Below are positions 1 through 64,000 of a stretch of DNA of 64,000 nucleotides, piece by piece. The notes under the pieces are model-generated. The model did no database searches. It had not been told where the DNA came from and was given only the letters and a program-made list of their open reading frames with translations. Numbering within the stretch: position 1 is the first letter of the stretch; every line of letters starts with the position of its first letter. The translations under genes were made by a program, and so were the position numbers. The DNA comes from Escherichia coli (GTDB taxonomy: Bacteria > Pseudomonadota > Gammaproteobacteria > Enterobacterales > Enterobacteriaceae). The stretch is from NCBI RefSeq assembly GCF_013315695.1, contig NZ_CP054353.1; one strand, 5' to 3'.

Positions 1-1
1 C
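1..1. other. no CRISPR array or rRNA gene detected in this window
   Basis: manual scan for regularly spaced short direct repeats and rRNA-like sequence was negative. Confidence 0.5.
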
Positions 2-213
2 ACGAAACGGCGTGTATCGTGCATCACTTCTGGTGCGGTAGAGACAACCAGCAGAGCGCATATCGAGGCGATGCCAATGGTGTCGAGCAATATGCCTATC
101 GTGCCACGTTTGGTTGGGCGGGCATTACCCACACGCAGGCGCAGCGGCAAATAGCGGAAGCAATAATTCGCCGTGCCAACCAGTAACCCAAGCAGCAAAA
201 CCTCATAGCTCAT
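1..213 (-). CDS. ygaH: AzlD-like small subunit of branched-chain amino acid exporter; N-terminal part only, gene runs off window start
   Basis: ATG at 213 (minus) overlapping ygaZ stop; hydrophobic translation; synteny downstream of ygaZ. Confidence 0.6.
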
Positions 214-940
214 CGGGCGCTCCTTGCCAGAATGCCTGGATTAACGCAGTGAGGCAGCCACAGACAATGCCTGCCAGAATGGCGACGGGAATAGAAAATA
301 GCGTTACGCCTGCAAGGGCACCAACTAACGCTGCGGTAACGCAAAGAGATTGTTTGCGCTGGAAAGAGGCGAGCAGGAAACTCATAAAGAGTGCCGGAAG
401 CATAAAACCTAATGCTGCTTCAACGGCGGGATATCCTTGCAGCAAGCCGCTGCCGGAGAATGCCCCTATTACCGTACCAAATACCCACGATGACCATGAA
501 CTGAAGGCAATGCCGATCATCCAGTTTTCGCTCCAGCGGCGATTATTGCGTACCAGTTTTGCGGTTGCGGCGGCAAAAACCTCATCCGTCAGGCCAAACG
601 CCCACAGGGCGGTTTTCGATTTTTGCAGACGCTGAATAATACGGCTACGCAGTGACGGGCCATACAAAACATGGCGAACATCCATTGCCATGACGGTCAG
701 TGCAGCAACCCACAAACTACTCCCGGCTGCCAGCATCGCGGTAATGACGAACTGGCTCGCGCCTGCATAAATGATGCAGGAGAAAAAAACGCTTTCGAGA
801 GGAGAGAATCCCAGACGGGTCGCATTCAGACCGAACGCAAAGGCCACCGGAATATAACTAATAACAATCGGTAAACTGTCTTTGCATCCTTCCATGAAGG
901 TCGCCGAACCAGGAGCAGGCTGTGGAGTAGGGCTTTCCAT
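203..940 (-). CDS. ygaZ: AzlC-family branched-chain amino acid (valine) exporter subunit
   Basis: 245-aa polytopic membrane ORF; synteny with ygaY/proX. Confidence 0.85.
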
Positions 941-1063
941 AGAGTGTACGCTTAACGATTGTTAATATTATAAATAGACTGAATGAATATCTTAACCTTA
1001 TCAGACTGATGGGCTTCTTAACACCCTTATAAGGGTAAAGCCACGAAAACGGTTGCTGATTGC

Positions 1064-2248
1064 TTAATTTGCGGCTTCCTGACGATGAAAACCTCGCCAC
1101 CAGACCAGTAAGTTAACCAGGGCAATCGTCGCGCCAGCCAGACAAACGCCAGCCCAACCGCCATGTTGCCAGGCTGAGGCTGAAATTAGCGAACCGGCAG
1201 CGCCGCCAATAAAGTAGCTGGTCATGTAACCTGCAGTCAGGCGATTACGCGCATCGGGGTAAATTCGATAAATTACCGTCTGGTTAGTGATGTGCACCCC
1301 CTGTACGGTGAGATCCAGCACCAGGATGCCGATAACCAGCGCCAGTACAGAAGTGTGTCCAAACCAGATAGCCAGCCATGAAAGTAACAGCAGCAGCAGG
1401 CCGAAAGTTGTGGTGAGGTGTGATTTGCCCTTATCGGCAAAACCGCCCGCCGGACGAGCGCCTAACGCCCCGGCAGCTCCTGCAAGTCCGAACAGACCAA
1501 TTACGCCATCGCTGTAGTTAAAAGGTGGAGCGGCAAGCAAAAAGGCCATTGAGGTCCAGAGAATGCTGAAGTTGGCAAAGGTCAGGCAGCCCAGCAACGC
1601 GCGGGTGCGCAGGATTTTATCGCTGATAAACATGCTGAAAACGGAACCCAACAACTGTGGGTAGTTGAGGTGGGTTTCTGATTTCATTTGTGGCAGACCA
1701 CGCCATAATGCCAGCGCCATCAGTGCCATTAACATCGAAGCAACCCAAAAGACGGTGCGCCAGCCGCCGAGATTCGCCAGCAATCCGGCAACGGTCCGTG
1801 CCAGCAAGATCCCCAATAGCAGACCGCTCATAATGGTGCCAACCACTTTGCCGCGTTTGTCCGGTGAAGCCAGCGTCGCTGCCAGTGGAACCAGAATTTG
1901 TGCCACGACTGAGAATAAACCGGTTAATGCCGTACCGAGGATCATCATCGCCAGCGACTGACTGCTGGCAGTGATTAACATGCCGCCTGCCGCCAGTAAG
2001 GTCATCGAGACAATCAGGCGGCGGCGTTCAAACATATCACCGAGGGGAACAAGAAACAGCAGACCTGCGGCATAGCCCAACTGCGCGGCGGTAACAATAA
2101 AGCCTGCCGAACTGGCGGAAAGGGAAAAGTTACGCGCGATGGTGTCGAGCAATGGCTGGGCGTAATAGTTACTGGCTACCGCCAGACCGGTGGCGATAGA
2201 CATCAGCACGATCAGCGCCGGGCTAAGCTCATGATTAGGTTTAGTCAT
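1064..2248 (-). CDS. ygaY: MFS transporter, intact (interrupted ygaX/ygaY pseudogene in K-12)
   Basis: 394-aa ORF with 12-TM-like hydrophobic profile; position between ygaZ and proX. Confidence 0.8.
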   Translation of the reverse strand: MTKPNHELSPALIVLMSIATGLAVASNYYAQPLLDTIARNFSLSASSAGFIVTAAQLGYAAGLLFLVPLGDMFERRRLIVSMTLLAAGGMLITASSQSLAMMILGTALTGLFSVVAQILVPLAATLASPDKRGKVVGTIMSGLLLGILLARTVAGLLANLGGWRTVFWVASMLMALMALALWRGLPQMKSETHLNYPQLLGSVFSMFISDKILRTRALLGCLTFANFSILWTSMAFLLAAPPFNYSDGVIGLFGLAGAAGALGARPAGGFADKGKSHLTTTFGLLLLLLSWLAIWFGHTSVLALVIGILVLDLTVQGVHITNQTVIYRIYPDARNRLTAGYMTSYFIGGAAGSLISASAWQHGGWAGVCLAGATIALVNLLVWWRGFHRQEAAN

Positions 2249-2353
2249 TATTTTTGTTCATCAGGTGATGATTAAGCTGGAAATCAATAATAGCGGATGT
2301 TGATGAATATGGGATGAAAGATAGATTGTTGAAATGTGCGGTGTGGTTTGTAG

Positions 2354-2432
2354 GTATGATAAGACGCACCAGCGTCGCATCAGGCATTGCGTACAGAGCG
2401 GCGGATGAGGCAAAAACGCCTTATCCGCCCGA
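2354..2432. repeat. REP-like extragenic palindromic element
   Basis: gataagacgc...cgcatcaggc and gccttatccg motifs typical of enterobacterial REP units. Confidence 0.45.
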
Positions 2433-2439
2433 ATAAAAA

Positions 2440-3432
2440 TTACTTCTGCGCTGCCAGCGCTTCATTCACCCAGCCATCGAACTGCTGCTGGTGGGCTTTG
2501 ATCCAACCATCAACGTGGCCCTGAATATCGCCTTCTGAGGCTTTGCCGTCATGCATAATGGCGTTCTGGGCGTTAATATCTGCCACTGGTAACTGCATAA
2601 TGGCAAACAGTTTCGCTGCTGCCGGGTTTTTCTCGGCCCAGGCTTTGTTGGCAACGATATGCATGGTACTGACCGGGAAGCCGTAATTCGCGCCATTCGG
2701 CAGCTTAGTATCGGCATTTTTATCGCCCGGCAGCGCAGAGAACGGCACCTGCAACCAGACCACATCTTTCCCCGGTTTCAGTTCGTTACTCACCCAGTAC
2801 GGCGTCCAGGTGTAGTAAAACACCGGCTTACCCTCTTTGTAACGACTGATGGTGTCAGCCATCATCGCTGCGTAGTTCCCCTGATTATGCGTCACGGTAT
2901 TGGTCAGTCCATACGCGGCAAGCTGGTGGTTGATCGCACCTTCGCAGCCCCAGCCTGGGTTACAGCCGGTTAAATCCGCTTTACCGTCGCCGTTGGTATC
3001 GAACAGTTTGGCGATCTTCGGATCTTTAAGTTGCGCGATGTTGGTGATTTTGTACTGGTCGGCGGTTTTCTTATCGATCAGATAACCCTGTGCCGCGCCG
3101 TTAACAAATACTCCTTCACGATAAAATTTCTTATCGCCACCGGCAGCTTCATACATGTTGTCATGCAGCGGCGTCCAGTTCACGGCGGTGAAGGTTGCAT
3201 CGCCGGAAGCAAGTGAGGTGTAGCCAACGTTGTAATCCACTTCGCTGGGTTTATTGACGGTATAACCTAATTTCTCCAGTGCACGACTGACCAGCAGCGT
3301 CTGGAAGGTTTCTTCAGTGATGGTACTCTGAACTGGATTAACAGTAATGCCTTTGCCCGGCAGATCGGCAGCAAAAGTTTGTGTAGAGATAAGCGTGGCA
3401 AACGCTGTCGCAAAAAGTACGCTATGTCGCAT
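2440..3432 (-). CDS. proX: glycine betaine/proline ABC transporter periplasmic binding protein
   Basis: 330-aa product from internal Met MRHSVLF with signal peptide; proVWX synteny. Confidence 0.9.
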
Positions 3433-3489
3433 TGTTATTCCTTTTTTTGGCAGGGTGATAATGCCCGGCGTCACCGGGCAAGTGCAGAG

Positions 3490-4554
3490 TTACTTAATGA
3501 ATGGGCGGGTCAGCAGACCGACAGGGCCAGTGGTGTACCAGCGACGGTTGCCGCGACTGCGTGAGTCGCGCCCAACGGCCTGCGTCAGGCGGTCGAGGAT
3601 AATGGCGAGGATCACAATCCCGACGCCGCCAACGGTGGCAAGCCCCATATCCAGACGACCGATACCGCGAAGTACCATCTGACCCAGCCCGCCGACGGCA
3701 ATCATCGAGGCGATGACCACCATAGAAAGGGCCAGCATCAGCGTCTGGTTAACGCCCGCCATAATGGTTGGCATCGCCAGTGGTAACTGAACTTTGAACA
3801 GCATCTGGCGCGGGCTGGCACCGAATGAGCGCGAGGCTTCAATCAGATCCGCCGGAACCTGGTTAATTCCCAGAATCGTCAGACGGATAATCGGCGGCAG
3901 CGCAAAGATGATCGTCACCACCACGCCCGGCACGTTACCGATACCAAACAGCATGACGATTGGCACCAGATAAACAAACGCGGGCGTGGTCTGCATGGCA
4001 TCAAGCAGTGGACGAATAATTTTCGCCGCTCGCGGACTTCTCGCCAGCCAGATCCCCAACGGCAAACCTATGACGATACAGAACAGCAGGGCGGTTAACA
4101 CCAGCGCCAGGGTAACCATTGCCTGTGACCAGGCACCGATTGCGCCGATGGCAATCAGCGAAACCAGCGTCGCCACGCCCATTCCGACCCCGGAAATCTG
4201 CCAGGCGATGAGAGCGAAAACGATAATCGCCACTGGCGCTGGCATACCCAGCAGCAATTGCTGGAAACCGTTGAGGATATAATCAACCGGAACGCGCACG
4301 CCCTGGAAGACGGGACGGAAATGGGTAACGACCCAGTCGATCCCTTCAGTGACCCAACTGTCGAGCGGGATCAGTGTTTTATGGAACGGATCGAGAATAT
4401 TAAAATGCTCGACGTTTGGCGCAGGCGTACTGGTCAGCCAGTCAGCGCCACCGCCGTCAGTCGGTGCAGTCGCCGGTGTACCCCAGGCGTCTGCGGATTG
4501 TGCAGCACTGTCCGCCGCTGGCGTGGTATCCCACGGATTATTTTGATCAGCCAT
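3490..4554 (-). CDS. proW: glycine betaine/proline ABC transporter permease
   Basis: 354-aa membrane ORF; 8-nt overlap with proV. Confidence 0.9.
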
Positions 4555-5749
4555 TATTTACCCCCTCACGATCTAAAGCGCGCAGCAGCATTCCTTTCGA
4601 AATAATGCCGACATACTGTTGGTCCTCGTCGACCACGGGCACCGCACAGGGTGCCTGTCCGACATGAGAGAGCAACTCGCTAAGAGGCGTTTGTGCATCG
4701 ACCGCTAACGGCGCATCAATCAGCGCCGCATCAAGACCTTGCTGCTGCGTTAACGCGGCTTTAAGCGAATCGATAGACACCGCGCCGACAAACTTATTAC
4801 CGCGTTCGATGACGTAGCCATATTCGCGATCTTCATCCTGCAATAATTTCAGTGCTGAACGCGGGCCGAAGCCGGGGGTTTTACGAATTAAGCCGTTCGG
4901 TGTCCGGCGAGCAATATCTTTCGCACTGAACACCTGACTAATATCGACGCCACGGAAGAAGGTACGGACATAATCATTCGCCGGATTATTGAGAATTTCA
5001 TCCGGTGTGCCGACCTGTACCACTTCACCATTTTGCATAATGGCAATTCGGTCGCCAATACGCATAGCTTCATCGAGATCGTGGGAAATAAAGACAATGG
5101 TGCGCTGATGTTTCGCCTGTAATTTTACCAGCTCATCCTGCATCTCGGTGCGAATTAATGGATCGAGTGCTGAGAAGGCTTCGTCCATTAATAATATATC
5201 CGGATTAATCGCTAACGCGCGGGCTAATCCCACACGTTGACGCATCCCGCCAGAGAGTTCATCCGGGTAGCTGTGGGCATAATTTTCCAGCCCGACCTGA
5301 CGCAGTGCATCAAGGGCTTTTTCCCGGCGTTCTTCGGCATTAATTCCGGCCAGTTCCATACCGAACGCAGTATTGTCCAGCACGGTCATATGCGGCATTA
5401 AGGCAAAGGACTGGAATACCATCGCAATCTTTTTTCTGCGCACCTCACGGAGTTCGGCGTCGGATATTTTGGCAATATCCACACCATCAATCAGCACTTG
5501 CCCGCGGGTGGGTTCAATCAGGCGATTGAGAAGGCGTACCATTGTGGATTTACCCGAACCGGATAATCCCATGATGACAAATATCTCGCCTTCTTCAATG
5601 GCCAGACTGGCGTCTTTTACGCCAAGCGATAGCCCAGTTTTTTCCAGAATTTGTTCTTTTGAAAGTCCTAGTTCGATATATTTGAAAGCTCGCTGTGGAT
5701 GCTCACCAAATATTTTATAAAGATTTTTAATTTCTAATTTAATTGCCAT
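4547..5749 (-). CDS. proV: glycine betaine/proline ABC transporter ATPase with C-terminal CBS domains
   Basis: 400-aa ORF with Walker [10 protein letters not shown] and ABC signature LSGGMRQR. Confidence 0.9.
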
Positions 5750-5817
5750 GCAATAGAAAGATTCCTGTTATTTGTTTATGTCGATACATTACCCAATGGA
5801 AATAGTCACTTTTTTCT

Positions 5818-5845
5818 ACCCTAACATACTGAGAATCTGAGGCAA
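5818..5845 (-). promoter_or_regulatory. proU sigma70 promoter: -35 TTGCCT (5840-5845), 16-nt spacer, -10 TAGGGT (5818-5823)
   Basis: hexamers read on minus strand about 70 nt upstream of proV ATG; matches remembered proU P2 hexamers. Confidence 0.5.
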
Positions 5846-6104
5846 CCCCTGATGGCAAATGTGGCATGAATATTGATGTGAGCAAATCGCCGGAATTTCC
5901 CATGATATAAGGGCTGAGAGCAAATCGAGAAAAGTTGATATTTTTTATCAAAGATAGCGAAAAAACGCCTGAATATTGTGGTTTCAGGCGAATAATGCAA
6001 TAGAGTGTCAGTGTAGATCACCACAAAATATTTGCGTGATAAAAAGCTATTTGGCGTGAATTATTTCCCTGCAGCGGGTAGTGATATTTTTGAAAATAAC
6101 CCCC

Positions 6105-7073
<969 letters not shown>

Positions 7074-9218
7074 TTAAAGTGCACAGGAGACGCAGCCTTC
7101 AATTTCAGTGCCTTCCAGCGCCATCTGACGCAGGCGAATGTAATAGAGCGTTTTGATACCCTTGCGCCAGGCGTAAATCTGCGCTTTGTTGATATCGCGA
7201 GTGGTGGCGGTATCGGGGAAAAACAGCGTCAGCGACAGCCCCTGATCGACATGGCGAGTCGCTTCCGCGTAGGTGTCGATGATCTTTTCTGCGCCGATTT
7301 CGTAAGCGTCCTGATACAGCGCCAGATTTTCGTTAGTCATAAACGGGGCAGGGTAGTAAACGCGTCCTGTTTTGCCCTCTTTGCGTATCTCTACTTTCGC
7401 CACAATCGGATGAATACTCGACGTGGCATGGTTGATATAAGAGATAGAACCGGTTGGCGGCACCGCCTGGAGATTCTGGTTGTATATGCCATAGCGCATC
7501 ACGTCGTCGCGCAGCTGCGCCCACATCTCACGGGTAGGTAACGTAATACCACTACGGGCAAACAGTTCGCCAACTTTCGCCGTTTTCGGCTGCCAGTTAC
7601 TTTGCAGATATTGGCTGAAATATTCACCACTGGCATAGCGTGACTGTTTGAACCCGGCGAAGGTTTCACCGCGTTCGCGCGCCAGCAACATCGAGGTACG
7701 CAGTGCGTGCCAGGTGATGGTATAGAAATAGAGATTGGTGAAATCCAGTGCTTCCGGCGAACCATAAGCGATGCCTTCTCGCGCCAGATAACCGTGTAAA
7801 TTCATCTGCCCCAGACCGATGGCGTGTGAGGCGGCATTTCCGGCTTCGATGGACGGCACGCTGCGGATATGACTCATATCTGACACCGCCGTTAAACCGC
7901 GTACGGCAGTCTCTACCGTGCGGGCAAAGTCGGGGGAATCCATGGTGTGGGCAATATTCAACGACCCTAGATTGCAGGAAATATCATGTCCTGTACGAGC
8001 ATAGTCGAGATTCTCGTCATATTCTGAGGCGCTGTTAACCTGCAAAATTTCTGAGCAGAGATTGCTCATATTTATGCGTCCGGCGATAGGGTTAGCACGG
8101 TTAACCGTGTCTTCATACATGATGTACGGATAGCCAGACTCAAACTGGATCTCTGCCAGTCGCTGGAAGAAATCACGGGCGTTGAGGTATTTTTTGCGAA
8201 TGCGTTCATCGGCAACCAGTTCGTCATAGTGTTCACTGATGGCGACATCGGCAAATGGCTTGCCATAAACTCGCTCTACGTCATAAGGCGAAAACAGCGC
8301 CATCTGCGCATTCTCTTTTGCCAGATGGAAAGTGATATCCGGGATCACCACGCCCAGCGACAGTGTTTTAATGCGGATTTTTTCGTCGGCATTTTCCCGT
8401 TTTGTATCGAGAAAACGCAGAATATCGGGATGATGAGCATGTAAATAGACTGCCCCAGCCCCCTGACGCGCGCCGAGTTGGTTGGCATAGGAAAATGCGT
8501 CTTCCAGCATTTTCATCACCGGAATCACGCCAGAAGATTGATTTTCAATACGTTTAATTGGCGCGCCCGCTTCCCGCAGATTCGACAGCAAAAATGCTAC
8601 GCCGCCGCCGCGTTTCGACAGTTGTAGTGCGGAATTCACTGCCCGGCCAATCGACTCCATATTGTCTTCAATACGCAGCAGAAAACAGGAAACCAGTTCG
8701 CCGCGCTGCTGCTTACCGCAGTTGAGGAATGTTGGCGTGGCTGGCTGAAAGCGTCCTGACAGCATCTCATCAGTGAGCTGCGTCGCCAGTGTTTCATCGC
8801 CTTGTGCCAGCGTCAGCGCCACCATCGTGACGCGATCGGCAAAATCTTCCAGATAACGCTTACCGTCGAATGTCTTCAACGTATAGCTGGTGTAAAACTT
8901 CCATGCTCCGAGGAATGTCTGGAAACGAAAACCGCTGGCGTGTGCGTGGGCAAACAGCGTAATGACAAAATCGCGAGAGTAGCGGTTGAGGACGTTTTCA
9001 TCATAGTAACCTTCGTTGACCAGCCAGTTCAGGCGCTGCTGCTGGCTACTGAAGGCCACACTGTTCGGACGCACATGCGTTGTCATAAAGGCGTCTACTG
9101 CCTGGCGATCTTTATCGAACTGAATGCGACCTGCGCTATCGTAAAGGTTAAGCATCGCATTCAGAGCGTGATAATCCATCGTTTCCTGCGTCAGGCGTTC
9201 TGCGGTTGTCGTTGCCAA
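7074..9218 (-). CDS. nrdE: class Ib ribonucleotide reductase alpha subunit
   Basis: 714-aa ORF; operon order. Confidence 0.9.
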
Positions 9219-9601
9219 AATTCGGTTACTCCTTTACGAACGTTTTCGATATCGCTTTGCGTACCCATGAGTTCAAAACGGTACAGCCACGGCACGCCGC
9301 ATTTCCGGGCAATCACATCTCCGGCGCGGCCATATGCCTCACCAAAGTTGCGATTACCCGAAGCAATAACGCCGCGCAGCAACGCCCGGTTATGCTCGTC
9401 GTTTAAAAAGCGAATGACCTGTCGTGGCACCGCGCCAGCCGTACCGCCGCCGCCGTAAGAGGGCACGATCAGGATGTAAGGCTCGTCTACCTGAATCCGT
9501 TCCCGCTCATTGAGCGGGATGCGCACCGCGGGCAGCCCTAAACGTTCGATAAAACGCTGCGTATTTTCGGAGCTGCTGGAAAAGTAGACGAGCTGGCTCA
9601 T
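9191..9601 (-). CDS. nrdI: flavodoxin-like NrdI
   Basis: 136-aa ORF overlapping nrdE start and nrdH stop. Confidence 0.9.
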
Positions 9602-9843
9602 GCACTGGCCGCGTGTGGCGCTGGATGCAGACGATTGATCATGTCCGGGCGGAAACCAGACCAGCTAAGATCGCCTGCAATCACAACCGGCAACTGACGA
9701 AAGCCCTGAGCACGCAGCGCTTCTGCCGCTTCAGGAACGCGATCGACATTAATCATTTCAAAATCAAAGCCCCGGTTTTCCATCGCCCGTTTGGTGGCGT
9801 GGCACTGAACGCAATCGTTACGAGTGTAAATAGTAATGCGCAT
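9598..9843 (-). CDS. nrdH: glutaredoxin-like protein NrdH
   Basis: 81-aa ORF with CVQC redox motif. Confidence 0.9.
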
Positions 9844-10051
9844 GATTCGTATTTCCGTTTAAGATGAAGATACGGCGCGATGATACGCGTCGGGTTGTCT
9901 CTCTGTTGATACAGAGATACTAGATGTAGTTGAAAAAATATTCAACCACACAAGATATGGGAATTTTAGATTTATTACGCCACCGATGAATGGCTCAACG
10001 GGGTAGGGGATTTTGTGTTTTTTTGCCGGGCGAATACCCGGCATCAAGAAG

Positions 10052-10483
10052 TTACATCCGCATGGAAACGGCCAGACGGTTAAAACAATTCATCAGCCCG
10101 ATGGCAAACGTTAAGTCGCTGATCTCTGCTGCGCTGAAATGCTCAAGCAAAGGCTGATAAACCTCGTCTTCCGCATGGGTTCTGGCAATTTCGGTTACCG
10201 ATTCCGCCCATGCCAGCGCCGCCCGCTCGCGTTCATCAAAATGATGGCTTACGCGCCAACCTGCCAGGGCGTCCAGTTTGTGCTGTGGCACGCCGGATTT
10301 GCGCAATGCTTTGCTGTGCATCTCCAGACAAAATGCGCAGCCGTTGATTTGCGAGACGCGCAAATAAACTAACTCCATCAACGTGGTATCCAGCGTGCTA
10401 TTTTCCAGTGCCGTTTTGGCCTGCACTAGTGCGTTATACACTGCCGGGCTAAGTTCGTAGTAAGGCTGACGTAATGTAGTCAT
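10052..10483 (-). CDS. carboxymuconolactone decarboxylase / AhpD-like family protein
   Basis: 143-aa ORF with CxxC-type motif NGCAFCLEMH; not present at this position in K-12. Confidence 0.65.
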   Translation of the reverse strand: MTTLRQPYYELSPAVYNALVQAKTALENSTLDTTLMELVYLRVSQINGCAFCLEMHSKALRKSGVPQHKLDALAGWRVSHHFDERERAALAWAESVTEIARTHAEDEVYQPLLEHFSAAEISDLTFAIGLMNCFNRLAVSMRM

Positions 10484-10570
10484 ACAGTTTCTCCTCTTAT
10501 TAACGCCCGCAATGTAGCACTATAATGGACTGCTAAAGAGAGCCATAAATTACCTAAAAAAGCAGACCAT

Positions 10571-11905
10571 ATGCCGCGCTATCAGGATATCGCCCGTCAG
10601 TTAAAAACGGCTATTGAGCAAGGGGAACTGAAACCCGGCGCAAGGCTGCCTTCAAGTCGTACCTGGTCGCAGGAGCTGGGGGTGTCTCGTTCCACTGTCG
10701 AAAATGCGTATGCTGAGCTGGTGGCGCAAGGATGGCTGATCAGGCGGGGACAGGCTGGCACATTTGTCAGTGAGCGGATATATCCGCAACAATCTACTGT
10801 ACAAGTTGTAGCTTTTGCCGGTGAAAGTCAGCAACCGTTGCCATTTCAAATGGGATTACCCGCACTCGATCTCTTTCCGCGAGAGCTGTGGGCGCGGGTG
10901 ATGGGGCGTCGCCTTCGTACCCAGACGCGCTTTGATTTGGCGTTAGGCGATGTTTGCGGTGAGGTGGCGTTGCGCGAGGCAATAGTTGATTACTTACGCG
11001 TTTCACGTGGGATTGATTGTCAGCCAGAGCAGGTCTTTATCACTCACGGTTATGCGGCCTCAATAGCTTTAATTCTGCACGCGCTGGCGAAACCGGGAAA
11101 CGGGATGTGGATAGAAGATCCCGGCTTTCCACTGATTCGCCCGATTGTCACTCGCCATGATGTGGAAATTTTGCCTGTGCCGGTTGATGACAATGGACTG
11201 GATATCACAAGCGGAATACAAAATTATCCTGATGCGCGTTTTGCCCTGATAACACCAGCACACCAAAGTCCGTTGGGTGTGGCGCTCTCTTTAGCGCGCA
11301 GGCATCAGATACTGGAATGGGCAGATCGTAGTCAGGCATGGATTATTGAAGATGATTATGACAGTGAGTTTCGCTATCACGGTAAGCCGTTACCGGCGTT
11401 AAAAAGTCTCGACGCACCGCAGCGGGTAATTTATGCCGGAACATTCAGCAAAGCGCTATTTCCTGCATTGCGCTGTGCGTGGCTGGTGGTGCCGGTGAAG
11501 CAAATTGCACAATTCCGCCACCAGGCGTCACTGGCTCCATGTGCGGTACCTGTTCTATGGCAGAACACACTGGCAGACTTTCTTCGCGAGGGGCATTTCT
11601 GGCGGCATCTGAAGAAAATGCGTCAGCATTATGCTCAACGTCGGCAATGGATTGAGCAAGCGTTGACGCAGCAAGGATTTCAGGTTGTGCCGCAGAAAGG
11701 TGGTATCCAGATGGTGATCAGAATGATAGGCGATGATATTGCCCATGCGCGTAAAGCCAATGCTGCAGGCCTTGCGGTGCAGGCACTTAGCGACTGGCGT
11801 ATCCGTTCAAGTGGGGAAGGTGGATTACTGCTTTCGTTTACTAATATCGTTAACGAAGGTATGGCGCGACAGGTAGCACAACAATTACGTAAAGCCTTAA
11901 GCTAA
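10571..11905 (+). CDS. MocR/GabR-type regulator (GntR HTH fused to PLP aminotransferase-like domain)
   Basis: 444-aa ORF; N-terminal GntR-like HTH (SRTWSQELGVSRSTVENAY) and aminotransferase-like body with GTFSKALFP. Confidence 0.75.
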   Translation: MPRYQDIARQLKTAIEQGELKPGARLPSSRTWSQELGVSRSTVENAYAELVAQGWLIRRGQAGTFVSERIYPQQSTVQVVAFAGESQQPLPFQMGLPALDLFPRELWARVMGRRLRTQTRFDLALGDVCGEVALREAIVDYLRVSRGIDCQPEQVFITHGYAASIALILHALAKPGNGMWIEDPGFPLIRPIVTRHDVEILPVPVDDNGLDITSGIQNYPDARFALITPAHQSPLGVALSLARRHQILEWADRSQAWIIEDDYDSEFRYHGKPLPALKSLDAPQRVIYAGTFSKALFPALRCAWLVVPVKQIAQFRHQASLAPCAVPVLWQNTLADFLREGHFWRHLKKMRQHYAQRRQWIEQALTQQGFQVVPQKGGIQMVIRMIGDDIAHARKANAAGLAVQALSDWRIRSSGEGGLLLSFTNIVNEGMARQVAQQLRKALS

Positions 11906-11930
11906 AAAACCCCGAAGCCAGGCTTCGGGG
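11904..11930 (-). terminator. rho-independent terminator hairpin (bidirectional; T-tract on minus strand)
   Basis: ccccgaag/cttcgggg stem flanked by A6 on plus strand, between convergent MocR-like gene and ygaM. Confidence 0.55.
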
Positions 11931-11961
11931 TCAAAGACGCGTATTTATTATCATTTTTGCA

Positions 11962-12291
11962 CTACGATTTGCGCATGCTTAACAGTGCGCCGATAAAAAT
12001 ACCTACCGCAGCTGCTGTACCCACGCTACACCAGGGTCTTTCACGAACAAAAGAATCCGCGCAGCCAACGGCATCGCGCGCGGCTTGCTGGACGCGAGTA
12101 CGACCATGCATTCGCGCTCTGGTTTCTTTCAGTAGAGCCTGCGCTTTACTACGAGCGGCTTCGGCTTCCCCTTTGGCGTCGCTGCCCCAGGACTTCAATA
12201 CAGATTCGAGGCTGTCAGCTAATTGATTGACATCATTCTGGATATCCTGCACGCCATCATCAACGTCGTTGCGGTTCGGTCGGTTAAACAT
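11962..12291 (-). CDS. ygaM: ElaB/YqjD-family (DUF883) membrane-anchored ribosome-associated protein
   Basis: 109-aa product from MFNRPN; C-terminal TM helix; synteny. Confidence 0.8.
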   Translation of the reverse strand: MFNRPNRNDVDDGVQDIQNDVNQLADSLESVLKSWGSDAKGEAEAARSKAQALLKETRARMHGRTRVQQAARDAVGCADSFVRERPWCSVGTAAAVGIFIGALLSMRKS

Positions 12292-12442
12292 ATGATCCCC
12301 CATTAGAATTCGATGTAATTTTCAGTGTAGACCATAATTTTCTTAACTGAGGTTCATCGCGGCTTTATGGACTTTTCTGAAAGCGTTGTGAATGCGCAAT
12401 CAGGTAAGGTAGGCCCGCGGTTGATAATAACGAGGATCAAAT

Positions 12443-12787
12443 ATGTATTTACGACCAGACGAGGTGGCGCGCGTACTTGAAAAAGTCGGTTTTACTGTCG
12501 ATGTGGTAACCCAGAAAGCGTATGGTTACCGCCGTGGGGAAAATTATGTCTATGTTAATCGCGAAGCGCGAATGGGACGTACCGCCCTGGTGATTCATCC
12601 AACATTAAAAGAACGTAGTTCAACACTGGCTGAACCCGCTTCCGATATTAAAACTTGCGATCATTACCAGCAATTTCCGCTCTATTTAGCGGGTGAACGT
12701 CATGAGCATTACGGTATCCCACATGGCTTTAGTTCGCGTGTTGCGCTTGAACGTTATTTGAATGGCTTATTTGGCGAAGCCAGTTAA
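12443..12787 (+). CDS. ygaC: DUF2002 family protein
   Basis: 114-aa ORF; synteny. Confidence 0.8.
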
Positions 12788-12823
12788 AGACGCGACTGGC
12801 GATGCCAGTCGCGAAAAGAAGGG

Positions 12824-13273
12824 TCAGGCTTTTACCTGCTGGTAACGGCTGACTTTAAACAGTCGGCGGCAATAATCGAGGAAGTAACCATAAACCGCCC
12901 CCATCAACATCGAAACAACGATGTTTGAACTGACCGCCGCCATAATCTGATGCCAGTCTGCGCCCACCACTAACAAGATCGCCACATACACCGGTGACTG
13001 GAACGTCACATAAGCCATGATATCCGCCAGATTTTTTATCCAGCCCGACGGGCTAACTTTGCGTGCTGCGCGCATAAACAGATCGCGGTACATACCGTAT
13101 GGCCATGCAATTAAGATGTTCACCGGAATCGCTACCAATCTGGAATAAAAAGACTGTTCGAAGCTCATTCCGGAGAGGAAAACTTCAATACACATGTTCA
13201 CGACAGAACAGTAAACAACCATCGCGAACGTATCTGCAACTGCATGACGCAAGCGTGACTGCGGTGAGAACAT
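12824..13273 (-). CDS. alaE: L-alanine exporter
   Basis: 149-aa membrane ORF; synteny. Confidence 0.85.
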
Positions 13274-13939
13274 GCTAATGCTCCTTAATAAAAGCGTAAT
13301 GGGATGTTAATGGAGGTGAAAGCAGTGGATCTCATTGCCATCTGCATTTTCGCATAGCGTATATCGCTGGCTATGACTAATCAATTAGTGAAAAATTTTT
13401 ATTTAATCTGTTTTTGTAGATAAAATATTCCGTAACGGCGCGTTTTTTGTACATTGTGGATTTTTACATGCCGATATGATTTATTTTTAATTAAATCAAT
13501 TGGATATGTGTTTACCTTTATTTTCACTCATGAAGGTTTGGGGGGAGGTAACGCTATAAGCGTAGAGAATTCGGTGTATGTCGTGACCGGGTCATTTTCA
13601 GCATTTTTTATGCCAGATAACGTACATTGACAGCAGAAAGCACCAGTGAGTGATGTTTTCTTTTATTCTGTTGAGTTGCATTTTTATTCACTTTGGTTTT
13701 GTCAGGCTTGCGGAATTAGCGAGCAGAGAGCGCCGCTCTGTTCACCAATAACCGAAATTACTCATCAAAATGGCTAATATATAATCTTGAAATTATTCTG
13801 AGAGTTTCAGAAAATAACAGCTGAAATAATCTCGTGCAGGACTGTAAATAGATTAAATTTTGTGGAAATATAATAAGTGATCGCTTACACTACGCGACGA
13901 AATACTTTTTTGTTTTGGCGTTAAAAGGTTTTCTTTATT

Positions 13940-14344
13940 ATGTCCGTAATGTTACAAAGTTTAAATAACATTCGCACTCTCCGTGCGATGGCTCGCGAAT
14001 TCTCCATTGACGTTCTTGAAGAAATGCTCGAAAAATTCAGGGTTGTCACTAAAGAAAGACGTGAAGAAGAAGAACAGCAGCAGCGTGAGCTGGCAGAGCG
14101 CCAGGAAAAAATTAGCACCTGGCTGGAGCTGATGAAAGCTGACGGAATTAACCCGGAAGAGTTATTGGGTAATAACTCTGCGGCTGCCCCACGCGCTGGT
14201 AAAAAACGCCAGCCGCGTCCGGCGAAATATAAATTCACCGATGTTAACGGTGAAACTAAAACCTGGACCGGTCAGGGCCGTACACCGAAGCCAATCGCTC
14301 AGGCGCTGGCAGAAGGTAAATCTCTCGACGATTTCCTGATCTAA
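13940..14344 (+). CDS. stpA: H-NS paralog DNA-binding protein StpA
   Basis: 134-aa ORF with H-NS-like coiled coil and C-terminal [12 protein letters not shown]-binding motif. Confidence 0.9.
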
Positions 14345-14390
14345 TTACTGAGGCCGGATGCCGCCGCTATGGCGCGTCCGGCGTCTCTTC

Positions 14391-14915
14391 TCAAGCTCGT
14401 TGGTTCCACGGCATCTTATCTAACAACCTTGCCATCCCACAAAAACCGCTAATTCCTGCAAACAGTAACCCGGCACCAACAAAGCCGCTTAATAAGAAGA
14501 AACCGCTATTTACGGTATAACCCAGTATAACGCCGATTAATATTAAACCACCCGCAGCGATCTGCACCTGGCGCATTAACGGCAAGGGTTGAGATTTATT
14601 TACCGCTACTGGTAATCCTGCTTTTTTCCAGCCATCAATCCCATCTTCGAGTAAAAAGATTTCTGCGGGGGCGGCAATCGCTGCTAATTTATCGGCGTTA
14701 TTACTGGTGCGTTTACCTGCCTGGCAGTGGAATATAATTTGCTCGCGACGTGATTTAGGCGGAAGACCTGACTGTTCCAGTACGGATAATGGAGCCAGAT
14801 CTGCTTCAGGAATATGTTCACGAAGATATTCATCAGCGTCACGAATATCGATTAACTTTGCGCCGCGTGCGATTAATTCTTGTGCATCATGCGGCGAAAT
14901 GGTTGTCAAAGCCAT
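14391..14915 (-). CDS. ygaP: membrane-anchored rhodanese (thiosulfate sulfurtransferase)
   Basis: 174-aa ORF; rhodanese active-site CQAGKR; C-terminal TM helices. Confidence 0.85.
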
Positions 14916-14924
14916 AGTGACTCC

Positions 14925-15224
14925 TTACGGACAATAGACATTTTTCAGGGTGGCGATAATGGCATTTACCGCCTCATTTTTAATGGAATATAGAATGCGT
15001 TGGGCATCCCGTTGGCTGTCGATAAGCCCTTCGTCCCGCATACGAGCGAGATGCTGTGATGTCGCAGAGGCACTCAGTCCGGTAATGCGAGTCAGCTCTC
15101 CCGCGCTGGTGCCGGGGGAACCGCTAAGCATGCACAGAATCAGCAACCGTTTAGGGTGGCTCATTGCTTTCAATAAGGCCGCTGCCTGTTCGGCACTGGC
15201 CTGTAATTGCGCGAGTTCAGTCAT
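14925..15224 (-). CDS. ygaV: ArsR-family transcriptional regulator
   Basis: 99-aa ORF with ArsR-like HTH; operon with ygaP. Confidence 0.85.
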   Translation of the reverse strand: MTELAQLQASAEQAAALLKAMSHPKRLLILCMLSGSPGTSAGELTRITGLSASATSQHLARMRDEGLIDSQRDAQRILYSIKNEAVNAIIATLKNVYCP

Positions 15225-15406
15225 AGTTATTTAAGTATTTTCTAAATTAAGTAAACTCTAAACTAAAAATGCAACATATACCAGCCTCAGCAGCGTAAAT
15301 GAGAGTAAAAGCGTAAGCTGAAACTGGCAGGCTCCGCTAAAATTACTACGCTTAAGAGATAAAATCTCTTTTTAAACAATGAGTAATTTTCTTATAGGGA
15401 GTACAT

Positions 15407-15565
15407 ATGGGTTTCTGGAGAATCGTCATCACCATCATTCTGCCGCCGCTCGGCGTGCTGCTCGGTAAAGGGTTCGGTTGGGCGTTCATTATTAATATTC
15501 TGCTGACACTGCTTGGGTATATCCCCGGTTTGATTCACGCGTTTTGGGTGCAAACCCGCGATTAA
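15407..15565 (+). CDS. yqaE: Pmp3/UPF0057 small membrane protein
   Basis: 52-aa two-TM ORF found by manual translation (not in supplied ORF track, below its length cutoff). Confidence 0.7.
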   Translation: MGFWRIVITIILPPLGVLLGKGFGWAFIINILLTLLGYIPGLIHAFWVQTRD

Positions 15566-15648
15566 ATCTGTGTTCACCCCCGCGGCGTTAACGCGCCGCG
15601 TTCCTCTGCTACACTTTCTGAGTGTTTCCGTTAACGAATGAGGTAGCT

Positions 15649-16098
15649 ATGGGTCTGTTCAATTTTGTGAAAGATGCCGGAGAAAAACTCTGGGACGCGG
15701 TTACAGGTCAGCACGATAAAGACGATCAGGCGAAGAAGGTGCAGGAGCATCTGAACAAAACCGGTATACCTGATGCCGATAAAGTGAATATTCAAATTGC
15801 CGACGGCAAAGCGACGGTCACGGGTGACGGCCTGAGTCAGGAGGCGAAGGAGAAAATCCTTGTTGCGGTGGGGAATATTTCCGGTATTGCCAGTGTCGAT
15901 GATCAGGTGAAAACGACGACACCAGCCACTGCCAGCCAGTTTTATACCGTTAAGTCTGGCGACACTCTGAGTGCCATTTCCAAACAGGTCTACGGTAACG
16001 CCAATCTGTACAATAAAATCTTCGAAGCGAATAAACCGATGTTAAAAAGCCCGGATAAAATTTACCCGGGGCAAGTGTTGCGTATTCCTGAAGAGTAG
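15649..16098 (+). CDS. kbp: potassium-binding protein with BON and LysM domains
   Basis: 149-aa product from [11 protein letters not shown]; C-terminal Lys[19 protein letters not shown]. Confidence 0.85.
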
Positions 16099-16761
16099 TT
16101 AATTGCCAGCCATCGCCTGCTGGATAATGGGAATTGGCGTCAGTAAATGCTGGCGCATTAACTCACTGGCGCGCGCGGTATCTCGCGCCAGTACCGCCGC
16201 AGTCAGGGTCTGGTGCTGATCGTGTTTATCTTCCAGCATTTCCACCGAAAGCACTGTTCGCCGCAGCCAGATAAATCGATAACGCGCTGCCAGATCAAAC
16301 AACCGTTCACGCATTTGCAGCAAATAGTAAGAACCACAGCCCGCCACAATTGCAGTATGAAACGCCTGATGACGCAGATCCCACTCATCAAGCATTTTCT
16401 CACTGGCGTCACAGGCCTCAAGCTTACTGAGCAGATGCGCCTTCGCAAGAACGTCTGCCTCCCATTCATCGCCACCGCGGGCAATCGCCAGATTCACCAA
16501 CATCGCTTCCATATTGGCGCGGGCGTCGAAAATATCGAGCAGCTCTTGCTCTGACATAGACGCCACCCGATACCCTTTTTGATTCACCACCGTGACCAGT
16601 CGTTCTGCCACCAGTTGCGAAAGCGCTTCCCGCAACGGCCCAACGCCAAGTGCATAACGCGATGTCAGCAAACTCATCCGTAATTTTTCATCCGGCTGAA
16701 AATTGCCGCGAATAATATCGTTCTTCAGCCAGCGATAGCCATCCAGAGACGTAATGGTCAT
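16099..16761 (-). CDS. csiR: GntR-family repressor of the csiD-lhgO-gabDTP operon
   Basis: 220-aa product from MTITSLDGY; synteny. Confidence 0.85.
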   Translation of the reverse strand: MTITSLDGYRWLKNDIIRGNFQPDEKLRMSLLTSRYALGVGPLREALSQLVAERLVTVVNQKGYRVASMSEQELLDIFDARANMEAMLVNLAIARGGDEWEADVLAKAHLLSKLEACDASEKMLDEWDLRHQAFHTAIVAGCGSYYLLQMRERLFDLAARYRFIWLRRTVLSVEMLEDKHDQHQTLTAAVLARDTARASELMRQHLLTPIPIIQQAMAGN

Positions 16762-16781
16762 GGTGTGACTCCTGATCATTA

Positions 16782-18182
16782 TCAGCGCGTATTATGAACG
16801 GGTGTTTTTTGCCACAATACCAGCTTTTTCCAGCGAGCCATAATTGGCACGGTACAGATAATCCCTATCGCTAATAAGCCGGTGGAGATCACTTCTAACT
16901 GTTGCGCCGGGCGGAATAGCATCACTACCAACACAAAGGTAATAAAGCCGATGACCAGCCAGGTGAGCCACGGATAAAGCCACATCCGCAGGCGAATTTC
17001 GCTTCCTTCTGCTCGCAGAATTTTGCGCATCCGCAATTGTGAAACGGCGATGACTAAATAAACCAGCAGGGCGATAGCACCGGAGCTGTCGATCAGAAAT
17101 TTAAACACTTTCGCAGGCGCGTAATAATTCACCACCACCGTTAAAAATGCCGCGCCGGTGGAGAGTAATACCGCCACATACGGGGTTTTACTGCGGTTGA
17201 TTTTACCCATTACCGCGGGCGCATCACCGCGACGGCTTAAGGAGTAGAGCATTCTGGAAGCGGTATACAGCGCCGAGTTCAGGCAACTGGTTACGGAAAG
17301 TAATATCACGCAGTCCATGATTAATTTCGCATGGGGAATATTGAGCAACTCCAGAACCGAGCGATAAGATCCAACGGCTTTCAGCCCCGGCATATTCCAC
17401 GGTATTAATGCCACGACGACAAAAATAGAGCACAAATAGAAGATAGAAATACGCCAGATAACCGAGTTGGTGGCGCGGACAATATGTTTTTCCGGCGTGT
17501 CAGATTCCGCGGCGGCAATAGTGACAATTTCTGCGCCCATAAACGAGAACATGGTGATCAACATCGCGCTTAATACCGCACCGAAGCCGTTGGGCATAAA
17601 GCCGCCGCTATCCCACAATCTTGAGATCCCGCTCACTTCGGCATAAGGGTAAAAACCGCTAATTGCGACTGCACCAAGGAAAATAAAGGCCAGGATAGCG
17701 ATGACTTTACACAGCGCCAGCCAGAACTCAAATTCGCCGTAGTTTTTAACGCTTAATAAATTACTGCCGGTTAAGGCGAGGGTAATGACCAGGGAAAATA
17801 ACCAGATGGGAATGCCTGGAACCCACGAGTGCAGGATCATGGCGGCGATGTTGGCTTCAAGTGGGATAACCAGTACCCAAAACCACCAGTACAACCAGCC
17901 GATGGTATAGCCCGCCCAGCGGCCAATGGCTTTATCGGCATAGGTGGAAAAGGAGCCGGTGTCGGGCGTGGCAACCGCCATTTCTGCCAGCATTCGCATA
18001 ATCATAACCACCAGCAATCCGGCGAACAGATAGGCCAGTAACACCGCCGGACCCGCTTCGGCGATGGCGACGCTGGAACCGACAAACAGACTTGCGCCGA
18101 TAACACCGGCAATAGACAACATAGTGACGTGGCGTGACTTCAGCCCGCCGCCTAACTCATGTGGTTGCGATGATTGCCCCAT
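16782..18182 (-). CDS. gabP: GABA permease (APC family)
   Basis: 466-aa product from MGQSSQPHELGGGLKSRHVTM; amino acid permease signature. Confidence 0.9.
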   Translation of the reverse strand: MGQSSQPHELGGGLKSRHVTMLSIAGVIGASLFVGSSVAIAEAGPAVLLAYLFAGLLVVMIMRMLAEMAVATPDTGSFSTYADKAIGRWAGYTIGWLYWWFWVLVIPLEANIAAMILHSWVPGIPIWLFSLVITLALTGSNLLSVKNYGEFEFWLALCKVIAILAFIFLGAVAISGFYPYAEVSGISRLWDSGGFMPNGFGAVLSAMLITMFSFMGAEIVTIAAAESDTPEKHIVRATNSVIWRISIFYLCSIFVVVALIPWNMPGLKAVGSYRSVLELLNIPHAKLIMDCVILLSVTSCLNSALYTASRMLYSLSRRGDAPAVMGKINRSKTPYVAVLLSTGAAFLTVVVNYYAPAKVFKFLIDSSGAIALLVYLVIAVSQLRMRKILRAEGSEIRLRMWLYPWLTWLVIGFITFVLVVMLFRPAQQLEVISTGLLAIGIICTVPIMARWKKLVLWQKTPVHNTR

Positions 18183-18269
18183 CCTGAATCCTCTCGAAAG
18201 TGTGTCACTTGGGAGAGCGCCCCGACATTTCCCGCGTCGGGTCACGCGTTTAATTGTTATTAATTCTTT

Positions 18270-18415
18270 TTGCCGGAGAGCGGCTCCGCCTTATCCGGCC
18301 GACATAGATTTATTCCTGTTCACGTACAGATTGTCGGATGCGGCGTAAATGCCTTATCCGACCTGGATTCTCGTAGGCCGGACAAGCCGCAAAGCGTCGC
18401 CTCCGGCATGGTGCG
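18270..18415. repeat. REP/BIME-like extragenic palindromic cluster
   Basis: repeated gccggatgcggcgtaaatgccttatccg-type units between gabP and gabT. Confidence 0.5.
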
Positions 18416-18418
18416 GTG

Positions 18419-19699
18419 CTACAGCTTCGCCTCAGCAAAACACTGGCTGATGATCTCCAGACCCTGACGGATCTGAGCGTCTTCAATGGTGAGCGGTACA
18501 AGGATGCGCAGCACGTTGTAATACGGGCCGCAGGAGAGAAGAATCAGACCCTTATCGCGGGCGCGTGCCACGATCTCGGCGGTGAGTTTTGCGTCCGGTT
18601 TGCTGGGATCGCCATCTTCAAACAGCTCGATGGCGATCATCGCCCCCAGCCCGCGTACGTCGCCGATCTCCGGGTGTTTTTCGGCGATCGCCAGCAATCC
18701 GTCTTTCAGCTTCTGCCCCAGAACGTTGGCTTTTTGCAGCAGATTTTCCTGCTCGAACACCTTCAACACTTCCAGCGCCGCTACGCAGGCAATCGGGTTA
18801 CCGGCATAGGTGCCACCCAGTCCGCCCGGTGCGACGGCGTCCATCACTTCCGCGCGCCCGGTGACGCCTGCCAGCGGGAAACCGCCTGCGATCGATTTCG
18901 CAAAGGTGGTAAGATCCGGCGCAACGCCCATCTGCTCCATCGCAAACAGCGTGCCGGTACGCCCCGCGCCGCTCTGCACTTCATCGGCAATCAGCATGAT
19001 CCCGTGCTCGTCACACAGAGCGCGTAAACGCTGCATAAAGGCTGGCGTCGCGGCGTAGAAACCGCCTTCGCCCTGAACGGGCTCAATCACGATGGCTGCG
19101 ATATCTTCCGGCGCGGCGTCATTTTTAAAGATCCGGTGGATGCTGGCGATAGCGTCATCTTCACTGATGCCGTGCAGCGGGCAAGGATAAAGCGCGCGAT
19201 AAACATGGCCTGGCATCAGCCCCATACCCGCAGAGTACGGATTTACCTTGCCGGTCAGCGCCAGCGTGTAGTGCGTACGCCCGTGATATGCACCGCTAAA
19301 GGCGATAGTGCCGCTGCGTTTGGTGGCGGCGCGGGCGATTTTCACCGCGTTCTCCACCGCTTCAGAACCGGTCGTTACCAGCAGCGTTTTTTTGGCGAAA
19401 TCGCCCGGCACCTTCTGATTCATAATCTCGCACAGCTCCAGATACGGCTCGTAAGCCAGCACCTGGAAGCAGGTGTGCGACAGTTTTTTCAACTGCGCTT
19501 CCACCGCGGCCACCACCTTCGGATGCAGGTGCCCGGTATTGAGCACCGCAATCCCGCCCGCGAAATCAAGATACTCACGGCCTTCAACGTCCCACACCCG
19601 GCAGTTTTCCGCGCGGTCAGCGAAAATCGGGTGAATTTGCCCAACGCCACGGGGAATCGCCTGACTGCGGCGCTGCATTAACTCTTTATTGCTGCTCAT
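18419..19699 (-). CDS. gabT: 4-aminobutyrate aminotransferase
   Basis: 426-aa class III aminotransferase ORF. Confidence 0.9.
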   Translation of the reverse strand: MSSNKELMQRRSQAIPRGVGQIHPIFADRAENCRVWDVEGREYLDFAGGIAVLNTGHLHPKVVAAVEAQLKKLSHTCFQVLAYEPYLELCEIMNQKVPGDFAKKTLLVTTGSEAVENAVKIARAATKRSGTIAFSGAYHGRTHYTLALTGKVNPYSAGMGLMPGHVYRALYPCPLHGISEDDAIASIHRIFKNDAAPEDIAAIVIEPVQGEGGFYAATPAFMQRLRALCDEHGIMLIADEVQSGAGRTGTLFAMEQMGVAPDLTTFAKSIAGGFPLAGVTGRAEVMDAVAPGGLGGTYAGNPIACVAALEVLKVFEQENLLQKANVLGQKLKDGLLAIAEKHPEIGDVRGLGAMIAIELFEDGDPSKPDAKLTAEIVARARDKGLILLSCGPYYNVLRILVPLTIEDAQIRQGLEIISQCFAEAKL

Positions 19700-19712
19700 T
19701 CGCGTTCTCCAG

Positions 19713-21161
19713 TTAAAGACCGATGCACATATATTTGATTTCTAAGTAATCTTCGATGCCATACTTCGAACCTTCACGACCCAGACCCGAGGCTTTAATG
19801 CCGCCGAACGGGGCCACTTCATTGGAAATAATGCCGGTATTGATGCCGACGATGCCGTACTCCAGCGCTTCGCCCACGCGGAAGACGCGGCTTAAATCAC
19901 GGGCGTAGAAATAGGCGGCAAGGCCAAACTCGGTGTCATTGGCTTGCGCAATCACATCGGCTTCATCTTTAAAACGGAACAGTGGGGCGAGGGGGCCGAA
20001 CGTCTCTTCTTTCGACACTTTGGCGTTGGCTGGAACGTCCACCAGAATGGTCGGCTGGAAGAAGTTGCCGCCGCGTTCATCCGCTTTACCGCCGCAAACC
20101 ACACGCGCACCTTTCTCCAGCGCATCGGCAATATGCTCTTCCACTTTTGCTACCGCTTTTTCATCGATCAGCGGCCCGATGGTGACGCCTTTCTCCAGCC
20201 CGTTGCCGATGTGCAGTTTGCTCACCGCCTGCTGCAATTTTTCGGCAAAGCGGTCATACACGCCGTTCTGCACATACAGGCGGTTGGCGCAGACGCAGGT
20301 TTGCCCGGCGTTACGGAATTTCGAGGCCAGCGCGCCTTCCACGGCTTTATCGAGATCGGCATCGTCAAAGACAATAAACGGTGCGTTGCCGCCCAGCTCC
20401 AGCGACACTTTTTTGATGTCTTTCGCGCACTGTTCCATTAACTGACGGCCAATTTCGGTCGAGCCGGTAAACGACAGCTTGCGCACCAGCGGGTTGCTGG
20501 TCAGTTCGTTACCGACCGCGCCCGCCGAACCGGTGACCACGTTAAACACGCCAGCCGGAACGCCCGCGCGAATCGCCAGTTCTGCCAGCGCCAGCGCAGA
20601 GAACGGCGTCTGACTGGCGGGCTTCAGCACCATCGTGCAGCCTGCCGCCAGCGCCGGACCTGCTTTACGGGTAATCATCGCCGCCGGGAAGTTCCACGGC
20701 GTGATAGCCGCGGTGACGCCAATCGGCTGCTTGATAACAATCAGGCGTTTATCGGCCTGATGACCGGGAATGGTGTCGCCATAAATACGTTTGCCTTCTT
20801 CAGCAAACCACTCAATAAATGAGGCGGCGTAGCTGATTTCGCCTTTCGCTTCGGCCAGTGGTTTGCCCTGTTCGAGGGTCATCAGGCGCGCTAAATCGTC
20901 CTGATGCTCCATCATCAAATTGAACCAGTTGCGCAGAATGTTGGCGCGTTCTTTGGCGGTGAGCGCACGCCAGGCGGGCAGAGCGCGGTTGGCGGCGTCG
21001 ATAGCGGCGCGGGTTTCATCAGCGCCCATTTTGGGTACGCTACCCAGCTTGTCGCCGTTCGCCGGATTGGTGACGTCGATGACCTCGCCATTGTTGGCGT
21101 CCAGCCATTCCCCGTTAATCAACGCCTGCTGGCGGAATAAGTTACTGTCGTTAAGTTTCAT
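19713..21161 (-). CDS. gabD: succinate-semialdehyde dehydrogenase (NADP+)
   Basis: 482-aa aldehyde dehydrogenase ORF. Confidence 0.9.
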   Translation of the reverse strand: MKLNDSNLFRQQALINGEWLDANNGEVIDVTNPANGDKLGSVPKMGADETRAAIDAANRALPAWRALTAKERANILRNWFNLMMEHQDDLARLMTLEQGKPLAEAKGEISYAASFIEWFAEEGKRIYGDTIPGHQADKRLIVIKQPIGVTAAITPWNFPAAMITRKAGPALAAGCTMVLKPASQTPFSALALAELAIRAGVPAGVFNVVTGSAGAVGNELTSNPLVRKLSFTGSTEIGRQLMEQCAKDIKKVSLELGGNAPFIVFDDADLDKAVEGALASKFRNAGQTCVCANRLYVQNGVYDRFAEKLQQAVSKLHIGNGLEKGVTIGPLIDEKAVAKVEEHIADALEKGARVVCGGKADERGGNFFQPTILVDVPANAKVSKEETFGPLAPLFRFKDEADVIAQANDTEFGLAAYFYARDLSRVFRVGEALEYGIVGINTGIISNEVAPFGGIKASGLGREGSKYGIEDYLEIKYMCIGL

Positions 21162-21183
21162 TGTTACGTCCTGTTTTCAAAGG

Positions 21184-22452
21184 TTATTGATTAAATGCGG
21201 CGTGTAAGGCATCCACACTACGTGCCGCTCGCAGCGTGCGTCCGGGGTTACTCTGGCTTGCCAACAGCGTTTGTACCTTGCTGACAATATGCGCACCAAT
21301 AGGAATTGCTGATGTCGCTGCCGGGGAGGGCGCATTGCAGGTGTGGATCGTGCGCGGGGTGGTGACAAACAGAAAATCGTCAATCAGCTTGCCGTCCGGC
21401 GATACCGCCTGCGCCCGCACACCGGCGGGCCAGGGCTGGAGATCGCTTAACGAAAGCCGGGGACAATACTTTTGCACCAGCCGCAGATAGCCGCTTTTGC
21501 ACAGCGAGTTTTTCATCTCGCCCAGTCCTGAGCGTAGATGGTTTTGCAGCACCCGGCGAATCCCCGACGAGCCCAAAATCTCCAGCGTGTCGCTAAATGA
21601 GAAGTCGCGCTTGCGATAGCCTTCACGTTTGAAAGCCAGCACCGCGTTTGGCCCGACGGTCACGCTGCCATCGATCATGCGGGTGAGATGAACGCCCAAA
21701 AATGGCATCGCGGGGTCGGGGATGGGGTAAATCAGGTGGTTAACAATCTGGTTATGCTCCGGGGCAAGGCGGAAATACTCGCCACGGAACGGGCAGATAA
21801 TAAAGCCCGGTTCGAGGCCGAGCATTTTCACCAGCCGGTCAGCCATCAGCCCGGAACAGCTAATCAGCGTCGATGCTTCATATTCACCGCCCTGACGGGT
21901 ACGTATCACCACGCCGTTTTTATGCTCACTGAGGGCGCTGACTTCGGCGTTATAAATAATCTCGCCGCCTCTGGCCTGGAAGATTTTTGCCATCGCCGCC
22001 GTCACTTCGCGATAGCTGACAATGCCGCTGGACGGCACAAAAATGCCGCCAAGCCCGGTGATATTCGGTTCGCGCTCGCGCAGTTCCTCGGCGTTTAACC
22101 ACTCGCGCTCGATACCGTTCGCCGCCGTGCGTTCCCACAACGCGCGCATCCGTTCCATTTCGAGTTCAGAGGTGGCGACCAGCATCTTGCCGCAGTTGTC
22201 ATAGCGAATGCCGTTTTGATCGCAAAAGGCTTTGGTGGCGCGGTTTCCCGCCAGGCAAAACTGTGCCTTCAGGCTACCGGGCGTGTAATAGACCCCGGCA
22301 TGGATCACGCCGCTGTTGTGGCCCGTCTGATGAAAGGCCGGGCCGGACTCTTTTTCCAGCAACGCAATGCGGGCATCCGGATAAACATCAATCAGTTGCA
22401 TGGCGGTCGACATGCCGATGATGCCGCCGCCAATAATCACAAAATCATACAT
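21184..22452 (-). CDS. lhgO: L-2-hydroxyglutarate dehydrogenase/oxidase (FAD)
   Basis: 422-aa product from MYDFVIIGGGIIGMSTAMQL (FAD fold). Confidence 0.9.
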   Translation of the reverse strand: MYDFVIIGGGIIGMSTAMQLIDVYPDARIALLEKESGPAFHQTGHNSGVIHAGVYYTPGSLKAQFCLAGNRATKAFCDQNGIRYDNCGKMLVATSELEMERMRALWERTAANGIEREWLNAEELREREPNITGLGGIFVPSSGIVSYREVTAAMAKIFQARGGEIIYNAEVSALSEHKNGVVIRTRQGGEYEASTLISCSGLMADRLVKMLGLEPGFIICPFRGEYFRLAPEHNQIVNHLIYPIPDPAMPFLGVHLTRMIDGSVTVGPNAVLAFKREGYRKRDFSFSDTLEILGSSGIRRVLQNHLRSGLGEMKNSLCKSGYLRLVQKYCPRLSLSDLQPWPAGVRAQAVSPDGKLIDDFLFVTTPRTIHTCNAPSPAATSAIPIGAHIVSKVQTLLASQSNPGRTLRAARSVDALHAAFNQ

Positions 22453-22471
22453 CCGCTCAATTCCTTTGCGC

Positions 22472-23563
<1,092 letters not shown>

Positions 23564-23785
23564 TTATTGTGATCAAAAGCAACAAATTGGTAACATTTAA
23601 CGTAGGGTATTAAGGCAAAGTGAGACAGGAAATGAATAACTAAAGCAACAGGTTAGGGGTGGATTACCATCAGAGAACAGATTTTCTGGTCGATAAAAAA
23701 CGGTAAATGGCTTCACTGCAAAATGACCGTTAGTAAACTAAACACATTATCTGCCCCGTTTTAGCGGGGCAGATATAACATTAAA

Positions 23786-35033: not shown

Positions 35034-37367
35034 TCAGGTTGTTGCAGGGTCGTCACATTTTGGCAGCCAGTCGCCGTAGCTTTCCTCTTTCAGCGTCAGG
35101 TTGGTCTGTATCCCCTGTTTGGTATGGCGCTTCTCGTAATTCAGTCCGTATTCCTTCAGCATCACCGGCAGCCCCAGCCCGAACATTTTCAGACTGAGTA
35201 CATTCCGGTAGCCGTTTGCCTCCATGTAGGCCAGATAGGCGTGATAGAGGTATTTACGGTAATTACGCGGGATGATACTGGCGTTCCCCATATACATGCC
35301 GCTGGTCTGCAGCAGGGTTTCCAGATAGCCGATAAAATCAAACGTCGGGTCGGCATCCCGTTTGATGTTCAGTGCCTCGTCTGAGTTCTGCTGGGACTGA
35401 AGCAGTGACCGGGCGAGCATCGGGTCGCTGAACTTCTGCATCAGGTGACGCACGATGACCGCCAGCTCGCGGGTGATTTTGTCCTTAAGCTGCGGGTCGC
35501 GCTCCTGCGGGGCTATCTGTTCCGGGAAGTGAATAATCACCCGCCGGCGTGACACGCCGCCGCTGCGGTCGGTGAAGCGCATCGGGTTATTGTTCACGGC
35601 CAGAATCACCGCCGGGATGTGCGTGGAGTACGCATCCCGGTATTTCGGGTCAACGGACACTGCATCGCCGCCGGTGATGGCCTTGAGTCCGGCTCCGTCG
35701 CCGCTCCATTTTTCCTGGTCCGGCAGGCGTATCAGTGAGAAGCCAGTTAACGCGGCACGTTCACGCGGGGATTCCAGCGTCTCGATGGTGGCCGACGTGG
35801 CGTTATCCTCACCGGCCAGCAGGGTGGCGATTTCGGCCATGATACTTTTGCCGCTGCCGCCGGGACCGGTCACCTCCAGAAAGAGCTGCCAGTCGTAGCG
35901 GTTTGCCAGCACCATAAACAGTGCGGCCAGAATCACGTCGCGTTTTTCCGCACGGCCACCGGCGGCACGGTCAAGCCAGCGCCAGAACGCGGGGGCGTGG
36001 GTCTCCAGCGTTTCACCGTCCACCGGCGGGGTGAAATCCACATCGCACAGGGTGCGCATCCAGTGTGACGGACTGTGCGGATGGAACGTGCCGTTCTGCG
36101 TGTCGAGCACGCCGTTACGAAAGCCAATCAGGCGGCGGGAGGGGGCTTCCTGCTGCGGAATAATCAGTTTCAGGGTGTCCACCACGGAGGCCACCTTCCC
36201 GGAGGAGAACGGCGCGCGCAGACGCTGAAACAGCCCGGCCACATCCCGGGCAAAGTCCTGTGGCGGCAGCACCTTCCAGACACCATTTTCATAGCGGGAC
36301 AGAAGCTGGCCGTTGGCATCGACCGCGAGCGCCTCGCCGTAATGCTCATAGATACGCATGGCCTTTTCGCTGGTACTCATGGCGGAAAACTCTGCTTCGC
36401 TCATGGTGTCGAACGGGCTTTCAGCCGGTGGCCGGATGGCATCGTAAATGGCCTTACGGGTGGCCTCCCCGCCGTACTGCGTGAAGGCATCATTCCAGTC
36501 ACCGAAGACCGGCGGCAGGGCAACAACGCCCTCACACGCATCTGCGGCTGCGGCGGCTTTTTTCTGGCCGTCACCGCTGAGGTCACGGTCTGCGGCAAGG
36601 ACAATCTGACAGGCCGGATGCTTCTGCCGGGCAAGGCTGGCCAGAGAAAGGAGGTTCACGGAAGAAAGCGCCACCATCACCGTTTCACCGGTCAGGTGAT
36701 GCACGGTAAGTGCGGTCGCGTATCCCTCCGCTATCCACAGACGTTTTCCGGCCTGATTCTGTCCTTCAAGGGTGTGACAGGTGCCCCTGACCTGTCCGCC
36801 TTTCAGGGTGCGCTTACGGCCGTCAGCACTGATTAACTGAAGGTTAACCAGTTCGCCGCTGTCGTCATACAGTGGCACCACAAGGTCACCGGCGCGCCAG
36901 CTCACGCCACCGGCTCTGTGTGTGCCGGTCAGCATCCGGCATTCCCGGCCGGGAAAGCCCTTGCGGGTCAGGTAGGCGTTACCGGTTCCGGGACGGGTTT
37001 TTGCCATCAGGGTTTGTGCCAGTGCGGCGGCGTTCTTCCGGGCAGCGTCTGTTTCAGCAACGGCGGCGGCCGTCACTGCCGGGTCAGCCGGGGGCAGGCT
37101 GCCGGTCACGGCAGCCACCTTTGCGGCCGCGTCGGACGGAGAGACACCAAACACCTTTCCAACCAGTTTCAGGCCGTCACCGGCACCACACTGATTGCAG
37201 TACCAGGTGCCGCGCCCCTCCCTGTCATCAAAACGGAAGCGGTCACTCCCGCCACAGACCGGACAGGGCTGATGACGGTTTTTCAGCACCTGAATCCCCA
37301 GCGCCGGGAGAATACGCGGCCAGTGGCCGAGCGCATGGCTGACGGTGGCGGTTACGTTCATTTTCAT
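35034..37367 (-). CDS. P4 alpha-type primase-helicase replication protein
   Basis: 777-aa ORF; N-terminal zinc motif CPVCGG...CNQCG; central Walker A GPGGSGKS. Confidence 0.9.
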   Translation of the reverse strand: MKMNVTATVSHALGHWPRILPALGIQVLKNRHQPCPVCGGSDRFRFDDREGRGTWYCNQCGAGDGLKLVGKVFGVSPSDAAAKVAAVTGSLPPADPAVTAAAVAETDAARKNAAALAQTLMAKTRPGTGNAYLTRKGFPGRECRMLTGTHRAGGVSWRAGDLVVPLYDDSGELVNLQLISADGRKRTLKGGQVRGTCHTLEGQNQAGKRLWIAEGYATALTVHHLTGETVMVALSSVNLLSLASLARQKHPACQIVLAADRDLSGDGQKKAAAAADACEGVVALPPVFGDWNDAFTQYGGEATRKAIYDAIRPPAESPFDTMSEAEFSAMSTSEKAMRIYEHYGEALAVDANGQLLSRYENGVWKVLPPQDFARDVAGLFQRLRAPFSSGKVASVVDTLKLIIPQQEAPSRRLIGFRNGVLDTQNGTFHPHSPSHWMRTLCDVDFTPPVDGETLETHAPAFWRWLDRAAGGRAEKRDVILAALFMVLANRYDWQLFLEVTGPGGSGKSIMAEIATLLAGEDNATSATIETLESPRERAALTGFSLIRLPDQEKWSGDGAGLKAITGGDAVSVDPKYRDAYSTHIPAVILAVNNNPMRFTDRSGGVSRRRVIIHFPEQIAPQERDPQLKDKITRELAVIVRHLMQKFSDPMLARSLLQSQQNSDEALNIKRDADPTFDFIGYLETLLQTSGMYMGNASIIPRNYRKYLYHAYLAYMEANGYRNVLSLKMFGLGLPVMLKEYGLNYEKRHTKQGIQTNLTLKEESYGDWLPKCDDPATT

Positions 37368-37381
37368 GGTGTTGTTCTCCT

Positions 37382-37702
37382 TCAGTGCAGTACCGGCGCT
37401 TTTATGTGACGGGCACAGAGTTCATCCATCACAACCAGCCCGAGAAAGGACAGCGACGGCGCGGCCTTCAGGGGGCCGGATTCCATTAAATCTTCCAGCA
37501 GGGCACAGGCTATCTGACGCCCTTTTTCCTCACCGTGCTGGCGCAGATAAAAGCCTTCCAGCTCAGCGGCGATGGCCGCCTCCAGTGACTCAAGGGTGAG
37601 ATGCGGGTAGCGGTGCTGACGTTCGCACACGGTCAGCCAGGCACAGGCGACAGCGCGACGGTAAAGGGCAGCACGTAAGACGGGCGGTAAGGGTGTTTTC
37701 AT
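37382..37702 (-). CDS. hypothetical protein of satellite left operon
   Basis: 106-aa ORF immediately upstream of alpha, same strand. Confidence 0.5.
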
Positions 37703-37837
37703 TTGTTTTCCTCCCTGTGACAGATGACTGCATTCCGTGCCGGTTGCATTAACTGATAAGGCATATCTGCGTCTCCTGAAGACGTGCGTATCCCTGCGCG
37801 AATACGCACATTTAATTTTTCGGGTGTCGTTTTTTAA

Positions 37838-38293
37838 TTACAGATAATTGCGGTAACTGTTATCCGGGGTGATTTCCGGGTCAGGCTCCGTGCGGGGAAT
37901 TTCCCGCCATTCCCGCGCCACCGGTGCCGCCCGGCTGACCGGAACAGGGGCCTGCGGGTAAATATCCAGATATTTCTCCCGCCATTTCTGTAATTCCGGG
38001 TCTCCGGCCATTTCTTTCAGTACCGCATGCCGGTTTACGGGGCTGCGTTTAAACAGGTCAGGACGGTCACAGGTAAATTCCCGCAGAAAACGCCCCAGCG
38101 GGATGTCTGTGGTGCGCCCGTCAGCGAGGATACGCACAAGGATACTGAATTTACGGCGGTACGGGTTCCAGACAATGTCCGGGCAGCGGTACGGCATTTC
38201 CCACGGAATACCGTCTTCCAGAATGCCGACCACGGCCACATCGGGAAAACCGGCAGAACGGTAAATCTCACCGGGCTGGGGAAAATCAAACAT
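37838..38293 (-). CDS. hypothetical protein of satellite left operon (size matches P4 orf151)
   Basis: 151-aa ORF; ATG overlaps stop of upstream ORF (ATGTTTGA). Confidence 0.55.
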   Translation of the reverse strand: MFDFPQPGEIYRSAGFPDVAVVGILEDGIPWEMPYRCPDIVWNPYRRKFSILVRILADGRTTDIPLGRFLREFTCDRPDLFKRSPVNRHAVLKEMAGDPELQKWREKYLDIYPQAPVPVSRAAPVAREWREIPRTEPDPEITPDNSYRNYL

Positions 38294-38573
38294 GCGTCTT
38301 GTCTCCCCGGTCTTTCTGCTGGGCGAGAAAATCGCGGCACAGGCCTTTGGCTTTCAGCTCATTCAGCACAAAATCAATATCTTCATTCAGGTAGCTGAAA
38401 ATATGCGGAATGTAGAGCTGATGCAGGCCGGAGAGTTCACGGTGAATCAAATCACCCCCAACAAACTGGGATACGGCGCTGGCGCGGTTGAGCTTATGGT
38501 AAGCCTCAATGCTGAGGTGTTCACGGGCGTCATGACGCGCTGAGACGGTCTGAGGGGCTTTTTTATTACGCAC
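38286..38573 (-). CDS. putative epsilon-like helper-derepression protein (95 aa from GTG start)
   Basis: 95-codon frame from GTG at 38573 overlapping next gene; position upstream of orf151/alpha as in P4. Confidence 0.4.
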
Positions 38574-39161
38574 GGGACACCTCCACCACCGGCAGACGGG
38601 CAGCAAGGGAGAGCACATAGTCACGGACAAGGGAACGGCGGGCACTGCGTTCATCACCGGCGACGGTGCGAAGCATGCAGATACGGGGATGACGGTCTGC
38701 GCGACGGACAGCCGCAAACACAAAGACAAATTCAGGGTGTGAAGGGGTAAGGGTTGTAGCCATGATGGCAGCCTCCGTTAGATAGCAGGTTACGCTATCG
38801 CCGGAGTTTCCACGCTCGATGGCGATAGCCCAGACGGGGGTGGAAATACCGGCTCTAACGGATACCGGCCAGCCCGGAGGCTGCCCCGCCTGAGCTACCA
38901 TTGACTCTGCGGCATAATGAGCGGACGCGGGCAGGATGCACGGAGTTCCATCTGCTCGACTGACCACACACCACACCATAATCTGGCGCTCTGTGGCGTT
39001 GATTGCGACACAAAAAAAGACGCATGGCGCGTCATATGTCGCCGTTAGATTGCTCGGGTTTCCACGCCCGGCTGCCGATTTTGCGACAGCGGAAAAACTA
39101 TATCCGCAAATGCCGGAAAAAGGCAAGCCAGAAAAAGGGACTTTTTGCAGAACAGGCATCA

Positions 39162-39380
39162 TCATGCGTCGTACCCCCGTTTGCGTCCGGCAATGCGGCC
39201 GGCCATCCATGCGGTGACTTCAGAGTGCAGCCAGGCCACATTTTTACCGCCAAGACTCACCTGCGGCGGAAATTCCCCCTTACGGATGAGTTCGTAGATG
39301 GTCGAGCGTGACAGGCCGCACAGGTGCATCACTTCCGGAAGACGTAAAAAACGCTCCTGTGTGATGTCCGGCAGCGGCAT
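39162..39380 (-). CDS. AlpA/Vis-family excisionase-like transcriptional regulator
   Basis: product from [32 protein letters not shown] (AlpA-type HTH). Confidence 0.75.
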
Positions 39381-39704
39381 CAGTGGCGTCACAGGGGCGG
39401 GAGACGGGGAAGAAAAAACAGCTTGCATCGGGCTACCTCGTTAATGTCCATACAGCACCGGATAAGTCCGTCCGGCTTCGGGTAGCGCTTTATTTTGTGA
39501 ATATTTTCGGCAGACGCAACAGGGGGGATTTGTTCCGGCAGCCTTACAATGGCTGTGCATTTTTTGTACATCAGCGCCAGATAGCTTTAAAACGCTCTGG
39601 AAGGAGCTGGAAAAAATTATAGTGAAATACAAATTGTTTTTTCTTATTTATTTCAGTGAATTAATAAAAATAAAAAGTAATAAACAGCACAAAAAGCCCA
39701 TCAA

Positions 39705-39815
39705 CGGGTGAACAGTGGTGAACAGACGGTGAACAGTCATTACTGCGATTGTTCACCCTTTAACTTACTGTATTACTTATCTTTTTTCTTATTGTGAACA
39801 GAGGTGAACAGTAAA
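39705..39815. repeat. second iteron cluster (GTGAACAG/TGTTCACC repeats), P4 ori/crr-type
   Basis: gggtgaacagtggtgaacagacggtgaacag ... ttgttcaccc ... gtgaacagaggtgaacag; about 4.9 kb from first cluster. Confidence 0.6.
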
Positions 39816-39890
39816 ATATAAAAAAAACAAACAGTAAGCCGGTTTTTCCTGCGACCTTTTCCTGGCTTGCCGGTCGGAGGATGAGTCTCC

Positions 39891-39908
39891 TGTGTCAGGG
39901 CTGGCACA
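39891..39908 (+). promoter_or_regulatory. TGT-N12-ACA activator site (Ogr/Delta-type) of a Psid-like late promoter
   Basis: TGTgtcagggctggcACA centred about 80 nt upstream of sid ATG. Confidence 0.45.
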
Positions 39909-39980
39909 TCTGCAATGCGTCGTGTTGTTGTCCGGTGTACGTCACAATTTTCTTAACCTGAAGTGACGAGGAACCGGAAA

Positions 39981-40715
39981 ATGTCTGACAACACCATCCC
40001 TGAATATCTGCAACCCGCGCTGGCACAACTGGAAAAGGCCAGAGCCGCCCATCTTGAGAACGCCCGCCTGATGGATGAGACCGTCACGGCCATTGAACGG
40101 GCAGAGCAGGAAAAAAATGCGCTGGCGCAGGCCGACGGAAACGACGCTGACGACTGGCGCACGGCCTTTCGTGCAGCCGGTGGTGTCCTGAGCGATGAGC
40201 TGAAACAGCGCCACATTGAGCGCGTGGCACGCCGGGAGCTGGTACAGGAATATGACAATCTGGCCGTGGTGCTGAATTTTGAACGCGAACGCCTGAAAGG
40301 GGCGTGTGACAGCACGGCCACCGCCTACCGGAAGGCACATCATCACCTTCTGAGTCTGTATGCAGAGCATGAGCTGGAACACGCCCTGAATGAAACCTGT
40401 GAGGCGCTTGTCCGGGCAATGCATCTGAGCATCCTGGTACAGGAAAATCCGCTCGCCAACACCACCGGCCATCAGGGCTACATCTCACCGGAAAAGGCTG
40501 TCATGCAGCAGGTGAAATCATCGCTGGAACAGAAAATAAAACAGATGCAAATCAGCCTCAGCGGTGAGCCGGTTCTCCGGCTGGCCGGACTGTCAGCGGC
40601 AACACTCCCGCACATGGATTATGAGGTGGCAGGCACACCGGCGCAGCGCAAGGTGTGGCAGGACAAAATAGACCAGCAGGGAGCAGAGCTGAAGGCCAGA
40701 GGACTGCTGTCATGA
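39981..40715 (+). CDS. sid: Sid-like external scaffold / capsid size determination protein
   Basis: 244-aa product from MSDNTIPEY; first gene of sid-delta-psu order. Confidence 0.7.
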   Translation: MSDNTIPEYLQPALAQLEKARAAHLENARLMDETVTAIERAEQEKNALAQADGNDADDWRTAFRAAGGVLSDELKQRHIERVARRELVQEYDNLAVVLNFERERLKGACDSTATAYRKAHHHLLSLYAEHELEHALNETCEALVRAMHLSILVQENPLANTTGHQGYISPEKAVMQQVKSSLEQKIKQMQISLSGEPVLRLAGLSAATLPHMDYEVAGTPAQRKVWQDKIDQQGAELKARGLLS

Positions 40716-41212
40716 TTTACTGCCCGTCGTGTGGACATGTTGCTCACACCCGCCGCGCACATTTCATGGACGATGGCACCAAGATAATGATTGCACAGTG
40801 CCGGAATATTTATTGCTCTGCGACATTTGAAGCGAGTGAAAGCTTTTTCTCTGACAGTAAAGATTCAGGAATGGAATACATTTCAGGCAAACAGAGATAC
40901 CGCGATTCACTGACTTCTGCCTCCGGCAGTATGAAACGCCCGAAAAGAATGCTTGTGACCGGATATTGTTGTCGGAGATGTAAAGGCCTTGCACTGTCAA
41001 GAACATCGAGGCGTCTGTCTCAGGAAGTCACCGAGCGTTTTTATGTGTGCACGGAGCCGGGTTGTGGTCTGGTGTTTAAAACGCTTCAGACCATCAACCG
41101 CTTCATTGTTCGCCCGGTCACGCCGGACGAACTGGCAGAAAGCCTGCATGAAAAACAGGAACTGCCGCCAGTACGGTTAAAAACACAATCATATTCGCTG
41201 CGTCTGGAATGA
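40712..41212 (+). CDS. Delta-like late transcription activator (two Ogr-type zinc fingers)
   Basis: 166-aa product from MIYCPSCGH; two CxxC...CxxC units (CPSCGH...CRNIYC and CRRC...CTEPGC). Confidence 0.75.
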   Translation: MIYCPSCGHVAHTRRAHFMDDGTKIMIAQCRNIYCSATFEASESFFSDSKDSGMEYISGKQRYRDSLTSASGSMKRPKRMLVTGYCCRRCKGLALSRTSRRLSQEVTERFYVCTEPGCGLVFKTLQTINRFIVRPVTPDELAESLHEKQELPPVRLKTQSYSLRLE

Positions 41213-41285
41213 GGGCTGCCGGTTAACCCCGGCCGTCGCCGCACACCGTATTTTTATTCTTCAGCATGATGAGAAAGAGATAACG

Positions 41286-41858
41286 ATGGAAAGCACAGCC
41301 TTACAGCAGGCCTTTGACACCTGTCAGAATAACAAAGCAGCATGGCTGCAACGCAAAAATGAGCTGGCTGCGGCCGAACAGGAATATCTGCGGCTTCTGT
41401 CAGGAGAAGGCAGAAACGTCAGTCGCCTGGACGAATTACGCAATATTATCGAAGTCAGAAAATGGCAGGTGAATCAGGCCGCCGGTCGTTATATTCGTTC
41501 GCATGAAGCCGTTCAGCACATCAGCATCCGCGACCGGCTGAATGATTTTATGCTGCAGCACGGCACAGCACTGGCGGCCGCACTGGCACCGGAGCTGATG
41601 GGCTACAGTGAGCTGACGGCCATTGCCCGAAACTGTGCCATACAGCGTGCCACAGATGCCCTGCGTGAAGCCCTCCTGTCCTGGCTTGCGAAGGGTGAAA
41701 AAATTAATTATTCCGCACAGGATAGCGACATTTTAACGACCATCGGATTCAGGCCTGACGCGGCTTCGGTGGATGACAGCCGTGAAAAATTCACCCCTGC
41801 GCAGAACATGATTTTTTCGCGTAAAAGTGCGCAACTGGCATCACGTCAGTCTGTGTAA
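41286..41858 (+). CDS. psu: Psu-like polarity suppression / capsid decoration protein
   Basis: 190-aa ORF following delta. Confidence 0.75.
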   Translation: MESTALQQAFDTCQNNKAAWLQRKNELAAAEQEYLRLLSGEGRNVSRLDELRNIIEVRKWQVNQAAGRYIRSHEAVQHISIRDRLNDFMLQHGTALAAALAPELMGYSELTAIARNCAIQRATDALREALLSWLAKGEKINYSAQDSDILTTIGFRPDAASVDDSREKFTPAQNMIFSRKSAQLASRQSV

Positions 41859-41892
41859 AACTCCCCGAAAATCCGCCCGTTTTACTGAAAAA

Positions 41893-41921
41893 AGCCATGC
41901 ATCGATAAGGTGCATGGCTTT
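41893..41921 (+). terminator. putative terminator hairpin after psu
   Basis: agccatgca...tgcatggct stem followed by T-containing tract. Confidence 0.4.
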
Positions 41922-42021
41922 GCATGCGTTTTCCTGCCTCATTTTCTGTAAACCGTGCCATTCCCGGCGCGGTCTGAGCGTGTCAGTACAACTGCATTAA
42001 AACCGCCCCGCAAAGCGGGCG

Positions 42022-42040
42022 GGCGAGGCGGGGAAAGCAC
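42022..42040. other. cos site 19-mer GGCGAGGCGGGGAAAGCAC (P2/P4-type cohesive end)
   Basis: exact 19-mer as remembered for P2/P4 cohesive ends; located between psu and cargo/int. Confidence 0.5.
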
Positions 42041-42074
42041 TGCGCGCAGTATAAGAATTAAATAGGTATGGATT

Positions 42075-44033
42075 TTAAAATCCATCAAGTAGCTGATTGA
42101 TACCATTGCTCTCATCACAATTTATTTGCTCTAACTCAAATAAAGCACTGTCGTACTTTATTTGGGGAGTGTTTTCAAATGACAATAAAGATTCGATTAG
42201 TCTTATTTCTTTATCTTTATTTATGTCTTTAAGTGAGTCTAAAGTTAAATTGAATTTAACTTCGGGTTGTTTTCCTACTTCCATCATGATATTTGACTCC
42301 AACTCTGGATCAGTATTGAAGAATCGATGTGTCTTATGGAAATAACTAGGTTTTCTTGATTTTAAAATACTTAGTATATCCGACTTGATAGTGCTTTCCC
42401 GTGCTATCACAAGCCAATGGTTGGCAACCCCTGTGATGGTGGTAATGATGTGGGAGCCATTTTCACTTAGTTCATTAAAGGCTCTTAAGTCACCCTTGAA
42501 AAAATCATTTAGCAACTCATTTTCTTTATCTTTATCAAAAAGGTAAATTATTGAATTGCCGGCTAATGATATTTCAGCCTTGGTTTTTATAGTATCGCAA
42601 TTAAATTGCGCGGTCTCATTTTTTAATTCTTCGTAAGATGATTTTAAGTCTAAAAGCAAGCATTTTATTATACTTGATCTGAAAGATGAGTAATCAATAT
42701 CAGCACAAAGTGAAAATAAATTTCTGTGACGAATGGATTCAGGGCTGTAATATAGCTTTGTTAATATTTCTTTTTGGCGTTCTTTTGTGTCACGACAGAT
42801 AAACATAGCTGCAAAATATTCCATTAATGATTTGTGTGACCAACGAATAATAGCGCCTTCTTTGACAAATAATGGAACGGTTTCAATTAAGTCCTGAATA
42901 AAAAGAGATGGTGAAGTTGATATTCCGGGAATTTTTGAAATGATATTTTGCAATGTTATTTGCAGATCGTCTTTCGTAAACTCAATTTTACCTCCGTCTT
43001 TCAAACACCAAAAACCTAATCTCCTTAAGACCTGATGGAAGTCAGTGGAGTCTAGCTTAGAAAATTTTTCTCTAACATAACCAAGTTCTTTAGTTAAATC
43101 ATGAGACTCATACAAAGCGTCAAATACTTGGCTATAAAATAACTCTCTTTTTCTTGGTATTATCGGTTTGAATTTATATGCACAAAATAATAATGAAACA
43201 TAAAGAGGTGTGGATAAAAATTCATTTAGATTATGACCATTCTCCAGTCGTAATCCTTTAATTAATTGAGATGAAATAGGGCCACGTCCATCATATCGAC
43301 GTAATAGATCATACGCTTGATTCGTTTCTAATGGGTTGATTTTAAATCTTGAGAAACCATGTAGTTCTGATAAGAAATTATCATGACGAGAAGTTATAAT
43401 TATTTTGCTTTCTGAGAAATTATTAGCAAAGGTACTTAGTAAATTTACGATCTTGGATTTGAGTTGTTGTGGGATTTCATCTATGCCATCGAAAAGATAA
43501 ATAAAAGGGATTTTTTTGAGGCAGTTGTCTGAAATGTCTTCTCCTAAACCAAGTTGATGTTTCACCTGTAGCGCAAAATCATAATCTTTAGCACGTCGTA
43601 ATTCAATGTATATTGGAATGTATTCCTTATTAGCGATGCAATCTAAAGCAATTCTTTTCATTAGGGTGGACTTACCCATTCCTGCTGAGTCAGTGATTAA
43701 TATATGATTGAAATTATCTAATAAATCTGCATTGTCTTTTATTAGGCATGTGTATGGTTTTTTTTCATTATCGTAATAAATGCTCATTGGCTCATAAATA
43801 TCTAGAAGCTCTACTGGAGTATTTTGAAAAGCTAAGGTATTCACAAGGGAGCATTGCCCTTTCACATTTGATAGGAAACGTTCAAGATTTTTATTCAAGA
43901 AGCGTGCTGCATGTACATCTATTAAATAATTACGAACACTACTTTCTATGATAGGTAATATTTTATTCTTAATAACCTCCTTTGCCCATGGAAGGGATGC
44001 AGAGACTAATACATCAAGAGATACTGGTTGCAT
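42075..44033 (-). CDS. NACHT-type STAND NTPase (bacterial NLR-like), candidate anti-phage protein
   Basis: 652-aa ORF; Walker A DSAGMGKST, Walker B IYLFDGIDEI, sensor-1 KIIITSR; visibly AT-rich; starts 3 nt after int stop. Confidence 0.7.
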   Translation of the reverse strand: MQPVSLDVLVSASLPWAKEVIKNKILPIIESSVRNYLIDVHAARFLNKNLERFLSNVKGQCSLVNTLAFQNTPVELLDIYEPMSIYYDNEKKPYTCLIKDNADLLDNFNHILITDSAGMGKSTLMKRIALDCIANKEYIPIYIELRRAKDYDFALQVKHQLGLGEDISDNCLKKIPFIYLFDGIDEIPQQLKSKIVNLLSTFANNFSESKIIITSRHDNFLSELHGFSRFKINPLETNQAYDLLRRYDGRGPISSQLIKGLRLENGHNLNEFLSTPLYVSLLFCAYKFKPIIPRKRELFYSQVFDALYESHDLTKELGYVREKFSKLDSTDFHQVLRRLGFWCLKDGGKIEFTKDDLQITLQNIISKIPGISTSPSLFIQDLIETVPLFVKEGAIIRWSHKSLMEYFAAMFICRDTKERQKEILTKLYYSPESIRHRNLFSLCADIDYSSFRSSIIKCLLLDLKSSYEELKNETAQFNCDTIKTKAEISLAGNSIIYLFDKDKENELLNDFFKGDLRAFNELSENGSHIITTITGVANHWLVIARESTIKSDILSILKSRKPSYFHKTHRFFNTDPELESNIMMEVGKQPEVKFNLTLDSLKDINKDKEIRLIESLLSFENTPQIKYDSALFELEQINCDESNGINQLLDGF

Positions 44034-44036
44034 GAA

Positions 44037-45245
44037 TTATACCTTATTTTCTACGTTTAAATTTTTGACCTTAAGTCCCCACCAGTTCATTAAATCGATT
44101 CTGGTATGTAAATATGTTGAGCGGTTATATGCTCTTCTAACTTCGTTTTTGTCAGAGTGCGCTAAAGCAGCTTCAATGACATCTGGGTTAAAACCTCTTT
44201 CATTCATGGCTGTACTTGCTATTGAACGTAGACCATGAGCAACCAGCTTCCCGCCATAACCAATACGTTTTAAAGCAGCATTAGCAGTTTGGCTATTCAT
44301 TGGCTGTTTTGGGTCATTTCTACTGGGAAAAACATGTTCACGATGAGCACTGATTGGTTTCATTACCTCCAGAATCTCTATTGCCTGAGGTGATAAAGGA
44401 ACAATGTGTTCCCGCTTAGCTTTCATCCGTTCGGCTGGAATAGTCCAGAGCTTTGCGTCAAGATCGATCTCTGCCCAACGAGCACCGGAAGCTTCAGAAG
44501 GGCGCACAAGGGTCAGAAGCTGCCACTCAATTAGACAGCGAGTCGAAACAGAGAGGTTCGACATCACCAAAGAGCGCATGAGTTTTGGTAATTCTTCAGG
44601 TCGTAGCGTTGGCATGTGTTGCTTTTTGGGTTTCTCAAATGCCATACCAATACCAGATGCCGGGTTTGCATCAATCAGGCCAGTGTTGACGGCGTAGATC
44701 ATGATTTCGTTAATACGCTGCACCAGTCGACGTACAGTCTCTAGCGCCCCACGTGCTTTGATTGGCTCAAGGGTTTCAACTAGTGTTCGGGCTTTGATTT
44801 GCTGGACAGGGATCTCCCCGATGACAGGGAATACGTCTTTTTCCAGTGACCGCCATATATCTTTAGCGTAATCGGGTGTAACGCTTTTGCTTTTGAGCTG
44901 GAACCAGTTAGCGGCGACCGTTGAAAAAATACTGTCCAGAGCGATTTGCTGCTGTTCCTCTGCAACTTCGGCCTGAATTTGCGGGTCAATTCCGTTGGCT
45001 AACAAAGCAAGGTAATCCGCTCTTAACCGTCGAGCATCAGCAAGTGAAAGGGCGGGGAAAGCACCAAGCCCCATCATTGTCCGCTGTTTTGTTGCTGGAC
45101 GTTGATAACGGAAACGCCACAACTTCTTACCGTTCGTTTTAACGAGCAGAAAAAGACCATCGCCATCATGTAACGTTAGATCCTTTTCTAACGCTCTAGC
45201 GCGCAGAACTTCTGTGCTGGTCAGGGGGCGTGTCGTTCTTGCCAC
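44037..45245 (-). CDS. P4-type tyrosine integrase
   Basis: 402-aa ORF; conserved R...HxxR...Y catalytic pattern near C-terminus (AHGLRSIAST, Y in RRAYNRSTY); adjacent to ssrA 3' fragment. Confidence 0.9.
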   Translation of the reverse strand: MARTTRPLTSTEVLRARALEKDLTLHDGDGLFLLVKTNGKKLWRFRYQRPATKQRTMMGLGAFPALSLADARRLRADYLALLANGIDPQIQAEVAEEQQQIALDSIFSTVAANWFQLKSKSVTPDYAKDIWRSLEKDVFPVIGEIPVQQIKARTLVETLEPIKARGALETVRRLVQRINEIMIYAVNTGLIDANPASGIGMAFEKPKKQHMPTLRPEELPKLMRSLVMSNLSVSTRCLIEWQLLTLVRPSEASGARWAEIDLDAKLWTIPAERMKAKREHIVPLSPQAIEILEVMKPISAHREHVFPSRNDPKQPMNSQTANAALKRIGYGGKLVAHGLRSIASTAMNERGFNPDVIEAALAHSDKNEVRRAYNRSTYLHTRIDLMNWWGLKVKNLNVENKV

Positions 45246-45429
45246 TGTGGCCGCTCCTTCATTAATTGGTATACGCGTTTAGGTAAACATCCTACCGTAT
45301 ACCTAAACGTATACCAATAATCACTGGATTTAGCTGGATATCCTCGGACAACGGTAGACACAAAAAAGCCCGCAGAGCTTGTGCCATGCGGGCTTTCAGG
45401 ATTTCTCCGGACGTATCCGGAAGAGCAAG

Positions 45430-45474
45430 TGGTGGAGCTGGCGGGAGTTGAACCCGCGTCCGAAATTCCTACAT
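45430..45474 (-). other. ssrA: 45-nt copy of the ssrA (tmRNA) 3' end: att core at junction of the two prophages
   Basis: reverse complement reads ATGTAGGAATTTCGGACGCGGGTTCAACTCCCGCCAGCTCCACCA (tmRNA T-arm and acceptor with CCA); upstream tmRNA body absent. Confidence 0.7.
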
Positions 45475-45589
45475 ACCATTTTCACTATAACAAAAACATT
45501 AACTTGCGTTTAAAATCATCAAGTTAGTATTATCTTATGTTTGTCCGTTTTACTCATTTTTAATGCTCTGTCGCCAATCTGTCGCCACA

Positions 45590-46240
45590 TTATCCGCTGC
45601 TTGAGTTGAAATCTGTGGGTTTACGGAGATTAGATCTTATGGTTTTTTCAGCGATACGAATAGTCGAAAATTTATGCAGGTTCATCAGTGCTATACAAAT
45701 CCCAAGTGCAAAAAAGTAGCTGGACATTCCTAATCTTTGCATATCAGTAAGTTTATTAATTTTCTCTAAAATATGTTGGGTTACTAATCCTTCGTATACA
45801 AAAGGTATGGAAGTTATAAAACCGCCAATAAAATAGAATGTTAAGCTTATCAGCTTTATAGATTTTCTATATATCCAAAAGCGATATCTTTTTTTTGTCC
45901 ATTTAAATATTTGTTTTTCACTACTAATAGAAATTAGTTTTTGACACTTGCTATAGTTATCAATGTCATTAACTGGATCGTTAACACCTAAAAGAATCTC
46001 TCTCTGTTCTGGAGTTAGGTTCTTATCTTTTGTTATTGCAGCAATACCATAATTATATGCAACTTTCTTGATTTTGGGATCTTCAGTATTCTTATATAGA
46101 TTGTATGCAAACTCGCTAATGTTTTTGCGCGAGTTGAAAATCTTATCTTTGGGGAAAACCCAGCCGGATCTTACCGCGAGCATCTGTATGATCGGGGTAA
46201 TTATCGCGACAGAATACTTAATTATCTCGTTTATGTTCAT
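45590..46240 (-). CDS. hypothetical membrane protein, prophage cargo between att and int
   Basis: 216-aa AT-rich ORF with hydrophobic segments; starts 15 nt after int stop on same strand. Confidence 0.5.
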   Translation of the reverse strand: MNINEIIKYSVAIITPIIQMLAVRSGWVFPKDKIFNSRKNISEFAYNLYKNTEDPKIKKVAYNYGIAAITKDKNLTPEQREILLGVNDPVNDIDNYSKCQKLISISSEKQIFKWTKKRYRFWIYRKSIKLISLTFYFIGGFITSIPFVYEGLVTQHILEKINKLTDMQRLGMSSYFFALGICIALMNLHKFSTIRIAEKTIRSNLRKPTDFNSSSG

Positions 46241-46254
46241 GATCCATTGTTTAC

Positions 46255-47271
46255 TTAAATTAAGTTATAAAGAGGGTTTTTTGTTACTGCATCCTCCAGG
46301 TGGTCTGGAGAGAAGTGTGCATAAATCATCGTCATTTTAATATCTGAGTGCCCTAAAATATCACGTAAAACGAGTATGTTCCCACCGTTCATCATAAAAT
46401 GGCTGGCAAATGTATGGCGCAGGACGTGGGTGCATTGGCCTTCCGGTAGTTCAATACCGGCCCGTTTTACCGCCCGTTCAAAGGCTTTTCTGCATGGTGT
46501 GAATAATTTCCCTCGGTTTTTGGGTAGCTCGTTGTACAGATCCTGAGATATCGGTACGGTACGGTTTTTTTTACCCTTGGTCTTTGTATAGGTAATCCGG
46601 TATTTCGATAGTTGATGGCCCTGCAGGTTTTCAGCTTCACTCCAACGAGCACCGGTTGCTAGGCATATTTTTGCAATCATTAGCAGACTGGGGCTTTGAG
46701 AATCAGCACAGGCATCCAGCAGACGTTTAATTTCCTCCGGGGTTAGGAACGCCAGTTCACCCTCCGTAATTTTAAATGTTGGAAGCCCGGCAAGCGGGTT
46801 GGGGGCTGACCAGTGGCCCAGCTTTTTCAGTGTACCAAAAACAGATGATAGGTTGCGCTGTTCAAGGTTTACCGTGCGGGGCTTAACGGGTGACATGAAC
46901 GAGCCGTCTTCATTTTGGACCTCCCCCTTTAATCTGGCTTCCCGATATTTTGTGAAATCACCTGCTGTCAGCTCAGAGGCGATGGGATCGCCTAGACCAT
47001 TACAGATAATTCTAAGTTTCGCCATCAGGCGTTTGGGGTCTGCGAGTGTTTGACCATATAGGGAATACCACTGCTCAATCACTTCTGATAATCGCCGCCG
47101 ATCTTCCTTCTCACCAAGCCATGGCTTTTTGTTTACTTCGTTCATGGTGAAGTTTTCGAATGCTATGGCTTCGCCTTTCGTGGCAAATTGCTTACGCACG
47201 CGCTTGCCATTGCGTCCATTGGGATAGCACTCACACAACCATTTTCCGTTCGGCTGTTTTCTGATGGTCAT
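46255..47271 (-). CDS. P2/186-type tyrosine integrase
   Basis: 338-aa ORF; C-terminal HVLRHTFASHFMMNGGNILVLRDILGHSDIKMTMIYAHF catalytic block. Confidence 0.85.
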   Translation of the reverse strand: MTIRKQPNGKWLCECYPNGRNGKRVRKQFATKGEAIAFENFTMNEVNKKPWLGEKEDRRRLSEVIEQWYSLYGQTLADPKRLMAKLRIICNGLGDPIASELTAGDFTKYREARLKGEVQNEDGSFMSPVKPRTVNLEQRNLSSVFGTLKKLGHWSAPNPLAGLPTFKITEGELAFLTPEEIKRLLDACADSQSPSLLMIAKICLATGARWSEAENLQGHQLSKYRITYTKTKGKKNRTVPISQDLYNELPKNRGKLFTPCRKAFERAVKRAGIELPEGQCTHVLRHTFASHFMMNGGNILVLRDILGHSDIKMTMIYAHFSPDHLEDAVTKNPLYNLI

Positions 47272-47272
47272 A

Positions 47273-47905
47273 TCAAAGGCTCTTAATGATTTTCAGTGCA
47301 CGGCCTACTACCTCAATGTCATCCAGGCCACACTCAAACGATGAATCATCCTGATGCACTACTAATCTGTTTCCCGGGAGTCGAGTCAATTTAACAATGC
47401 TTTTTATCCCGTCGATATCGACTAACCACATACCATTCACTGGTGGTGTTTGGTTGCGATCTATTAAATAAGAATCACCAGAAGTAGTCACCAGCAGTAG
47501 GTTGCTTGAGTCTGAGGGGAGTATGCTGCTATCAATGATTGCTTTTCCAGCATCGACCAATAAACCACCGTTGAGAGTCGCCTTGTCAATTTCAGGAGAT
47601 ACTAGTTCAGAAAGAGGTACAACCTTGCTGGAGTTCACGGAATTGATATTTTTTTTAGGTTCAATGTTTGGACCTGGCTCCCCCTGTCCGGTGGTTAGCC
47701 ACAGTAAAGAAACTCCTGTTTCCAAGGCGCACTGAATCACCCACTCTGCAGGAAAACTATCTCTTAAGTATCTGTTTGCCATGGTGCTTTTTGATGCGCC
47801 TAAGTGATCGCAAAGTTGCTGTCTGGACTTGAAATCATAGGCTGCCATTAGTCTATGGATAGCTTCTCTTCCCCCTGTATTCTCTCCAGCCTTTACCTGT
47901 ATCAT
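47273..47905 (-). CDS. CI-type lysogeny repressor (N-terminal HTH, C-terminal oligomerisation/S24-like domain)
   Basis: 210-aa ORF divergent from apl/cII; HTH LGASKSTMANRYL. Confidence 0.7.
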   Translation of the reverse strand: MIQVKAGENTGGREAIHRLMAAYDFKSRQQLCDHLGASKSTMANRYLRDSFPAEWVIQCALETGVSLLWLTTGQGEPGPNIEPKKNINSVNSSKVVPLSELVSPEIDKATLNGGLLVDAGKAIIDSSILPSDSSNLLLVTTSGDSYLIDRNQTPPVNGMWLVDIDGIKSIVKLTRLPGNRLVVHQDDSSFECGLDDIEVVGRALKIIKSL

Positions 47906-47922
47906 TTTTTAATCCTGTTGAC

Positions 47923-47970
47923 GTATCAAATATTGGATCGTAGTATCTCGATGTATCAAATATTGAATCA
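47923..47970. promoter_or_regulatory. lysis-lysogeny switch region with two 18-bp direct operator-like repeats GTATCAAATATTG(G/A)ATC
   Basis: repeats at 47923-47940 and 47953-47970 between divergent cI and apl; TTGACG -35-like hexamer adjacent. Confidence 0.4.
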
Positions 47971-48024
47971 ATTAAAACGAGATAAAACGACGTAAACCAA
48001 ACCTTAATCGGGAGATACTGCACT

Positions 48025-48267
48025 ATGAGCACTGATATTTCAATTCGTGTACCAAAAGAGATGGCTACGCCTGCAGAGTTCGCGGAATGGGAAGGTATCT
48101 CCCGCGGCTCCGTGTATCAAAAAATTCACCATGGTCAGCTTGCTAAATACATGGTCAAGAAAGAAAAAAATAAAGGCCGCGTAAACCTTCGTTATCTGAT
48201 GTACAAAACTGATCAGGTCCGTGAATCCCTCGGTCATTCCAACTTCCGCGTCATTGTTGGTAAGTAA
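48025..48267 (+). CDS. Apl/Cox-like excisionase-regulator
   Basis: 80-aa ORF first in rightward early operon, divergent from cI. Confidence 0.5.
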   Translation: MSTDISIRVPKEMATPAEFAEWEGISRGSVYQKIHHGQLAKYMVKKEKNKGRVNLRYLMYKTDQVRESLGHSNFRVIVGK

Positions 48268-48299
48268 GTTCAATTATGGGAACTTTCTAAGGGGGCACC

Positions 48300-48809
48300 A
48301 TGTTTGATTACAAGATTTCCAAACATCCGCATTTCGATGAAGCCTGTAGGGCTTTTGCACTGCGTCACAACCTGGTGCAACTGGCAGAACGTGCAGGCAT
48401 GAATGTACAGATTCTGCGGAACAAGCTGAACCCAGCTCAGCCTCATTTATTAACCGCACCAGAAATCTGGCTGCTTACCGATCTGACTGAAGATTCAACG
48501 CTGGTAGATGGTTTTCTGGCACAGATTCATTGTCTGCCATGTGTACCGATTAATGAGGTGGCAAAAGAGAAACTGCCACATTACGTCATGAGTGCAACCG
48601 CAGAGATCGGGCGTGTTGCTGCAGGTGCGGTATCTGGCGATGTAAAAACCTGTGCCGGTCGTCGTGATGCTATCAGCAGCATTAACTCTGTAACACGACT
48701 GATGGCGCTGGCGGCTGTTTCATTGCAGGCCCGTTTACAGGCTAATCCTGCGATGGCGAGTGCAGTTGATACCGTGACTGGCCTCGGTGCTTCATTCGGT
48801 TTGCTGTGA
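48300..48809 (+). CDS. phage CII-like regulatory protein (186 CII family)
   Basis: 169-aa ORF at cII position. Confidence 0.6.
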
Positions 48810-48983
48810 GGTGCTTATGCTGACGAAAGAACCATCATTTGCATCGCTGCTGGTAAAACAAAGCCCGGCAATGCACTACGGTCACGGCTGGATCATGGGT
48901 GAGGATGGTAAACGCTGGCATCCGTGCCGTTCACAAGATGAATTGCTGTCTGAATTGACCACGGGGAAACGGAGAAAGTCAAA

Positions 48984-49208
48984 ATGTATGCAGCGGAAAG
49001 TGAAGTGGTTTATCAGTTTCGTTACAGAGGGGAGAGTTATTCAGTACCTGAAGATGATTTGCTCTGTTGTTATCCGTCGTTGTCGGGCGATGGCAGTTAC
49101 TTTTTCACGCTAAAGGATGGGACGTTTTTACGAGGAGAGCAGGTTAAAGAAACGATACGAAAAAATGTATCTCCTCTCGAACGTTACCGTAAGAACAAAG
49201 AACAATAG
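48984..49208 (+). CDS. hypothetical early protein
   Basis: 74-aa ORF in early operon; overlaps a less protein-like 108-aa ORF. Confidence 0.3.
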   Translation: MYAAESEVVYQFRYRGESYSVPEDDLLCCYPSLSGDGSYFFTLKDGTFLRGEQVKETIRKNVSPLERYRKNKEQ

Positions 49209-49230
49209 TTGCGTTTTGGGGATATGAATT

Positions 49231-49572
49231 ATGGCAATTAATGGCGCTGCAGCGACTGTTCCATTAAGCCCCGGTGAACGCCTGAATGGACTTAATCATA
49301 TTGCGGAGTTAAGGGCGAAAGTATTTGGCCTTAATATTGAGTCAGAGCTTGAGCGGTTTATTAAAGATATGCGTGATCCACGGGATATCAATAATGAACA
49401 AAATAAACGGGCACTGGCTGCCATATTCTTTATGGCAAAAATTCCAGCTGAACGTCATAGCATCAGCATTAATGAGCTGACCACTGACGAAAAGCGGGAG
49501 TTGATTAAAGCAATGAATCATTTTCGTGCAGTGGTGAGCTTATTTCCCAGACGGCTAACCATGCCGAATTAA
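49231..49572 (+). CDS. hypothetical early protein
   Basis: 113-aa ORF. Confidence 0.4.
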   Translation: MAINGAAATVPLSPGERLNGLNHIAELRAKVFGLNIESELERFIKDMRDPRDINNEQNKRALAAIFFMAKIPAERHSISINELTTDEKRELIKAMNHFRAVVSLFPRRLTMPN

Positions 49573-49633
49573 CCAACTAATGAAATTAATGGCGTAAACC
49601 CGCCGGGCATCCCTTTATCTAAATTCAGGAGAA

Positions 49634-49873
49634 TTGATTATGCGTAATATTGAAACCCTCTCGACTAAAACCGGACCGGATGACGCAGGGCTTAATATTT
49701 TACTGACAGAGGCTCGTCTGGAAGAACGCCGGGCAAGGGCTGAAGCAATGGCAGCTCGCCTTGATAGCCTGGCGTGTCATATCACATCCCGCCAGCTAAA
49801 CCACGTCGAAGCGGCAGAACTGCTGCGTGTAACTGCTGAAGCAATCCAGAACGAAGCGCAGGAGATCCACTAA
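49634..49873 (+). CDS. hypothetical early protein
   Basis: 79-aa ORF; stop overlaps next start. Confidence 0.4.
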   Translation: MIMRNIETLSTKTGPDDAGLNILLTEARLEERRARAEAMAARLDSLACHITSRQLNHVEAAELLRVTAEAIQNEAQEIH

Positions 49874-50100
49874 TGGCTGATGCAATGGATCTCGTACAGC
49901 AGCGCGTTGAAGAAGAACGCCAGCGCCATATTCGTGCTGCCCGTGCCAAAACACCGGGCGTGTCTCGCGTGCTTTGTATTGAATGTGAAGCGCCAATTCC
50001 GCCAGCACGACGCCGCGCCATTCCGGGAGTGCAGCTTTGCATTACCTGCCAGGAAATCGTAGAGCTGAAAGGCAAACATTACAACGGAGGTGCTGTATGA
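49873..50100 (+). CDS. TraR/DksA-family C4 zinc-finger protein
   Basis: 75-aa ORF with CIECEAPIP...CITCQ zinc finger. Confidence 0.6.
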
Positions 50101-50399
50101 CAAGGGCAGTGCGTATCCATCAATTAAAAATTGCACCTAAGTATTTCAACGCTGTGGTTGCAGGTCAAAAGACGGCTGAACTTCGTAAAGACGATCGTGG
50201 CTATAAAGTTGGTGATGTTCTTTCTCTTTGCGAATGGAAGCATGGCGTATTTACGGGTAGGGAATGGGCCGCTGTTATCTCTCATGTGCTTCCGGTTAAT
50301 GACGTCATGGCAGTTTCAGAACAATGGGTGATGCTATCAATTCGCCCATTAACTCCATTAGAAGCTTTGGGATATGTTATTGCAGGAGGTGCTGTATGA
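50097..50399 (+). CDS. small ASCH/DUF3850-like protein
   Basis: 100-aa product from [17 protein letters not shown]. Confidence 0.4.
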
Positions 50400-51253
50400 G
50401 CACCATCCTGAAATGGGCAGGTAATAAAACTGCCATTATGTCCGAACTGAAAAAACATCTTCCTGCTGGCCCGCGACTGGTTGAACCTTTCGCGGGTTCC
50501 TGTGCTGTGATGATGGAGACGGATTACCCCAGCTATCTTGTTGCGGATATTAATCCTGATTTAATCAACCTCTATAAAAAGGTTGCTGCTGATTGTGAAT
50601 CGTTTATATCTCGCGCCAGAGTTTTATTTGAGATCGCAAACAGGGAGGTGGCTTATTACAACATAAGGCAGGAGTTTAATTACTCAACTGAAATTACTGA
50701 TTTCATGAAAGCGGTATATTTCCTGTATCTAAATCGTCACGGTTACCGTGGTTTATGTCGCTATAACAAGAGCGGGCATTTCAACATTCCCTACGGTAAT
50801 TATAAAAATCCGTATTTCCCTGAAAAAGAAATTCGCGCATTTGCAGAAAAAGCCCAGCGAGCAACGTTTATCTGCGCCAGCTTTGATGAAACGCTGGCGA
50901 TGTTGAAAGCGGGGGATGTGGTGTATTGCGATCCGCCGTATGACGGTACGTTTTCCGGCTATCACACTGACGGCTTCACTGAAGATGACCAGTATCACCT
51001 GGCATCTGTTCTTGAACATCGGTCATCAGAAGGACATCCGGTCATTGTTTCTAACAGTGACACATCCCTGATCCGTTCGCTGTATCGCAATTTTACTCAC
51101 CACTACATCAAGGCAAAACGCAGCATCGGTGTGGCAGCTGGCGAGGGTAAATCAGCAACAGAAATCATTGCTGTTTCCGGGCCGCGCTGCTGGGTGGGAT
51201 TTGATTATTCGCGTGGCGTGGATAGTTCTGCCGTGTACGGAGTACGTGCATGA
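50396..51253 (+). CDS. DNA adenine methyltransferase (Dam-like, phage-encoded)
   Basis: product from [11 protein letters not shown]; catalytic DPPY motif in [10 protein letters not shown]. Confidence 0.8.
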
Positions 51254-53664
51254 GTCATGCCGATATGAACAACTGCTGCGGCTTTAACGAAGCTGCCGCA
51301 TCGTTCTCATGGAACAGCCCGAAAAAGGCCATTAACCCTTATCTGGACCCGGCGGAAGTTGCGCCGGTTTCTACGCTTTCAAACCTGATCACTCTGTACG
51401 CTGCCGATAACGAGCAGGAACAGCTGCGCCGTGAGGCGCTGAGTGATCAGGTCTGGGAGCGTTATTTCTTTAATGAATCCCGTGATCCTGTCCAGCGCGA
51501 AATGGAGCAGGATAAGCTCATTAGTCGGGCAAAGCTGGCGCATGAGCAGCAGCGTTTTAACCCGGACATGGTCATTCTGGCAGACGTCAGCGCCCAGCCC
51601 TCCCATATCAGCAAGCCGCTGATGCAACGTATTGAATACTTCAGCAGCCTTGGCAGGCCAAAGGCTTATTCCCGCTATTTGCGTGAGACGATTAAGCCAT
51701 GTCTGGAACGGCTGGAGCATGTACGCGACAGTCAGCTATCCACATCTTTTCGCTTTATGGCAAGCCATGAAGGGCTGGACGGCCTGCTGATTCTGCCTGA
51801 AATGAGTCAGGATCAGGTGAAACGCCTGTCCACCCTTGTTGCTGCGCATATGAGCATGTGCCTTGATGCAGCTTGTGGCGATTTGTATGCCACCGATGAC
51901 GTTAAGCCAGAAGAAATCCGCAAGACATGGGAAAAGGTGGCAGCAGAAACCCTGCGACTGGATGTCATACCGCCTGCGTTTGAGCAACTCCGCCGGAAAA
52001 GAAACCGCCGTAAACCCGTGCCATATGAACTCATTCCGGGTTCGCTGGCGCGTATGTTGTGCGCCGATTGGTGGTACCGGAAATTATGGAAGATGCGTTG
52101 CGAATGGCGGGAAGAGCAGTTGCGTGCTGTTTGCCTGGTCAGCAAAAAAGCATCTCCCTATGTCAGCTATGAAGCCGTGATGCATAAACGTGAGCAGCGC
52201 CGTAAGTCGCTGGAGTTTTTCCGTTCTCATGAACTGGTGAACGAAGACGGCGACACGCTGGACATGGAGGATGTGGTAAACGCCAGCAGCAGCAACCCTG
52301 CGCATCGCCGCAATGAGATGATGGCCTGTGTTAAAGGTCTGGAGCTTATCGCGGAAATGCGCGGTGACTGCGCCGTTTTCTACACCATCACCTGTCCGTC
52401 ACGTTTCCATTCCACGCTAAATAACGGCAGGCCCAACCCGACCTGGACAAATACGACGGTAAGACAAAGCAGTGATTATCTGGTCGGCATGTTTGCTGCA
52501 TTTCGTAAGGCGATGCACAAAGCCGGATTGCGCTGGTATGGCGTGCGGGTGGCTGAGCCGCATCATGACGGTACAGTTCACTGGCACCTGTTGTGTTTTA
52601 TGCGCAAAAAAGATCGCCGCACCATTACTGCTTTGTTGCGTAAGTTTGCCATTCGTGAAGACCGCGAGGAGCTGGGTAATAACACGGGACCACGCTTTAA
52701 GTCTGAGCTGATAAACCCGCGCAAAGGTACGCCAACAAGCTACATCGCGAAATACATCAGTAAGAACATTGACGGGCGTGGTCTGGCTGGCGAGATCAGC
52801 AAGGAAACGGGTAAATCCCTGCGTGATAACGCTGAATACGTTAATGCCTGGGCGTCTCTGCATCGTGTTCAGCAATTCCGCTTCTTTGGCATTCCGGGGC
52901 GTCAGGCTTACCGTGAACTGCGATTGCTGGCTGGTCAGGCGGCAAGGCAACAGGGGGACAAAAAAGCAGGTGCGCCGGTACTGGATAACCCGCGCCTTGA
53001 TGCAATCCTGGCTGCTGCTGATGCTGGTTGTTTTGCCACCTACATCATGAAGCAGGGCGGCGTACTGGTTCCCCGCAAATATCACCTCATCAGAACTGCT
53101 TATGAAATCAACGAAGAACCGACCGCATATGGCGATCACGGTATTCGTATTTATGGCATCTGGTCACCCATTGCAGAGGGCAAGATCTGCACTCATGCGG
53201 TGAAGTGGAAAATGGTTCGTAAGGCCGTTGACGTTCAGGAGGCGGCAGCCGACCAGGGCGCTTGCGCCCCTTGGACTCGTGGCAATAACTGTCCCCTTGC
53301 TGAAAATTTGTACCAACAAGGGAAAGACAAATCAGCTGATGGAGATACCAGAACGGATATCACCCGCATGGATGACAAGGAGTTGCACGATTACCTGCAC
53401 AGTATGAGCAAAAAAGAGCGCCGGGAACTGGCAGCAAGGTTACGCCTGGTGAAACCGAAACGGCGTAAAGACTACAAACAGCGAATTACAGATCATCAGC
53501 GACAGCAGCTCGTGTATGAACTGAAGTCCAGGGGATTTGATGGCAGCGAGAAAGAGGTCGATTTACTGCTTCGCGGCGGCAGTATTCCGTCAGGAGCAGG
53601 CCTGCGTATCTTCTATCGGAACCAGCGTTTGCAGGAAGATGATAAGTGGCGAAACCTGTATTAA
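51250..53664 (+). CDS. replication initiation endonuclease (P2 gpA-like, rolling-circle)
   Basis: 804-aa ORF; HxH metal motif (VHWHLL) and tyrosine motif YIAKYISK. Confidence 0.8.
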
Positions 53665-53816
53665 TTACGCGGGTTAACAATTCGTGCTCTTAATAATACC
53701 AGGCATATCAGGCCGATGAACGTAAAAAAACGTTTTACATCAGTAAGATTATTATATACTGTAAATATAAACAGTAGTTATTTATACAGTATTTCTTTGG
53801 TGTTATAGGAGGAAAG

Positions 53817-54005
53817 ATGCAGGACTATTTTTTGGAGTCTTTGAAGCTCCAGCGCATTGATTTTTTTCTTAAGCTTGTAGCGGCTAGTGAGTGTAGTGAT
53901 GAAGAGAAGGGGCTGGCTTTGCAGTGGGTTTCTGAACTGACAGATGAACTTATGGCAAAAATCAGAACCCACGAATACAACCGCTCAATGGATGTCATCA
54001 GTTGA
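53817..54005 (+). CDS. hypothetical small protein
   Basis: 62-aa ORF upstream of DinI-like gene. Confidence 0.3.
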   Translation: MQDYFLESLKLQRIDFFLKLVAASECSDEEKGLALQWVSELTDELMAKIRTHEYNRSMDVIS

Positions 54006-54015
54006 GGTGACTTTT

Positions 54016-54249
54016 ATGCGCATTGAAATAATGATCGATAAAGAGCAGAAGATTAGCCAGTCTACCCTGGACGCCTTTGAATCCGAGCTTTACCGCAATC
54101 TGCGCCCCCTGTATCCCAAAACGGTAATTCGTATCCGTAAAGGTAGCTCTAACGGTGTGGAACTGACCGGACTGCAACTGGACGAAGAAAGGAAACAAGT
54201 AATGAAAATTATGCAGAAGGTGTGGGAAGACGACAGCTGGCTGCATTAA
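54016..54249 (+). CDS. DinI-family protein
   Basis: 77-aa product MRIEIMIDKEQ...VWEDDSWL resembles DinI (MRIEV...WESADDWF). Confidence 0.6.
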   Translation: MRIEIMIDKEQKISQSTLDAFESELYRNLRPLYPKTVIRIRKGSSNGVELTGLQLDEERKQVMKIMQKVWEDDSWLH

Positions 54250-54519
54250 GAAACGTTGCTGGCGTCTGAACTTGCTTCTGGCGTCAGCAAGGTTGAACAA
54301 CGAGCTATGCGAGGCGTTAGTGTCAATTTGTTACCTTAACCACTATATATGCCAGGAAATTAACAGTTCTTAAGAAACCGCTTGCATGATCGAGCGCATT
54401 GAACTTAAGTTTAAGTAACGAAATCAACAGATGATATTGTTGTCTAAATTTTAAAGATAATCTGTTGAGGTTGTAGGCGTCGGAGTGTAGACTTCCGCGC
54501 CATGTGAAAAGGGGGAGTT

Positions 54520-54735
54520 ATGTCAAGCATCGCCGCATTTAGCCTGGGTAACCCAGTTGAACGTCTGGCAAGGGTTCTTAAAGAGAACCAGGACAAACTC
54601 AATCTTAGTAAAGATGGTTTTGTGTCCGTAGACTTGTCTAACAAAAGAGCAATGGATGCCATCAAGGCACAGATGGATAAGCTTGAAGGCATCAAAACGA
54701 GCACTGTAAAAGAGAAAACTAATAGAACCAGATAA
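54520..54735 (+). CDS. hypothetical small protein, translationally coupled to next gene
   Basis: 71-aa ORF; TAATG stop/start overlap with 280-aa gene. Confidence 0.4.
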   Translation: MSSIAAFSLGNPVERLARVLKENQDKLNLSKDGFVSVDLSNKRAMDAIKAQMDKLEGIKTSTVKEKTNRTR

Positions 54736-55577
54736 TGGCAACATTACTTTTAGCAGTGATTTTGGTTAGTGGTTTTATTTATGTAAACCTATCACTTTCA
54801 ACAAGATACCGATATAAGCGTTCCAACGGCTGGGACGCTTATTTTTTTGTGGCTGCCTGGGGTATCGTTTTTTTTCTCCTTGGCGGTTTTTTCACCTTTA
54901 TTTTGAACGTCAGCGGAGGGTTTCGTTGGCTGGCTAATGCCTTGAATCTAACACCTGACAGTTTTAACGGCATGTTGTCTTCATCGAAAGACAAACTTCA
55001 AAGAATAAATGAAATCAAACAGATAGCATGGGTTATGATTTCAATTGTCCTCGCTGCGATTTCAGGTTTTGGAAATAAGTTACGCACATCACGTGGAGAT
55101 CGTCGCTGGGATGCCTTAGCTAAAGCTGTGGGTAATAACGCTTTCGAATCATTACTCATGGAAGCGTCCGCAAGACAGTTTCCGATCATAGCAACTCTGT
55201 CGTCTCGCAAAATCTATGTTGGTCTTGTTACTTGTCCGGCGTTAGAAAACGGGCTTTCAGAACACCTTGAACTTCTCCCGATGTTAAGCGGATATAGGGA
55301 TAAAGATGATCTAACGATTAGTATCACGACTAACTATCACCAACATTATCTTGATAGTGGTGTGATAAGTGGAATGTCTCGGCTTAATATCGAAGATTTC
55401 CGTGTGCTCATACCAAAAGATGAGGTTGAAACAATTTCGTTTTTTGATACTGAGACATATAACAAATTTAAAGAAAATGAAGCCAGGGATAGAAAGAACT
55501 GTCGAAAGATTGGTAGTAAAAGTGCATCTTCGCGCAGCAAGCGTGCAGCAGATGCTGAGTCAAATGATCGTGCATGA
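54735..55577 (+). CDS. hypothetical membrane protein (about 3 N-terminal TM helices plus soluble C-terminal domain), prophage cargo
   Basis: 280-aa AT-rich ORF at tin/old position after gpA. Confidence 0.5.
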   Translation: MATLLLAVILVSGFIYVNLSLSTRYRYKRSNGWDAYFFVAAWGIVFFLLGGFFTFILNVSGGFRWLANALNLTPDSFNGMLSSSKDKLQRINEIKQIAWVMISIVLAAISGFGNKLRTSRGDRRWDALAKAVGNNAFESLLMEASARQFPIIATLSSRKIYVGLVTCPALENGLSEHLELLPMLSGYRDKDDLTISITTNYHQHYLDSGVISGMSRLNIEDFRVLIPKDEVETISFFDTETYNKFKENEARDRKNCRKIGSKSASSRSKRAADAESNDRA

Positions 55578-55625
55578 CTATGCTGCATGAGATCGCATGA
55601 TCGTTTGAGGATCGTTTTTGCTAAG

Positions 55626-55649
55626 GCCCGCCAGAACTGGCGGGCTTTT
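55626..55649 (+). terminator. rho-independent terminator after 280-aa gene
   Basis: gcccgcca-gaac-tggcgggc hairpin followed by TTTT. Confidence 0.55.
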
Positions 55650-55694
55650 GCGTAGATCATGCACCTGCATGAAAACTACTACATAAAGCGGGCA

Positions 55695-55713
55695 GGCGTG
55701 GCGGGGATACGAG
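55695..55713. other. cos-like site of the P2-like prophage (GGCGTGGCGGGGATACGAG)
   Basis: 14/19 identity with satellite cos 19-mer; upstream of portal gene region. Confidence 0.35.
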
Positions 55714-55903
55714 CGCGCGTTGGGATGATAATGTCCTTTCGAATGTAAGGCAGAGTATGTTATTTTTACTCTTGGTTGCTTTGTATAGTTCGATAAAATT
55801 ATTATATATTTAGTATGTGATATATTGATGTCGATGGTGACTGGTTGTGGATGAAGCTAAAAACAAAAAGGCATGATGCGATTTATTGAAGGAATGATGA
55901 TTA

Positions 55904-64000: not shown

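Follow-up and report, generated by a model that had tools for sequence, protein, structure and literature searches.

The window, a stretch of 64,000 nucleotides of Escherichia coli DNA, carries two genes that are pseudogenes in K-12 and open here:

1064-2248, minus strand: ygaY, an uninterrupted 394-aa ORF with an ATG start, a predicted MFS transporter
23786-26038, minus strand: ygaQ, an uninterrupted 750-aa ORF of GH13 type (alpha-amylase family) with an ATG start, in an AT-rich islet

Both frames are unbroken at these positions, as the original prediction had it, and neither is truncated relative to full-length homologs: YgaY is 394 aa in orthologues as far as Citrobacter, and the main YgaQ cluster is 750 aa. 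The gene ygaY has proX on one side and ygaZ on the other. ygaQ sits between glaH and the tRNA-Ile(CAU) gene ileY, and has a GC content of 0.38, compared with 0.56-0.59 in its flanks. Because the frame stays open for 750 codons at 38% GC, ygaQ cannot be a chance ORF. RefSeq flags the ygaY orthologue of MG1655 as a ‘frameshifted’ pseudogene and the ygaQ orthologue of MG1655 and of the K-12 derivative JM83 as an ‘internal stop’ pseudogene. The pseudogene status of both genes in K-12 is thus confirmed, and both lesions are seen in alignment.

The window falls in a clone of five genomes (MSB1_4I, AF3, MS 21-1, OZ546925 and OZ546911). Its first 24,000 nucleotides (ygaZ through proVWX, the nrd genes and the gab genes) match only eight of 5,426 complete E. 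coli genomes at 99% identity or more, the rest lying at 95-99%; the window therefore represents a sparsely sampled lineage. ygaY alone is 95.3-97.3% identical to that of most strains. Human isolates of the lineage are MSB1_4I, AF3 (blood culture, UK) and MS 21-1 (colon, USA).

ygaY is a conserved gene that is broken in K-12

YgaY matches the Pfam families MFS_1 (PF07690; 142.6 bits, cutoff 33.4, residues 17-307) and MFS_4 (PF06779; 30.7 bits, cutoff 26.3, residues 31-381). Every NCBIfam model scored below its cutoff, the highest being TIGR00895 at 80 bits against a cutoff of 418, and these models assign YgaY to no characterised MFS subfamily or substrate. Crude Kyte-Doolittle hydropathy with a strict threshold gave 10 peaks, two of them overlapping, and did not resolve 12 transmembrane segments.

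The length of the protein is nearly fixed: 394 aa in E. coli, Shigella, E. fergusonii, E. marmotae and Citrobacter (93% identity for the Citrobacter orthologues), and 391-393 aa in E. albertii. The MS 21-1 protein (WP_000165687.1, annotated ‘MFS transporter’ with no pseudogene flag) is 100% identical to that of the window. The gene is present at a coverage of at least 80% in 5,413 of the 5,426 complete genomes. Between the window and K-12 there are 39 synonymous and 4 nonsynonymous differences (dN/dS 0.03). When compared with 20 orthologues from five species, the window protein has a single private residue, the conservative V172M, and zero changes at invariant columns. Judged by this conservation, ygaY is an ordinary core gene, near-universal and evidently under strong purifying selection. 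A scan for promoter and terminator consensus sequences around the gene gave counts not above those in shuffled sequence.

The K-12 lesion maps to a short repeat:

1981-1994, minus strand: perfect GGCGGCA-GGCGGCA tandem within ygaY (gene nt 255-268, from pairwise alignment)

Pairwise alignment shows that K-12 has lost one copy of GGCGGCA (7 bp), which shifts the frame and brings in a stop after 88 codons. This is a typical slippage deletion. The K-12 pseudogene occupies the orthologous locus between proX and ygaZ and is 95.8% identical to the window gene in nucleotides; it differs in holding one tandem copy only, whereas the window has both and so encodes the full 394 aa. A 47-nt probe, with a 28-nt seed that forms only across the K-12 deletion junction, found the deletion in 457 of the 5,426 genomes at an identity of at least 99%. 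Carriers among the matches listed are MG1655, C600, ER1709, O16:H48 and similar laboratory or K-12-type strains. For ygaY, K-12 is the exception.

The window ygaY is most likely functional, as a predicted MFS transporter whose expression and transport activity we infer. This part of the original prediction is well supported, given a near-universal gene under purifying selection that is full length here and has V172M as its sole private change. The ygaY of K-12, downstream of proVWX, is called a ‘cryptic’ MFS transporter gene, and its crypticity is already in the literature (bioRxiv 10.1101/2023.07.10.548347). Any study of ygaY in K-12 needs prior repair of the 7-bp deletion.

ygaQ is decaying across E. 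coli

The K-12 ygaQ is collinear with that of the window (2253 bp, 71 substitutions) at the orthologous locus between glaH and ileY, with 96.9% identity. The sites at which it and other strains carry nonsense codons are intact in the window:

25706-25708, minus strand: ygaQ codon 111, TGG in the window; TAG (W111*) in K-12 and others
25001-25003, minus strand: ygaQ codon 346, TGG in the window; TAG (W346*) in K-12 and others
24800-24802, minus strand: ygaQ codon 413, CAG in the window; TAG in the O157:H7 lineage; a Dcm site (CCAGG)
24197-24199, minus strand: ygaQ codon 614, TGG in the window; TAG (W614*) in K-12; the commonest ygaQ lesion

With TGG at codons 111, 346 and 614, and with both tandem copies in ygaY, the window does not carry K-12-type alleles. 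The annotation of W3110 splits the K-12 gene into ygaQ and ygaR.

The distribution of YgaQ is very narrow. The main E. coli cluster (15,629 member sequences) is 750 aa long, the E. albertii homolog is 738 aa with 59% identity, and there are a few metagenomic relatives (700-824 aa, 33-39% identity). Within E. coli, ygaQ reaches a coverage of at least 80% in 3,367 of the 5,426 complete genomes; about 734 genomes hold only the 3' part, and about 1,325 give no match. In one genome with a 3'-only copy the break abuts an IS3 element.

We sampled twelve full-length loci at even steps down the similarity ranking, and eight of them are pseudogenes. W111*, W346* and W614* occur in various combinations, Q413* arose independently in an O157-type strain, and two strains have 1-bp indels in addition. 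Site-specific probes found W614* in 2,403, W111* in 1,041 and Q413* in 304 (mostly O157:H7) of the 5,426 genomes. From these probe counts, the upper bound for an open frame is about 1,400-1,700 genomes (26-31%, percentages that describe this collection, enriched for K-12 and O157, and not nature), and the twelve-locus sample suggests about 1,100. Most complete E. coli genomes have ygaQ as a pseudogene or in truncated form, or lack it, and K-12 is not the odd one out. The implication of the original prediction that K-12 is peculiar at these loci thus applies to ygaY and fails for ygaQ.

Pairwise dN/dS values of 0.08-0.26 indicate that ygaQ was constrained for most of its history and that the lesions are comparatively recent. 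The K-12 gene has served to illustrate how horizontally acquired genes silenced by H-NS carry spurious intragenic promoters (PMC7229825). The many independent routes of its decay within one species make it a clear example of such a gene being lost.

The four nonsense lesions found in the ygaQ of other strains (codons 111, 346, 413 and 614; window positions 24197-25708) are all amber. Q413* of the O157:H7 lineage lies on a Dcm site (CCAGG>CTAGG), and the three Trp codons lie off Dcm sites. Dcm sites are a classic hotspot for deamination of 5-methylcytosine. We considered the amber-only bias as a sign of read-through or suppression and rejected it as not significant: a transitions-only null gives a probability of about 0.02, but with the Dcm site left aside the three TGG>TAG changes, against TGA, give 1/8.

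The predicted catalytic nucleophile of YgaQ is replaced in the window

As a single sequence, YgaQ matches the Pfam Alpha-amylase_C domain (PF02806; 28.3 bits, cutoff 21.2, residues 649-738). The catalytic domain PF00128 falls below its cutoff (18.6 against 22 bits), and all NCBIfam amylase models are below threshold. Given the sub-threshold catalytic hit, the GH13 assignment and the register of the catalytic motifs rest on a family profile and a structure model. A profile of 31 family members matches solved GH13 alpha-amylases in the PDB with E values of about 1e-61 to 1e-62. The AlphaFold model has a mean pLDDT of 85 and a pTM of 0.88, and Foldseek places it with the alpha-amylases of Pseudoalteromonas haloplanktis, Bacillus and Drosophila (target-normalised TM-score 0.73-0.79, E 4e-23). 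In the model, the amylase core does not include residues 1-215, confidence is low for residues 1-26 and for much of 100-160, and C-terminal beta-strands at 638-742 form an all-beta domain C. Residues R434, A437, K439, E481, H550 and D551 are invariant (31 of 31 members), and they map to GH13 regions II (G-x-R-x-D-A-x-K-H), III (the Glu acting as acid/base) and IV (N-H-D). The catalytic positions are as follows:

24731-24733, minus strand: ygaQ codon 436, CAT (His) in place of the family GAT (Asp), at the position of the GH13 region II nucleophile
24596-24598, minus strand: E481 codon (GAA), predicted general acid/base of region III; kept, 31 of 31
24386-24391, minus strand: H550-D551, in the NHD motif of region IV, predicted transition-state stabiliser; kept, 31 of 31, and aligned to the NHD of solved amylases

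YgaQ is thus predicted to be an enzyme of the GH13 alpha-amylase family, and a glycosidase by prediction even in its Asp form. Like the solved alpha-amylases (B. subtilis AmyE, 1BAG/1UA7; P. haloplanktis AHA, 1AQH/1G94; animal enzymes), it would have a (beta/alpha)8 core and a C-terminal beta-sandwich, and its regions II, III and IV align with theirs in register. It differs from them in an extra N-terminal region of about 215 aa, for which no homolog was detected, in a sequence identity of 15-19% in structural alignments, in having no obvious signal peptide on inspection and, in the window allele, in missing the nucleophile.

The region II motif reads GLRY-H-AAKH in the window, compared with Asp at the central position in K-12, the main E. 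coli cluster and E. albertii. Position 436 is Asp in 30 of the 31 family members, and the window is the sole exception. It aligns with D176 of the B. subtilis amylase 1BAG (GFRF[D176]AAKH), which is the nucleophile of that enzyme, and with D174 of the P. haloplanktis amylase (GFRF[D174]ASKH); the profile match to the PDB has the same register. Residue 436 directly follows strand 432-435 in the model, the place expected at the end of beta-4, and E481 likewise follows strand 477-480, as expected at the end of beta-5.

GH13 retaining enzymes form their covalent glycosyl-enzyme intermediate through the region II Asp, and replacement of this residue abolishes or drastically lowers activity; substitutions of the nucleophile cut kcat by orders of magnitude. 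The structure 1KXH of the P. haloplanktis enzyme has Asn in the column of YgaQ 436 (D174N), and its depositors call it an ‘inactive mutant’. A literature search for kinetics of alpha-amylase nucleophile mutants found nothing in the library searched, and the expected size of the loss with His-436 rests on this general knowledge and on the depositors' description. The window protein shares with the engineered mutant the substitution of the same aligned residue; it differs in being natural and in having His instead of Asn, and the effect of D436H is a prediction. Since the nucleophile Asp-436 is replaced by His, the window YgaQ appears to be catalytically disabled. It is probably a full-length, foldable protein with little or no glycosidase activity.

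The substitution is recent. The His-436 haplotype, an identical 55-mer, occurs in 4 of the 5,426 genomes, compared with about 4,000 for two Asp haplotype probes. Among 11 sampled strains (the window and 10 others), D436H is the sole residue private to the window. The ygaQ of MS 21-1 has Asp-436 and differs from the window at three nucleotides, all nonsynonymous: S198F and T408P are derived in MS 21-1, and D436H is derived in the sub-clone of the window. Recombination is an unlikely source of His-436, given that the 55-mer is confined to four genomes and that the nearest relatives have Asp on the same haplotype. The K-12 allele has ambers at 111, 346 and 614 together with Asp-436; the window allele has none of these ambers and has His-436.

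What the open frames mean

We consider it likely that the two genes have separate histories, with ygaY intact and functional and K-12 the exception, and ygaQ open and ancestral in frame, inactivated by D436H amid loss across the species. On this account ygaY would have been broken in K-12 by a private 7-bp slippage deletion in the GGCGGCA tandem. The AT-rich ygaQ would have come in by horizontal transfer; H-NS would silence it in K-12, and many independent lesions would be removing it from E. coli as a whole. The window lineage would have kept the ancestral open frame until GAT changed to CAT within a small clone, turning Asp-436 into His, and its ygaQ would amount to a pseudogene behind an unbroken frame. 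The original prediction had spoken of ancestral functional copies of both genes. This holds for ygaY, which is conserved (dN/dS 0.03), and for the ancestry of the ygaQ frame; the function of YgaQ is where it fails, D436H having probably inactivated the protein.

A YgaQ that is dead as a glycosidase could have kept a non-hydrolytic function, either carbohydrate binding or the activity ascribed to its N-terminus. The sole experimental paper on ygaQ dealt with the N-terminal 110 aa that remain in W3110 ahead of the first amber; it reported mitomycin-C resistance when this fragment is over-expressed, and a 5'-flap ssDNA nuclease activity (PMC4725251). D436H leaves that region untouched. Besides, the protein has no private residue other than D436H and is otherwise unchanged, and its model folds confidently. 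Some GH13 homologs are non-catalytic, for instance the heavy chains of heteromeric amino-acid transporters. We nevertheless regard a retained non-hydrolytic function as unlikely. The nuclease claim comes from an over-expressed fragment of a pseudogene, and part of that N-terminal region is among the low-confidence segments of the model. Moreover, nonsense, frameshift, IS and deletion lesions throughout the species indicate that no part of YgaQ is strongly needed in most lineages, and this decay makes a strongly selected role improbable.

That both genes are intact, ancestral and functional, with YgaQ(H436) a working enzyme, we hold to be quite improbable. In its favour, neither frame is interrupted or shortened, the identical protein of AF3 has received an ordinary PGAP accession (WP_001571799.1), the remaining residues of the catalytic motifs are all kept, and ygaQ was historically under purifying selection. 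Against this, the nucleophile Asp is gone, the equivalent D174N homolog was deposited as inactive, and the His allele is rare and recent. D436H as a sequencing or assembly error, or the window as a chimera, can be dismissed as very improbable: the change is of a single base, but the identical 55-mer is present in four separately deposited complete genomes, and five genomes match the entire 24-kb flank almost without differences.

The disabled ygaQ frame that we favour is a reminder that an uninterrupted frame need not encode a working protein, as a comparison at the level of ORFs would score the window strain as ‘retaining’ YgaQ despite the missense loss of its nucleophile. The substitution at the nucleophile adds a minor new detail and warns against calling pseudogenes from ORFs alone. 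That K-12 pseudogenes are intact in other isolates is ordinary and largely known strain variation, and both lesions are already in public annotation. The meaning for biology at large is small, and the useful points are practical.

ileY and the neighbouring islet genes

Other features lie beside ygaQ, in or after the AT-rich islet:

26596-26671, plus strand: ileY, tRNA-Ile2(CAU) gene, with substitutions at 26599 and 26667
27428-28882, plus strand: ORF of the YpjCB family/DUF5507 (484 aa, AT-rich, intact), so annotated by RefSeq in AF3 and MS 21-1
29689-34362, plus strand: 1557-aa ORF, after the islet

Over the 6.9 kb of 23489-30389, the window and MS 21-1 differ at six positions: the three in ygaQ, two in the 76-nt tRNA gene and one at 27954, in the ypjC-like ORF. 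Within these 6.9 kb they form a small-number cluster at functional sites in one AT-rich islet. Relative to both MS 21-1 and K-12, the two tRNA changes fall in the acceptor stem, where C4A creates an A4-G69 mismatch and C72U turns the G1-C72 pair into G1-U72; the predicted fold energy goes from -36.5 to -28.7 kcal/mol. The exact ileY variant occurs in 3 records among the 5,426 genomes, within the tiny sub-clone that carries YgaQ D436H. E. coli TilS reportedly requires the C4-G69 pair (PMC1635315). With that pair broken, this ileY copy may escape lysidinylation. The defect may be tolerated, since the median number of tRNA-Ile2 gene matches per genome is two; the second gene is presumably ileX.

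A more speculative reading, and a rather unlikely one, is that loss of ygaQ has been selected for in E. coli and not just tolerated, and that the ygaQ-ileY islet is shutting down in this clone. It draws on the number of independent hits (at least three ambers, the Dcm-site amber, frameshifts, the IS3 truncation and a deletion), on the position of the only YgaQ change private to the clone's lineage, which hits exactly the catalytic nucleophile when only some 3 of 750 residues would be such a target, and on the C4A change in the adjacent ileY, which breaks the base pair required by TilS. If loss were selected, missense changes such as D436H would be a ‘stealth’ form of inactivation, invisible to ORF-based pseudogene calling.

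An internal stop makes ypjCB a pseudogene in the annotation of the K-12 derivative JM83; it is therefore a third K-12 pseudogene that is open in the window, one that the original prediction did not list. The MS 21-1 counterpart of the 1557-aa ORF is annotated as an adhesin-like autotransporter, YpjA/EhaD.

What the first reader, a model, noticed from the sequence alone, without database searches (positions are those of the whole stretch)
9844..11961. Strain-variable two-gene insert (AhpD-like + MocR-type regulator) between nrdH and ygaM
As I recall, K-12 has nrdH directly next to ygaM. Here a divergent pair is present: a CMD/AhpD-like protein and a GntR-aminotransferase fusion regulator. This looks like a small metabolic or redox module with its own regulator.
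Basis: partly seen in the sequence, partly recalled or inferred. Interest (0 to 1): 0.3.

Follow-up and report, generated by a model that had tools for sequence, protein, structure and literature searches.

The report
Ancestral regulator–redox gene pair K-12 lost
The two genes between nrdH and ygaM are real and missing from K-12, but they are an old, vertically inherited enterobacterial pair (a vitamin-B6-dependent MocR regulator plus the small AhpD-like thiol enzyme it probably controls) that most E. coli lost in one clean deletion, so the finding is ordinary and the "insert" reading is backwards.

Summary
Observation confirmed. An AhpD-like/CMD gene (10052-10483, minus strand) and a MocR-type regulator gene (10571-11905, plus strand) lie back to back between nrdH and ygaM. 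K-12 lacks both.

The "insert" reading is wrong in polarity. The pair occupies the same nrdH/ygaM slot in E. albertii, a cryptic Escherichia clade, Citrobacter, Cedecea, Pluralibacter, Shimwellia, Rahnella and others. No repeats, mobility genes or GC anomaly flank it. Of 5426 complete E. coli genomes, 1387 carry the pair. Another 4032 carry one shared deletion junction, including K-12 and ST131. That points to a single ancestral deletion of almost exactly the two coding sequences.

Both genes are under purifying selection (dN/dS 0.03-0.10). The 87-bp spacer holds a tripartite operator, ATGG-N13-GCCA-N21-CCAT. It overlaps two back-to-back -10 boxes and keeps fixed spacing from E. coli to Vibrio, Pseudomonas and Burkholderiales.

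The regulator retains the four PLP-binding residues. The enzyme retains E37, C49, C52 and H56 of the AhpD proton relay.

A 2016 in-silico study already lists this regulog (group Spro_3719, including Salmonella STM2803, with a COG2128 target). The effector and substrate are unknown. The newer PGAP name "pdxR" is probably an over-annotation. Low interest; already known.

The parts
10052..10483 (-). AhpD-like / CMD-family gene, 143 aa. It has a CxxCxxxH centre with E37, C49, F51, C52 and H56.
   Evidence: ORF. Pfam PF02627 E=3.5e-21. TIGR00778 at 54.9 bits against a cutoff of 27.8. It is 41% identical over 141 aa to P. aeruginosa PA0269 (PDB 2ijc/2o4d/7xw1, E=4e-31). dN/dS is 0.03-0.07.
10571..11905 (+). 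MocR-subfamily transcription factor, 444 aa. N-terminal GntR winged helix (residues about 4-66) and a fold-type-I aminotransferase-like domain. PLP-binding quartet D261, S293, K294, R301.
   Evidence: Pfam. NCBIfam. Best solved relative is B. clausii PdxR 7PQ9 (E=3.3e-62), followed by GabR. Quartet residues were read from the alignment using residue numbers given in PMC10450172 and positions. dN/dS is 0.07-0.10.
10484..10570 (.). 87-bp divergent control region shared by the two genes.
   Evidence: 100% identical between the window and O157 although the mocR genes are only 89% identical. Blocks are conserved across 24 enterobacterial sequences.
10525..10532 (+). Operator box A (ATGGACTG), inverted relative to boxes B and C. 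It starts inside the TATAAT hexamer.
   Evidence: Nearly invariant. Recurs as ATGG(A/C)(C/T)TA in distant orthologues. Part of the pattern tested.
10539..10546 (+). Operator box B (AGAGCCAT). Its GCCA core starts 17 bp after the ATGG of box A.
10563..10570 (+). Operator box C (CAGACCAT), abutting the mocR ATG. Its CCAT lies 24 bp downstream of the CCAT of box B. A conserved A6 tract (10556-10561) precedes it.
   Evidence: The ST80-type allele loses the last base of this box.
10521..10526 (+). Perfect -10 hexamer TATAAT, the candidate mocR promoter. On the opposite strand TATAGT (10524 to 10519) is the candidate -10 for the CMD gene.
   Evidence: Read directly from the sequence. CACTATAATGG or CACTATGATGG is conserved in nearly all 24 enterobacterial sequences (Rahnella and Klebsiella sp. 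BIGb0407 differ). The simple promoter scan did not call it, because no -35 at 16-18 bp reaches its threshold. The promoter role is inferred.
10491..10496 (-). Shine-Dalgarno sequence GAGGAG of the CMD gene.
   Evidence: Read from the sequence. The CTCCTC block is conserved.
10025..10042 (.). GC-rich hairpin (GCCGGG-CGAATA-CCCGGC) just downstream of the CMD stop. On the CMD strand it is followed by A7, not U, so it is not a canonical intrinsic terminator.
   Evidence: Coordinates. Conserved in O157, E. albertii and the cryptic clade. Only its right half survives, diverged, in K-12.
11908..11932 (-). Intrinsic terminator of ygaM (11-bp stem followed by a T run). It starts 3 bp after the mocR stop codon and is retained in K-12.
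   Evidence: Terminator scan. Junction alignment.
10052..11905 (.). Segment absent from K-12-type and ST131-type genomes. It corresponds to the two coding sequences, stop codon to stop codon, within a few bp. About 16 bp of the left hairpin arm (roughly 10017-10032) is also missing.
   Evidence: With 10052-11905 removed, the window aligns end to end with the 247-bp K-12 spacer apart from a 16-bp gap. The junction is shared by 4032 genomes, including ST131 and SE15.
9954..9997 (.). 44-bp patch upstream of nrdH that is about 50% diverged between pair-carrying and pair-less haplotypes.
   Evidence: The window, O157, the cryptic clade and E. albertii share one version. K-12 and ST131 share another.

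Best explanation
This is an ancestral enterobacterial two-gene regulon, not an insertion.

**Shown**
- A MocR-subfamily, PLP-binding transcription factor and an AhpD-like CxxC protein are transcribed divergently from an 87-bp spacer.
- The pair has been inherited vertically at the nrdH/ygaM locus across Escherichia and many other Enterobacteriaceae.
- One deletion of about 1.87 kb removed almost exactly the two coding sequences. About 74% of sequenced E. coli now carry that deletion, including K-12 and ST131.
- A tripartite operator (box A inverted, boxes B and C direct, fixed 17-bp and 24-bp offsets, 46-bp span, A-tract between B and C) lies over the two back-to-back -10 elements and runs up to the mocR start codon.

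**Inferred**
- A MocR dimer binds this operator in the manner of PdxR and GabR.
- Boxes B and C lie in the mocR leader, so binding represses mocR.
- Boxes A and B lie in the -13 to -34 region of a CMD promoter that has no good -35. When the PLP site is loaded with its effector, the regulator switches between box combinations and activates the CMD gene.
- The effector is probably an amine that forms an external aldimine, or PLP itself.
- The CMD product is most likely a hexameric thiol-disulfide oxidoreductase or weak peroxidase of the PA0269 type, acting on a reactive oxidant or electrophile. Orthologous operons elsewhere add a GNAT acetyltransferase, an AcpD/NQO-type flavoprotein or a pyridine-nucleotide disulfide reductase.
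- The effector and substrate are not known.
For: **Gene identities:**

**Synteny**
- nrdI-nrdH-CMD-mocR-ygaM/ygaC-alaE order is seen in 19 of 22 enterobacterial loci, from E. albertii to Rahnella.
- MocR and CMD identities track NrdI identity (rho 0.78 and 0.85).
- Salmonella STM2803/STM2804 lie at the same place near stpA.

**Not mobile**
- GC 0.50-0.55, like the flanks.
- No bounding repeats.
- Always one chromosomal copy.

**Single deletion**
- The junction GATTTTTGTGATTCACCAGGCAAAAAG|AAACCCCGAAG is identical in the K-12 and ST131 types.
- 4032 genomes with the junction plus 1387 with the pair account for 5419 of 5426 genomes.

**Selection:** dN/dS is 0.03-0.10.

**Operator**
- Footprint across 24 enterobacterial sequences.
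- Same boxes and spacing in Hafnia, Budvicia, Vibrio, Colwellia, Pseudomonas and Burkholderiales.
- The pattern occurs once in the 64-kb window (expected 0.01). It also occurs once in each of 34 other loci, always just upstream of mocR.

**PLP site:** D261, S293, K294 and R301 match PdxR D276, S308, K309 and R316.

**Comparable systems**
- The PdxR operator also has two direct motifs and one inverted motif in 48 bp with an A/T tract, and PLP switches which motifs are bound (PMC10450172).
- The three-box layout of two direct plus one inverted is the commonest MocR motif type (PMC5320631).
- The published regulog Spro_3719 has COG2128 as its target.
- Accessory genes in orthologous operons: GNAT, Flavodoxin_2, Pyr_redox_2.
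- PA0269 is hexameric and shows weak Cys-dependent H2O2 reduction (PMC3141380).
Against: - No experiment on this pair was found. STM2804 is described as having 'no known function' and was used as a marker-insertion site.
- The activator and autorepressor logic is inferred only from box positions. The simple promoter scan did not call either promoter.
- Relay residue 51 is Phe rather than Tyr or His, and even PA0269 has only weak peroxidase activity. The true substrate may not be a peroxide.
- No AhpC-type partner is adjacent.
- About 8% of carriers have lost the regulator's N-terminal half, and most E. coli have lost the whole pair. The function is therefore dispensable in many niches.
Confidence: 0.75

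Rival explanations
1. One reading: the pair is a horizontally acquired, strain-specific insert (a small islet) that entered this lineage between nrdH and ygaM.
For: It is absent from K-12 and from 74% of complete E. coli genomes. The mocR gene has two alleles about 11% apart within E. coli, which shows that recombination acts on this locus.
Against: - The pair occupies the same slot in E. albertii, a cryptic Escherichia clade, Citrobacter, Pseudocitrobacter, Cedecea, Pluralibacter, Shimwellia, Pseudescherichia and Rahnella.
- Its identity to those species tracks that of the neighbouring genes.
- There is no integrase, no flanking repeats and no GC shift.
- The pair-less state has a single junction that retains a diverged remnant of the hairpin lying just beyond the CMD stop.
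Confidence: 0.04
2. The regulator is a genuine PdxR, as newer PGAP annotations name it. It would sense PLP and control vitamin B6 biosynthesis or salvage genes, and the CMD gene would be only a neighbour.
For: The protein scores 407 bits against the NCBIfam PdxR 'equivalog' model, whose cutoff is 320. Its closest solved structure is B. clausii PdxR. The PLP quartet is intact. The operator layout resembles that of PdxR.
Against: - No pdx gene is adjacent; the divergent partner is the CMD gene.
- The only operator match in the 64-kb window is in its own spacer.
- Across 43 of 57 distant loci the conserved partner is again a CMD gene, with GNAT, AcpD or Pyr_redox_2 genes and never pdxST.
- Suvorova & Rodionov's supplementary table places the enterobacterial orthologues in a group named only by locus tag (Spro_3719), with a COG2128 target and no PdxR/PdxW/PdxQ label.
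- The rhizopine-MocR model also scores 354 bits, so the HMM score does not discriminate well.
- From general knowledge: E. coli makes PLP by the PdxA/PdxJ route and has no pdxST.
Confidence: 0.1
3. The CMD protein is a true gamma-carboxymuconolactone decarboxylase or another non-redox enzyme of an amine or aromatic catabolic route, and the MocR protein senses that pathway's amino substrate.
For: The Pfam family is named for the decarboxylase. MocR regulators often control catabolism of amino compounds such as GABA, taurine and ectoine.
Against: - The protein has the CxxCxxxH plus Glu relay that PMC3141380 reports as absent from gamma-CMD members.
- No pca or other catabolic genes flank it in the window.
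- Its companions in other taxa are redox flavoproteins and a GNAT, not catabolic enzymes.
- It scores far below the cutoffs of every specific NCBIfam equivalog.
Confidence: 0.07

Closest known systems
In-silico MocR regulog 'Spro_3719 - Enterobacteriales' (Suvorova & Rodionov 2016, PMC5320631). Members: Salmonella STM2803, Citrobacter koseri CKO_04020, Klebsiella pneumoniae, Serratia Spro_3719, Pectobacterium ECA2654. Predicted target: COG2128.
   Same: Same regulator type, same divergent AhpD/CMD (COG2128) target and same host family. STM2804 lies about 5 kb from stpA, as the pair does here. The Pseudomonas member PFL_2191 has the COG2128 + AcpD + GNAT operon that I also found in L024.
   Different: That study used K-12 as its E. 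coli genome, and K-12 lacks the pair (2 MocR regulators only). E. coli was therefore not a member of the regulog. I did not retrieve that group's published motif, so identity with my boxes is not verified. No experimental work exists.
PdxR of Bacillus clausii (PDB 7PQ9; PMC10450172)
   Same: Closest solved full-length homologue (E=3.3e-62). The Asp/Ser/Lys/Arg PLP quartet is the same. It is transcribed divergently from its target. Its operator has two direct motifs and one inverted motif over about 48 bp with an A/T tract, overlapping both promoters.
   Different: The PdxR target is pdxST; here the target is an AhpD-like gene. The box sequences differ. PLP as anti-activator has been shown for PdxR and is untested here.
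GabR of Bacillus subtilis (PDB 4N0B)
   Same: MocR architecture (E=1.6e-54). From general knowledge of GabR: it represses its own gene and activates the divergent gabT, and its effector forms an external aldimine with PLP.
   Different: From general knowledge: the GabR operator is two direct repeats, and its target is a GABA catabolic operon.
PA0269 of Pseudomonas aeruginosa (PDB 2IJC/2O4D/7XW1; PMC3141380) with its regulator PA0268
   Same: 41% identical, and aligned over 141 of 143 residues. Four of the five relay residues are conserved. PA0268 is a MocR regulator predicted to control a COG2128 gene.
   Different: Residue 51 is Phe, against Tyr50 in PA0269. PA0268 belongs to a different MocR orthologous group from Spro_3719. 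The hexameric state and peroxidase activity are not tested for the E. coli protein.
AhpD of Mycobacterium tuberculosis
   Same: A CxxC centre with a Glu/His proton relay, and a match to the TIGR00778 core domain.
   Different: The score against the full AhpD model is only 30.9 bits, with a cutoff of 192. The active-site helices are at the N-terminus rather than the C-terminus. No adjacent ahpC.

Membership tests
MocR/GabR subfamily of GntR transcription factors | N-terminal GntR-type winged helix-turn-helix domain | tested here: met
   PF00392 E=1.4e-17, residues 4-66.
MocR/GabR subfamily of GntR transcription factors | C-terminal fold-type-I aminotransferase-like domain | tested here: met
   PF00155 E=5.1e-26, residues 126-386. 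Full-length alignment to PdxR 7PQ9 and GabR 4N0B.
MocR/GabR subfamily of GntR transcription factors | PLP-binding quartet: Schiff-base Lys, phosphate-binding Ser and Arg, and Asp facing the pyridine N | tested here: met
   K294, S293, R301 and D261 align with PdxR K309, S308, R316 and D276. Actual PLP binding was not tested.
MocR/GabR subfamily of GntR transcription factors | Operator of 2-4 short repeats with a TGG/TGT core and fixed spacing, close to its own gene | tested here: met
   Boxes A, B and C all contain CCAT/ATGG. Offsets of 17 and 24 bp are conserved across classes of Proteobacteria. The motif typology is described.
PdxR (vitamin B6 biosynthesis regulator; the name PGAP gives it) | Score above the NCBIfam NF052282 equivalog cutoff | tested here: met
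   407 bits against a cutoff of 320.
PdxR (vitamin B6 biosynthesis regulator; the name PGAP gives it) | Adjacent to, and operator upstream of, pdxST, pdxK, pdxU or pdxO genes | tested here: not met
   The neighbour is a CMD gene in the window and in 43 of 57 distant loci. None of the ten accessory genes scanned from nine non-enteric loci was a pdx gene. The only operator match in the 64-kb window is local.
PdxR (vitamin B6 biosynthesis regulator; the name PGAP gives it) | PLP acts as the effector that changes DNA binding | not testable with these tools
   Needs EMSA or reporter assays with the apo and holo protein.
AhpD-like branch of the CMD family (PF02627 / TIGR00778) | CMD fold with the AhpD core domain | tested here: met
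   PF02627 E=3.5e-21. TIGR00778 at 54.9 bits against a cutoff of 27.8.
AhpD-like branch of the CMD family (PF02627 / TIGR00778) | Five-residue proton relay: Glu, Cys-x-(His/Tyr)-Cys, His | tested here: inconclusive
   E37, C49, C52 and H56 are present. The middle residue is F51 instead of Tyr or His. That is four of five.
AhpD-like branch of the CMD family (PF02627 / TIGR00778) | Works with an adjacent AhpC peroxiredoxin (AhpD in the strict sense) | tested here: not met
   No ahpC next to it. The TIGR00777 AhpD subfamily score is 30.9 bits against a cutoff of 192.
AhpD-like branch of the CMD family (PF02627 / TIGR00778) | Hexameric ring; Cys-dependent reductase or peroxidase activity | not tested
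   Known for PA0269 only. No structure prediction or assay was run here.
Gamma-carboxymuconolactone decarboxylase (PcaC) | Lacks the CxxC relay and sits among protocatechuate-pathway genes | tested here: not met
   The CxxC relay is present. PMC3141380 reports it as absent from gamma-CMD members. No pca genes are nearby.
Genomic islet / mobile insertion | Flanking direct or inverted repeats, mobility genes, compositional anomaly, absence from outgroups | tested here: not met
   No bounding repeats. No extra ORFs. GC 0.50-0.55. Present at the same site in about 20 outgroup species.

The most novel reading that the evidence does not exclude
The AhpD-like gene lies 208 bp upstream of nrdHIEF and points the same way. 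The hairpin after it is followed by A's on the coding strand, so it is not a canonical terminator. In pair-carrying strains, MocR-controlled transcription might therefore read into, or interfere with, the nrdHIEF promoter. That would couple the Mn-dependent ribonucleotide reductase and its NrdH redoxin to an amine- or PLP-sensing regulator. The deletion haplotype also carries a replaced 44-bp patch just distal to the NrdR-box-like sequence (9954-9997), so it would have rewired nrdHIEF control in K-12-type strains. Nothing I ran excludes this, and nothing supports it beyond geometry and the conserved nrdH-CMD adjacency.
Probability: 0.07. Interest if true: 0.45.

Novelty: already known. Interest (0 to 1): 0.15.

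Why it matters
The finding matters little on its own. There are three practical points.

1. K-12 is the derived state at this locus. Work on K-12 cannot see a third MocR regulator and an AhpD-like thiol protein that a quarter of E. coli retain under purifying selection, including O157:H7 and many non-ST131 B2 strains.
2. The "pdxR" name that PGAP now propagates to these genes is probably wrong, and could mislead vitamin B6 pathway reconstructions.
3. The sharply defined 46-bp operator, conserved from E. coli to Pseudomonas and Burkholderiales, gives a ready handle for finding the unknown effector of a widespread MocR group, for example with a reporter or EMSA.

Tried and rejected
- **Mobile-element reading.** I looked for flanking repeats, a GC shift and extra ORFs. 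None was found, so I rejected it.
- **RNA elements.** An Rfam scan of 9000-13500 at E<=1 found nothing.
- **Promoter scan.** The scan did not call the intergenic promoters, because no -35 at 16-18 bp passes its rule. The TATAAT/TATAGT assignment therefore rests on conservation only.
- **Literature on 'MocR' plus 'carboxymuconolactone decarboxylase'.** No papers.
- **Search for STM2803/STM2804.** It returned only a paper that inserted a cat marker in STM2804, described as a gene of no known function.
- **Search for O157 locus tags.** It found 'z3974' among 16 proteins retained on a salicylidene-acylhydrazide affinity resin, alongside Tpx and WrbA (PMC3191033). My mapping of Z3974 to this CMD gene is from memory, and the supplementary table is not held. 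I do not use it as evidence.
- **12-nt perfect inverted repeat.** One arm is in the operator spacer (10532-10543) and the other inside mocR (11284-11295). About 0.2 such pairs are expected by chance in 2.7 kb, so I treat it as chance.
- **Correction.** I first estimated the ST80-type internal deletion at 581 bp. Direct reconstruction corrected it to 589 bp, window 10570-11158.
- **Not run.** Structure prediction, fold search and the large protein searches. Solved homologues at E=4e-31 and E=3e-62 already settle the folds.
Full report
**1. What is there**

ORF listing of 7000-15000 gives the following order:

| Gene | Coordinates | Strand |
|---|---|---|
| nrdF | 6105-7064 | - |
| nrdE | 7074-9218 | - |
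| nrdI | 9191-9601 | - |
| nrdH | 9598-9843 | - |
| 143-aa ORF | 10052-10483 | - |
| 444-aa ORF | 10571-11905 | + |
| ygaM | 11962-12303 | - |
| ygaC | 12443-12787 | + |
| alaE | 12824-13273 | - |
| stpA | 13940-14344 | + |

- The 143-aa protein is a CMD-family protein (PF02627, E=3.5e-21). It carries the AhpD core domain (TIGR00778, 54.9 bits against a cutoff of 27.8).
- The 444-aa protein is a GntR winged helix fused to a class I/II aminotransferase domain, which makes it a MocR-subfamily regulator.
- GC content across the pair (0.50-0.55) is like that of the flanks.
- No Rfam family matches the region.
- No repeats bound the pair.

**2. Strain variability**

- The 3.1-kb region matches 5421 of 5426 complete E. 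coli genomes, but only 1387 cover the pair.
- The pair alone is found in 1387 genomes, always once and always on the chromosome. Identity is >=99% in 1007 genomes, 95-99% in 15, and 90-95% in 365, the last group including O157:H7.
- A K-12-lineage genome (L001) has nrdH and ygaM 247 bp apart with nothing annotated between them. BW25113 matches that spacer at 100%.

**3. Polarity: a deletion in K-12, not an insertion here**

A scan of one genome per species with the MocR protein returned 79 loci. I searched them by tblastn with the window's NrdI, NrdH, CMD, MocR, YgaM, YgaC and AlaE proteins.

- The order nrdI-nrdH-CMD-mocR-ygaM-ygaC-alaE appears in E. albertii, a cryptic-clade 'E. coli' (L022), Pseudocitrobacter, Cedecea, Pseudescherichia vulneris, Shimwellia, Pluralibacter, several 'Enterobacter' species and Rahnella.
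- In three Citrobacter species the same order appears without a detectable ygaM.
- Across 19 such loci, MocR and CMD identity to the window track NrdI identity (Spearman 0.78 and 0.85). Vertical descent predicts this.
- The literature adds Salmonella. STM2803 is in the same MocR orthologous group with a COG2128 target, and STM2804 lies about 5 kb from stpA.

*Junction anatomy.*
- With 10052-11905 removed, the window aligns end to end with the K-12 spacer apart from a 16-bp gap. The 10052-11905 segment runs from the CMD stop codon to the mocR stop codon.
- K-12 keeps a diverged remnant (ATTCACCAGGCAAAAAG) of the right arm of the hairpin that follows the CMD stop.
- The same junction is present in 4032 genomes. 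Together with the 1387 pair carriers, that accounts for 5419 of 5426.
- The junction comes in two sub-alleles. One is the K-12 type. The other (560 genomes at >=99%) is ST131, including EC958, JJ1886 and SE15.
- The pair is therefore polymorphic even within phylogroup B2. The identical junction argues for one deletion event whose allele has since spread.

**4. Are the genes functional where kept?**

Yes.
- Pairwise dN/dS among the window, O157, E. albertii and the cryptic clade is 0.07-0.10 for mocR and 0.03-0.07 for the CMD gene. All four copies are intact.
- A minority allele has a 589-bp internal deletion (window 10570-11158). It removes the last base of box C, the start codon and codons 1-196, so the whole DNA-binding domain is lost.
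- 111 of the 1387 carriers cover less than 80% of the pair. The four of these that were sampled, and the ST80 strain (L003), show this allele.

**5. The control region**

I aligned the spacer from 24 enterobacterial sequences whose MocR proteins are only 47-91% identical to the window's. Three conserved blocks stand out:

| Element | Sequence | Window coordinates |
|---|---|---|
| -10 hexamer overlapping box A | CACTATAATGGACTG | TATAAT 10521-10526; box A 10525-10532 |
| Box B | AGAGCCAT | 10539-10546 |
| A6 tract then box C | AAAAAAGCAGACCAT | A6 10556-10561; box C 10563-10570 |

- Box C abuts the mocR ATG.
- The CMD Shine-Dalgarno sequence is also conserved.
- The three boxes share a CCAT/ATGG core. 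Box A is inverted relative to B and C.
- The same three boxes, with the same 17-bp and 24-bp offsets, recur upstream of orthologues in Hafnia, Budvicia, Vibrio, Colwellia, Pseudomonas, Collimonas, Burkholderia and others. An unbiased 6-mer enrichment had pointed to the same words.
- The pattern ATGG-N13-GCCA-N21-CCAT occurs once in the 64-kb window (expected 0.01).
- It also occurs once in each of 34 other loci, always on the mocR strand just upstream of mocR.
- The spacer is 100% identical between the window and O157 although their mocR genes are only 89% identical.

*Inferred promoter geometry.*
- TATAAT on the plus strand would start mocR transcription near 10533. That puts boxes B and C in the leader.
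- The overlapping TATAGT on the minus strand would start CMD transcription near 10511.
- This is the layout expected for autorepression combined with activation of the divergent gene.
- It matches the PdxR system: two direct motifs and one inverted motif over 48 bp, an A/T tract, overlap of both promoters, and PLP switching which motifs are bound (PMC10450172).
- Two direct plus one inverted is the commonest MocR motif type (PMC5320631).
- The simple promoter scan did not call these promoters. The promoter assignment is an inference.

**6. The proteins**

*MocR.*
- The best solved relatives are B. clausii PdxR 7PQ9 (E=3.3e-62) and B. subtilis GabR (E=1.6e-54).
- D261, S293, K294 and R301 align with the PdxR quartet D276, S308, K309 and R316. 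PLP binding is therefore likely.
- The protein passes NCBI's PdxR equivalog cutoff (407 bits against 320), and newer PGAP runs name it pdxR.
- I consider that name unsupported, for three reasons:
  - there are no pdx genes next to it here, and none among the accessory genes scanned in nine of the 57 non-enteric loci;
  - the only operator match in the window is local;
  - the published classification puts its orthologues in a group named only by locus tag, with a COG2128 target and no PdxR/PdxW/PdxQ label.

*CMD protein.*
- It is 41% identical over 141 aa to PA0269 (E=4e-31).
- PA0269 is a hexameric AhpD-like protein with weak, Cys-dependent H2O2 reduction (PMC3141380).
- E37, C49, C52 and H56 match four of the five relay residues. 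The fifth is F51, where PA0269 has Tyr and M. tuberculosis AhpD has His.
- It is not AhpD in the strict sense. There is no adjacent ahpC, and the score is 30.9 bits against a cutoff of 192.
- It is not a PcaC-type decarboxylase either, because the CxxC relay is present.

**7. Context elsewhere**

- 43 of 57 non-enteric loci have a CMD homologue within the fetched flank of up to 4 kb. It is either divergent, immediately downstream, or separated by one or two genes.
- The additional operon members found are a GNAT acetyltransferase, a Flavodoxin_2 (AcpD/NQO-type) flavoprotein and a pyridine-nucleotide disulfide oxidoreductase.
- This matches published regulon contents such as PFL_2191: COG2128 + COG1182 + PF00583.
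- It supports a redox or detoxification role but does not identify the substrate.

**8. Comparison with what is known, and novelty**

- The pair is annotated in RefSeq.
- Its orthologues form a published in-silico regulog: Spro_3719 in Enterobacteriales, and the related PA0268 group (PMC5320631).
- K-12, that study's E. coli representative, has only two MocR regulators.
- No experimental characterisation was found.
- I therefore rate it as already known in kind and in membership, with function still open.

**9. Verdict**

- Interest is low (0.15).
- Confidence differs by claim. The structural and evolutionary claims are about 0.9 confident. The regulatory logic and enzyme chemistry are about 0.5 and are marked as inference. 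The effector and substrate are unknown.

Noticed in passing
window 9954-9997 (upstream of nrdH); L001 and L084 equivalents: A 44-bp patch just distal to an NrdR-box-like sequence in the nrdHIEF upstream region is about 50% diverged between pair-carrying haplotypes (window, O157, cryptic clade, E. albertii) and pair-less haplotypes (K-12, ST131). The deletion allele therefore also carries a replaced piece of nrdHIEF upstream DNA. Its origin and any effect on Fur or NrdR control are unknown.
   Followed up: partly
window 10571-11905 versus L002 2672-4006 (O157:H7): mocR has two deeply diverged alleles within E. coli: 89.1% DNA identity and dS 0.43. The adjacent CMD gene is 97.7% identical (dS 0.087) and the spacer is 100% identical. 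The 5' half of the O157 allele is closer (93-98%) to the cryptic-clade allele (L022). This suggests a mosaic or recombinant gene.
   Followed up: partly
L003 2662-3417 (ST80 strain); window 10570-11158: 111 of the 1387 carriers cover less than 80% of the pair. The four sampled, and the ST80 strain L003, have a 589-bp internal deletion. It removes the mocR start codon, the DNA-binding domain and the last base of operator box C, and leaves the CMD gene intact. This is a natural regulator knockout.
   Followed up: partly
L084 and hits H131-H154 (ST131: EC958, JJ1886, SE15): ST131 and SE15 (phylogroup B2) lack the pair and have the same deletion junction as K-12. Their flanks are about 99% identical to this pair-carrying window. 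The deletion allele is therefore polymorphic within B2 and has probably moved by recombination.
   Followed up: partly
L002 4007-4155 (O157:H7, between mocR and ygaM): O157 has 149 bp here against 56 bp in the window. The extra sequence looks REP-like (…CCTGATGCGCTATG…CAGGCCTGTAGGCGGACAAGGCG…), and the sequence just downstream of the ygaM stop also differs.
   Followed up: no
RefSeq annotations under hits H2, H3, H31, H36 and others: Newer PGAP runs name the regulator 'pdxR: MocR-like pyridoxine biosynthesis transcription factor PdxR'. Older runs say 'PLP-dependent aminotransferase family protein'. The NF052282 equivalog cutoff (320 bits) appears permissive, since this protein also scores 354 bits on the rhizopine MocR model.
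   Followed up: yes
window 10025-10042: The GC-rich hairpin after the CMD stop is followed by A7 on the coding strand and preceded by T7 on the other strand. It is not a canonical terminator for either direction. The CMD gene is co-oriented with nrdHIEF 208 bp downstream, so read-through is conceivable.
   Followed up: no
window 10532-10543 and 11284-11295: A perfect 12-nt inverted repeat (GCTAAAGAGAGC / GCTCTCTTTAGC) links the operator spacer between boxes A and B with a site inside the mocR coding region. It is probably chance, since about 0.2 such pairs are expected.
   Followed up: no
L085 (strain P276M, NZ_CP044293.1): Nearly every gene at this locus (nrdE, nrdI, nrdH, ygaM, alaE, stpA) is annotated as frameshifted or partial. 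This looks like an assembly-quality problem rather than biology.
   Followed up: no
window 13200-13950: A markedly AT-rich stretch (GC 0.36-0.39) lies upstream of stpA, between alaE and stpA.
   Followed up: no
L029, L033, L061 and similar loci (Pseudomonas, Janthinobacterium): Some MocR orthologues keep an operator-like upstream sequence (…ATGGCTTA…AGGGCCAA…) but have no CMD homologue in the flank. This is consistent with published regulogs whose targets are only AcpD and GNAT genes.
   Followed up: no

Follow-up and report, generated by a model that had tools for sequence, protein, structure and literature searches.

A likely P4-type satellite immunity region in Escherichia coli with a predicted specificity unlike that of P4

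The RNA-based immunity of the satellite phage P4 has been textbook biology since the 1990s, and precursors of the C4 RNA family are known as substrates of RNase P. The retronphage phiR73 is also a P4-like satellite with an immunity specificity unlike that of P4. In the work of Sabbattini et al. on phiR73 immunity from 1996 (Virology 216:389), the complementarity of the seq sites is reportedly kept while the sequence differs. The element described here lacks a retron. In P4, a constitutive promoter is located inside eta; interactions between RNAs at CI and seqA soon terminate its transcript, which is processed to yield CI (PMC10111431). Read-through allows translation of Kil, a truncated form; translation of full-length eta starts from transcripts of the upstream late promoter only and is coupled to the alpA homologue, and translation of eta prevents termination (PMC10111431).

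Two further groups of systems are closely related. The immI regions of the phages P1 and P7 encode an RNA of the same Rfam family (c4) with two exposed specificity sequences and with target pairs located upstream and downstream (a1/b1 and a2/b2). As at our locus, the downstream target covers the ribosome-binding site of an Icd-like ORF, and an antirepressor-type gene is next (ant in these phages, epsilon here). There, c4 controls icd and the phage antirepressor ant, whereas satellite replication and derepression of the helper would be concerned here. To our knowledge, P1 has neither an eta frame nor the coupling to vis. The record of phage D6 shows about 70% DNA similarity over the C4-icd region, where an Icd-like protein is annotated. 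The second group is represented by IsrK of Gifsy-1, published as a structural homologue of P4 seqA; IsrK-like elements correspond to seqA and C4 to the CI RNA of P4 (PMC3632133, PMC4825925). The leader at our locus shares with IsrK the full-length covariance model, a pair of hairpins, and a terminator formed by a hairpin and a U-run. Gifsy-1 IsrK trans-activates the translation of orf45-anrP; in contrast, these genes are absent here, and C4, kil and epsilon are found instead.

The locus analyzed in this study lies in a 64-kb stretch of E. coli DNA, the whole of which is referred to as the window and provides the coordinates used throughout. A preliminary description had proposed a candidate RNA-based immunity region between vis and an epsilon-like gene. 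Its boundaries were found to be right: on the minus strand, the end of vis is located at 39162 and the start of the epsilon-like gene at 38573.

39162-39428, minus strand: vis (P4 ORF88), AlpA-family excisionase/regulator of 88 aa (Pfam PF05930 Phage_AlpA, E 7.3e-21)
38566-39165, minus strand: immunity region, aligned with phage P4 without gaps at 96.1% identity
38286-38573, minus strand: epsilon-like helper derepression gene of 95 aa (Pfam PF25738 Derepression, E 8.4e-51), corresponding to P4 epsilon

An alignment with P4, suggested in the same description, showed that the region is conserved. The minus strand of positions 38500-39500 is 96.1% identical to positions 8102-9102 of P4 X51522 over 1001 bases without a gap, and P4 coordinates are obtained by subtracting 30398 from the window coordinates. 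Beyond the epsilon-like gene follow orf151, orf106 (DUF5375), and the gene for the 777-aa alpha primase-helicase. This order of vis, immunity region, epsilon, orf151, orf106 and alpha is that of P4, in which it belongs to the left operon. By analogy, the epsilon-like gene would be the first downstream gene under control of the immunity switch.

The high identity to P4, an Rfam C4-family RNA, and an IsrK-like leader bear out the proposal of a P4-type RNA immunity region. With a probability of about 0.9, we consider the stretch to be the immunity region of a P4-type satellite prophage on the minus strand, with a predicted specificity unlike that of P4. Operon position, CI RNA, targets on both sides of it, and nested kil and eta were all found as in the P4 immunity system. 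Common to both regions are the place between vis and epsilon, promoter, terminator, CI fold, a target spacing of 16 and 31 nt, kil, and eta; the difference lies in both specificity sequences and is matched in seqA, CI and seqC. Hence, the element is part of the P4 immunity system, yet is predicted from its sequence to be outside the P4 immunity type. The kind of system is already known, and what is new is the specificity allele. Among 5426 complete E. coli genomes, 1253 carry similar DNA, with up to 4 loci in one genome, and the identity is 99% or more in 42 records.

The promoter and the two RNA elements were assigned to the following positions:

39097-39126, minus strand: PLE-like, sigma-70-like promoter (TTGCCT, 18-nt spacer, TATAGT), from a promoter scan
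39013-39090, minus strand: IsrK-like leader RNA carrying seqA (Rfam RF01394, 72.5 bits)
39012-39033, minus strand: intrinsic terminator GACGCG-CCA-UGCGUC followed by U7, from a terminator scan
38818-38905, minus strand: CI RNA, C4 antisense RNA family (Rfam RF01695, 76.2 bits)
38854-38861, minus strand: CI specificity sequence 2 (CCGUUAGA), exposed by the hairpin 2 loop; complement of site 2 in both seqA and seqC
38840-38846, minus strand: CI specificity sequence 1 (UUUCCAC, the seqB core) in a single-stranded junction, complementary to the repeated motif

The promoter is located inside the eta frame, shortly before the leader. At the position of its -10 hexamer, the P4 record X02534 carries the annotation "consensus -10"; in relatives, this hexamer is conserved and reads TATAGT or TACAGT. 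The leader matched isrK (RF01394) over model positions 1-77 of 77 with 72.5 bits at a gathering score of 50; an overlapping match to c4-a1b1 (RF03163) at 39051-39103 stayed just below the gathering score (45.8 versus 46.7 bits). RNA folding, also suggested beforehand, set the two RNAs apart. The CI RNA folded at -48.1 kcal/mol (z -4.37), whereas the minimum-energy fold of the leader was not the Rfam isrK structure and had an ordinary stability (z -0.84). No obvious antiterminator was seen in this leader fold. Because the minimum-energy fold is unremarkable, the leader call rests on the covariance model and on the conservation of the stems, which are 99.7-100% paired in 41 sequences. The terminator hairpin, which we take to be t1 of the P4 literature, is 100% paired in relatives and shows one compensatory GC-to-CG change.

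Leader and CI RNA are separated by 107 nt. The match of the latter to RF01695 (76.2 bits, gathering score 45, E 1.9e-14) covers model positions 1-87 of 87. In its fold, a closing stem of 17 bp encloses two hairpins and a single-stranded junction; a CCA is located directly 3' of this stem. In the 41 sequences the CI stems are 100% paired, and the 3 compensatory pairs are all located in the long stem. We infer the leader and CI RNAs together with their processing and their ends.

Both specificity sequences of the CI RNA have complementary sites in seqA and seqC:

39059-39065, minus strand: seqA site 1 (GUGGAAA), presented by the hairpin 2 loop of the leader and pairing with the CI junction; motif copy at 39058-39067
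39042-39049, minus strand: seqA site 2 (UCUAACGG), pairing with the loop of CI hairpin 2
38807-38813, minus strand: seqC site 1 (GUGGAAA), just 3' of CI; motif copy at 38806-38815
38775-38782, minus strand: seqC site 2 (UCUAACGG), overlapping the kil Shine-Dalgarno sequence GGAGG at 38772-38776

The preliminary description had noticed a recurring motif at about 38808 and 39055. This motif is real, with GTTTCCACGC found exactly at 38806-38815 and 39058-39067. These are the only two exact copies in the 64-kb window, 252 bp apart on either side of an RNA gene, where a calculation for a 10-mer on both strands of 64 kb gives an expectation of about 0.1. If one mismatch is allowed, the window contains 7 copies versus 4.7 +/- 2.1 by chance; as there is no excess, only the exact pair is informative. 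The idea that the copies are seq-like targets was supported, since they are the seqA and seqC sites for the CI junction UUUCCAC and show strong covariation across relatives.

The predicted pairing with CI comprises 7 + 8 bp at each target, and the gap between site 1 and site 2 is 16 nt in seqA and 31 nt in seqC. As is typical of the downstream target in the C4 family, seqC site 2 overlaps the ribosome-binding site of the Icd-like ORF. The GGAGG is separated by 8 nt from the kil ATG at 38763, and GGAG is invariant in the alignment of relatives. In relatives, seqC and the kil ATG are 30 or 27 nt apart; 28 nt were found only in the damaged locus L041. A hairpin GAUAGC/GCUAUC located between seqC site 1 and the ribosome-binding site of kil does fold in the window (z -2.4) and is 80.9% paired in the alignment, partly owing to gaps; it is not claimed here.

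Ungapped alignment with P4 places most of the substitutions in the pairing sites, where they are matched in CI, seqA and seqC. Both CI sequences and all four target sites thus differ from those of P4:

Site 1 in seqA and seqC: GUGGAAA here, GUGAGAA in P4
CI junction: UUUCCAC here, UUCUCAC in P4
Site 2 in seqA and seqC: CUAACGG here, UCACAGG in P4
CI loop: CCGUUAG here, CCUGUGA in P4

The change amounts to 2 nt in site 1 (GGAA for GAGA) and to five positions in site 2. For the CI RNA of the window, the following duplex energies were calculated:

seqA site 1: -17.9 kcal/mol with its own target, -13.2 kcal/mol with the P4 target
seqA site 2: -12.2 kcal/mol with its own target, -4.2 kcal/mol with the P4 target
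seqC site 1: -11.5 kcal/mol with its own target, -5.0 kcal/mol with the P4 target
seqC site 2: -16.3 kcal/mol with its own target, -7.9 kcal/mol with the P4 target

Duplexes with the P4 targets are weaker by 4.7-8.4 kcal/mol per site. Since the compensatory changes are present in all three copies (CI, seqA and seqC), heteroimmunity to P4 is predicted; judged by the duplex energies alone, the immunity specificity probably differs from that of P4.

A counterpoint to heteroimmunity comes from site 1, which has undergone a swap of 2 nt only and for which the cross-duplex with P4 seqA still reaches -13.2 kcal/mol.

Related loci were collected via the epsilon protein (57 P4-like loci) and via the conserved C4 core (120 loci), and 41 distinct P4-like regions formed the alignment used for covariation (A2). 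In these 41 regions, 99.0% of the cells of the seqA:CI pairing and 99.3% of those of the CI:seqC pairing are paired. Shuffled columns gave 77.7% in both cases, and partners slid by 1-3 columns gave 41-52% and 37-49%, respectively. Both pairings contain compensatory double changes in 12 of 15 pairs, with a total of 144 cells for either pairing. These are distributed over all four sites: seqA site 1 (99.7% paired, double changes in 6 of 7 pairs), seqA site 2 (98.5%, 6 of 8), seqC site 1 (100%, 6 of 7), and seqC site 2 (98.8%, 6 of 8). Within the RNAs, the stems are 97.7% paired, and compensatory changes occur in the long stem of CI, in leader hairpin 1, and in the terminator.

Two nested coding units share this DNA:

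38566-38763, minus strand: kil, 198 bases, 65-aa Icd-like protein (NCBIfam NF033153 phage_ICD_like, E 1.6e-21)
38566-39165, minus strand: eta frame of 199 codons, in frame with kil by translation, spanning the promoter, both RNA elements and all targets

kil is the first translated gene downstream of PLE. The NF033153 match covers its residues 12-59 and all 48 profile positions, a GGAGG ribosome-binding site is present, and its stop overlaps the start of epsilon. The eta frame starts with the ATG at 39165, or comprises 214 codons if counted from an upstream ATG, and its start overlaps the vis stop as ATGA (GCATGATGATG). Of 56 related loci, 55 have this frame open over 184-225 codons, despite indels of 9, 12 and 45 nt. 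A second reading frame is open or closed depending on the locus, with 14 to 208 codons. Substitution steps per site at codon positions 1, 2 and 3 were as follows:

vis: 0.48, 0.38, 1.42
kil: 0.38, 0.22, 0.95
epsilon: 0.46, 0.45, 1.11
eta-specific spacer, outside all RNA-model matches and predicted pairing sites: 1.31, 1.11, 1.26

The third position is thus in excess by 2.4-4.3-fold in vis, kil and epsilon, whereas the codon-position test revealed no such excess in any of the eta-specific segments upstream of kil. As the frame is open without codon-position bias, eta seems to be under selection to stay open and not for the amino acid sequence of its protein. The interval had initially been called non-coding, which is true insofar as there is no protein signature upstream of kil, and not true of the last 198 bases (kil) and of the eta frame. 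The view that the 214-aa frame does not look protein-like is similarly supported upstream of kil by the even distribution of substitutions over codon positions, and fails for kil, which lies inside this frame that is open in 55 of 56 relatives. A conserved translated ORF had been named as an observation refuting an RNA region. This is a false alternative, because the RNA elements of P4 share their DNA with translated eta and kil (PMC10111431).

The openness of the frame is also an argument for regarding the region as simply protein-coding, with a 199-aa "host cell division inhibitor Icd-like protein", a 137-aa "cI transcriptional repressor", or an "Ash family" protein as its functional product. 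Public annotation follows this line: PGAP places a 199-aa "Icd-like protein" and no ncRNA over the whole interval (identical region, one E. coli genome inspected), the P4 record lists a 137-aa "cI" product, and the RefSeq P4 record lists a "transcriptional repressor". Moreover, Pfam PF10554 (Phage_ASH) matches residues 22-146 of the eta frame with E 1.3e-28. This match spans the isrK and C4 RNA elements, and the codon-position test gave no sign of selection for a protein in the PF10554 region. Because there is no eta-specific third-position excess, it follows that the Phage_ASH match largely reflects the conservation of two RNA elements. The Icd-like profile reaches only residues 146-193 of the frame, substitutions upstream of kil are distributed evenly over codon positions, unlike those in vis, kil and epsilon, and compensatory changes connect sites separated by as much as about 200 nt, which coding does not explain. 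In the literature, CI is treated as an RNA and eta as a frame that prevents termination (PMC10111431). The codon-position test and the short Icd-like match led us to discard the 199-aa, 137-aa and Ash proteins as the functional product, and a purely protein-coding region appears extremely improbable.

An action of the leader itself, either in trans on the longer read-through transcript, whose structure it would open so that downstream genes are translated, as described for IsrK of Salmonella Gifsy-1, or by titration of the CI RNA, would be compatible with the full-length isrK match of 72.5 bits and with the intrinsic terminator, which would release a 78-nt RNA. The mechanism has been published for IsrK (PMC4825925), and IsrK-like elements of P4-like prophages were required in a TraDIS analysis of S. 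Typhi (PMC3632133). A released leader has both seqA sub-sites and could bind CI. The genes orf45-anrP do not follow downstream, however, where C4 RNA and kil are located instead, and the covariation indicates CI as the partner of seqA; we therefore consider this mode of action unlikely. Very unlikely is a decaying cryptic prophage whose immunity region is an inert relic and resembles P4 through recent descent only. The element is chromosomal, many P4-like elements are cryptic, and 96% identity to P4 could last for a while without selection. However, promoter, terminator, CI stems, the four perfect pairings, kil, eta, epsilon, orf151, orf106 and alpha are all intact. Selection is required for differences from P4 to be coordinated, as they are here, over three sites, and the same allele was found again in other genomes. 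Truly damaged relatives (L041 and L021) look different: L041 combines a site-2 mismatch with an eta frame broken by a frameshift, and L021 has a site-2 defect.

For the P4-type immunity region, a working model can be proposed largely by analogy with P4. In the lysogen, PLE would be constitutive and its transcript would be processed into a stable CI RNA. This RNA would pair with seqA and seqC on nascent PLE transcripts, which may both raise termination at the leader terminator and block translation of kil by occlusion of its ribosome-binding site. Transcription would thereby end before epsilon, orf151, orf106 and alpha, and the satellite would remain quiescent. Transcripts from the upstream late promoter would carry vis, and ribosomes may enter eta via the ATGA overlap; by crossing the whole eta frame, they would override termination. 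One further element may contribute to termination:

38607-38814, minus strand: C-rich, G-poor stretch of the transcript, candidate Rho-loading region (C minus G +8 to +14 per 78 nt)

Upstream of this stretch, C minus G is about 0 per 78 nt. A role as a Rho-loading region is plausible, and we assume it to be comparable to timm of P4.

To cover the diversity of specificities, all loci were pooled into a wider set of 135 scorable distinct regions, using a pairing scan that tolerates G-U. All four pairings are complete in 115 of these, and 12 more are off only by a 1-nt register shift of the extraction. Random non-cognate combinations of CI and targets resulted in complete pairing in only 5 out of 1293 trials. 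The 135 regions represent 41 nominal CI types, built from about 7 junction and about 21 loop alleles that are freely combined. The CI type of the window (UUUCCAC + CCGUUAGA) was found again in L039 and in L036, the latter with an identical immunity region. In L042, seqA is non-cognate while CI and seqC are cognate with each other, and this locus looks like a recombinant (chimera).

The immunity specificity of these satellites is thus highly polymorphic and modular, which bears on the coexistence of several P4-like satellites in one host. The specificity allele predicts which satellites an element excludes. Satellites of the P4 kind have been described as carrying anti-phage defence cargo. It can be speculated, at slightly less than even odds in our estimation, that P4-like satellites carry a two-site combinatorial RNA "address", each combination being faithfully repeated in seqA and seqC, that is reassorted by recombination into many mutually non-immune classes, and that eta is kept purely as a ribosome track. 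If so, several satellites could co-reside and compete in one cell, and the Pfam Phage_ASH family would largely be the translation of two RNA genes. The main value of our analysis lies in the right interpretation of the locus, as public annotation describes the DNA of this RNA switch poorly. In a single isolate, two loci were found in the same genome (L116 and L117); this pair, an anecdote with n=1, differs at site 2 only.

In the public records for the related locus L003 and for phage P4 (X51522), the DNA of the immunity region is annotated as protein only. The PGAP call is a 199-aa 'host cell division inhibitor Icd-like protein' without an ncRNA feature, and the P4 records still contain a 137-aa CDS named 'cI' or 'transcriptional repressor'. 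The isrK-like and C4 RNA elements fall within the region spanned by the match to Pfam PF10554 Phage_ASH (residues 22-146). The immunity region, its annotated counterparts and the frame used as a control are as follows.

38566-39165 (-), immunity region with annotated CDS (L003, 6336-6935; P4 X51522, 8168-8584)
38286-38729 (-), epsilon frame extended upstream

The upstream-extended epsilon frame served as a control for the openness of eta, the 199-codon frame covering the whole immunity region. For approximately 202 codons, reaching back into the CI gene, the epsilon frame is free of stops in P4 and in many relatives. The window has a closed extension, with 34 codons spanning the C4 core, and other loci show lengths between 14 and 208 codons. 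By contrast with this frame, eta is the only one consistently kept open.

Several relatives carry aberrant immunity regions. In L042 (IMGVR_UViG_2698536560_000011) the seqA alleles are GAGA and CUAACGG, and CI and seqC share GGAA and UCACAGG. The seqC of this locus is thus fully cognate to CI, and its seqA is non-cognate at both sub-sites. This immunity region is an apparent recombinant. In the IMG/VR loci L041 and L021 the CI loop CCUAUGAC is mismatched to site 2 of seqC. L041 additionally has a broken eta frame of 108 codons and a seqC-to-kil distance of 28 nt instead of the usual 30 or 27 nt. Both loci are probably decaying copies.

Two P4-like elements, L116 and L117, derive from one source, IMG isolate genome 2744054990. 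They have the CI junction allele CUGCAAA in common and differ in the CI loop allele (CCAAUAAG versus CCUUGAAG), a single case that fits the co-residence of heteroimmune satellites.

The conserved C4 core was also found in larger phage contigs of 23-70 kb from IMG/VR (L084, L094, L104, L111, L148 and L166), with hairpin-2 loops that measure 10, 11 or 15 nt rather than 12 nt. Judged by sequence, these contigs are carriers of C4-type RNAs outside P4-like satellites.

Three genes follow one another towards one end of the element.

41286-41858, psu
42075-44033 (-), gene of a 652-aa protein
44037-45245, integrase

The 652-aa protein is a 'NACHT domain-containing protein' according to the annotation of the identical locus in another E. 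coli genome. Its position between psu and integrase matches the hotspot of anti-phage systems described for P4-like satellites (Rousset et al., PMC9122126). An IS1 located between the NACHT gene and the integrase in that other genome is absent from this position in the window. Adjoining the integrase is a sub-threshold match to the tmRNA model (45430-45522 (-); 33.5 bits, gathering score 47); ARAGORN found no tmRNA gene that is intact. The match may stem from a piece of a tmRNA gene, left over or duplicated at an attachment site. The opposite side of the element adjoins the ypjA/EhaD autotransporter gene (29689-34362).

At 39690-39745, between vis and sid, GGTGAACAG is present in three close copies, together with an inverted TGTTCACC; in the P4 record, ori repeats are annotated in this interval. 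Downstream of alpha (about 34660-35000), the same peptide-like string occurs in the translations of two ORFs. This points to a direct repeat of about 120 bp, which could correspond to the crr region of P4.

Follow-up and report, generated by a model that had tools for sequence, protein, structure and literature searches.

Cos sites of different classes in an adjoining P4-like satellite and Fels-2-like prophage of Escherichia coli

The window, i.e., the stretch of 64,000 nucleotides analyzed here, contains a P4-like satellite and, directly beside it, a Fels-2-like prophage, each with a cos site of its own. The best explanation of the comparisons described below, to which we assign a probability of roughly 0.6, is that these are two genuine cos sites of different classes, and that the neighboring prophage is probably not the helper of the satellite, or at best a poor one.

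The two cos sites and their shared architecture

The first-pass annotation had described a satellite cos 19-mer and a related site in the neighboring phage, with similar flanks. Both 19-mers are indeed present on the + strand, at 42022-42040 (site 1) and 55695-55713 (site 2), where they share 14 of 19 positions (with mismatches at positions 5, 14, 16, 17 and 19); AAAGCGGGC lies upstream of both, and 27 of 35 positions agree when the flanks are included. The value of 14/19 is in itself not above chance: mononucleotide shuffles give a mean of 1.4 matches, and three other places in the window, namely 20968, 45046 (15/19) and 47557 (- strand), also agree with the P4 19-mer at 14 or more of its 19 positions. 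The pattern GGCGWGGCGGGGAWAS has exactly two perfect matches in the window, being the two cos sites, with 0.23 matches expected even when two mismatches are allowed. The weight of the likeness rests on the flanks, the position and an architecture that extends across the P2 family, rather than on the 14/19 value. Alignment with the cos regions of P2, P4 and 186, which had been suggested as a check, identified site 1 as the P4/P2 cos and revealed that site 2 shares the family architecture with P2 and 186. The resemblance between sites 1 and 2 is, as judged from these alignments, a family-level homology that is common also to P2 and 186.

This common architecture was observed in an alignment of eight junction sequences. 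Each cos is preceded by TGCAT motifs that form two clusters, one at about -125 to -97 and the other at about -36 to -25. The motifs, which are candidate terminase-binding sites, keep this register across cos regions of P4-like (78) and P2-like (93) type, as compared to a background of 0.43 motifs per 200 nt in the window. Downstream of these, AAGCGGGCR borders the left nick; the 13-nt block GGCGWGGCGGGGA and, after it, six variable bases separate this nick from the right one, beyond which lies YGCGCG. The outer flanks, when read on opposite strands, may constitute a symmetric pair GCGSGCR^, at which the terminase would cut to generate 19-nt 5' overhangs, as annotated for P2 and 186. The cos of 186 and PSP3, GGCGTGGCGGGGAAAGCAT, shares its whole architecture with sites 1 and 2 and has the T at position 5 in common with site 2, but its right half, AGCAT, is of the satellite's class and not of the neighbor's. 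The class difference sits around the right nick, which is preceded by AGCAC and followed by T in site 1, and is preceded by CGAG and followed by C in site 2. Of note, the outer flanks and the TGCAT arrays are conserved in both classes, and may be what the terminase actually reads.

The features of the satellite, which spans ~34545-45430 (~10.9 kb), are as follows:

34520..34545, no strand: putative distal attachment site and left boundary of the satellite, a degenerate copy of the ssrA 3' end (GCTGGCGG-AGTTTGAA resembles this end)
34680-34979: P4-type crr 120-nt repeats, to the right of the ssrA-like copy
35034..37367, - strand: alpha primase-helicase gene (777-aa ORF, of the same length as P4 alpha)
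41286..41858, + strand: psu (190-aa ORF, whose stop codon lies 163 bp ahead of cos)
41897..41997, + strand: upstream part of the satellite cos, with TGCAT/ATGCA motifs at 41897, 41898, 41911, 41921 and 41993 (offsets from cos of -125, -124, -111, -101 and -29); a putative terminase-binding (cosB-like) region
42003..42022, - strand: G+C hairpin CCGCCC/GGGCGG and T-run abutting the left nick, terminator-like for leftward transcripts; no counterpart of this hairpin was found at site 2
42022-42040, + strand: satellite cos 19-mer GGCGAGGCGGGGAAAGCAC, an exact match to the P4 and P2 cos
42041..42047, + strand: conserved right flank TGCGCGC, where homology to other elements ends and cargo starts
42075..44033, - strand: hotspot cargo, a NACHT/SNaCT5 STAND NTPase of 652 aa (Pfam NACHT 2.2e-8, SNaCT5 3.4e-7)
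44037..45245, - strand: tyrosine integrase (Pfam Phage_integrase, Phage_int_M, Arm-DNA-bind_3)

Site 1 is identified by homology as the cos of this satellite, and its cleavage to 19-nt 5' overhangs is predicted; the cos of P4 and P2 has been described as 19-nt 5' cohesive ends (Ziermann and Calendar 1990, as cited in PMC9122126). The P4 reference matches the window at 97.8% over the 322 bp upstream of site 1 (the psu-to-genome-end region), and in this alignment the last P4 base is 42021, hence 42022 corresponds to P4 base 1. GGCGAGGCGGGGAAAGCAC is thus located at the genome-end junction, the P4 record starting with this 19-mer, and it is accompanied by the conserved flanks (~30 nt upstream and 7 nt downstream) and the upstream TGCAT arrays. 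The records of P2, P4 and 186 all begin with the 19-mer, and those of P2 and 186 carry a cohesive-end annotation. Base 20 is a T in the window satellite and in P2, but a C in the P4 reference. The element combines alpha, sid, delta, psu, int and crr repeats in ~11 kb and is devoid of structural genes, these core genes having been called from ORF size and order as in P4 and from synteny with E. coli HS4, with direct scoring for psu and int only; the HS4 gene syntenic with alpha is annotated as a primase-helicase. While P4 harbors gop, beta and cII beyond cos+7, the window satellite instead encodes the NACHT NTPase.

The neighboring element comprises the following features:

46255..47271, - strand: integrase (54% identical to 186 Int)
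51250..53664, + strand: replication gene A (sequence comparison and HS4 annotation)
55571..55670, + strand: upstream part of the prophage cos, with TGCAT/ATGCA motifs at 55571, 55584, 55659 and 55666 (offsets from cos of -124, -111, -36 and -29) and a GCCCGCCAG..CTGGCGGGC hairpin
55695-55713, + strand: prophage cos 19-mer GGCGTGGCGGGGATACGAG, of the Fels-2/SEN8 type and identical to the SEN8 cos
55714..55719, + strand: conserved right flank CGCGCG
55904..56923, + strand: two-gene cargo between cos and portal (Pfam TIR_2 3.6e-17; PADLOC TIR models; translation)
56929..56949, no strand: hairpin resembling a bidirectional terminator, which separates the TIR gene from the portal gene
56956..57987, - strand: portal gene Q (89% identical to Fels-2 Q, 62% to P2 Q)
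57984..59750, - strand: terminase ATPase subunit gpP of the Fels-2 clade (63% identical to P2 and 186 gpP)
61805..62455, + strand: terminase endonuclease/small subunit gpM of the Fels-2 clade (48% identical to P2 M and 186 R)

By homology, the packaging module of this prophage is of the Fels-2 clade, and its early region is 186-like. It has the 19-mer and its A-to-portal position in common with the Fels-2/SEN8-type P2-like phages of Salmonella and Klebsiella, and carries cargo between cos and portal as does Fels-2, but it resides in E. coli, its cargo is a TM plus TM-TIR cassette, and its early region (CI, Apl-like, CII, Fil, DinI/Tum-like) resembles that of 186.

Site 2 is interpreted as the cos of this phage, with functional termini predicted, and is accepted as real on four grounds: it is one of the two perfect pattern hits, it is identical to a cos already published, it is flanked by gene A and the portal gene, and its architecture is in register with that of the family. 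Its sequence, GGCGTGGCGGGGATACGAG, is that of the cos of SEN8, a Fels-2-like Salmonella phage, where it is described as having been identified during annotation (PMC5427200), and it recurs unchanged at the corresponding location in Fels-2 (NC_010463) and in HS4. The upstream flank is ~90-96% identical to the Fels-2/SEN8 type, and the site is linked to terminase and portal genes of the Fels-2 clade. It is very improbable that site 2 is instead non-functional, i.e., a chance or relic likeness in a prophage that packages from elsewhere. The chance-level 14/19 score, the annotation-based origin of the published SEN8 cos and the degraded state of a related prophage in strain 98-3133 would fit such a view, which is however difficult to reconcile with an exact match to a published cos at the canonical A-to-portal position of the family, or with TGCAT arrays in register with those at the annotated cohesive ends of P2 and 186. 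Furthermore, ~150 bp of site-2 flanks are kept in ~1,279 E. coli genomes, with homology stopping sharply at 55719 (6 nt past the 19-mer), and the A-to-Q interval contains no other match to the cos pattern.

Cos classes and terminase clades

Sites 1 (AGCAC) and 2 (ACGAG) are, on the evidence of their sequences and those of the associated terminases, members of different cos/terminase classes that correspond to two deep terminase clades. Among IMG/VR loci, overhangs ending in AGCAY occur only with P2/186-clade terminases, and those ending in ACGAK only with Fels-2-clade terminases. For example, gpP is closer to the terminase of the window than to that of P2 in none of 48 AGCAY-type phages and in all 26 of the ACGAK type; gpM likewise splits by cos class without exception, and gpQ nearly so (36/37 ACGAK). 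The gpM, gpP, gpN and gpO proteins of the neighbor are 48, 63, 59 and 45% identical to those of P2, as compared to 70, 88, 76 and 81% between P2 and 186.

As a separate consideration, the covariation of cos and terminase could be due to mere physical linkage instead of a co-evolved specificity, given that Q and P lie within 0.2-3 kb of cos.

Helper relationship of the tandem pair

The likeness of the two sites had been taken to support packaging of the satellite by the terminase of its neighbor, a claim that is not supported, as the likeness is one of family-level homology between cos sites of different classes. Psu-anchored loci (n = 160) were condensed to 98 distinct regions, 97 of which have a recognizable cos. 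These comprise 45 AAAGCAC, 44 AGAGCAT and 8 minor AGCAY variants, so that the Fels-2-type cos of the neighbor was found in 0 of 97 P4-like regions; five further genomes of other genera carry satellite cos that are all AGCAY. The two main cos types of the satellites are found in P2-like phages as well, i.e., the P2-type cos in 25 phages of a 120-locus sample, and AGAGCAT in 19 phages in an exhaustive scan. The Fels-2 type, absent from the satellites, is the commonest phage type in this sample (38 classified, with 11 unclassified, of 120).

Co-occurrence was assessed across 5,426 E. coli genomes by inclusion-exclusion, using markers at megablast level, which include degraded prophages, and counts that ignore phylogenetic non-independence. 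With kinship thus ignored, psu and Fels-2-type cos show no association (246 genomes observed versus 253 expected, OR 0.95, p 0.57), while psu and P2/186-type gpP occur together in 456 genomes versus 326 expected (OR 1.96, p 4e-21); Fels-2-type and P2/186-type phages are independent of each other (383 versus 388). Since the cos class of the satellite is tied to P2/186-clade terminases, its likely packaging helper would be a phage of the P2/186 type.

The adjacency of the satellite and the prophage results from the integration of each element into the ssrA 3' end, and does not reflect a functional pair. A 46-nt 3' fragment of ssrA (45430..45475, - strand) lies at their junction and includes a 26-nt exact match to what we take to be the ssrA 3' end. 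An identical satellite is present in NZ_OZ547117.1 without this neighbor, the match ending at window position 45474, and strain 98-3133 has an intact tmRNA gene at the far end of its related prophage. Strain 1002W03 possesses the same tandem pair with the TIR cassette, as well as a P2-type prophage with a canonical P2 cos elsewhere in the chromosome. Matches that cover both elements at a single location were found in twelve E. coli genomes, HS4 being the only one of these in which the two cos sites were read. The mismatched pairing is seen in HS4, as it is in an IMG/VR contig, and a P4-like satellite is accompanied by a Fels-2-type phage in three more isolate genomes in IMG/VR.

It nonetheless deserves consideration, though we regard it as unlikely, that the neighbor is a working helper whose terminase reads elements common to both classes and tolerates the six variable bases; after induction, the satellite would then be packaged into the neighbor's capsids. 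The TGCAT arrays, AAGCGGGCR, the 13-nt left block and YGCGCG are shared in register, the outer half-sites are conserved in both classes, the mismatched tandem pair recurs with different cargo, and satellite and Fels-2-type phage are found together in four IMG/VR isolate genomes. Some variation is tolerated, as P4 is packaged by 186 despite two overhang differences, and both 186 and PSP3 help P4 despite such differences. Against this stand the deep split of the terminase clades, which track cos class without exception for gpP and gpM, the lack of the commonest phage class among satellite cos, the odds ratio of 0.95 as opposed to 1.96, and a tandem placement that follows from the shared ssrA site. 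The capsid and scaffold of the neighbor, at 59 and 45% identity to those of P2, bear in addition on Sid-dependent capsid remodeling. The reading of two cos classes, with a likely helper of the P2/186 type, is preferred.

Cargo beside cos and the wider reading

The first-pass annotation had also placed the TIR cassette between cos and the portal gene, at the extreme left end of the packaged genome; the former is confirmed by the coordinates, and the latter follows from the P2 map convention for virion DNA. The cargo of the neighbor is inserted straight after cos, which would make the TIR cassette the first ~1.2 kb at the left end of virion DNA. The cassette encodes two proteins. The one of 138 aa contains four hydrophobic segments; in the one of 200 aa, which yielded no tblastn match in the phage collection, two such segments at the N-terminus accompany a TIR domain. 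Such a placement is usual for Fels-2-type phages, in which the median length of the gap separating cos from the portal gene is 1,475 bp (189-3,383), Fels-2 itself harboring a 1.7 kb gene in this gap. In P2-type phages the gap is near 176 bp in 24 of 25 cases and 2,098 bp in one (171-176 bp where gene A was also found).

Cos-adjacent defense hotspots in P4-like satellites and P2-like phages were described by Rousset et al. (2022; PMC9122126), who validated a TIR-plus-transmembrane system from the hotspot of phage AC1. The window loci are likewise adjacent to cos, located psu-to-int in the satellite and A-to-Q in the phage, and likewise encode predicted defense-type domains, here NACHT and TIR, with cargo that differs among the window, HS4, 98-3133 and 1002W03. 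Both 19-mers are also already published cos sequences. While A-to-Q was treated as a single hotspot in that study, the side of cos that carries cargo is here lineage-dependent, being downstream in Fels-2-type and upstream in P2-type phages, which places cargo at the extreme left of virion DNA in the former and at its right end in the latter.

About one in four E. coli genomes harbors a Fels-2-type phage, often in tandem with a P4-like satellite at ssrA. We tentatively propose that the P2 family may comprise two co-inherited cos/terminase classes, that satellites use only AGCAY, and that Fels-2-type phages may lie beyond the packaging range of satellites, their diverged cos and terminase representing an escape from satellite piracy. 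Adjacency to a P4-like satellite is no sufficient reason to regard a P2-like prophage as the helper of that satellite, and current surveys handle 'P2-like' as a single helper class. A 2026 preprint reported no recent exchange of defense genes between P2 and P4 despite their co-residence. If functional, the class split would refine predictions of helper range, and might help to explain this lack of exchange.

Layout of the satellite, the prophage and their cos sites

The window contains a P4-like satellite that is directly followed by a P2-family prophage, with the following features:

26596: tRNA with a CAT anticodon, annotated as tRNA-Ile in the comparison strain E. coli HS4
29689-34362: ypjA-like autotransporter
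~34545-45430: P4-like satellite of ~10.9 kb
42022-42040, + strand: cos 19-mer of the satellite (site 1), GGCGAGGCGGGGAAAGCAC
45430-45475, - strand: 46-nt 3' fragment of ssrA
45476 onward: P2-family prophage, extending past the window end
55695-55713, + strand: cos 19-mer of the prophage (site 2), GGCGTGGCGGGGATACGAG

The satellite carries crr repeats, alpha, sid, delta, psu, cos, a NACHT/SNaCT5 gene and an integrase. The prophage starts with a 216-aa ORF, int, CI, an Apl-like gene, CII, the replication gene A, a DinI/Tum-like gene and a 280-aa ORF, followed by cos, a two-gene TIR cassette and then Q, P, O, N and M. The two elements adjoin because both target ssrA, a known integration target of CP4-57-type integrases and of Fels-2/SopEPhi: E. 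coli strain 98-3133 possesses an intact tmRNA gene at the far end of a related prophage type, while the match to a nearly identical satellite (99.9%) in NZ_OZ547117.1 ends at window position 45474, i.e., at the end of the ssrA fragment. Many P4-like satellites were observed near one end of predicted ‘viral’ IMG/VR contigs of 45-60 kb, e.g., L301 (2600255180_000003), L344, L354 and L358, suggesting that tandems of satellite and prophage are a common arrangement.

The first-pass annotation had reported that the two 19-mers agree at 14 of 19 positions and possess similar flanks, and both observations were borne out: the identity was confirmed with both sites on the + strand, and AAAGCGGGC directly precedes each 19-mer, although such flanks characterise the family as a whole, P2 and 186 included. 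The score of 14/19 is by itself not significant: three further spots in the window match the site 1 19-mer at ≥14/19, and shuffled windows yield a mean of 1.4 such matches. Site 2 was instead taken as real because of its flank agreement (27/35 positions alike between the two sites with flanks included), because the pattern GGCGWGGCGGGGAWAS has perfect matches in the window at exactly sites 1 and 2 (0.23 expected even when two mismatches are allowed), and because it is identical to a published cos.

A second cos within the satellite integrase gene was also considered, as GAAAGGGCGGGGAAAGCAC at 45046-45064 (+) matches the P4 cos at 15/19 positions, including an exact 14-mer at 45051-45064. This candidate, which is also present in the satellite integrase gene of HS4 and missing from the P4 reference int, has no cos flanks and was rejected as a probable chance match.

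The P4 reference aligns to the window at 97.8% until its last base at 42021, and the P4 record opens with the site 1 19-mer. Homology to P2-type phages stops 7 nt past this 19-mer, where the hotspot cargo begins. These alignments identify site 1 as the canonical P4/P2 cos. The site 2 19-mer is identical to the published cos of SEN8, a Salmonella phage related to Fels-2 and RE-2010, and Fels-2 and HS4 carry it at the corresponding position as well. Its upstream flank of ~150 bp is present in 1,279 of 5,426 complete E. coli genomes, in nearly all of which the homology ends at 55719, 6 nt past the 19-mer. The portal of the prophage is 89% identical to Fels-2 Q, while its gpM, gpP, gpN and gpO are 48%, 63%, 59% and 45% identical to those of P2 (compared to 70%, 88%, 76% and 81%, respectively, between P2 and 186). 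Judged by these identities, the packaging module belongs to the Fels-2 clade.

Shared architecture of the cos regions

The alignment with the P2, P4 and 186 cos proposed in the first-pass annotation was performed, and the end junctions of P2, P4, 186 and Fels-2, together with the two sites of the window and the two of HS4, were found to share one plan. AAGCGGGCR lies directly 5' of the 19-mer, which is composed of the 13-nt block GGCGWGGCGGGGA and six variable bases, and YGCGCG lies 3' of it; the outer flanks, read on opposite strands, would form a symmetric pair GCGSGCR^. A profile of 171 dereplicated cos regions from IMG/VR revealed TGCAT/ATGCA motifs clustered in two stretches, roughly -125 to -97 and -36 to -25, against a background of 0.43 per 200 nt. 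These arrays represent putative terminase-binding sites; the site 1 motifs begin at -125, -124, -111, -101 and -29, those of site 2 at -124, -111, -36 and -29. In addition, a G+C hairpin (CCGCCC/GGGCGG) with a T-run abuts the left nick in cos of the P2/P4 class (42003-42022, - strand, at site 1). 186 seems to retain a shorter pairing, CCCA/TGGG, through changes on both arms, and the Fels-2 class has ACTACAT in place of the hairpin and no hairpin (site 2: 55675-55694).

Possible packaging of the satellite by the neighbouring prophage

The resemblance of the two sites had previously been read as support for packaging of the satellite by the terminase of its neighbour. The comparative data point the other way, and it is considered unlikely, with a probability of roughly three in ten, that the prophage is a working packaging helper of this satellite; a functional helper pair is not supported by these data. 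The first line of evidence concerns the overhang ends, which are AGCAY for P2/186-clade terminases and ACGAK for Fels-2-clade terminases. Among IMG/VR loci in which both cos and packaging genes were readable, cos class tracks terminase clade without exception for gpP (the ATPase subunit) and gpM (the endonuclease/small subunit). The gpP protein is closer to that of the window than to that of P2 in 0/48 AGCAY loci (78-99.7% identity to P2) and in 26/26 ACGAK loci (97-99.8% identity to the window, 63% to P2); gpM displays the same split and the portal gpQ nearly so, with 36/37 ACGAK loci closer to the window. This covariation may, however, reflect physical linkage only, and the cos elements that the terminase most probably reads are kept in both classes; furthermore, P4 tolerates the 186 overhang.

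The second line of evidence comes from the satellites. A Psu search of species-representative genomes returned only five loci, and IMG/VR was then searched with a Psu alignment, yielding 160 P4-like loci that represent 98 distinct regions, 97 of which contain a recognisable cos. Forty-five of these are AAAGCAC, 44 are AGAGCAT and eight are minor AGCAY variants, while none of the 97 is of the Fels-2 type; satellites of other genera are likewise AGCAY (5/5). The Fels-2 type is nonetheless the commonest class among the sampled P2-like phages (38 classified and 11 unclassified of 120 loci). Each main satellite cos type has matching phages: the sample includes 25 P2-type phages, and an exhaustive scan detected the AGAGCAT 19-mer in 19 P2-like phages and 85 satellites. 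In favour of a helper role, mismatched pairings such as that of the window do recur, both in HS4 and in IMG/VR contig 2558860161_000007, which combines an AGAGCAT-type satellite cos with a Fels-2-type cos, and three further isolate genomes harbour a P4-like satellite together with a Fels-2-type phage.

Co-occurrence among the 5,426 E. coli genomes was determined by inclusion-exclusion over chimeric megablast queries, and the counts are uncorrected for phylogeny, which tempers their weight against a helper role. P4-type psu and Fels-2-type cos were found together in 246 genomes against 253 expected (odds ratio 0.95, p 0.57, no phylogenetic correction), whereas P4-type psu and P2/186-type gpP co-occur in 456 against 326 expected (odds ratio 1.96, p 4e-21, likewise uncorrected); Fels-2-type cos and P2/186-type gpP were observed together in 383 against 388 expected (odds ratio ≈1). 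Finally, strain 1002W03, which served as a stand-in for the window's own genome regarding a further P2/186-type prophage, possesses this tandem pair together with its TIR cassette, and additionally carries elsewhere a P2-type prophage whose portal gene lies 171 bp from a canonical P2 cos.

Cargo slots and the side of cos

The interval between site 2 and the portal gene is occupied by the TIR cassette:

55904-56320, + strand: 138-aa protein with four hydrophobic segments
56321-56923, + strand: 200-aa TIR-domain protein (Pfam TIR_2, 3.6e-17) with two hydrophobic segments at the N-terminus
56929-56949: bidirectional terminator-like hairpin 3' of the cassette

The cassette thus fills the cos-portal gap, as had been noted, and would constitute the first ~1.2 kb at the left end of the virion DNA, the left end being defined by P2 map convention. 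Cargo in this position is the rule in the Fels-2-type lineage, where the cos-to-portal gap has a median of 1,475 bp (189-3,383) and exceeds 600 bp in 32/38 loci, and the A-end-to-cos distance has a median of 1,516 bp. In P2-type phages the gap is 171-178 bp in 24/25 loci (2,098 bp in the other), and the median A-end-to-cos distance is 2,861 bp. Fels-2 itself holds a 1.7 kb gene in the gap, similar to the window prophage, while HS4 differs in carrying its cargo upstream of a cos located 180 bp from the portal gene.

The window cassette is rare (2/5,426 E. coli genomes), and a tblastn search of the phage collection with its TIR protein gave no match. An identical cassette is present in the prophage relative of strain 98-3133 (E. 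coli O157:H16; L212, 20001-24000), which is degraded, its portal gene being truncated and fused to the tail-fibre region; a different integrase/ParB/recombinase element, not a P4-like satellite, takes the satellite's place. Rousset et al. (2022) have already described cos-adjacent hotspots and validated a TIR-plus-transmembrane system encoded in that of the P2-like phage AC1. The four-segment small protein and membrane-anchored TIR protein of the window conceptually resemble this system.

Further variable genes were observed in both elements. The satellite hotspot cargo (42075-44033, - strand) encodes a 652-aa NACHT/SNaCT5 STAND NTPase with a very weak PADLOC match to Avs2, and this satellite, cargo included, is present in at least three further E. 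coli genomes. The 216-aa ORF (45590-46240, - strand) that separates the ssrA fragment from the integrase gene of the prophage, without a Pfam or PADLOC match, is replaced in HS4 by a different gene of 309 aa. This att-to-int interval looks like a third variable cargo slot, a kind mentioned in a 2026 preprint. The 280-aa ORF (54735-55577, + strand) ends shortly before the prophage cos and occupies the place that orf97 has in 186; it has no family match, and a Klebsiella P2-like phage shares its 3' part at 80%.

Both sites are confirmed as known cos sequences in known kinds of element, and the finding is therefore an ordinary one. Its modest new content would lie in the apparent two-class split of cos and terminase, with satellites falling in one class only, and, secondly, in the side of cos that holds cargo, which appears to differ by lineage.

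Follow-up and report, generated by a model that had tools for sequence, protein, structure and literature searches.

Our reference among described bacterial NACHT proteins is bNACHT11 (WP_114260439.1), the solved structure of which is PDB 9ORF. This protein forms an ATP-bound heptamer in which a C-terminal tail (residues 633-639) is required for oligomerization and docks into the neighboring protomer; its SNaCT domain binds unrelated phage proteins by beta-augmentation, and its N-terminal MDPIT extension causes plasmolysis, with protection being abolished by substitutions in that extension, including D2A and P3A (bioRxiv 10.1101/2024.12.17.629029). Every characterized protein of clade 14 answers to lytic phages (Kibby et al., bioRxiv 10.1101/2022.07.19.500537). 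The AVAST (Avs) proteins are likewise P-loop STAND NTPases that act as single-protein phage sensors, and the N-terminus of Avs2 is MEPIS-like (Ibarlosa et al.), but Kibby et al. placed the NACHT proteins apart from AVAST. As for genomic setting, the psu-int locus of P4 is an experimentally supported reservoir of defense systems (Rousset et al. 2022).

Identity of the gene and its place in a P4-like satellite

We analyzed a window of 64,000 nucleotides from Escherichia coli (contig NZ_CP054353.1), in which the ORF list and the translation bear out an ATG-started ORF of 652 aa plus stop (Table 1). Its product has the same residues throughout as WP_001183326.1, an annotated CDS in NZ_OZ547117, and this accession is bNACHT22 of E. 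coli ECOR36, assigned to clade 14 in Tables S1 and S2 of Kibby et al. Consistently, the first 399 aa printed in their Table S2 match our product, and window positions 45429-45031 match exactly the 399 nt that are printed of their ECOR36 insert. The insert that Kibby et al. cloned contains int as well as bNACHT22 and is the same DNA as found in the window; they recorded a predicted two-gene operon for it. The same accession is labeled 'NACHT' among the psu-int hotspot cargo of P4, with at least 24 entries, in Table S1A of Rousset et al. (2022), and a text search of the literature for the accession returned nothing beyond the Kibby and Rousset supplements. The novelty implied by the first-pass annotation was thus lost, as the protein had already been listed, cloned, phage-tested and recorded as hotspot cargo; with protein, clade and P4 hotspot position in the literature, the gene is not novel and its discovery value is small.

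Table 1. Features of the bNACHT22 locus, in window coordinates
Feature	Coordinates	Strand	Basis and remarks
psu, other hotspot flank	41286..41858	+	phrog_6366 Psu, E 4.6e-100
Terminator-like GC-rich hairpin followed by T run	42003..42022	-	Just past cos, downstream of NACHT gene; consensus scan only, site count of the region no higher than in shuffled sequence
cos of P4-like satellite	42022..42040	+	Exact match to GGCGAGGCGGGGAAAGCAC; single in window, 0 expected by chance
bNACHT22 gene	42075..44033	-	Product identical to WP_001183326.1
Conserved C-terminal tail, aa 639-652 (...ESNGINQLLDGF)	42078..42119	-	Family conservation
SNaCT5 domain, aa 446-638	42120..42698	-	Pfam PF22711, E 3.4e-7; hypervariable, putative phage sensor
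NACHT module, aa 63-445	42699..43847	-	Pfam NACHT, invariant motifs, Foldseek, hhalign to bNACHT11 family
Walker B, DGIDE, aa 182-186	43476-43490	-	
Walker A, AGMGKST, aa 117-123 (GMGKST, aa 118-123)	43665-43685	-	
N-terminal helical extension, aa 1-62, starting MQPVS	43848..44033	-	AF2 helices; putative death effector
P4-like tyrosine integrase (int)	44037..45245	-	phrog_1 integrase, E 1e-69; immediately upstream of NACHT gene
ssrA 3'-end copy (att repeat), int-side satellite border	45430..45474	-	Sequence reading

The window holds, in order, int, the NACHT gene, cos and psu, and both PHROGs and the annotation of an identical locus support the earlier reading of this arrangement as the psu-int hotspot of a P4-like satellite. 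The int ORF ends at 44037, so that the NACHT start codon follows after 3 nt, as had been noted before, and the 19-nt P2/P4 cos sequence sits 34 nt past the NACHT stop codon, in keeping with the claim that the gene ends close to cos. In the identical locus psu is annotated as a polarity suppression protein; beyond it lie delta-like, sid and alpha primase genes (PHROGs and the same annotation). Rfam hits were confined to a C4 antisense RNA and isrK at other places in the satellite, with none in or next to the NACHT gene. On the int side, similarity to ssrA-integrated satellites ends at position 45474, and a P2/186-like prophage lies in tandem with the satellite in the window. The AT-richness ascribed to the gene was likewise confirmed, its GC content being 0.327 versus 0.467 in int and 0.563 in the satellite core. 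Among 5426 complete E. coli genomes, only 24 carry the bNACHT22 gene, while almost every one of the 5426 has matches to parts of the surrounding 13.5 kb. The bNACHT22 gene, a NACHT-type, immune-sensor-like ATPase gene, is therefore cargo of the psu-int hotspot of a P4-like phage satellite, with a composition foreign to the backbone.

The transcript carrying the NACHT gene is probably supplied by int, and a scan of the sequence between the two genes scored no sigma-70-like promoter. From reading of the sequence, a TATAAT 3 nt before the NACHT ATG was dismissed as a promoter of its own, since it comes without a usable -35 box and is too close to serve the ORF.

Domain architecture and family conservation of bNACHT22

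The profile search and structural comparison proposed in the first-pass annotation both upheld the NACHT assignment. Pfam NACHT (PF05729) matched aa 113-247 with an i-E value of 6.5e-8, with weaker scores for nSTAND3 (2.7e-5) and NB-ARC (only 0.43). All three motifs named earlier (GMGKST, DGIDE and the sensor-1 TSR, aa 214-216) are present and either invariant or at least 90% conserved in a family alignment of 69 homologs reaching down to about 36% identity: A117-K121, T123, D182, G183, D185, E186, S215 and R216 are invariant, and S122 and T214 are kept in at least 90% of members. The module at aa 63-445 comprises a pre-NACHT beta element, a nucleotide-binding domain, and helical and winged-helix domains, and the best 45 PDB matches of the AF2 model (pLDDT 84.9) in Foldseek are all NLR-family chains, namely NLRC4, NOD2, NLRP3 and NAIP5 at the top, together with other NLRPs. 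By its Pfam match and its predicted fold, bNACHT22 is a NACHT-clade STAND NTPase.

The matches to mammalian NLRs (E values of 6e-12 to 1e-9 over about 450-550 aligned columns, at 12-18% identity) reflect a common NACHT fold with nucleotide-binding, helical and winged-helix domains; bNACHT22 differs in having neither an LRR sensor nor a CARD or PYD effector, and in its length of ~650 aa compared with at least 900 aa. A sequence search of the PDB with bNACHT22 gave no match, nor did one with bNACHT11, as the PDB set searched was without 9ORF. PADLOC and NCBIfam returned only noise at the level of the P-loop (Avs2, 0.0021; EruA, 0.023), neither library having a model that recognizes bNACHT22. Membership in AVAST was accordingly rejected, the sole Avs match in PADLOC being that to Avs2 (E 0.0021, 13.8 bits), over 83 residues around the P-loop.

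Two statements of the first-pass annotation about the C-terminus did not hold. The region, thought to span ~350 aa, is in fact ~205 aa long, because the NACHT module, helical and winged-helix parts included, reaches about aa 445; and it does carry a nameable domain, as it matches Pfam SNaCT5. The record of Kibby et al. for bNACHT22 annotates only 'NACHT 100..477', without SNaCT. Among close homologs, identity in the SNaCT region (aa 446-638) is 30-66% versus 74-95% in aa 251-445; the respective column entropies average 2.63 and 1.08, the SNaCT value being the highest of any region. The tail that follows is low in entropy relative to SNaCT, and its residues D640, S642, N643, G644 and L648 are kept in at least 90% of the 69-member family. 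bNACHT22 ends in LLDGF, which resembles the bNACHT11 tail LKEILGF with its ILGF end.

The N-terminal extension is predicted by AF2, with good confidence, to be a three-helix unit (aa 6-12, 14-32 and 40-62), and P15, A17 and P27 in it are invariant in the 69-member family. Its MQPVS start resembles the MDPIT/MEPIS death motif, residue 2 being Q in bNACHT22 and D in bNACHT11, and 32 of the 69 family members have a motif of the form [EDQ][PT][ILVM][TS] in their first 10 aa, where the remainder of these proteins would lead one to expect fewer than 0.3. MAFFT put the N-termini of bNACHT22 and bNACHT11 in register; the pairwise score of this region beat shuffles only at p of about 0.05. The first helix shares with the bNACHT11 family a moderate hydrophobicity, and no transmembrane-like segment was seen in bNACHT22. 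Taken together, the alignments give the family the pattern that Kibby et al. described for clade 14: Walker A and B are invariant, the helical core and the C-terminal tail are conserved, and SNaCT is hypervariable.

bNACHT11 has the same plan as bNACHT22, that is, a short N-terminal extension (45 aa, compared with about 62 aa of N-terminal helices in bNACHT22), a NACHT module, a ~190-aa non-repeat C-terminal domain and a short conserved tail ending in GF. The two proteins are 27% identical by BLASTP (E 2e-28), and the bNACHT11 family aligns with bNACHT22 in hhalign with an E value of 1e-38, restricted to aa 36-463; this profile homology supports the clade-14 placement taken from the listing of Kibby et al. 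Outside aa 36-463, profile and sub-profile hhalign and hmmsearch found no homology of the sensor and N-terminal extension to bNACHT11, bNACHT12 or a bNACHT23-like protein, the hhalign probabilities against the bNACHT11 family being 1.5% for the N-terminal 62 aa and 0.1% for SNaCT. Pfam SNaCT5 was not found in bNACHT11, bNACHT12 or the bNACHT23-like protein, so no validated protein that we checked has the bNACHT22 sensor. Close homology of the gene to a characterized clade member, which the first-pass annotation had named as refuting its reading, is essentially borne out for classification, but the characterized clade-14 members are only ~27% identical to it and their sensor domains are unrelated.

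Published phage tests, subfamily relatives and proposed role

Kibby et al. challenged bNACHT22, bNACHT24 and bNACHT04 with ten phages (T2-T7, lambda-vir, M13, MS2 and Qbeta), with expression that was either native and int-linked or driven from about 100 nt of upstream DNA adjoining an IS1 end. For bNACHT22 the only effect was a drop in T3 PFU without smaller plaques, a result they distrusted, and the 'Phage Defense' field of their Table S2 is blank for bNACHT22, bNACHT24 and bNACHT04. bNACHT11 defends against T2, T4 and T6, whereas bNACHT22 is without an accepted phenotype.

bNACHT24 (WP_087889289.1, ECOR35) and bNACHT04 (WP_004899960.1, Klebsiella pneumoniae UCICRE 8) both belong to the bNACHT22 subfamily, the former being near-identical to bNACHT22 and the latter 76% identical over the 399 aa printed; both share its length of 652 aa and its N-terminus (MQPV[ST]). 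The ECOR35 locus of bNACHT24 differs in having an IS1 end, positioned 14 nt upstream of where int stops and separating int from the NACHT gene; the bNACHT04 insert begins inside an upstream gene that reads as a candidate integrase. In the Klebsiella subgroup (represented by P0006), the sensor region is only about 37% identical to that of bNACHT22. In Proteus and Pseudomonas genomes, homologs occur as lone single genes in variable regions, with no second gene conserved beside them at these loci, and a 37%-identical NACHT gene is present in Clostridium phage CDMH1. The lone homologs count in favor of autonomy of bNACHT22 and, with the CDMH1 gene, indicate that the family is not tied to P4 biology; a role in the P4 life cycle is unlikely, as homologs stand alone outside satellites.

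By analogy with bNACHT11, we infer for bNACHT22 a trigger, oligomerization, effector action and defense itself, the most likely role being that of a single-protein abortive-infection sensor. More specifically, we think it probable that bNACHT22 is a 'short' NLR-related protein of clade 14, encoded as exchangeable psu-int cargo and acting by bNACHT11-like abortive infection. [quoted passage not shown] Ring assembly would cluster the short N-terminal helical extensions, which may then harm the inner membrane or osmotic homeostasis, such that the infected cell would die before the phage cycle is completed. Points against this reading are the lack of clear defense in the published tests, the lack of profile-level similarity of the N-terminal 62 aa and SNaCT to the bNACHT11 family, the Q at position 2, given the loss of protection on D2A substitution in bNACHT11, the lack of SNaCT5 in the validated proteins that we checked, and the lack of a transmembrane-like segment.

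The published tests could also be taken to mean that bNACHT22 is an intact but silent or neutral passenger in E. coli, which has lost its defense or lacked a partner or host factor in the laboratory assay. We regard this as unlikely. It would fit with bNACHT22, bNACHT24 and bNACHT04 all being without accepted defense against the panel, with the rarity of the gene among complete E. coli genomes, and with its going unrecognized by PADLOC and NCBIfam models. However, the (near-)invariant catalytic motifs and the tail have been kept across homologs that diverge to about 36% identity, and structural relatives over the full length are present in many phyla; moreover, a fast-evolving sensor beside a conserved core is what an arms race is expected to produce, rather than decay. 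The negative assays, moreover, relied on the expression contexts given above and on only ten phages, and as bNACHT25 needs host DnaJ, dependence on a partner would not equal lack of function. The absence of a clear effect on a standard lytic panel would also suit an NLR-like sensor aimed at something other than lytic phages, which might serve conflicts among mobile elements (rival satellites, prophages or plasmids) or monitor the helper on behalf of the satellite. The P2/186-like prophage in tandem with the satellite and the participation of satellite hotspot genes in inter-viral competition (Rousset et al.) point the same way, but lone homologs lie away from P4-like elements, a related gene is carried by phage CDMH1, and lytic phages trigger every characterized clade-14 protein, which together make such a target highly improbable in our view.

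It is decidedly unlikely, we believe, that bNACHT22 is a defense NLR whose N-terminal domain does not follow the MDPIT/plasmolysis model and could, for instance, serve as an adaptor, recruiting or activating a host protein instead of acting on membranes. The 62 aa have no detectable homology to the bNACHT11 N-terminus, they are longer than its extension and are confidently modeled as a three-helix fold, and the invariant P15, A17 and P27 fall outside the MDPIT motif, all of which would favor that mode of action; yet the [EDQ][PT][ILVM][TS] motif at the N-terminus and the moderate hydrophobicity of the first helix are both common to the bNACHT11 family, and homologs have no conserved second gene beside them. 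A bolder reading can be offered tentatively, as possible though short of probable: the SNaCT5 subfamily (bNACHT22, bNACHT24 and bNACHT04) may be a functional, narrowly tuned branch of clade 14, with a sensor, of a sequence unrelated to that of bNACHT11, that recognizes proteins from phages outside the T-phage, lambda and MS2 panel. Candidates would be phages that a host with a satellite encounters, either temperate or competing with P2. The three-helix N-terminus might then be a distinct death effector, and the published negatives might stem from low int-coupled expression together with the choice of phages rather than from absent function.

bNACHT22 exemplifies an NLR-like gene carried along by a satellite beside a potential helper prophage. 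Within the most abundant bNACHT clade, the SNaCT5 branch to which it belongs is the only sampled one that has neither a trigger nor a convincing phenotype, and the sensor and N-terminus of bNACHT22 have no sequence relationship to those of bNACHT11, the structure of which is solved. A trigger for the SNaCT5 branch, if found, would probe across clade 14 the model drawn from bNACHT11, in which the SNaCT sensor is promiscuous, the tail assists ring assembly and the N-terminus causes plasmolysis.

Satellite and prophage context of the NACHT gene

The element that carries the NACHT gene (bNACHT22) is a P4-like satellite. We found that the gene starts 3 nt beyond the stop of the satellite integrase gene (int) on the same strand, that cos lies 34 nt downstream of its stop codon, and that Psu, a delta-like regulator, Sid and the alpha primase-helicase are encoded beyond cos (PHROGs and the annotation of an identical locus). 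The ORF position and satellite placement proposed in the first-pass annotation are thus confirmed, as is the AT-richness of the gene (32.7% GC, versus 46.7% for int and 56.3% for the satellite core). C4 antisense RNA and isrK are expected content for a P4-like element, and a copy of the ssrA 3' end (about 45430-45474) forms the int-side border. A scan for promoters in the stretch separating int from the NACHT gene found none. In NZ_OZ547117 and in ECOR35 (the bNACHT24 carrier), an IS1 lies between these two genes (locus L001, 11271-11968), inserted 14 nt before the int stop and just upstream of 'aaaataaggtataattcATG' (junction at window position 44050), thereby uncoupling the NACHT gene from int transcription.

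Directly beyond the ssrA 3'-end repeat, the satellite is adjoined by a P2/186-like prophage (45475-64000), which, in addition to its integrase and CI repressor, has CII, a replication endonuclease, portal, terminase and a P2-family capsid. This prophage is a potential helper, so that satellite and potential helper sit in tandem. A cargo block (54735-56923) is located upstream of its portal gene, and the att repeat and the P2-like integrase flank an AT-rich ORF (GC ~0.31), which is hypothetical in a related genome's annotation.

Features of the satellite and the adjoining prophage (window positions)
Feature	Position	Strand	Evidence or remark
NACHT ORF (bNACHT22)	42075-44033	-	652 codons, ATG start; ORF list, translation
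Tyrosine integrase, 402 aa, directly upstream of NACHT gene	44037-45245	-	phrog_1, E 1e-69
P2/P4 cos, 19 nt	42022-42040		single exact match, none expected by chance
GC-rich hairpin and T run, beyond cos	42003-42022		
C4 antisense RNA, satellite immunity region	38818-38905 or 39013-39090 (pair with isrK)	-	Rfam, 76 bits
isrK, satellite immunity region	38818-38905 or 39013-39090 (pair with C4)	-	Rfam, 72 bits
AT-rich ORF, 216 aa	45590-46240	-	no PADLOC match
P2-like prophage integrase	46255-47271	-	
P2-like prophage CI repressor	47273-47905	-	
Cargo ORF, 280 aa	54735-55577		no PADLOC match
Cargo ORF, 138 aa	55904-56320		no PADLOC match
Cargo TIR-domain protein, 200 aa	56321-56923		SAVED_TIR, PDC-S66 and ThsB-like models, E 5e-11 to 2e-4

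Domain organization and conservation of bNACHT22

All three NACHT motifs predicted from the sequence were found: GMGKST spans aa 118-123, DGIDE aa 182-186 and TSR aa 214-216. In the profile and structural comparison suggested alongside them, the NLR fold was recovered, and PADLOC and NCBIfam scans returned P-loop-level noise only. More specifically, the AlphaFold2 model, for which 69 homologs were used (mean pLDDT 84.9), best matched NLRC4, NOD2, NLRP3 and NAIP5 among PDB structures (E 6e-12 to 1e-9), and the extent of these matches (about 450-550 aligned columns) places the end of the NACHT module, with its helical and winged-helix parts, at about residue 445. The C-terminal region is therefore about 205 aa long rather than the ~350 aa first estimated, and the domain described as having no nameable motif has a Pfam name, SNaCT5 (PF22711, aa 446-638), a predicted sensor. 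PHROGs gave a full-length match to a family of unknown function (phrog_18297, E 1e-293).

In the 69-sequence alignment, A117-T123, D182, G183, D185, E186, S215 and R216 are (near-)invariant, as are many helical-core residues and, in the C-terminal tail, D640, S642, N643, G644 and L648. Identity among close homologs is 74-95% over aa 251-445, 30-66% over aa 446-638 and 50-92% in the tail, with mean column entropies of 1.08 (helical core), 2.63 (SNaCT) and 1.45 (tail). The bNACHT22 family thus reproduces the pattern of stable NACHT and fast-evolving SNaCT that defines clade 14; this architecture, fold and conservation are direct observations.

Database homologs are mostly ~650 aa long, and AFDB50 holds full-length relatives of this size in Proteobacteria, Bacteroidota and Firmicutes (TM-scores 0.7-0.98). 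Relatives at 56-84% identity occur in Enterobacter, Citrobacter, Klebsiella, Yersinia, Pectobacterium and Rahnella, and a large group lies at ~40%. In Proteus mirabilis and Pseudomonas, the homologs stand alone within variable regions, and no conserved partner gene was found beside them. Clostridium phage CDMH1 gp84 (HG531805.1 / NC_024144.1, 52391-53629), annotated as a "putative signalling/NTPase protein", is 37% identical to aa 64-464, indicating that a temperate phage of a Gram-positive host carries a relative of the NACHT module. Many K. pneumoniae relatives (among P0014-P0027) share the MQPVTLDG N-terminus but have 586 rather than 652 aa, and their BLAST alignments span only ~61% of the query, which suggests that the sensor region of this lineage was shortened or swapped.

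Published record and comparison with bNACHT11

The NACHT identification stood, but the novelty attached to it did not: the protein already has a published name, clade, construct, phage-panel result, P4 hotspot listing and Pfam-named C-terminal domain. The gene is present at ≥99% identity in 24 of 5426 complete E. coli genomes; the best match, in a P4-like satellite at ssrA, is annotated WP_001183326.1, whose CDS is identical to the window translation. Kibby et al. assign this accession to clade 14 under the name bNACHT22. According to their Table S2, the cloned fragment (3612 nt, E. coli ECOR36) has an operon of "2" predicted genes, and the 399 nt of insert printed there match window positions 45429-45031 exactly, so the published construct is the same int-NACHT-cos stretch. 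The "Phage Defense" field is blank for bNACHT22, for the near-identical bNACHT24 (ECOR35) and for bNACHT04 of K. pneumoniae (76% identity to bNACHT22 over the printed 399 aa). According to the methods of that study, in which a panel of T2-T7, lambda-vir, M13, MS2 and Qbeta was used with expression from native upstream DNA, bNACHT22 lowered T3 PFU, an effect not counted because plaque size was not reduced. In addition, WP_001183326, labelled "NACHT", has at least 24 entries among the P4 psu-int hotspot loci tabulated by Rousset et al. 2022 (PMC9122126, Table S1A); the accession was not found in those of their further tables that were searched, and so apparently lies outside their 19 tested systems. 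A literature text search for accession and name found no mention beyond these two studies.

The clade-14 protein of known mechanism is bNACHT11 (bioRxiv 10.1101/2024.12.17.629029). Its SNaCT binds several unrelated phage proteins via beta-augmentation and hydrophobic contact, ATP-bound protomers form a heptamer, and its C-terminal tail (633-639) docks into the adjacent SNaCT and is needed for oligomerization; its 45-aa N-terminal extension, which starts MDPIT, kills by plasmolysis, and substitutions therein, including D2A and P3A, abolish protection (same source). Ibarlosa et al. link this type of N-terminus to the "MEPIS" motif of Bell/HeLo-type membrane-targeting domains and Avs2.

bNACHT11 is 27% identical to the window protein over aa 38-393 (E 2e-28), and profile-profile comparison of the two families aligns aa 36-463 only (E 1e-38). 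Sub-profile hhalign detected no similarity to the bNACHT11 family for the N-terminal 62 aa (probability 1.5%) or aa 464-652 (probability 0.1%). Likewise, hmmsearch of bNACHT11-family, bNACHT12 and bNACHT23-like proteins gave nothing significant, and Pfam SNaCT5 was not found in bNACHT11, bNACHT12 or one bNACHT23-like protein; thus, no validated protein checked carries this sensor family. The N-termini read MQPVS in the window protein and MDPIT in bNACHT11, and [EDQ][PT][ILVM][TS] occurs within the first ten residues of 32/69 bNACHT22-family (QPV[ST], ET[IL]T) and 12/42 bNACHT11-family (DPIT) proteins, relative to an expectation of <0.3 from the rest of the proteins, with counts inflated by relatedness among sequences. 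The first helices of both proteins are in register (MAFFT) and moderately hydrophobic in both families, no transmembrane segment was found, and the tails end in LLDGF and ILGF, respectively.

Candidate mechanism and alternatives

By analogy with bNACHT11, bNACHT22 probably acts on its own as an NLR-like sensor for abortive infection. In this model, SNaCT5 would recognize a phage product and the NACHT module, assisted by the tail, would oligomerize with ATP, after which the clustered N-terminal helices would kill the cell via the membrane; trigger, assembly, effector action and even a protective phenotype are what we infer here. As for the last step, the first helices align but the N-terminal regions show no profile similarity, and an effector mechanism that differs from the bNACHT11 model is quite unlikely, in our estimate.

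The published assays, negative or ambiguous in outcome, count against the sensor model. They are not decisive, because expression hung on int-linked transcription (given the lack of a detected promoter between int and the gene) or, for bNACHT24, on ~100 nt of upstream DNA beside the IS1 end, and because only ten phages were tried. Alongside these assays stands the reading that the gene is a silent passenger, which we consider unlikely, if less so than a different effector. Involvement in conflicts among mobile elements, for a gene carried by a satellite beside its candidate helper, appears the least probable of these readings. The NLR-like sensor is the best-supported reading for this protein of the SNaCT5 branch of clade 14, for which the literature records no trigger or accepted phenotype.

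Follow-up and report, generated by a model that had tools for sequence, protein, structure and literature searches.

The CI repressor of phage 186 combines a helix-turn-helix N-terminal domain with an oligomerising C-terminal domain, and its oligomer is a wheel of seven dimers. The 17-bp inverted-repeat operators of this phage overlap pR, where three of them are found two helical turns apart, and pR and pL face one another. Additional CI sites lie at FL, inside cI, and at FR, at the apl–cII junction. The single operator at FL is 17 bp in length (PMC3675496). The sites of Apl are 6-bp direct repeats, 10–11 bp apart, between pR and pL (PMC7498355).

Promoters that lie face to face, 40–60 bp apart, are general in the P2-like phages (PMC7498355). 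The operators of the P2 type consist of two direct repeats, 22–34 bp apart centre to centre, which flank the −10 box of the early promoter in P2 and WPhi (PMC1904268).

The locus described here was analyzed within a window of 64,000 nucleotides (64 kb) of the genome of Escherichia coli. It is an ordinary 186-type phage switch, with operators that are predicted rather than experimentally mapped, and its annotation is otherwise routine. The earlier note on this DNA recommended a comparison with the pR and pL operators of 186, and the likeness extends to the family of the repressor, the 17-bp inverted repeats that overlap pR, the facing promoters, and their offsets from cI and apl. It does not extend to the number and spacing of the operators, given that only two strong sites are present here, 30 bp (about three turns) apart, rather than the three of 186, at two turns.

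The Prophage and Its Switch Genes

A 186/Fels-2-like (Peduoviridae) prophage has its left end in the interval of 45.4–50.4 kb of the window, with the following features:

45379–45527: fragment at the left boundary of the prophage, with a match in the phage SEN8 attP region (from the comparison of ORF translations with SEN8)
45590–46240: ORF of 216 aa between the left boundary and int, with hydrophobic stretches and no Pfam match
46255–47271, minus strand: int
47273–47905, minus strand: cI repressor gene, 210 aa, 186 CI family (Pfam PF07022 and PF16452)
47906–48024: cI–apl intergenic gap, 119 bp, 33% G+C
48025–48267, plus strand: apl (Cox-like excisionase/repressor), 80 aa, 30% identity to 186 Apl
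48300–48809, plus strand: cII (Pfam Phage_CP76)
48300–48327, plus strand: ATGTTTG...CAAACAT at the beginning of cII, a homologue of the CII-binding site that is annotated in 186 and activates pE
50324–51253: methylase ORF, a Dam-like DNA methyltransferase encoded by the prophage

The left boundary (45379–45527) resembles, by eye, the 3′ end of ssrA, and no intact tmRNA was recovered by ARAGORN in 44000–46000. The adjacent 216-aa ORF is possibly a cargo gene.

The CI repressor encoded beside the repeats contains the Phage_CI_repr (PF07022, 5.5e-31) and Phage_CI_C (PF16452, 9.2e-28) domains, is 32% identical to 186 CI, and matches the 186 CI structures PDB 2FJR (3.7e-27) and 2FKD (1.7e-13). The apl product matches 186 Apl with an E value of 3e-13, and is annotated in the relatives as Apl or excisionase. 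The Pfam domains of CI and the match to 186 Apl, with cI on the minus strand and apl on the plus strand, agree with the earlier placement of the repeats between divergent repressor and apl genes. The coordinates assigned to the repeats at that time, 47906–48024, are nevertheless those of the whole cI–apl gap, inside which the two copies lie.

Two Dyad-Symmetric Sites in the cI–apl Gap

The two copies, referred to here as O1 and O2, are as follows:

47923–47939: O1, GTATCAAATATTGGATC, in the pR spacer, at about −30 to −14 (PWM score of 20.1 bits)
47953–47969: O2, GTATCAAATATTGAATC, over the pR start, at about +1 to +17 (PWM score of 22.6 bits)

The PWM is a symmetrised matrix derived from only the 16 O1/O2 variants, and was scanned over the 64-kb window. 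The two copies are identical at 16 of their 17 positions, with starts that are 30 bp apart, and a gap of 13 bp between them. They had been described as 18-bp repeats spaced 30 bp apart, of which the two copies and their spacing stand, while the length is corrected to 17 nt. When the 119-bp region was shuffled 2000 times with its dinucleotide composition preserved, direct repeats with no more than one mismatch reached a longest length of 8.7 nt on average and of 15 nt at most, in comparison with the 17 nt observed, and none of the shuffles (0/2000) reached the observed repeat. No further copies of the 17-nt pattern were found in the 64-kb window, even at three mismatches. A 20-nt repeat unit (GAYGTATC...) recovered by the repeat search was rejected, given that its three extra bases vary freely in the relatives.

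Each copy is a 17-bp pseudo-palindrome, GWWYCAA-N3-TTGRWWC, and the half-sites of O1 pair at six of seven positions around one centre. The dyad scan recovered the FL, FR, and central pR operator of 186 as a positive control. The relatives available for comparison, 80 IMG/VR loci and four phages (SEN8, Kp4845-2, MLG42, and SopEPhi) with CI proteins that are 86–100% identical, provided 34 distinct intergenic variants among 84 loci, and both sites are kept in all of them, as they are in 70/70 distinct relatives with the same CI type. The whole intergenic region is approximately as conserved as coding sequence in this group, and conservation alone does not mark out the repeats. In the relatives, O2 varies at its three leftmost bases and at the three in its centre, while TCAA...TTGAATC is nearly invariant (with a single variant, TCCA), and among the natural variants are TGTTCAAATATTGAATC and GATTCAAATATTGAATC, the latter a perfect palindrome of 17 bp. 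As this variation respects the symmetry of the site, the unit would be the GWWYCAA-N3-TTGRWWC dyad, and the repeats are best described, from their sequences, as two putative dyad operators, rather than as direct-repeat half-sites of the P2 style.

The resemblance to a P2-type operator, in which the copies would be direct half-sites and a single repressor dimer would place one of its subunits on each, as with the C proteins of P2, P2 Hy dis, and WPhi, is superficial. It consists of the direct orientation of the copies, which flank the −10 box at a distance of 30 bp from each other, in a switch with face-to-face promoters. The P2-type C repressors belong to another family, however, with roughly 100 aa, in comparison with the 210-aa CI of the 186 type found here, and their operators have half-sites of 8–10 bp, rather than 17 bp, without an internal dyad, and no distal sites. 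Each of the 17-mers, in turn, is itself dyad-symmetric, with natural variants that improve the symmetry as far as a perfect palindrome, which makes a P2-type operator very unlikely.

Predicted Promoters pR and pL

Two promoters are predicted in the region of the gap:

47918–47946, plus strand: predicted pR, with −35 TTGACG (47918–47923), a 17-nt spacer, −10 TAGTAT (47941–47946), and a start near 47953
48015–48043, minus strand: predicted pL, with −35 TTGAAA (48043–48038), a 17-nt spacer, −10 CAGTAT (48020–48015), and a start near 48008

The pR promoter was found by the consensus scan, and its hexamers are kept in heteroimmune relatives. It is offset from the cI start codon by 13 nt, in comparison with 15 nt for the annotated pR of 186, and O1 occupies its spacer, while O2 covers its predicted start. 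The pL promoter, with a −10 box that matches the consensus at only three of six positions, was missed by the scan, and was read from the sequence. Its offsets from the apl ATG are those of the annotated pL of 186, with the −10 box 5–10 nt upstream and the −35 box 13–18 nt inside apl, and the stretch is nearly invariant in all of the relatives, including the heteroimmune ones. While the genes are divergent, the predicted promoters would thus lie face to face, by homology with 186, about 55 bp apart, and, in this orientation, the pL transcript would cross both repeats into cI.

With their direct orientation, their exact 30-bp spacing, and a beginning at the −35 hexamer, the copies might in principle be left over from a promoter that was duplicated in tandem as a 30-bp unit, such as a decayed second promoter comparable to the PR1/PR2 pair of HP1, which has two tandem early promoters, with the repeats unbound as such. 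The similarity between the copies ends at the 17-mer, however, and the remainder of the 30-bp unit is unrelated, while neither a −35 nor a −10 box of acceptable quality accompanies the second copy (about 6/12 matches by eye, and none in the scan). The presence of both copies in all of the 70 distinct relatives, with variation that respects the dyad symmetry, and of related motifs at FL- and FR-like positions, also argues against a relic, which is considered to be just as improbable as the P2-type operator.

Some minor features were observed in the vicinity of the promoters. An inverted repeat, TATCTCG (47944–47950) and CGAGATA (47978–47984), brackets O2, and is replaced by TATCTTG and CAAGATA in relatives of the Kp4845-2 type, which is a compensatory change. 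In 37 loci, this inverted repeat has G·U pairing, on the pL transcript only. The fold of the pL leader RNA was no better than that of the shuffles (z = −1.05), and no Rfam family was found at the switch.

A GATC sequence is located at 47936–47939, in O1, immediately 5′ of the −10 box of pR, and is kept in all of the long-linker immunity groups, in the forms TTGGATCGTAGTAT, CAAGATCGTAATGT, CGGGATCGTAAGTT, and AGTGATCTTAATAT. The promoter or operator might be sensitive to methylation, given this GATC beside the −10 box and the Dam-like methyltransferase of the prophage.

Association of the Sites with the Type of Repressor

The relatives provide a natural swap of the two regulators. In every phage examined with the CI type of the window, the 17-mers score 16–23 bits, with Apl proteins that are 66–100% identical, whereas they score no more than 6.5 bits in phages with Apl 96–99% identical and CI 52–58% identical (Fels-2, Kp4865-2, ST437phi4.1, and Cartapus), which keep the promoters and the TAAAAC-type boxes. 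This indicates that the 17-mers go with the type of CI, and not with that of Apl, although they also adjoin cI, so that their co-occurrence with the CI type is, in part, plain linkage.

A site for a host factor need not track the CI type in this way, which weighs against the binding of an architectural protein, such as IHF, that would bend the promoter region. In favour of IHF are the low G+C content of the region (33%), the similarity of TATCAAATATTG to the IHF consensus WATCAANNNNTTR, and the involvement of IHF at the att sites in these phages (PMC7498355). The consensus is unmatched in 47000–49000, however, and the repeats fit only a version with three central Ns, rather than four. The variants of O2, in turn, change WATCAA to GTTCAA, ATTCAA, or GTTCCA, with the dyad kept or improved and TTGAATC invariant, and a role as IHF sites appears even less probable than either of the alternatives above.

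The swap also bears on the Cox-like protein Apl, which acts, in 186, in the interval between pR and pL, represses both promoters, and has direct repeats as its sites. These known sites are 6-bp repeats 10–11 bp apart, however, and not 17-mers 30 bp apart. The 17-mers are absent from phages with a 96–99% identical Apl and another CI, and are kept in those with an Apl that is only 66–70% identical and the CI of the window. A better set of candidates for Apl is found between O2 and pL:

47973–47998, plus strand: candidate Apl boxes TAAAAC, TAAAAC, and TAAACC, at 47973, 47983, and 47993, with an exact spacing of 10 bp

These boxes are kept in phages in which the Apl is the same but the CI is of another type, and no comparable array was seen in 45300–46300, near the attachment site and int. 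Apl is thus the least probable ligand of the 17-mers among those considered here.

It is very likely, on the strength of these comparisons, that O1 and O2 are the main operators of the 186-family CI repressor of the prophage. The earlier suggestion of probable CI operators that overlap the lytic promoter is supported, as a prediction, by the position of the sites at pR, their 17-bp dyad form, their linkage to the CI type, and the distal copies of the motif. No literature was found that maps operators or CI binding for the SopEPhi or Fels-2 types of CI.

Distal and Weaker Operator-Like Sites

The PWM ranked O2 (22.6 bits) and O1 (20.1 bits) ahead of the matches at 47658 (13.7 bits) and 48267 (12.9 bits), which lie about 265 and 314 bp out, and correspond in position to FL, inside cI, and FR, at the apl–cII junction, in 186. 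These sites, and the next-best match near O1 and O2, are as follows:

47658–47674: FL-like site, GGTTCAATGTTTGGACC, inside cI at the linker codons 78–83, 265 bp to the left of O1 (13.7 bits)
48266–48285: FR-like dyad, AAGTTC-AATTATGG-GAACTT, at the apl stop and upstream of cII, with the PWM match at 48267, AGTTCAATTATGGGAAC (12.9 bits)
47899–47915: GTATCATTTTTTAATCC, a weak match to the operator motif that covers the start codon of cI and the RBS region, with its centre 24 bp to the left of O1 (7.7 bits)

The FL-like site is a probable distal CI site. A match of this quality has a P of 0.008 in shuffles of the cI gene, and a score of at least 8 bits is found in 65/70 distinct relatives, despite changes in the amino acids. 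The core is broken in some relatives. It is also the best non-operator match in the whole SEN8 genome. Additional conservation of this site beyond that of the rest of cI was not found, with the site ranking 582 of 617 windows.

The FR-like dyad, 314 bp to the right of O2, is a possible distal CI site, with a P of 0.007 in local shuffles, and is found in the position of the 186 FR (ATTCACTTTATGTGAAT), to which it is similar. The dyad (AAGTTC-N8-GAACTT) is conserved in all of the relatives, including those with other CI types, and its spacing is one base longer than that of O1 and O2. On the minus strand, its central bases are CATAAT, which is probably the −10 box of the CII-activated promoter pE. 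In 186, pE overlaps FR.

The succession of the FR-like dyad, the probable pE −10 box, and the repeat resembling a CII-binding site (48266–48327) is the same as that in 186, and is common to all of the CI types examined. The weak match GTATCATTTTTTAATCC is confounded by coding and RBS constraint. Another sequence, ATTTCAATTCGTGTACC, at 48037–48053, over the −35 box of the predicted pL and 84 bp to the right of O2, scores 4.5 bits, which is too weak to call. In 186, pL is also covered by weak and poorly defined contacts of CI, of which this match is reminiscent.

In SEN8, the operator-like sequences GTTCTCAATATTGAAT and GTATCATTATTGCGAT, with one base fewer, are found upstream of ogr (25467–25507), about 21 bp apart. 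A pB-like operator pair upstream of this late activator was considered and rejected, given that the stretch is conserved whatever the type of CI (Fels-2, RE2010, Cartapus, and ST437phi4.1), and the two sequences may represent the promoter of ogr, or else a CI site that is shared. A perfect 17-bp palindrome, GTTCTCATTATGAGAAC, is present inside the Cartapus cI, 272 nt from the start of the gene, in an FL-like position, and is unlike the pR dyad of Cartapus, but like the A-type format of 186. The half-site GTTCTC/GAGAAC recurs at the apl–cII junction and upstream of ogr in many of the relatives.

Operator Layout and the Specificity of the Repressor

The operators of 186 and the sites described here have the same length, and the A-type half-site of 186, ATTCAC, resembles the (G)ATTCAA found here, with the half-sites 1 bp closer to the dyad at the present locus. 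The central operator of 186, ATCTCTCAATTGGGAGAT, by contrast, is unrelated in sequence to O1 and O2. A wider spacing is found in 186 itself, at pB, where similar CI sites of the 17-bp class lie 32 bp apart centre to centre, and bind CI with high affinity (PMC3675496). This pair is about three turns apart, as are O1 and O2, but is located at the promoter of the late activator, and not at the switch. The three-turn spacing of pB distorts the DNA, and is considered to be non-preferred in 186.

Similar layouts are found in more distant members of the family. The CI of the Haemophilus phage HP1, which belongs to the same family (26.9% identity by tblastn), is encoded in a phage in which the dyad GGGTCAAACGACCC fills the annotated PR2 spacer and a second, GGGTCAATTGACCC, begins 5 nt after the −10 box, 28 bp away centre to centre. 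The HP1 dyads have the core TCAA/TTGA in common with O1 and O2, but are 14 bp in length, without a central spacer, and are known here from the sequence and the annotated promoters only. In the Cartapus-type phages, a perfect palindrome, ATCTTGAATCAAGAT, is present in the pR spacer, with a related sequence 31 bp downstream, and a divergent member has ATCACGATTCGAGAT, in which the change preserves the symmetry of the dyad. Given this, the layout of one dyad in the spacer and another at the start, 28–31 bp apart, appears to recur in the family. No repeated dyad was found at the positions of O1 and O2 in Fels-2, and the operators of this phage were not definable by eye.

The interdomain linker of the CI analyzed here is 16 residues longer than that of 186 CI, and a longer linker has been remarked previously in SopEPhi and Fels-2 (PMC3448106). 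HP1, in which the linker is short and the spacing nevertheless 28 bp, weakens the case for this linker as the cause of the 30-bp spacing.

The predicted recognition helix of the HTH, SKSTMANRY (CI residues about 28–50; HLxxSKSTMANRYLRD), is almost identical in the CI proteins of the window, Fels-2, ST437phi4.1, and Cartapus types, although the pR-proximal dyads differ among these four groups. The 17-mers have the outer GAT(Y) in common across the CI groups, and differ in the inner bases, while the N-terminal 12 residues of CI, and a few residues of the turn, vary between the four groups. Dyads that differ under a near-identical helix imply either that specificity is determined elsewhere in CI, or that the assignment of the sites is incomplete. 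The immunity specificity may thus lie outside helix 3, if the picture is complete, and the reading of the inner operator bases by the variable N-terminal arm is one possible source of it. That the CI proteins of this subfamily (SopEPhi/Fels-2-like) normally seat adjacent dimers three turns apart, rather than two, with specificity outside the recognition helix, is a doubtful proposition, although, if true, it would provide a natural case of a wider wrapping geometry, a puzzle raised by the AFM data for 186.

Proposed Mechanism of the Switch

The sequences of the two sites, their dyad symmetry, their placement against consensus promoters and the annotated promoters of 186, the repressor family, and the association with the CI type are observed directly. 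We infer, in the following model, that CI binds the sites, that it does so cooperatively and as an oligomer, and that the distal sites are used. One CI dimer would bind each 17-bp pseudo-palindrome, with a half-site of about GWWYCAA and a 3-bp centre, through its N-terminal helix-turn-helix domains, while the C-terminal domains would assemble the dimers into a higher oligomer. Separated by 30 bp, or about three helical turns, O1 and O2 would be filled cooperatively through this oligomer.

With CI on O1, in the pR spacer, and on O2, at the start, RNA polymerase would be excluded, and the early lytic operon (apl, cII, and the downstream genes) would be switched off. The silencing of pR would, in turn, relieve the transcriptional interference on the facing pL, sustaining the transcription of cI, as in 186. 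The weaker copies at 47658 and 48267 may join the same oligomer by looping, as do FL and FR in 186.

Distribution and Significance

Of 5,426 complete E. coli genomes, 223 were matched in megablast by a 600-bp query over the switch, with a coverage of at least 80% in 135 of them, although part of this query is common to other immunity types. The immunity type of the window is also found in phages of Salmonella (SopEPhi and SEN8), Klebsiella, and Yersinia. SopEPhi carries a virulence effector.

The predicted operator set should help to predict superinfection immunity and inducibility. The locus also provides a natural comparison for the switch of 186, with the same repressor family and promoter geometry, but with a longer linker and two putative operators at a three-turn spacing, and adds the puzzle of recognition helices that are almost identical in heteroimmune relatives.

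Over 601 bp at the switch (47700–48300 of the window), the sequence is matched without a difference (100% identity) by a prophage remnant in E. coli LR-33. This remnant (NZ_AP027523.1, 1225309–1228369) is degraded, adjoins ssrA, and contains int, cI, apl, and a truncated cII, and its orphan CI, together with its operators, might still confer immunity.

Follow-up and report, generated by a model that had tools for sequence, protein, structure and literature searches.

A translationally coupled membrane-protein gene pair in the gpA-cos interval of a P2-like prophage of Escherichia coli is a candidate anti-phage module

Introduction

What function is served by two small genes lodged between the replication gene gpA and the cos site of a P2-like prophage? 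The gpA-gpQ interval by cos is an experimentally validated anti-phage hotspot (Rousset et al. 2022; PMC9122126). In the E. coli stretch analysed here (64,000 nucleotides, referred to as the window), this position is occupied by a 71-aa and a 280-aa open reading frame (ORF), which a preliminary description had viewed as a possible abortive-infection or superinfection-exclusion module separate from a nearby TIR cassette. We examined the anatomy, conservation, predicted structure and distribution of this pair and weighed the functions that may account for them.

Anatomy of the gene pair and its surroundings

The small gene (54520..54735, + strand; phrog_9843; RefSeq WP_000094764.1) and the large gene (54735..55577, + strand; phrog_3630; RefSeq WP_000212611.1), the latter encoding a predicted inner-membrane protein of 280 aa, both begin with ATG and meet at the sequence TAATG, in which the stop codon of the 71-aa ORF overlaps the start codon of the 280-aa ORF. 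A purine-rich run resembling a Shine-Dalgarno (SD) sequence precedes the 71-aa ORF (54510-54517), while no SD sequence of its own was found for the 280-aa ORF before 54735. The ORF list and the RefSeq annotation of an E. coli locus 99.9% identical to the window, where both CDS are called, agree on the two ORFs and their overlap as first described. Based on the overlap, the lack of a distal SD and the retention of the junction across homologues, the pair has the features of a translationally coupled operon, and its location between gpA and cos is in accord with the earlier assignment to the tin/old cargo position. The AT-richness reported for this block was likewise evident, the GC content being 0.40-0.42 over the pair (about 0.41), 0.53 over gpA and 0.34 over the TIR cassette.

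Upstream of the pair are gpA (51250-53664, by ORF list and annotation) and the DinI-like gene (54016-54249, + strand) that the preliminary description had placed there, as well as a 62-aa ORF (phrog_698; 53817-54005, + strand) that it had not mentioned. The 62-aa ORF and DinI-like gene are considered semi-core neighbours outside of the cassette and are missing from many loci that bear the pair. A perfect LexA box, CTGTAAATATAAACAG (53759..53774, + strand), is located 5′ of the unit formed by these two genes, which makes SOS-driven read-through into the pair possible; no terminator was predicted in the dinI-to-pair interval by the terminator scan. Similar LexA boxes were detected 300-790 nt 5′ of the pair in 8 of the 16 P2-like or derived loci checked. 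The pair is also preceded by a conserved cassette leader (54342..54416, + strand) composed of the motif ACTATATATGC (54342-54352), which was invariant in an alignment across six genera, and the palindrome ACTTAAGTTTAAGT (54403-54416). This leader may serve as a promoter or operator. Scanning of the region from 54250 to 54520 revealed no sigma-70 consensus match, and no promoter was assignable by eye; Rfam analysis of 53600-56000 identified no family in the leader and a single chance match to a miRNA.

Downstream, the unit is closed by a predicted intrinsic terminator (~55619-55652, + strand), a GC-rich hairpin with a ΔG of -27.9 kcal/mol and a z-score of -4.8 that was equalled in stability by none of 200 shuffled sequences. 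This hairpin was missed by the consensus terminator scan because its T-run is only 4 T in length. The P2-family cos core (55695..55713) follows, with GGCGTGGCGGGG at 55695-55706, an assignment based on the P2/186 cos consensus. Thus, a strong terminator does stand just before cos, as had been noted. The cos block is common to many P2-like phages irrespective of their cargo.

The TIR cassette (55904-56923), which encodes a 200-aa TM-TIR protein, lies beyond cos. Its independence from the 71/280 pair, proposed in the preliminary description, is supported by (i) the intervening cos site; (ii) the difference in GC content (0.41 vs 0.34); and (iii) the variable identity of the partner cargo, as other P2-like phages were found to carry the same pair together with SEFIR, PIN_12, DUF262/DUF1524 or SieB genes, or with no second cargo at all. 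The AC1 system (2TM+1TM+TIR, Rst_2TM_1TM_TIR) is also P2-like hotspot cargo that combines TM and TIR proteins; its likeness is to the neighbouring cassette at 55904-56923 rather than to the 71/280 pair. The AC1 TIR protein, as listed in the text portion of Table S2 (PMC9122126), is devoid of TM segments and begins MKIFISWSG..., in contrast to the 200-aa TM-TIR protein of the window. A reading of the pair and the TIR gene as one AC1-like system was rejected on account of the intervening cos site, the unequal GC content, the changing partners and the dissimilar AC1 proteins.

Conservation of the small gene beside the large gene

The pair was kept in all eight of the first genomic contexts inspected, each with a small ORF of 51-72 aa immediately upstream of the large gene, and the small proteins of these contigs, which encode distant homologues, align with each other. 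A set of 79 loci, one per species, was then taken from a scan of representative genomes, and all 7,457 ORFs of 30-130 aa in the six frames of these loci were screened with a small-protein profile. Of the 79 loci, 75 had a homologous small ORF, each time on the strand of the large gene and immediately 5′ of it, and no matches occurred elsewhere among the 7,457 ORFs. The four loci without a match included two (L085 and L089) that aligned only to the C-terminal part of the query and one (L081) with an unscored ORF of the same pattern. At the junction, the two ORFs overlapped (-13, -4 or -1 nt) in 25 of the 75 loci and were spaced by 0-12 nt in 33 more; split otherwise, 29 loci had a distance of -13 to 0 nt and another 29 had one of 1-12 nt.

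The dN/dS ratio of the small ORF, computed against five homologues whose dS was not saturated, ranged from 0.17 to 0.22, and 17 pairs gave a median of 0.17, values indicative of purifying selection. Conservation of the pair, which the preliminary description had named as a check, is substantiated by the small ORF found beside the large gene at 75 of the 79 loci and by its dN/dS of about 0.2. Based on these comparisons, we conclude that both ORFs are real genes that travel together, and we regard the anatomy and conservation of the 71/280 pair as solid. In seven loci the large gene was frameshifted or broken by a stop codon while the small ORF was intact. This pattern would weakly suggest that the large gene is costly, from a count that is biased since the large gene is a roughly 4-fold larger mutational target and detection needed an intact small ORF.

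Predicted structure and family of the large protein

The large protein is predicted to consist of a membrane part and a compact C-terminal domain. Hydrophobic segments centred at residues 10-14, 43-54 and 103 agree with three long helices (2-19, 33-60 and 87-119) of an AlphaFold2 (AF2) model with a mean pLDDT of 78, so that the three N-terminal TM helices noted earlier (residues 2-113; 54738..55073, + strand) coincide in both analyses. The TM helices are followed in the model by two short helices, a β-barrel (151-236) and a C-terminal helix. The region spanning residues 136-250 (55140..55484, + strand) is predicted to form a cytoplasmic Sm/LSm/Hfq-like β-barrel, with the N-terminal helix and the five-stranded, strongly bent β-barrel of the Sm fold present in the predicted structure. 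No Sm1/Sm2 motifs, similarity to the Sm family or Pfam matches to LSM or Hfq were detected, and a search of PDB sequences with the large-protein profile returned nothing significant, only YaeO at an E-value of 0.27. An Sm-like fold by itself implies neither RNA binding nor a pore.

The distribution of charge was used to orient the protein. Loop 1 (RYRYKRS) has a charge of +4/-1 and the segment after TM3 (KLRTSRGDRR) of +6/-2, compared with +5/-3 for loop 2, which is 37 residues long. By the positive-inside rule this predicts an N-out, C-in topology, from which we infer that the Sm-like domain is placed in the cytoplasm. Conserved residues map to loop 1 and the start of TM2 (R29, G32, Y36 and G43) and to the barrel (K159, Y161, G163, P182, S185-D191, Y201, Y205, F222, F237 and Y242), where the motifs RKxYVG, P..SGYRDKD, NY..HY, DFR and SFFD..Y are invariant. 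Loop 2, predicted to be periplasmic, is variable among homologues. Unlike Sm, LSm and Hfq proteins, the domain is membrane-anchored, and its SGYRDKD motif lies in the β3-β4 turn rather than in the pocket that loops 3 and 5 form in canonical Sm proteins. MscS channels place a cytoplasmic Sm-like β domain, which assembles into a heptameric ring, after three TM helices, and the large protein is similar to MscS in its predicted three TM helices and cytoplasmic Sm-like domain. An MscS-like channel was considered and rejected, as MS_channel domains with a pore-lining TM3 joined directly to the β domain were not found in the protein.

The family to which the large protein belongs is sizeable. An exhaustive phmmer search retrieved 1,632 cluster representatives at an E-value ≤ 1e-3, nearly all of which are 240-300 aa in length. 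The large protein had no match to Pfam or NCBIfam and none to housekeeping or structural phage families. Pfam DUF6338 (PF19865) was matched at E ≤ 1e-3 by 3 of 70 distant homologues (best E-value, 6.3e-5) and not by the protein of the window. HHpred analysis of this exact protein has been published and lists DUF6338 at 94.3% for residues 131-240 (PMC13092281, Table S5). Together, the Pfam matches of distant relatives and the published HHpred result suggest that the large protein is a remote branch of the DUF6338 superfamily, a relationship that stays below model-level membership. DUF6338 proteins share an N-terminal TM region and a C-terminal β-rich domain with the large protein; no small partner has been described for them, and the link names a superfamily rather than a mechanism. 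Foldseek searches returned only uncharacterised proteins from AFDB50 and were uninformative against BFVD. Based on the model, what had been termed an uncharacterised soluble domain is predicted to be an Sm/LSm-like barrel of the DUF6338 superfamily. Both proteins of the pair fall in PHROGs that lack an assigned function.

The small partner protein

The 71-aa protein is hydrophilic. Its fold was predicted from a fusion model, in which the small protein was joined by a (GGGGS)6 linker to the large protein using 29 paired sequences, and consists of a helix, a β-hairpin and a helix (pLDDT about 85), with a near-invariant Gly33 in the hairpin. Homologues of the small protein (49-77 aa) were always free-standing, and no natural fusions to other domains were found. 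No match to PADLOC, NCBIfam or Pfam was detected, nor did the small-protein profile have any significant match among PDB sequences or any match to a DNA-binding fold. The database label of the small protein is often 'multidrug ABC transporter ATPase', which is a mislabel. The phrog_9843 protein defines a new small-protein family. Within the large protein, loop 1 and residues 111-150 were predicted with pLDDT values 8-22 points higher in the fusion model than in the model of the large protein alone. This gain hints that the small protein may dock on the juxtamembrane cytoplasmic face of the large protein; it is only a hint because the two models used different alignments and the comparison is of pLDDT alone.

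Distribution of the cassette

The pair was found in 51 of 5,426 complete E. coli genomes. In the Klebsiella phage ST15-OXA48phi14.1, it is present at 80% nucleotide identity with a gene for a SEFIR protein beyond cos instead of the TIR cassette. The gpA-Q intervals of diverse P2-like phages (Peduoviridae), with gpA identities of 29 to 84%, account for 14 of the 79 species loci, and the pair is the sole cargo in some of these gpA-portal loci. Located in the gpA-to-gpQ interval by cos and variable between related phages, the pair has the properties of P2 hotspot cargo. Other phage-associated settings include (i) lambda-like tail gene clusters, as in two Pasteurellaceae loci of the 79 and in Enterobacter hormaechei, where the pair is positioned as a K-I moron; and (ii) the genome end of Salmonella phages SEN4 and SEN5. 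The trio of DinI and the pair is retained in Pectobacterium.

Relatives were also found outside of phages. A homologue of 23% identity is present in 25 Salmonella plasmid records, and 19 of 31 plasmid matches were conjugative; in the one IncC plasmid inspected, the relative has a RecD-like helicase on one side and an orphan methylase on the other. One metagenomic copy adjoins a type I RM operon (hsdRMS), several chromosomal copies are surrounded by metabolic or transport genes, and further copies stand alone as islets in metabolic surroundings, one of them beside a transposase. The genes around the distant homologues are, for the most part, not defence genes. The pair occurs across the Proteobacteria, with a Nostoc locus and an Acidobacteriia MAG as outliers. 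From this distribution we conclude that the pair is an autonomous, horizontally mobile two-gene cassette.

Relationship to known and predicted defence systems

Published data sets were examined for the two proteins. WP_000094764 and WP_000212611 appear in Table S5A of the hotspot study in loci with PIN_12, DUF262/DUF1524 or SieB genes, and the pair was not found among the cloned and tested systems in the text portion of Table S2 (PMC9122126). DefensePredictor (DeWeirdt et al., Science 2026) lists WP_000212611.1 as a 'Predicted novel defense gene' with a mean log-odds of 5.10 at a cutoff of 4; an E. coli DUF6338 protein is also a machine-learning (ML)-predicted defence gene in this study, which tested 94 units, validated 45% and does not include WP_000212611.1 in its tables of tested units (PMC13092281). 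DUF6338 has otherwise been reported in biosynthetic gene clusters (PMC10433244). Literature searches with the accessions, the PHROG ids and 'Sm-like' combined with anti-phage terms found no mention, a search for 'DUF6338' found one unrelated proteomics paper, and no experiment on the protein family of the pair was found. PADLOC-DB v2, including its Old, Tin, Abi, PD-T4/T7/lambda and PDC candidate models, returned no family for the small protein and a chance match (E-value 0.14) for the large protein, and PADLOC analysis of ten distant homologues yielded nothing relevant. The pair shares the position next to cos with P2 tin/old, yet its proteins have no homology to Old or Tin.

In concept, the pair resembles two-gene abortive-infection systems that couple a prophage-borne soluble partner to a membrane-collapsing protein, such as lambda RexAB, the TM effectors of CBASS, Pycsar and retrons, and Hailong, in which a membrane effector is restrained by a cytoplasmic ligand. 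It differs from these systems in having no relation to them in sequence or fold and in a soluble partner of 50-80 aa with no enzymatic domain. Hailong is mentioned in a preprint (10.64898/2026.02.27.708500). Considerations that favour a defence module are the hotspot location, the ML prediction, the patchy and mobile distribution, the low GC content and the conservation of the pair, while the lack of homology to known defence proteins and the mostly non-defence neighbours of the distant homologues speak against it. The large protein has no housekeeping or structural match and the 71-aa ORF is conserved, the two points on which the preliminary description had staked its proposal. Overall, the pair is a credible candidate for a new anti-phage module.

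Proposed function and alternative explanations

Our leading interpretation, held tentatively and at somewhat less than an even chance, is that the pair serves phage exclusion as an accessory module of the abortive-infection type, composed of a membrane effector and a small regulator. The membrane protein would act as the effector, with the Sm-like domain probably driving ring assembly, and once activated would disturb membrane integrity or energisation. The small protein would be a stoichiometric regulator (inhibitor or sensor) that binds the juxtamembrane region and the Sm-like domain and is held at a fixed ratio to the effector through translational coupling. A cue from the infecting phage would relieve this control and halt the infection; this cue could be (i) that the small protein is lost, titrated or modified; or (ii) that a nucleic-acid or nucleotide ligand binds the pocket of the Sm-like domain, which is rich in aromatic and basic residues. 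Read-through from the LexA-controlled dinI unit during the SOS response may raise expression in this particular prophage. A broader form of this proposal, which we rate as rather doubtful, is that the pair represents a widespread two-component membrane immunity system, in which a membrane-anchored ring of Sm-like DUF6338 domains would open or disrupt the inner membrane on sensing a nucleotide or nucleic acid from the phage, or the loss of the small hairpin partner.

Other functions would account for parts of these findings. The inner-membrane protein could block the entry of phage genomes as an envelope superinfection exclusion factor, with the small protein as its assembly partner; P22 SieA, T4 Imm and HK97 gp15 block the genome entry of incoming phages in this manner, and the position of a membrane protein at accessory sites of prophages, including the P2 tin/old site and the lambda-like tail morons where HK97 gp15 is also located, would fit. 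However, the conserved residues are predicted to be cytoplasmic (loop 1 and the Sm-like domain) while the periplasmic loop 2 is variable, and the pair occurs on plasmids, in non-phage islets across the Proteobacteria and in a Nostoc locus, whereas known Sie proteins are usually phage-specific and a strictly conserved cytoplasmic partner is atypical of them. Entry exclusion is, therefore, disfavoured by the cytoplasmic conservation and the occurrence outside of phages, and we consider it improbable. A similarly small likelihood is assigned to an addiction or toxin-antitoxin-like role, in which a membrane toxin and a small antidote stabilise their element with no direct anti-phage function. The strict, coupled order of the genes with the small gene first, the presence on conjugative plasmids and in isolated islets (one by a transposase), and the seven loci in which the large gene is broken and the small gene intact are as expected of such a module; the pair, however, has no match to known toxin-antitoxin families, and the small protein has no match to a DNA-binding fold that would suggest autoregulation. 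This explanation overlaps with the abortive-infection reading since many toxin-antitoxin modules of hotspots prove to be defensive.

The perfect LexA box at 53759-53774, the interval without a predicted terminator between dinI and the pair, the LexA boxes that precede the pair in 8 of the 16 loci checked and the DinI trio of Pectobacterium could instead point to a role in the phage life cycle tied to the SOS response or to prophage induction, such as an effect on lysis timing, on the state of the membrane or on host physiology, for which the pair would be transcribed with the dinI unit. Class I holins have three TM helices, an N-out/C-in topology and a charged C-terminal tail, which the predicted topology and charged C-terminal tail of the large protein recall. 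A holin was rejected: the resemblance is topological only, as the P2-type lysis genes of such phages are at another position and holins are far smaller than this protein. Counter to the life-cycle explanation, which we consider very unlikely, only a minority of P2-like phages have the pair (51 of 5,426 E. coli genomes), unrelated cargo can take its place, it is preceded by a conserved leader of its own, and some copies lack DinI or a LexA box or lie outside of phages altogether. A non-defensive membrane function of the DUF6338 superfamily (stress response, transport or signalling), carried by the phage as a moron, would be in keeping with the size of the family (1,632 cluster representatives), the chromosomal copies among metabolic and transport genes and the presence of DUF6338 in biosynthetic gene clusters (PMC10433244). 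The patchy and mobile distribution, low GC content, hotspot position and ML defence prediction argue against such a function, to which we give little probability.

Implications

Small accessory cassettes with a membrane protein in phage defence hotspots were already known, and the candidate status of the large protein stands in a public supplementary table. For neither protein family, nor for the predicted Sm-like membrane architecture or the obligate small partner, was a functional description found in the literature searched. A single experiment on this pair would be informative for many elements, given that P2-like hotspots, lambda-like tail morons and IncC plasmids all carry it. If the pair did not protect, it would be an ordinary moron. 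If protective, it would be a compact (about 1.2 kb) two-gene system based on a fold new to defence, a membrane-tethered Sm-like barrel, and would provide the first function for the DUF6338 superfamily, whose sequences form more than 1,600 clusters at 50% identity. A partner of 50-80 aa, often missed or mislabelled by gene callers and annotators, would then be an obligate component of the system, and if the immunity-system proposal were true, the large protein would represent the first defence role of an Sm-fold sensor.

Sequence variation in the 71/280 pair

The 71-aa protein encoded at 54520-54735 and its homologues are widely labeled 'multidrug ABC transporter ATPase' in NCBI and UniRef. This label was found to be wrong, as the family has no similarity to ABC transporters or ATPases; a comparison of the family with Pfam returned zero matches. 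A diverged subfamily of the pair was identified in the Pseudomonas oryzihabitans group, Paraglaciecola, Asticcacaulis, and Nostoc (L070-L093 of the loci taken, one per species, from the representative-genome scan). In this subfamily, loop 1 of the large protein contains HRYEGQYLYL, and RVVGRGT(L/V)RIDP replaces SKDGFVSVDL in the small protein, which retains the helix-hairpin-helix layout and the near-invariant Gly. Versions of the large protein that lack the TM region were detected in phages (phrog_23864); these are about 115-145 aa in length, consist solely of the Sm-like C-terminal domain, and are positioned near the genome ends of Cronobacter phage phiES15 and Pseudomonas phages vB_Pae_U5 and U6 (JQ780327, 218-610; PP003917, 421-765; and PP003918, 42792-43136). 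The large gene was broken by frameshifts or stops downstream of an intact small ORF at 7 of the 79 species-representative loci (L027, L029, L032, L053, L057, L064, and L069), two of them in Symbiopectobacterium genomes, with some of the seven possibly reflecting draft-sequence errors.

Upstream elements of the cassette

The leader of the cassette (54342-54416) was found to carry an invariant motif, ACTATATATGC, and a palindrome, ACTTAAGTTTAAGT. Both elements are kept across six genera, and the sequence further upstream is not conserved. The motif and palindrome may serve as an operator or promoter, and the conserved leader marks the boundary of the cassette. A perfect LexA box, CTGTAAATATAAACAG, is located at 53759-53774, between gpA and the unit formed by the 62-aa ORF and the dinI-like gene. 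Since no terminator was predicted ahead of the 71/280 pair, SOS read-through into the pair is possible. In 8 of 16 related loci, LexA-like boxes were likewise detected ahead of the pair, at a distance of 300-790 nt.

Neighboring TIR cassette and P4-like satellite

The TIR cassette (55904-56923; GC 0.34) encodes a 138-aa multi-TM protein, which had no match among the PADLOC models, and a 200-aa TM-TIR protein, whose PADLOC matches were limited to generic TIR models (PDLC02012 scoring best, at 5e-11). Neither protein fits any complete known system, and the TIR protein differs in sequence from that of the phage AC1 2TM+1TM+TIR hotspot system (PMC9122126).

A second cos of exact P2/P4 type, GGCGAGGCGGGGAAAGCAC, was identified at 42022-42040. 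It is flanked by the P4-like satellite genes sid/psu-like (39963-40715), delta-like regulator (40655-41212), and psu (41286-41858); on its far side are an unannotated 651-aa cargo ORF (42075-44033, minus strand; phrog_18297), without a PADLOC match, and a 401-aa integrase gene (44037-45245, minus strand). The start of the P2-like integrase is at 46255. The window therefore contains a P4-like satellite in tandem with a potential helper prophage. The P4 defense hotspot of this satellite is occupied by the unknown 651-aa protein.
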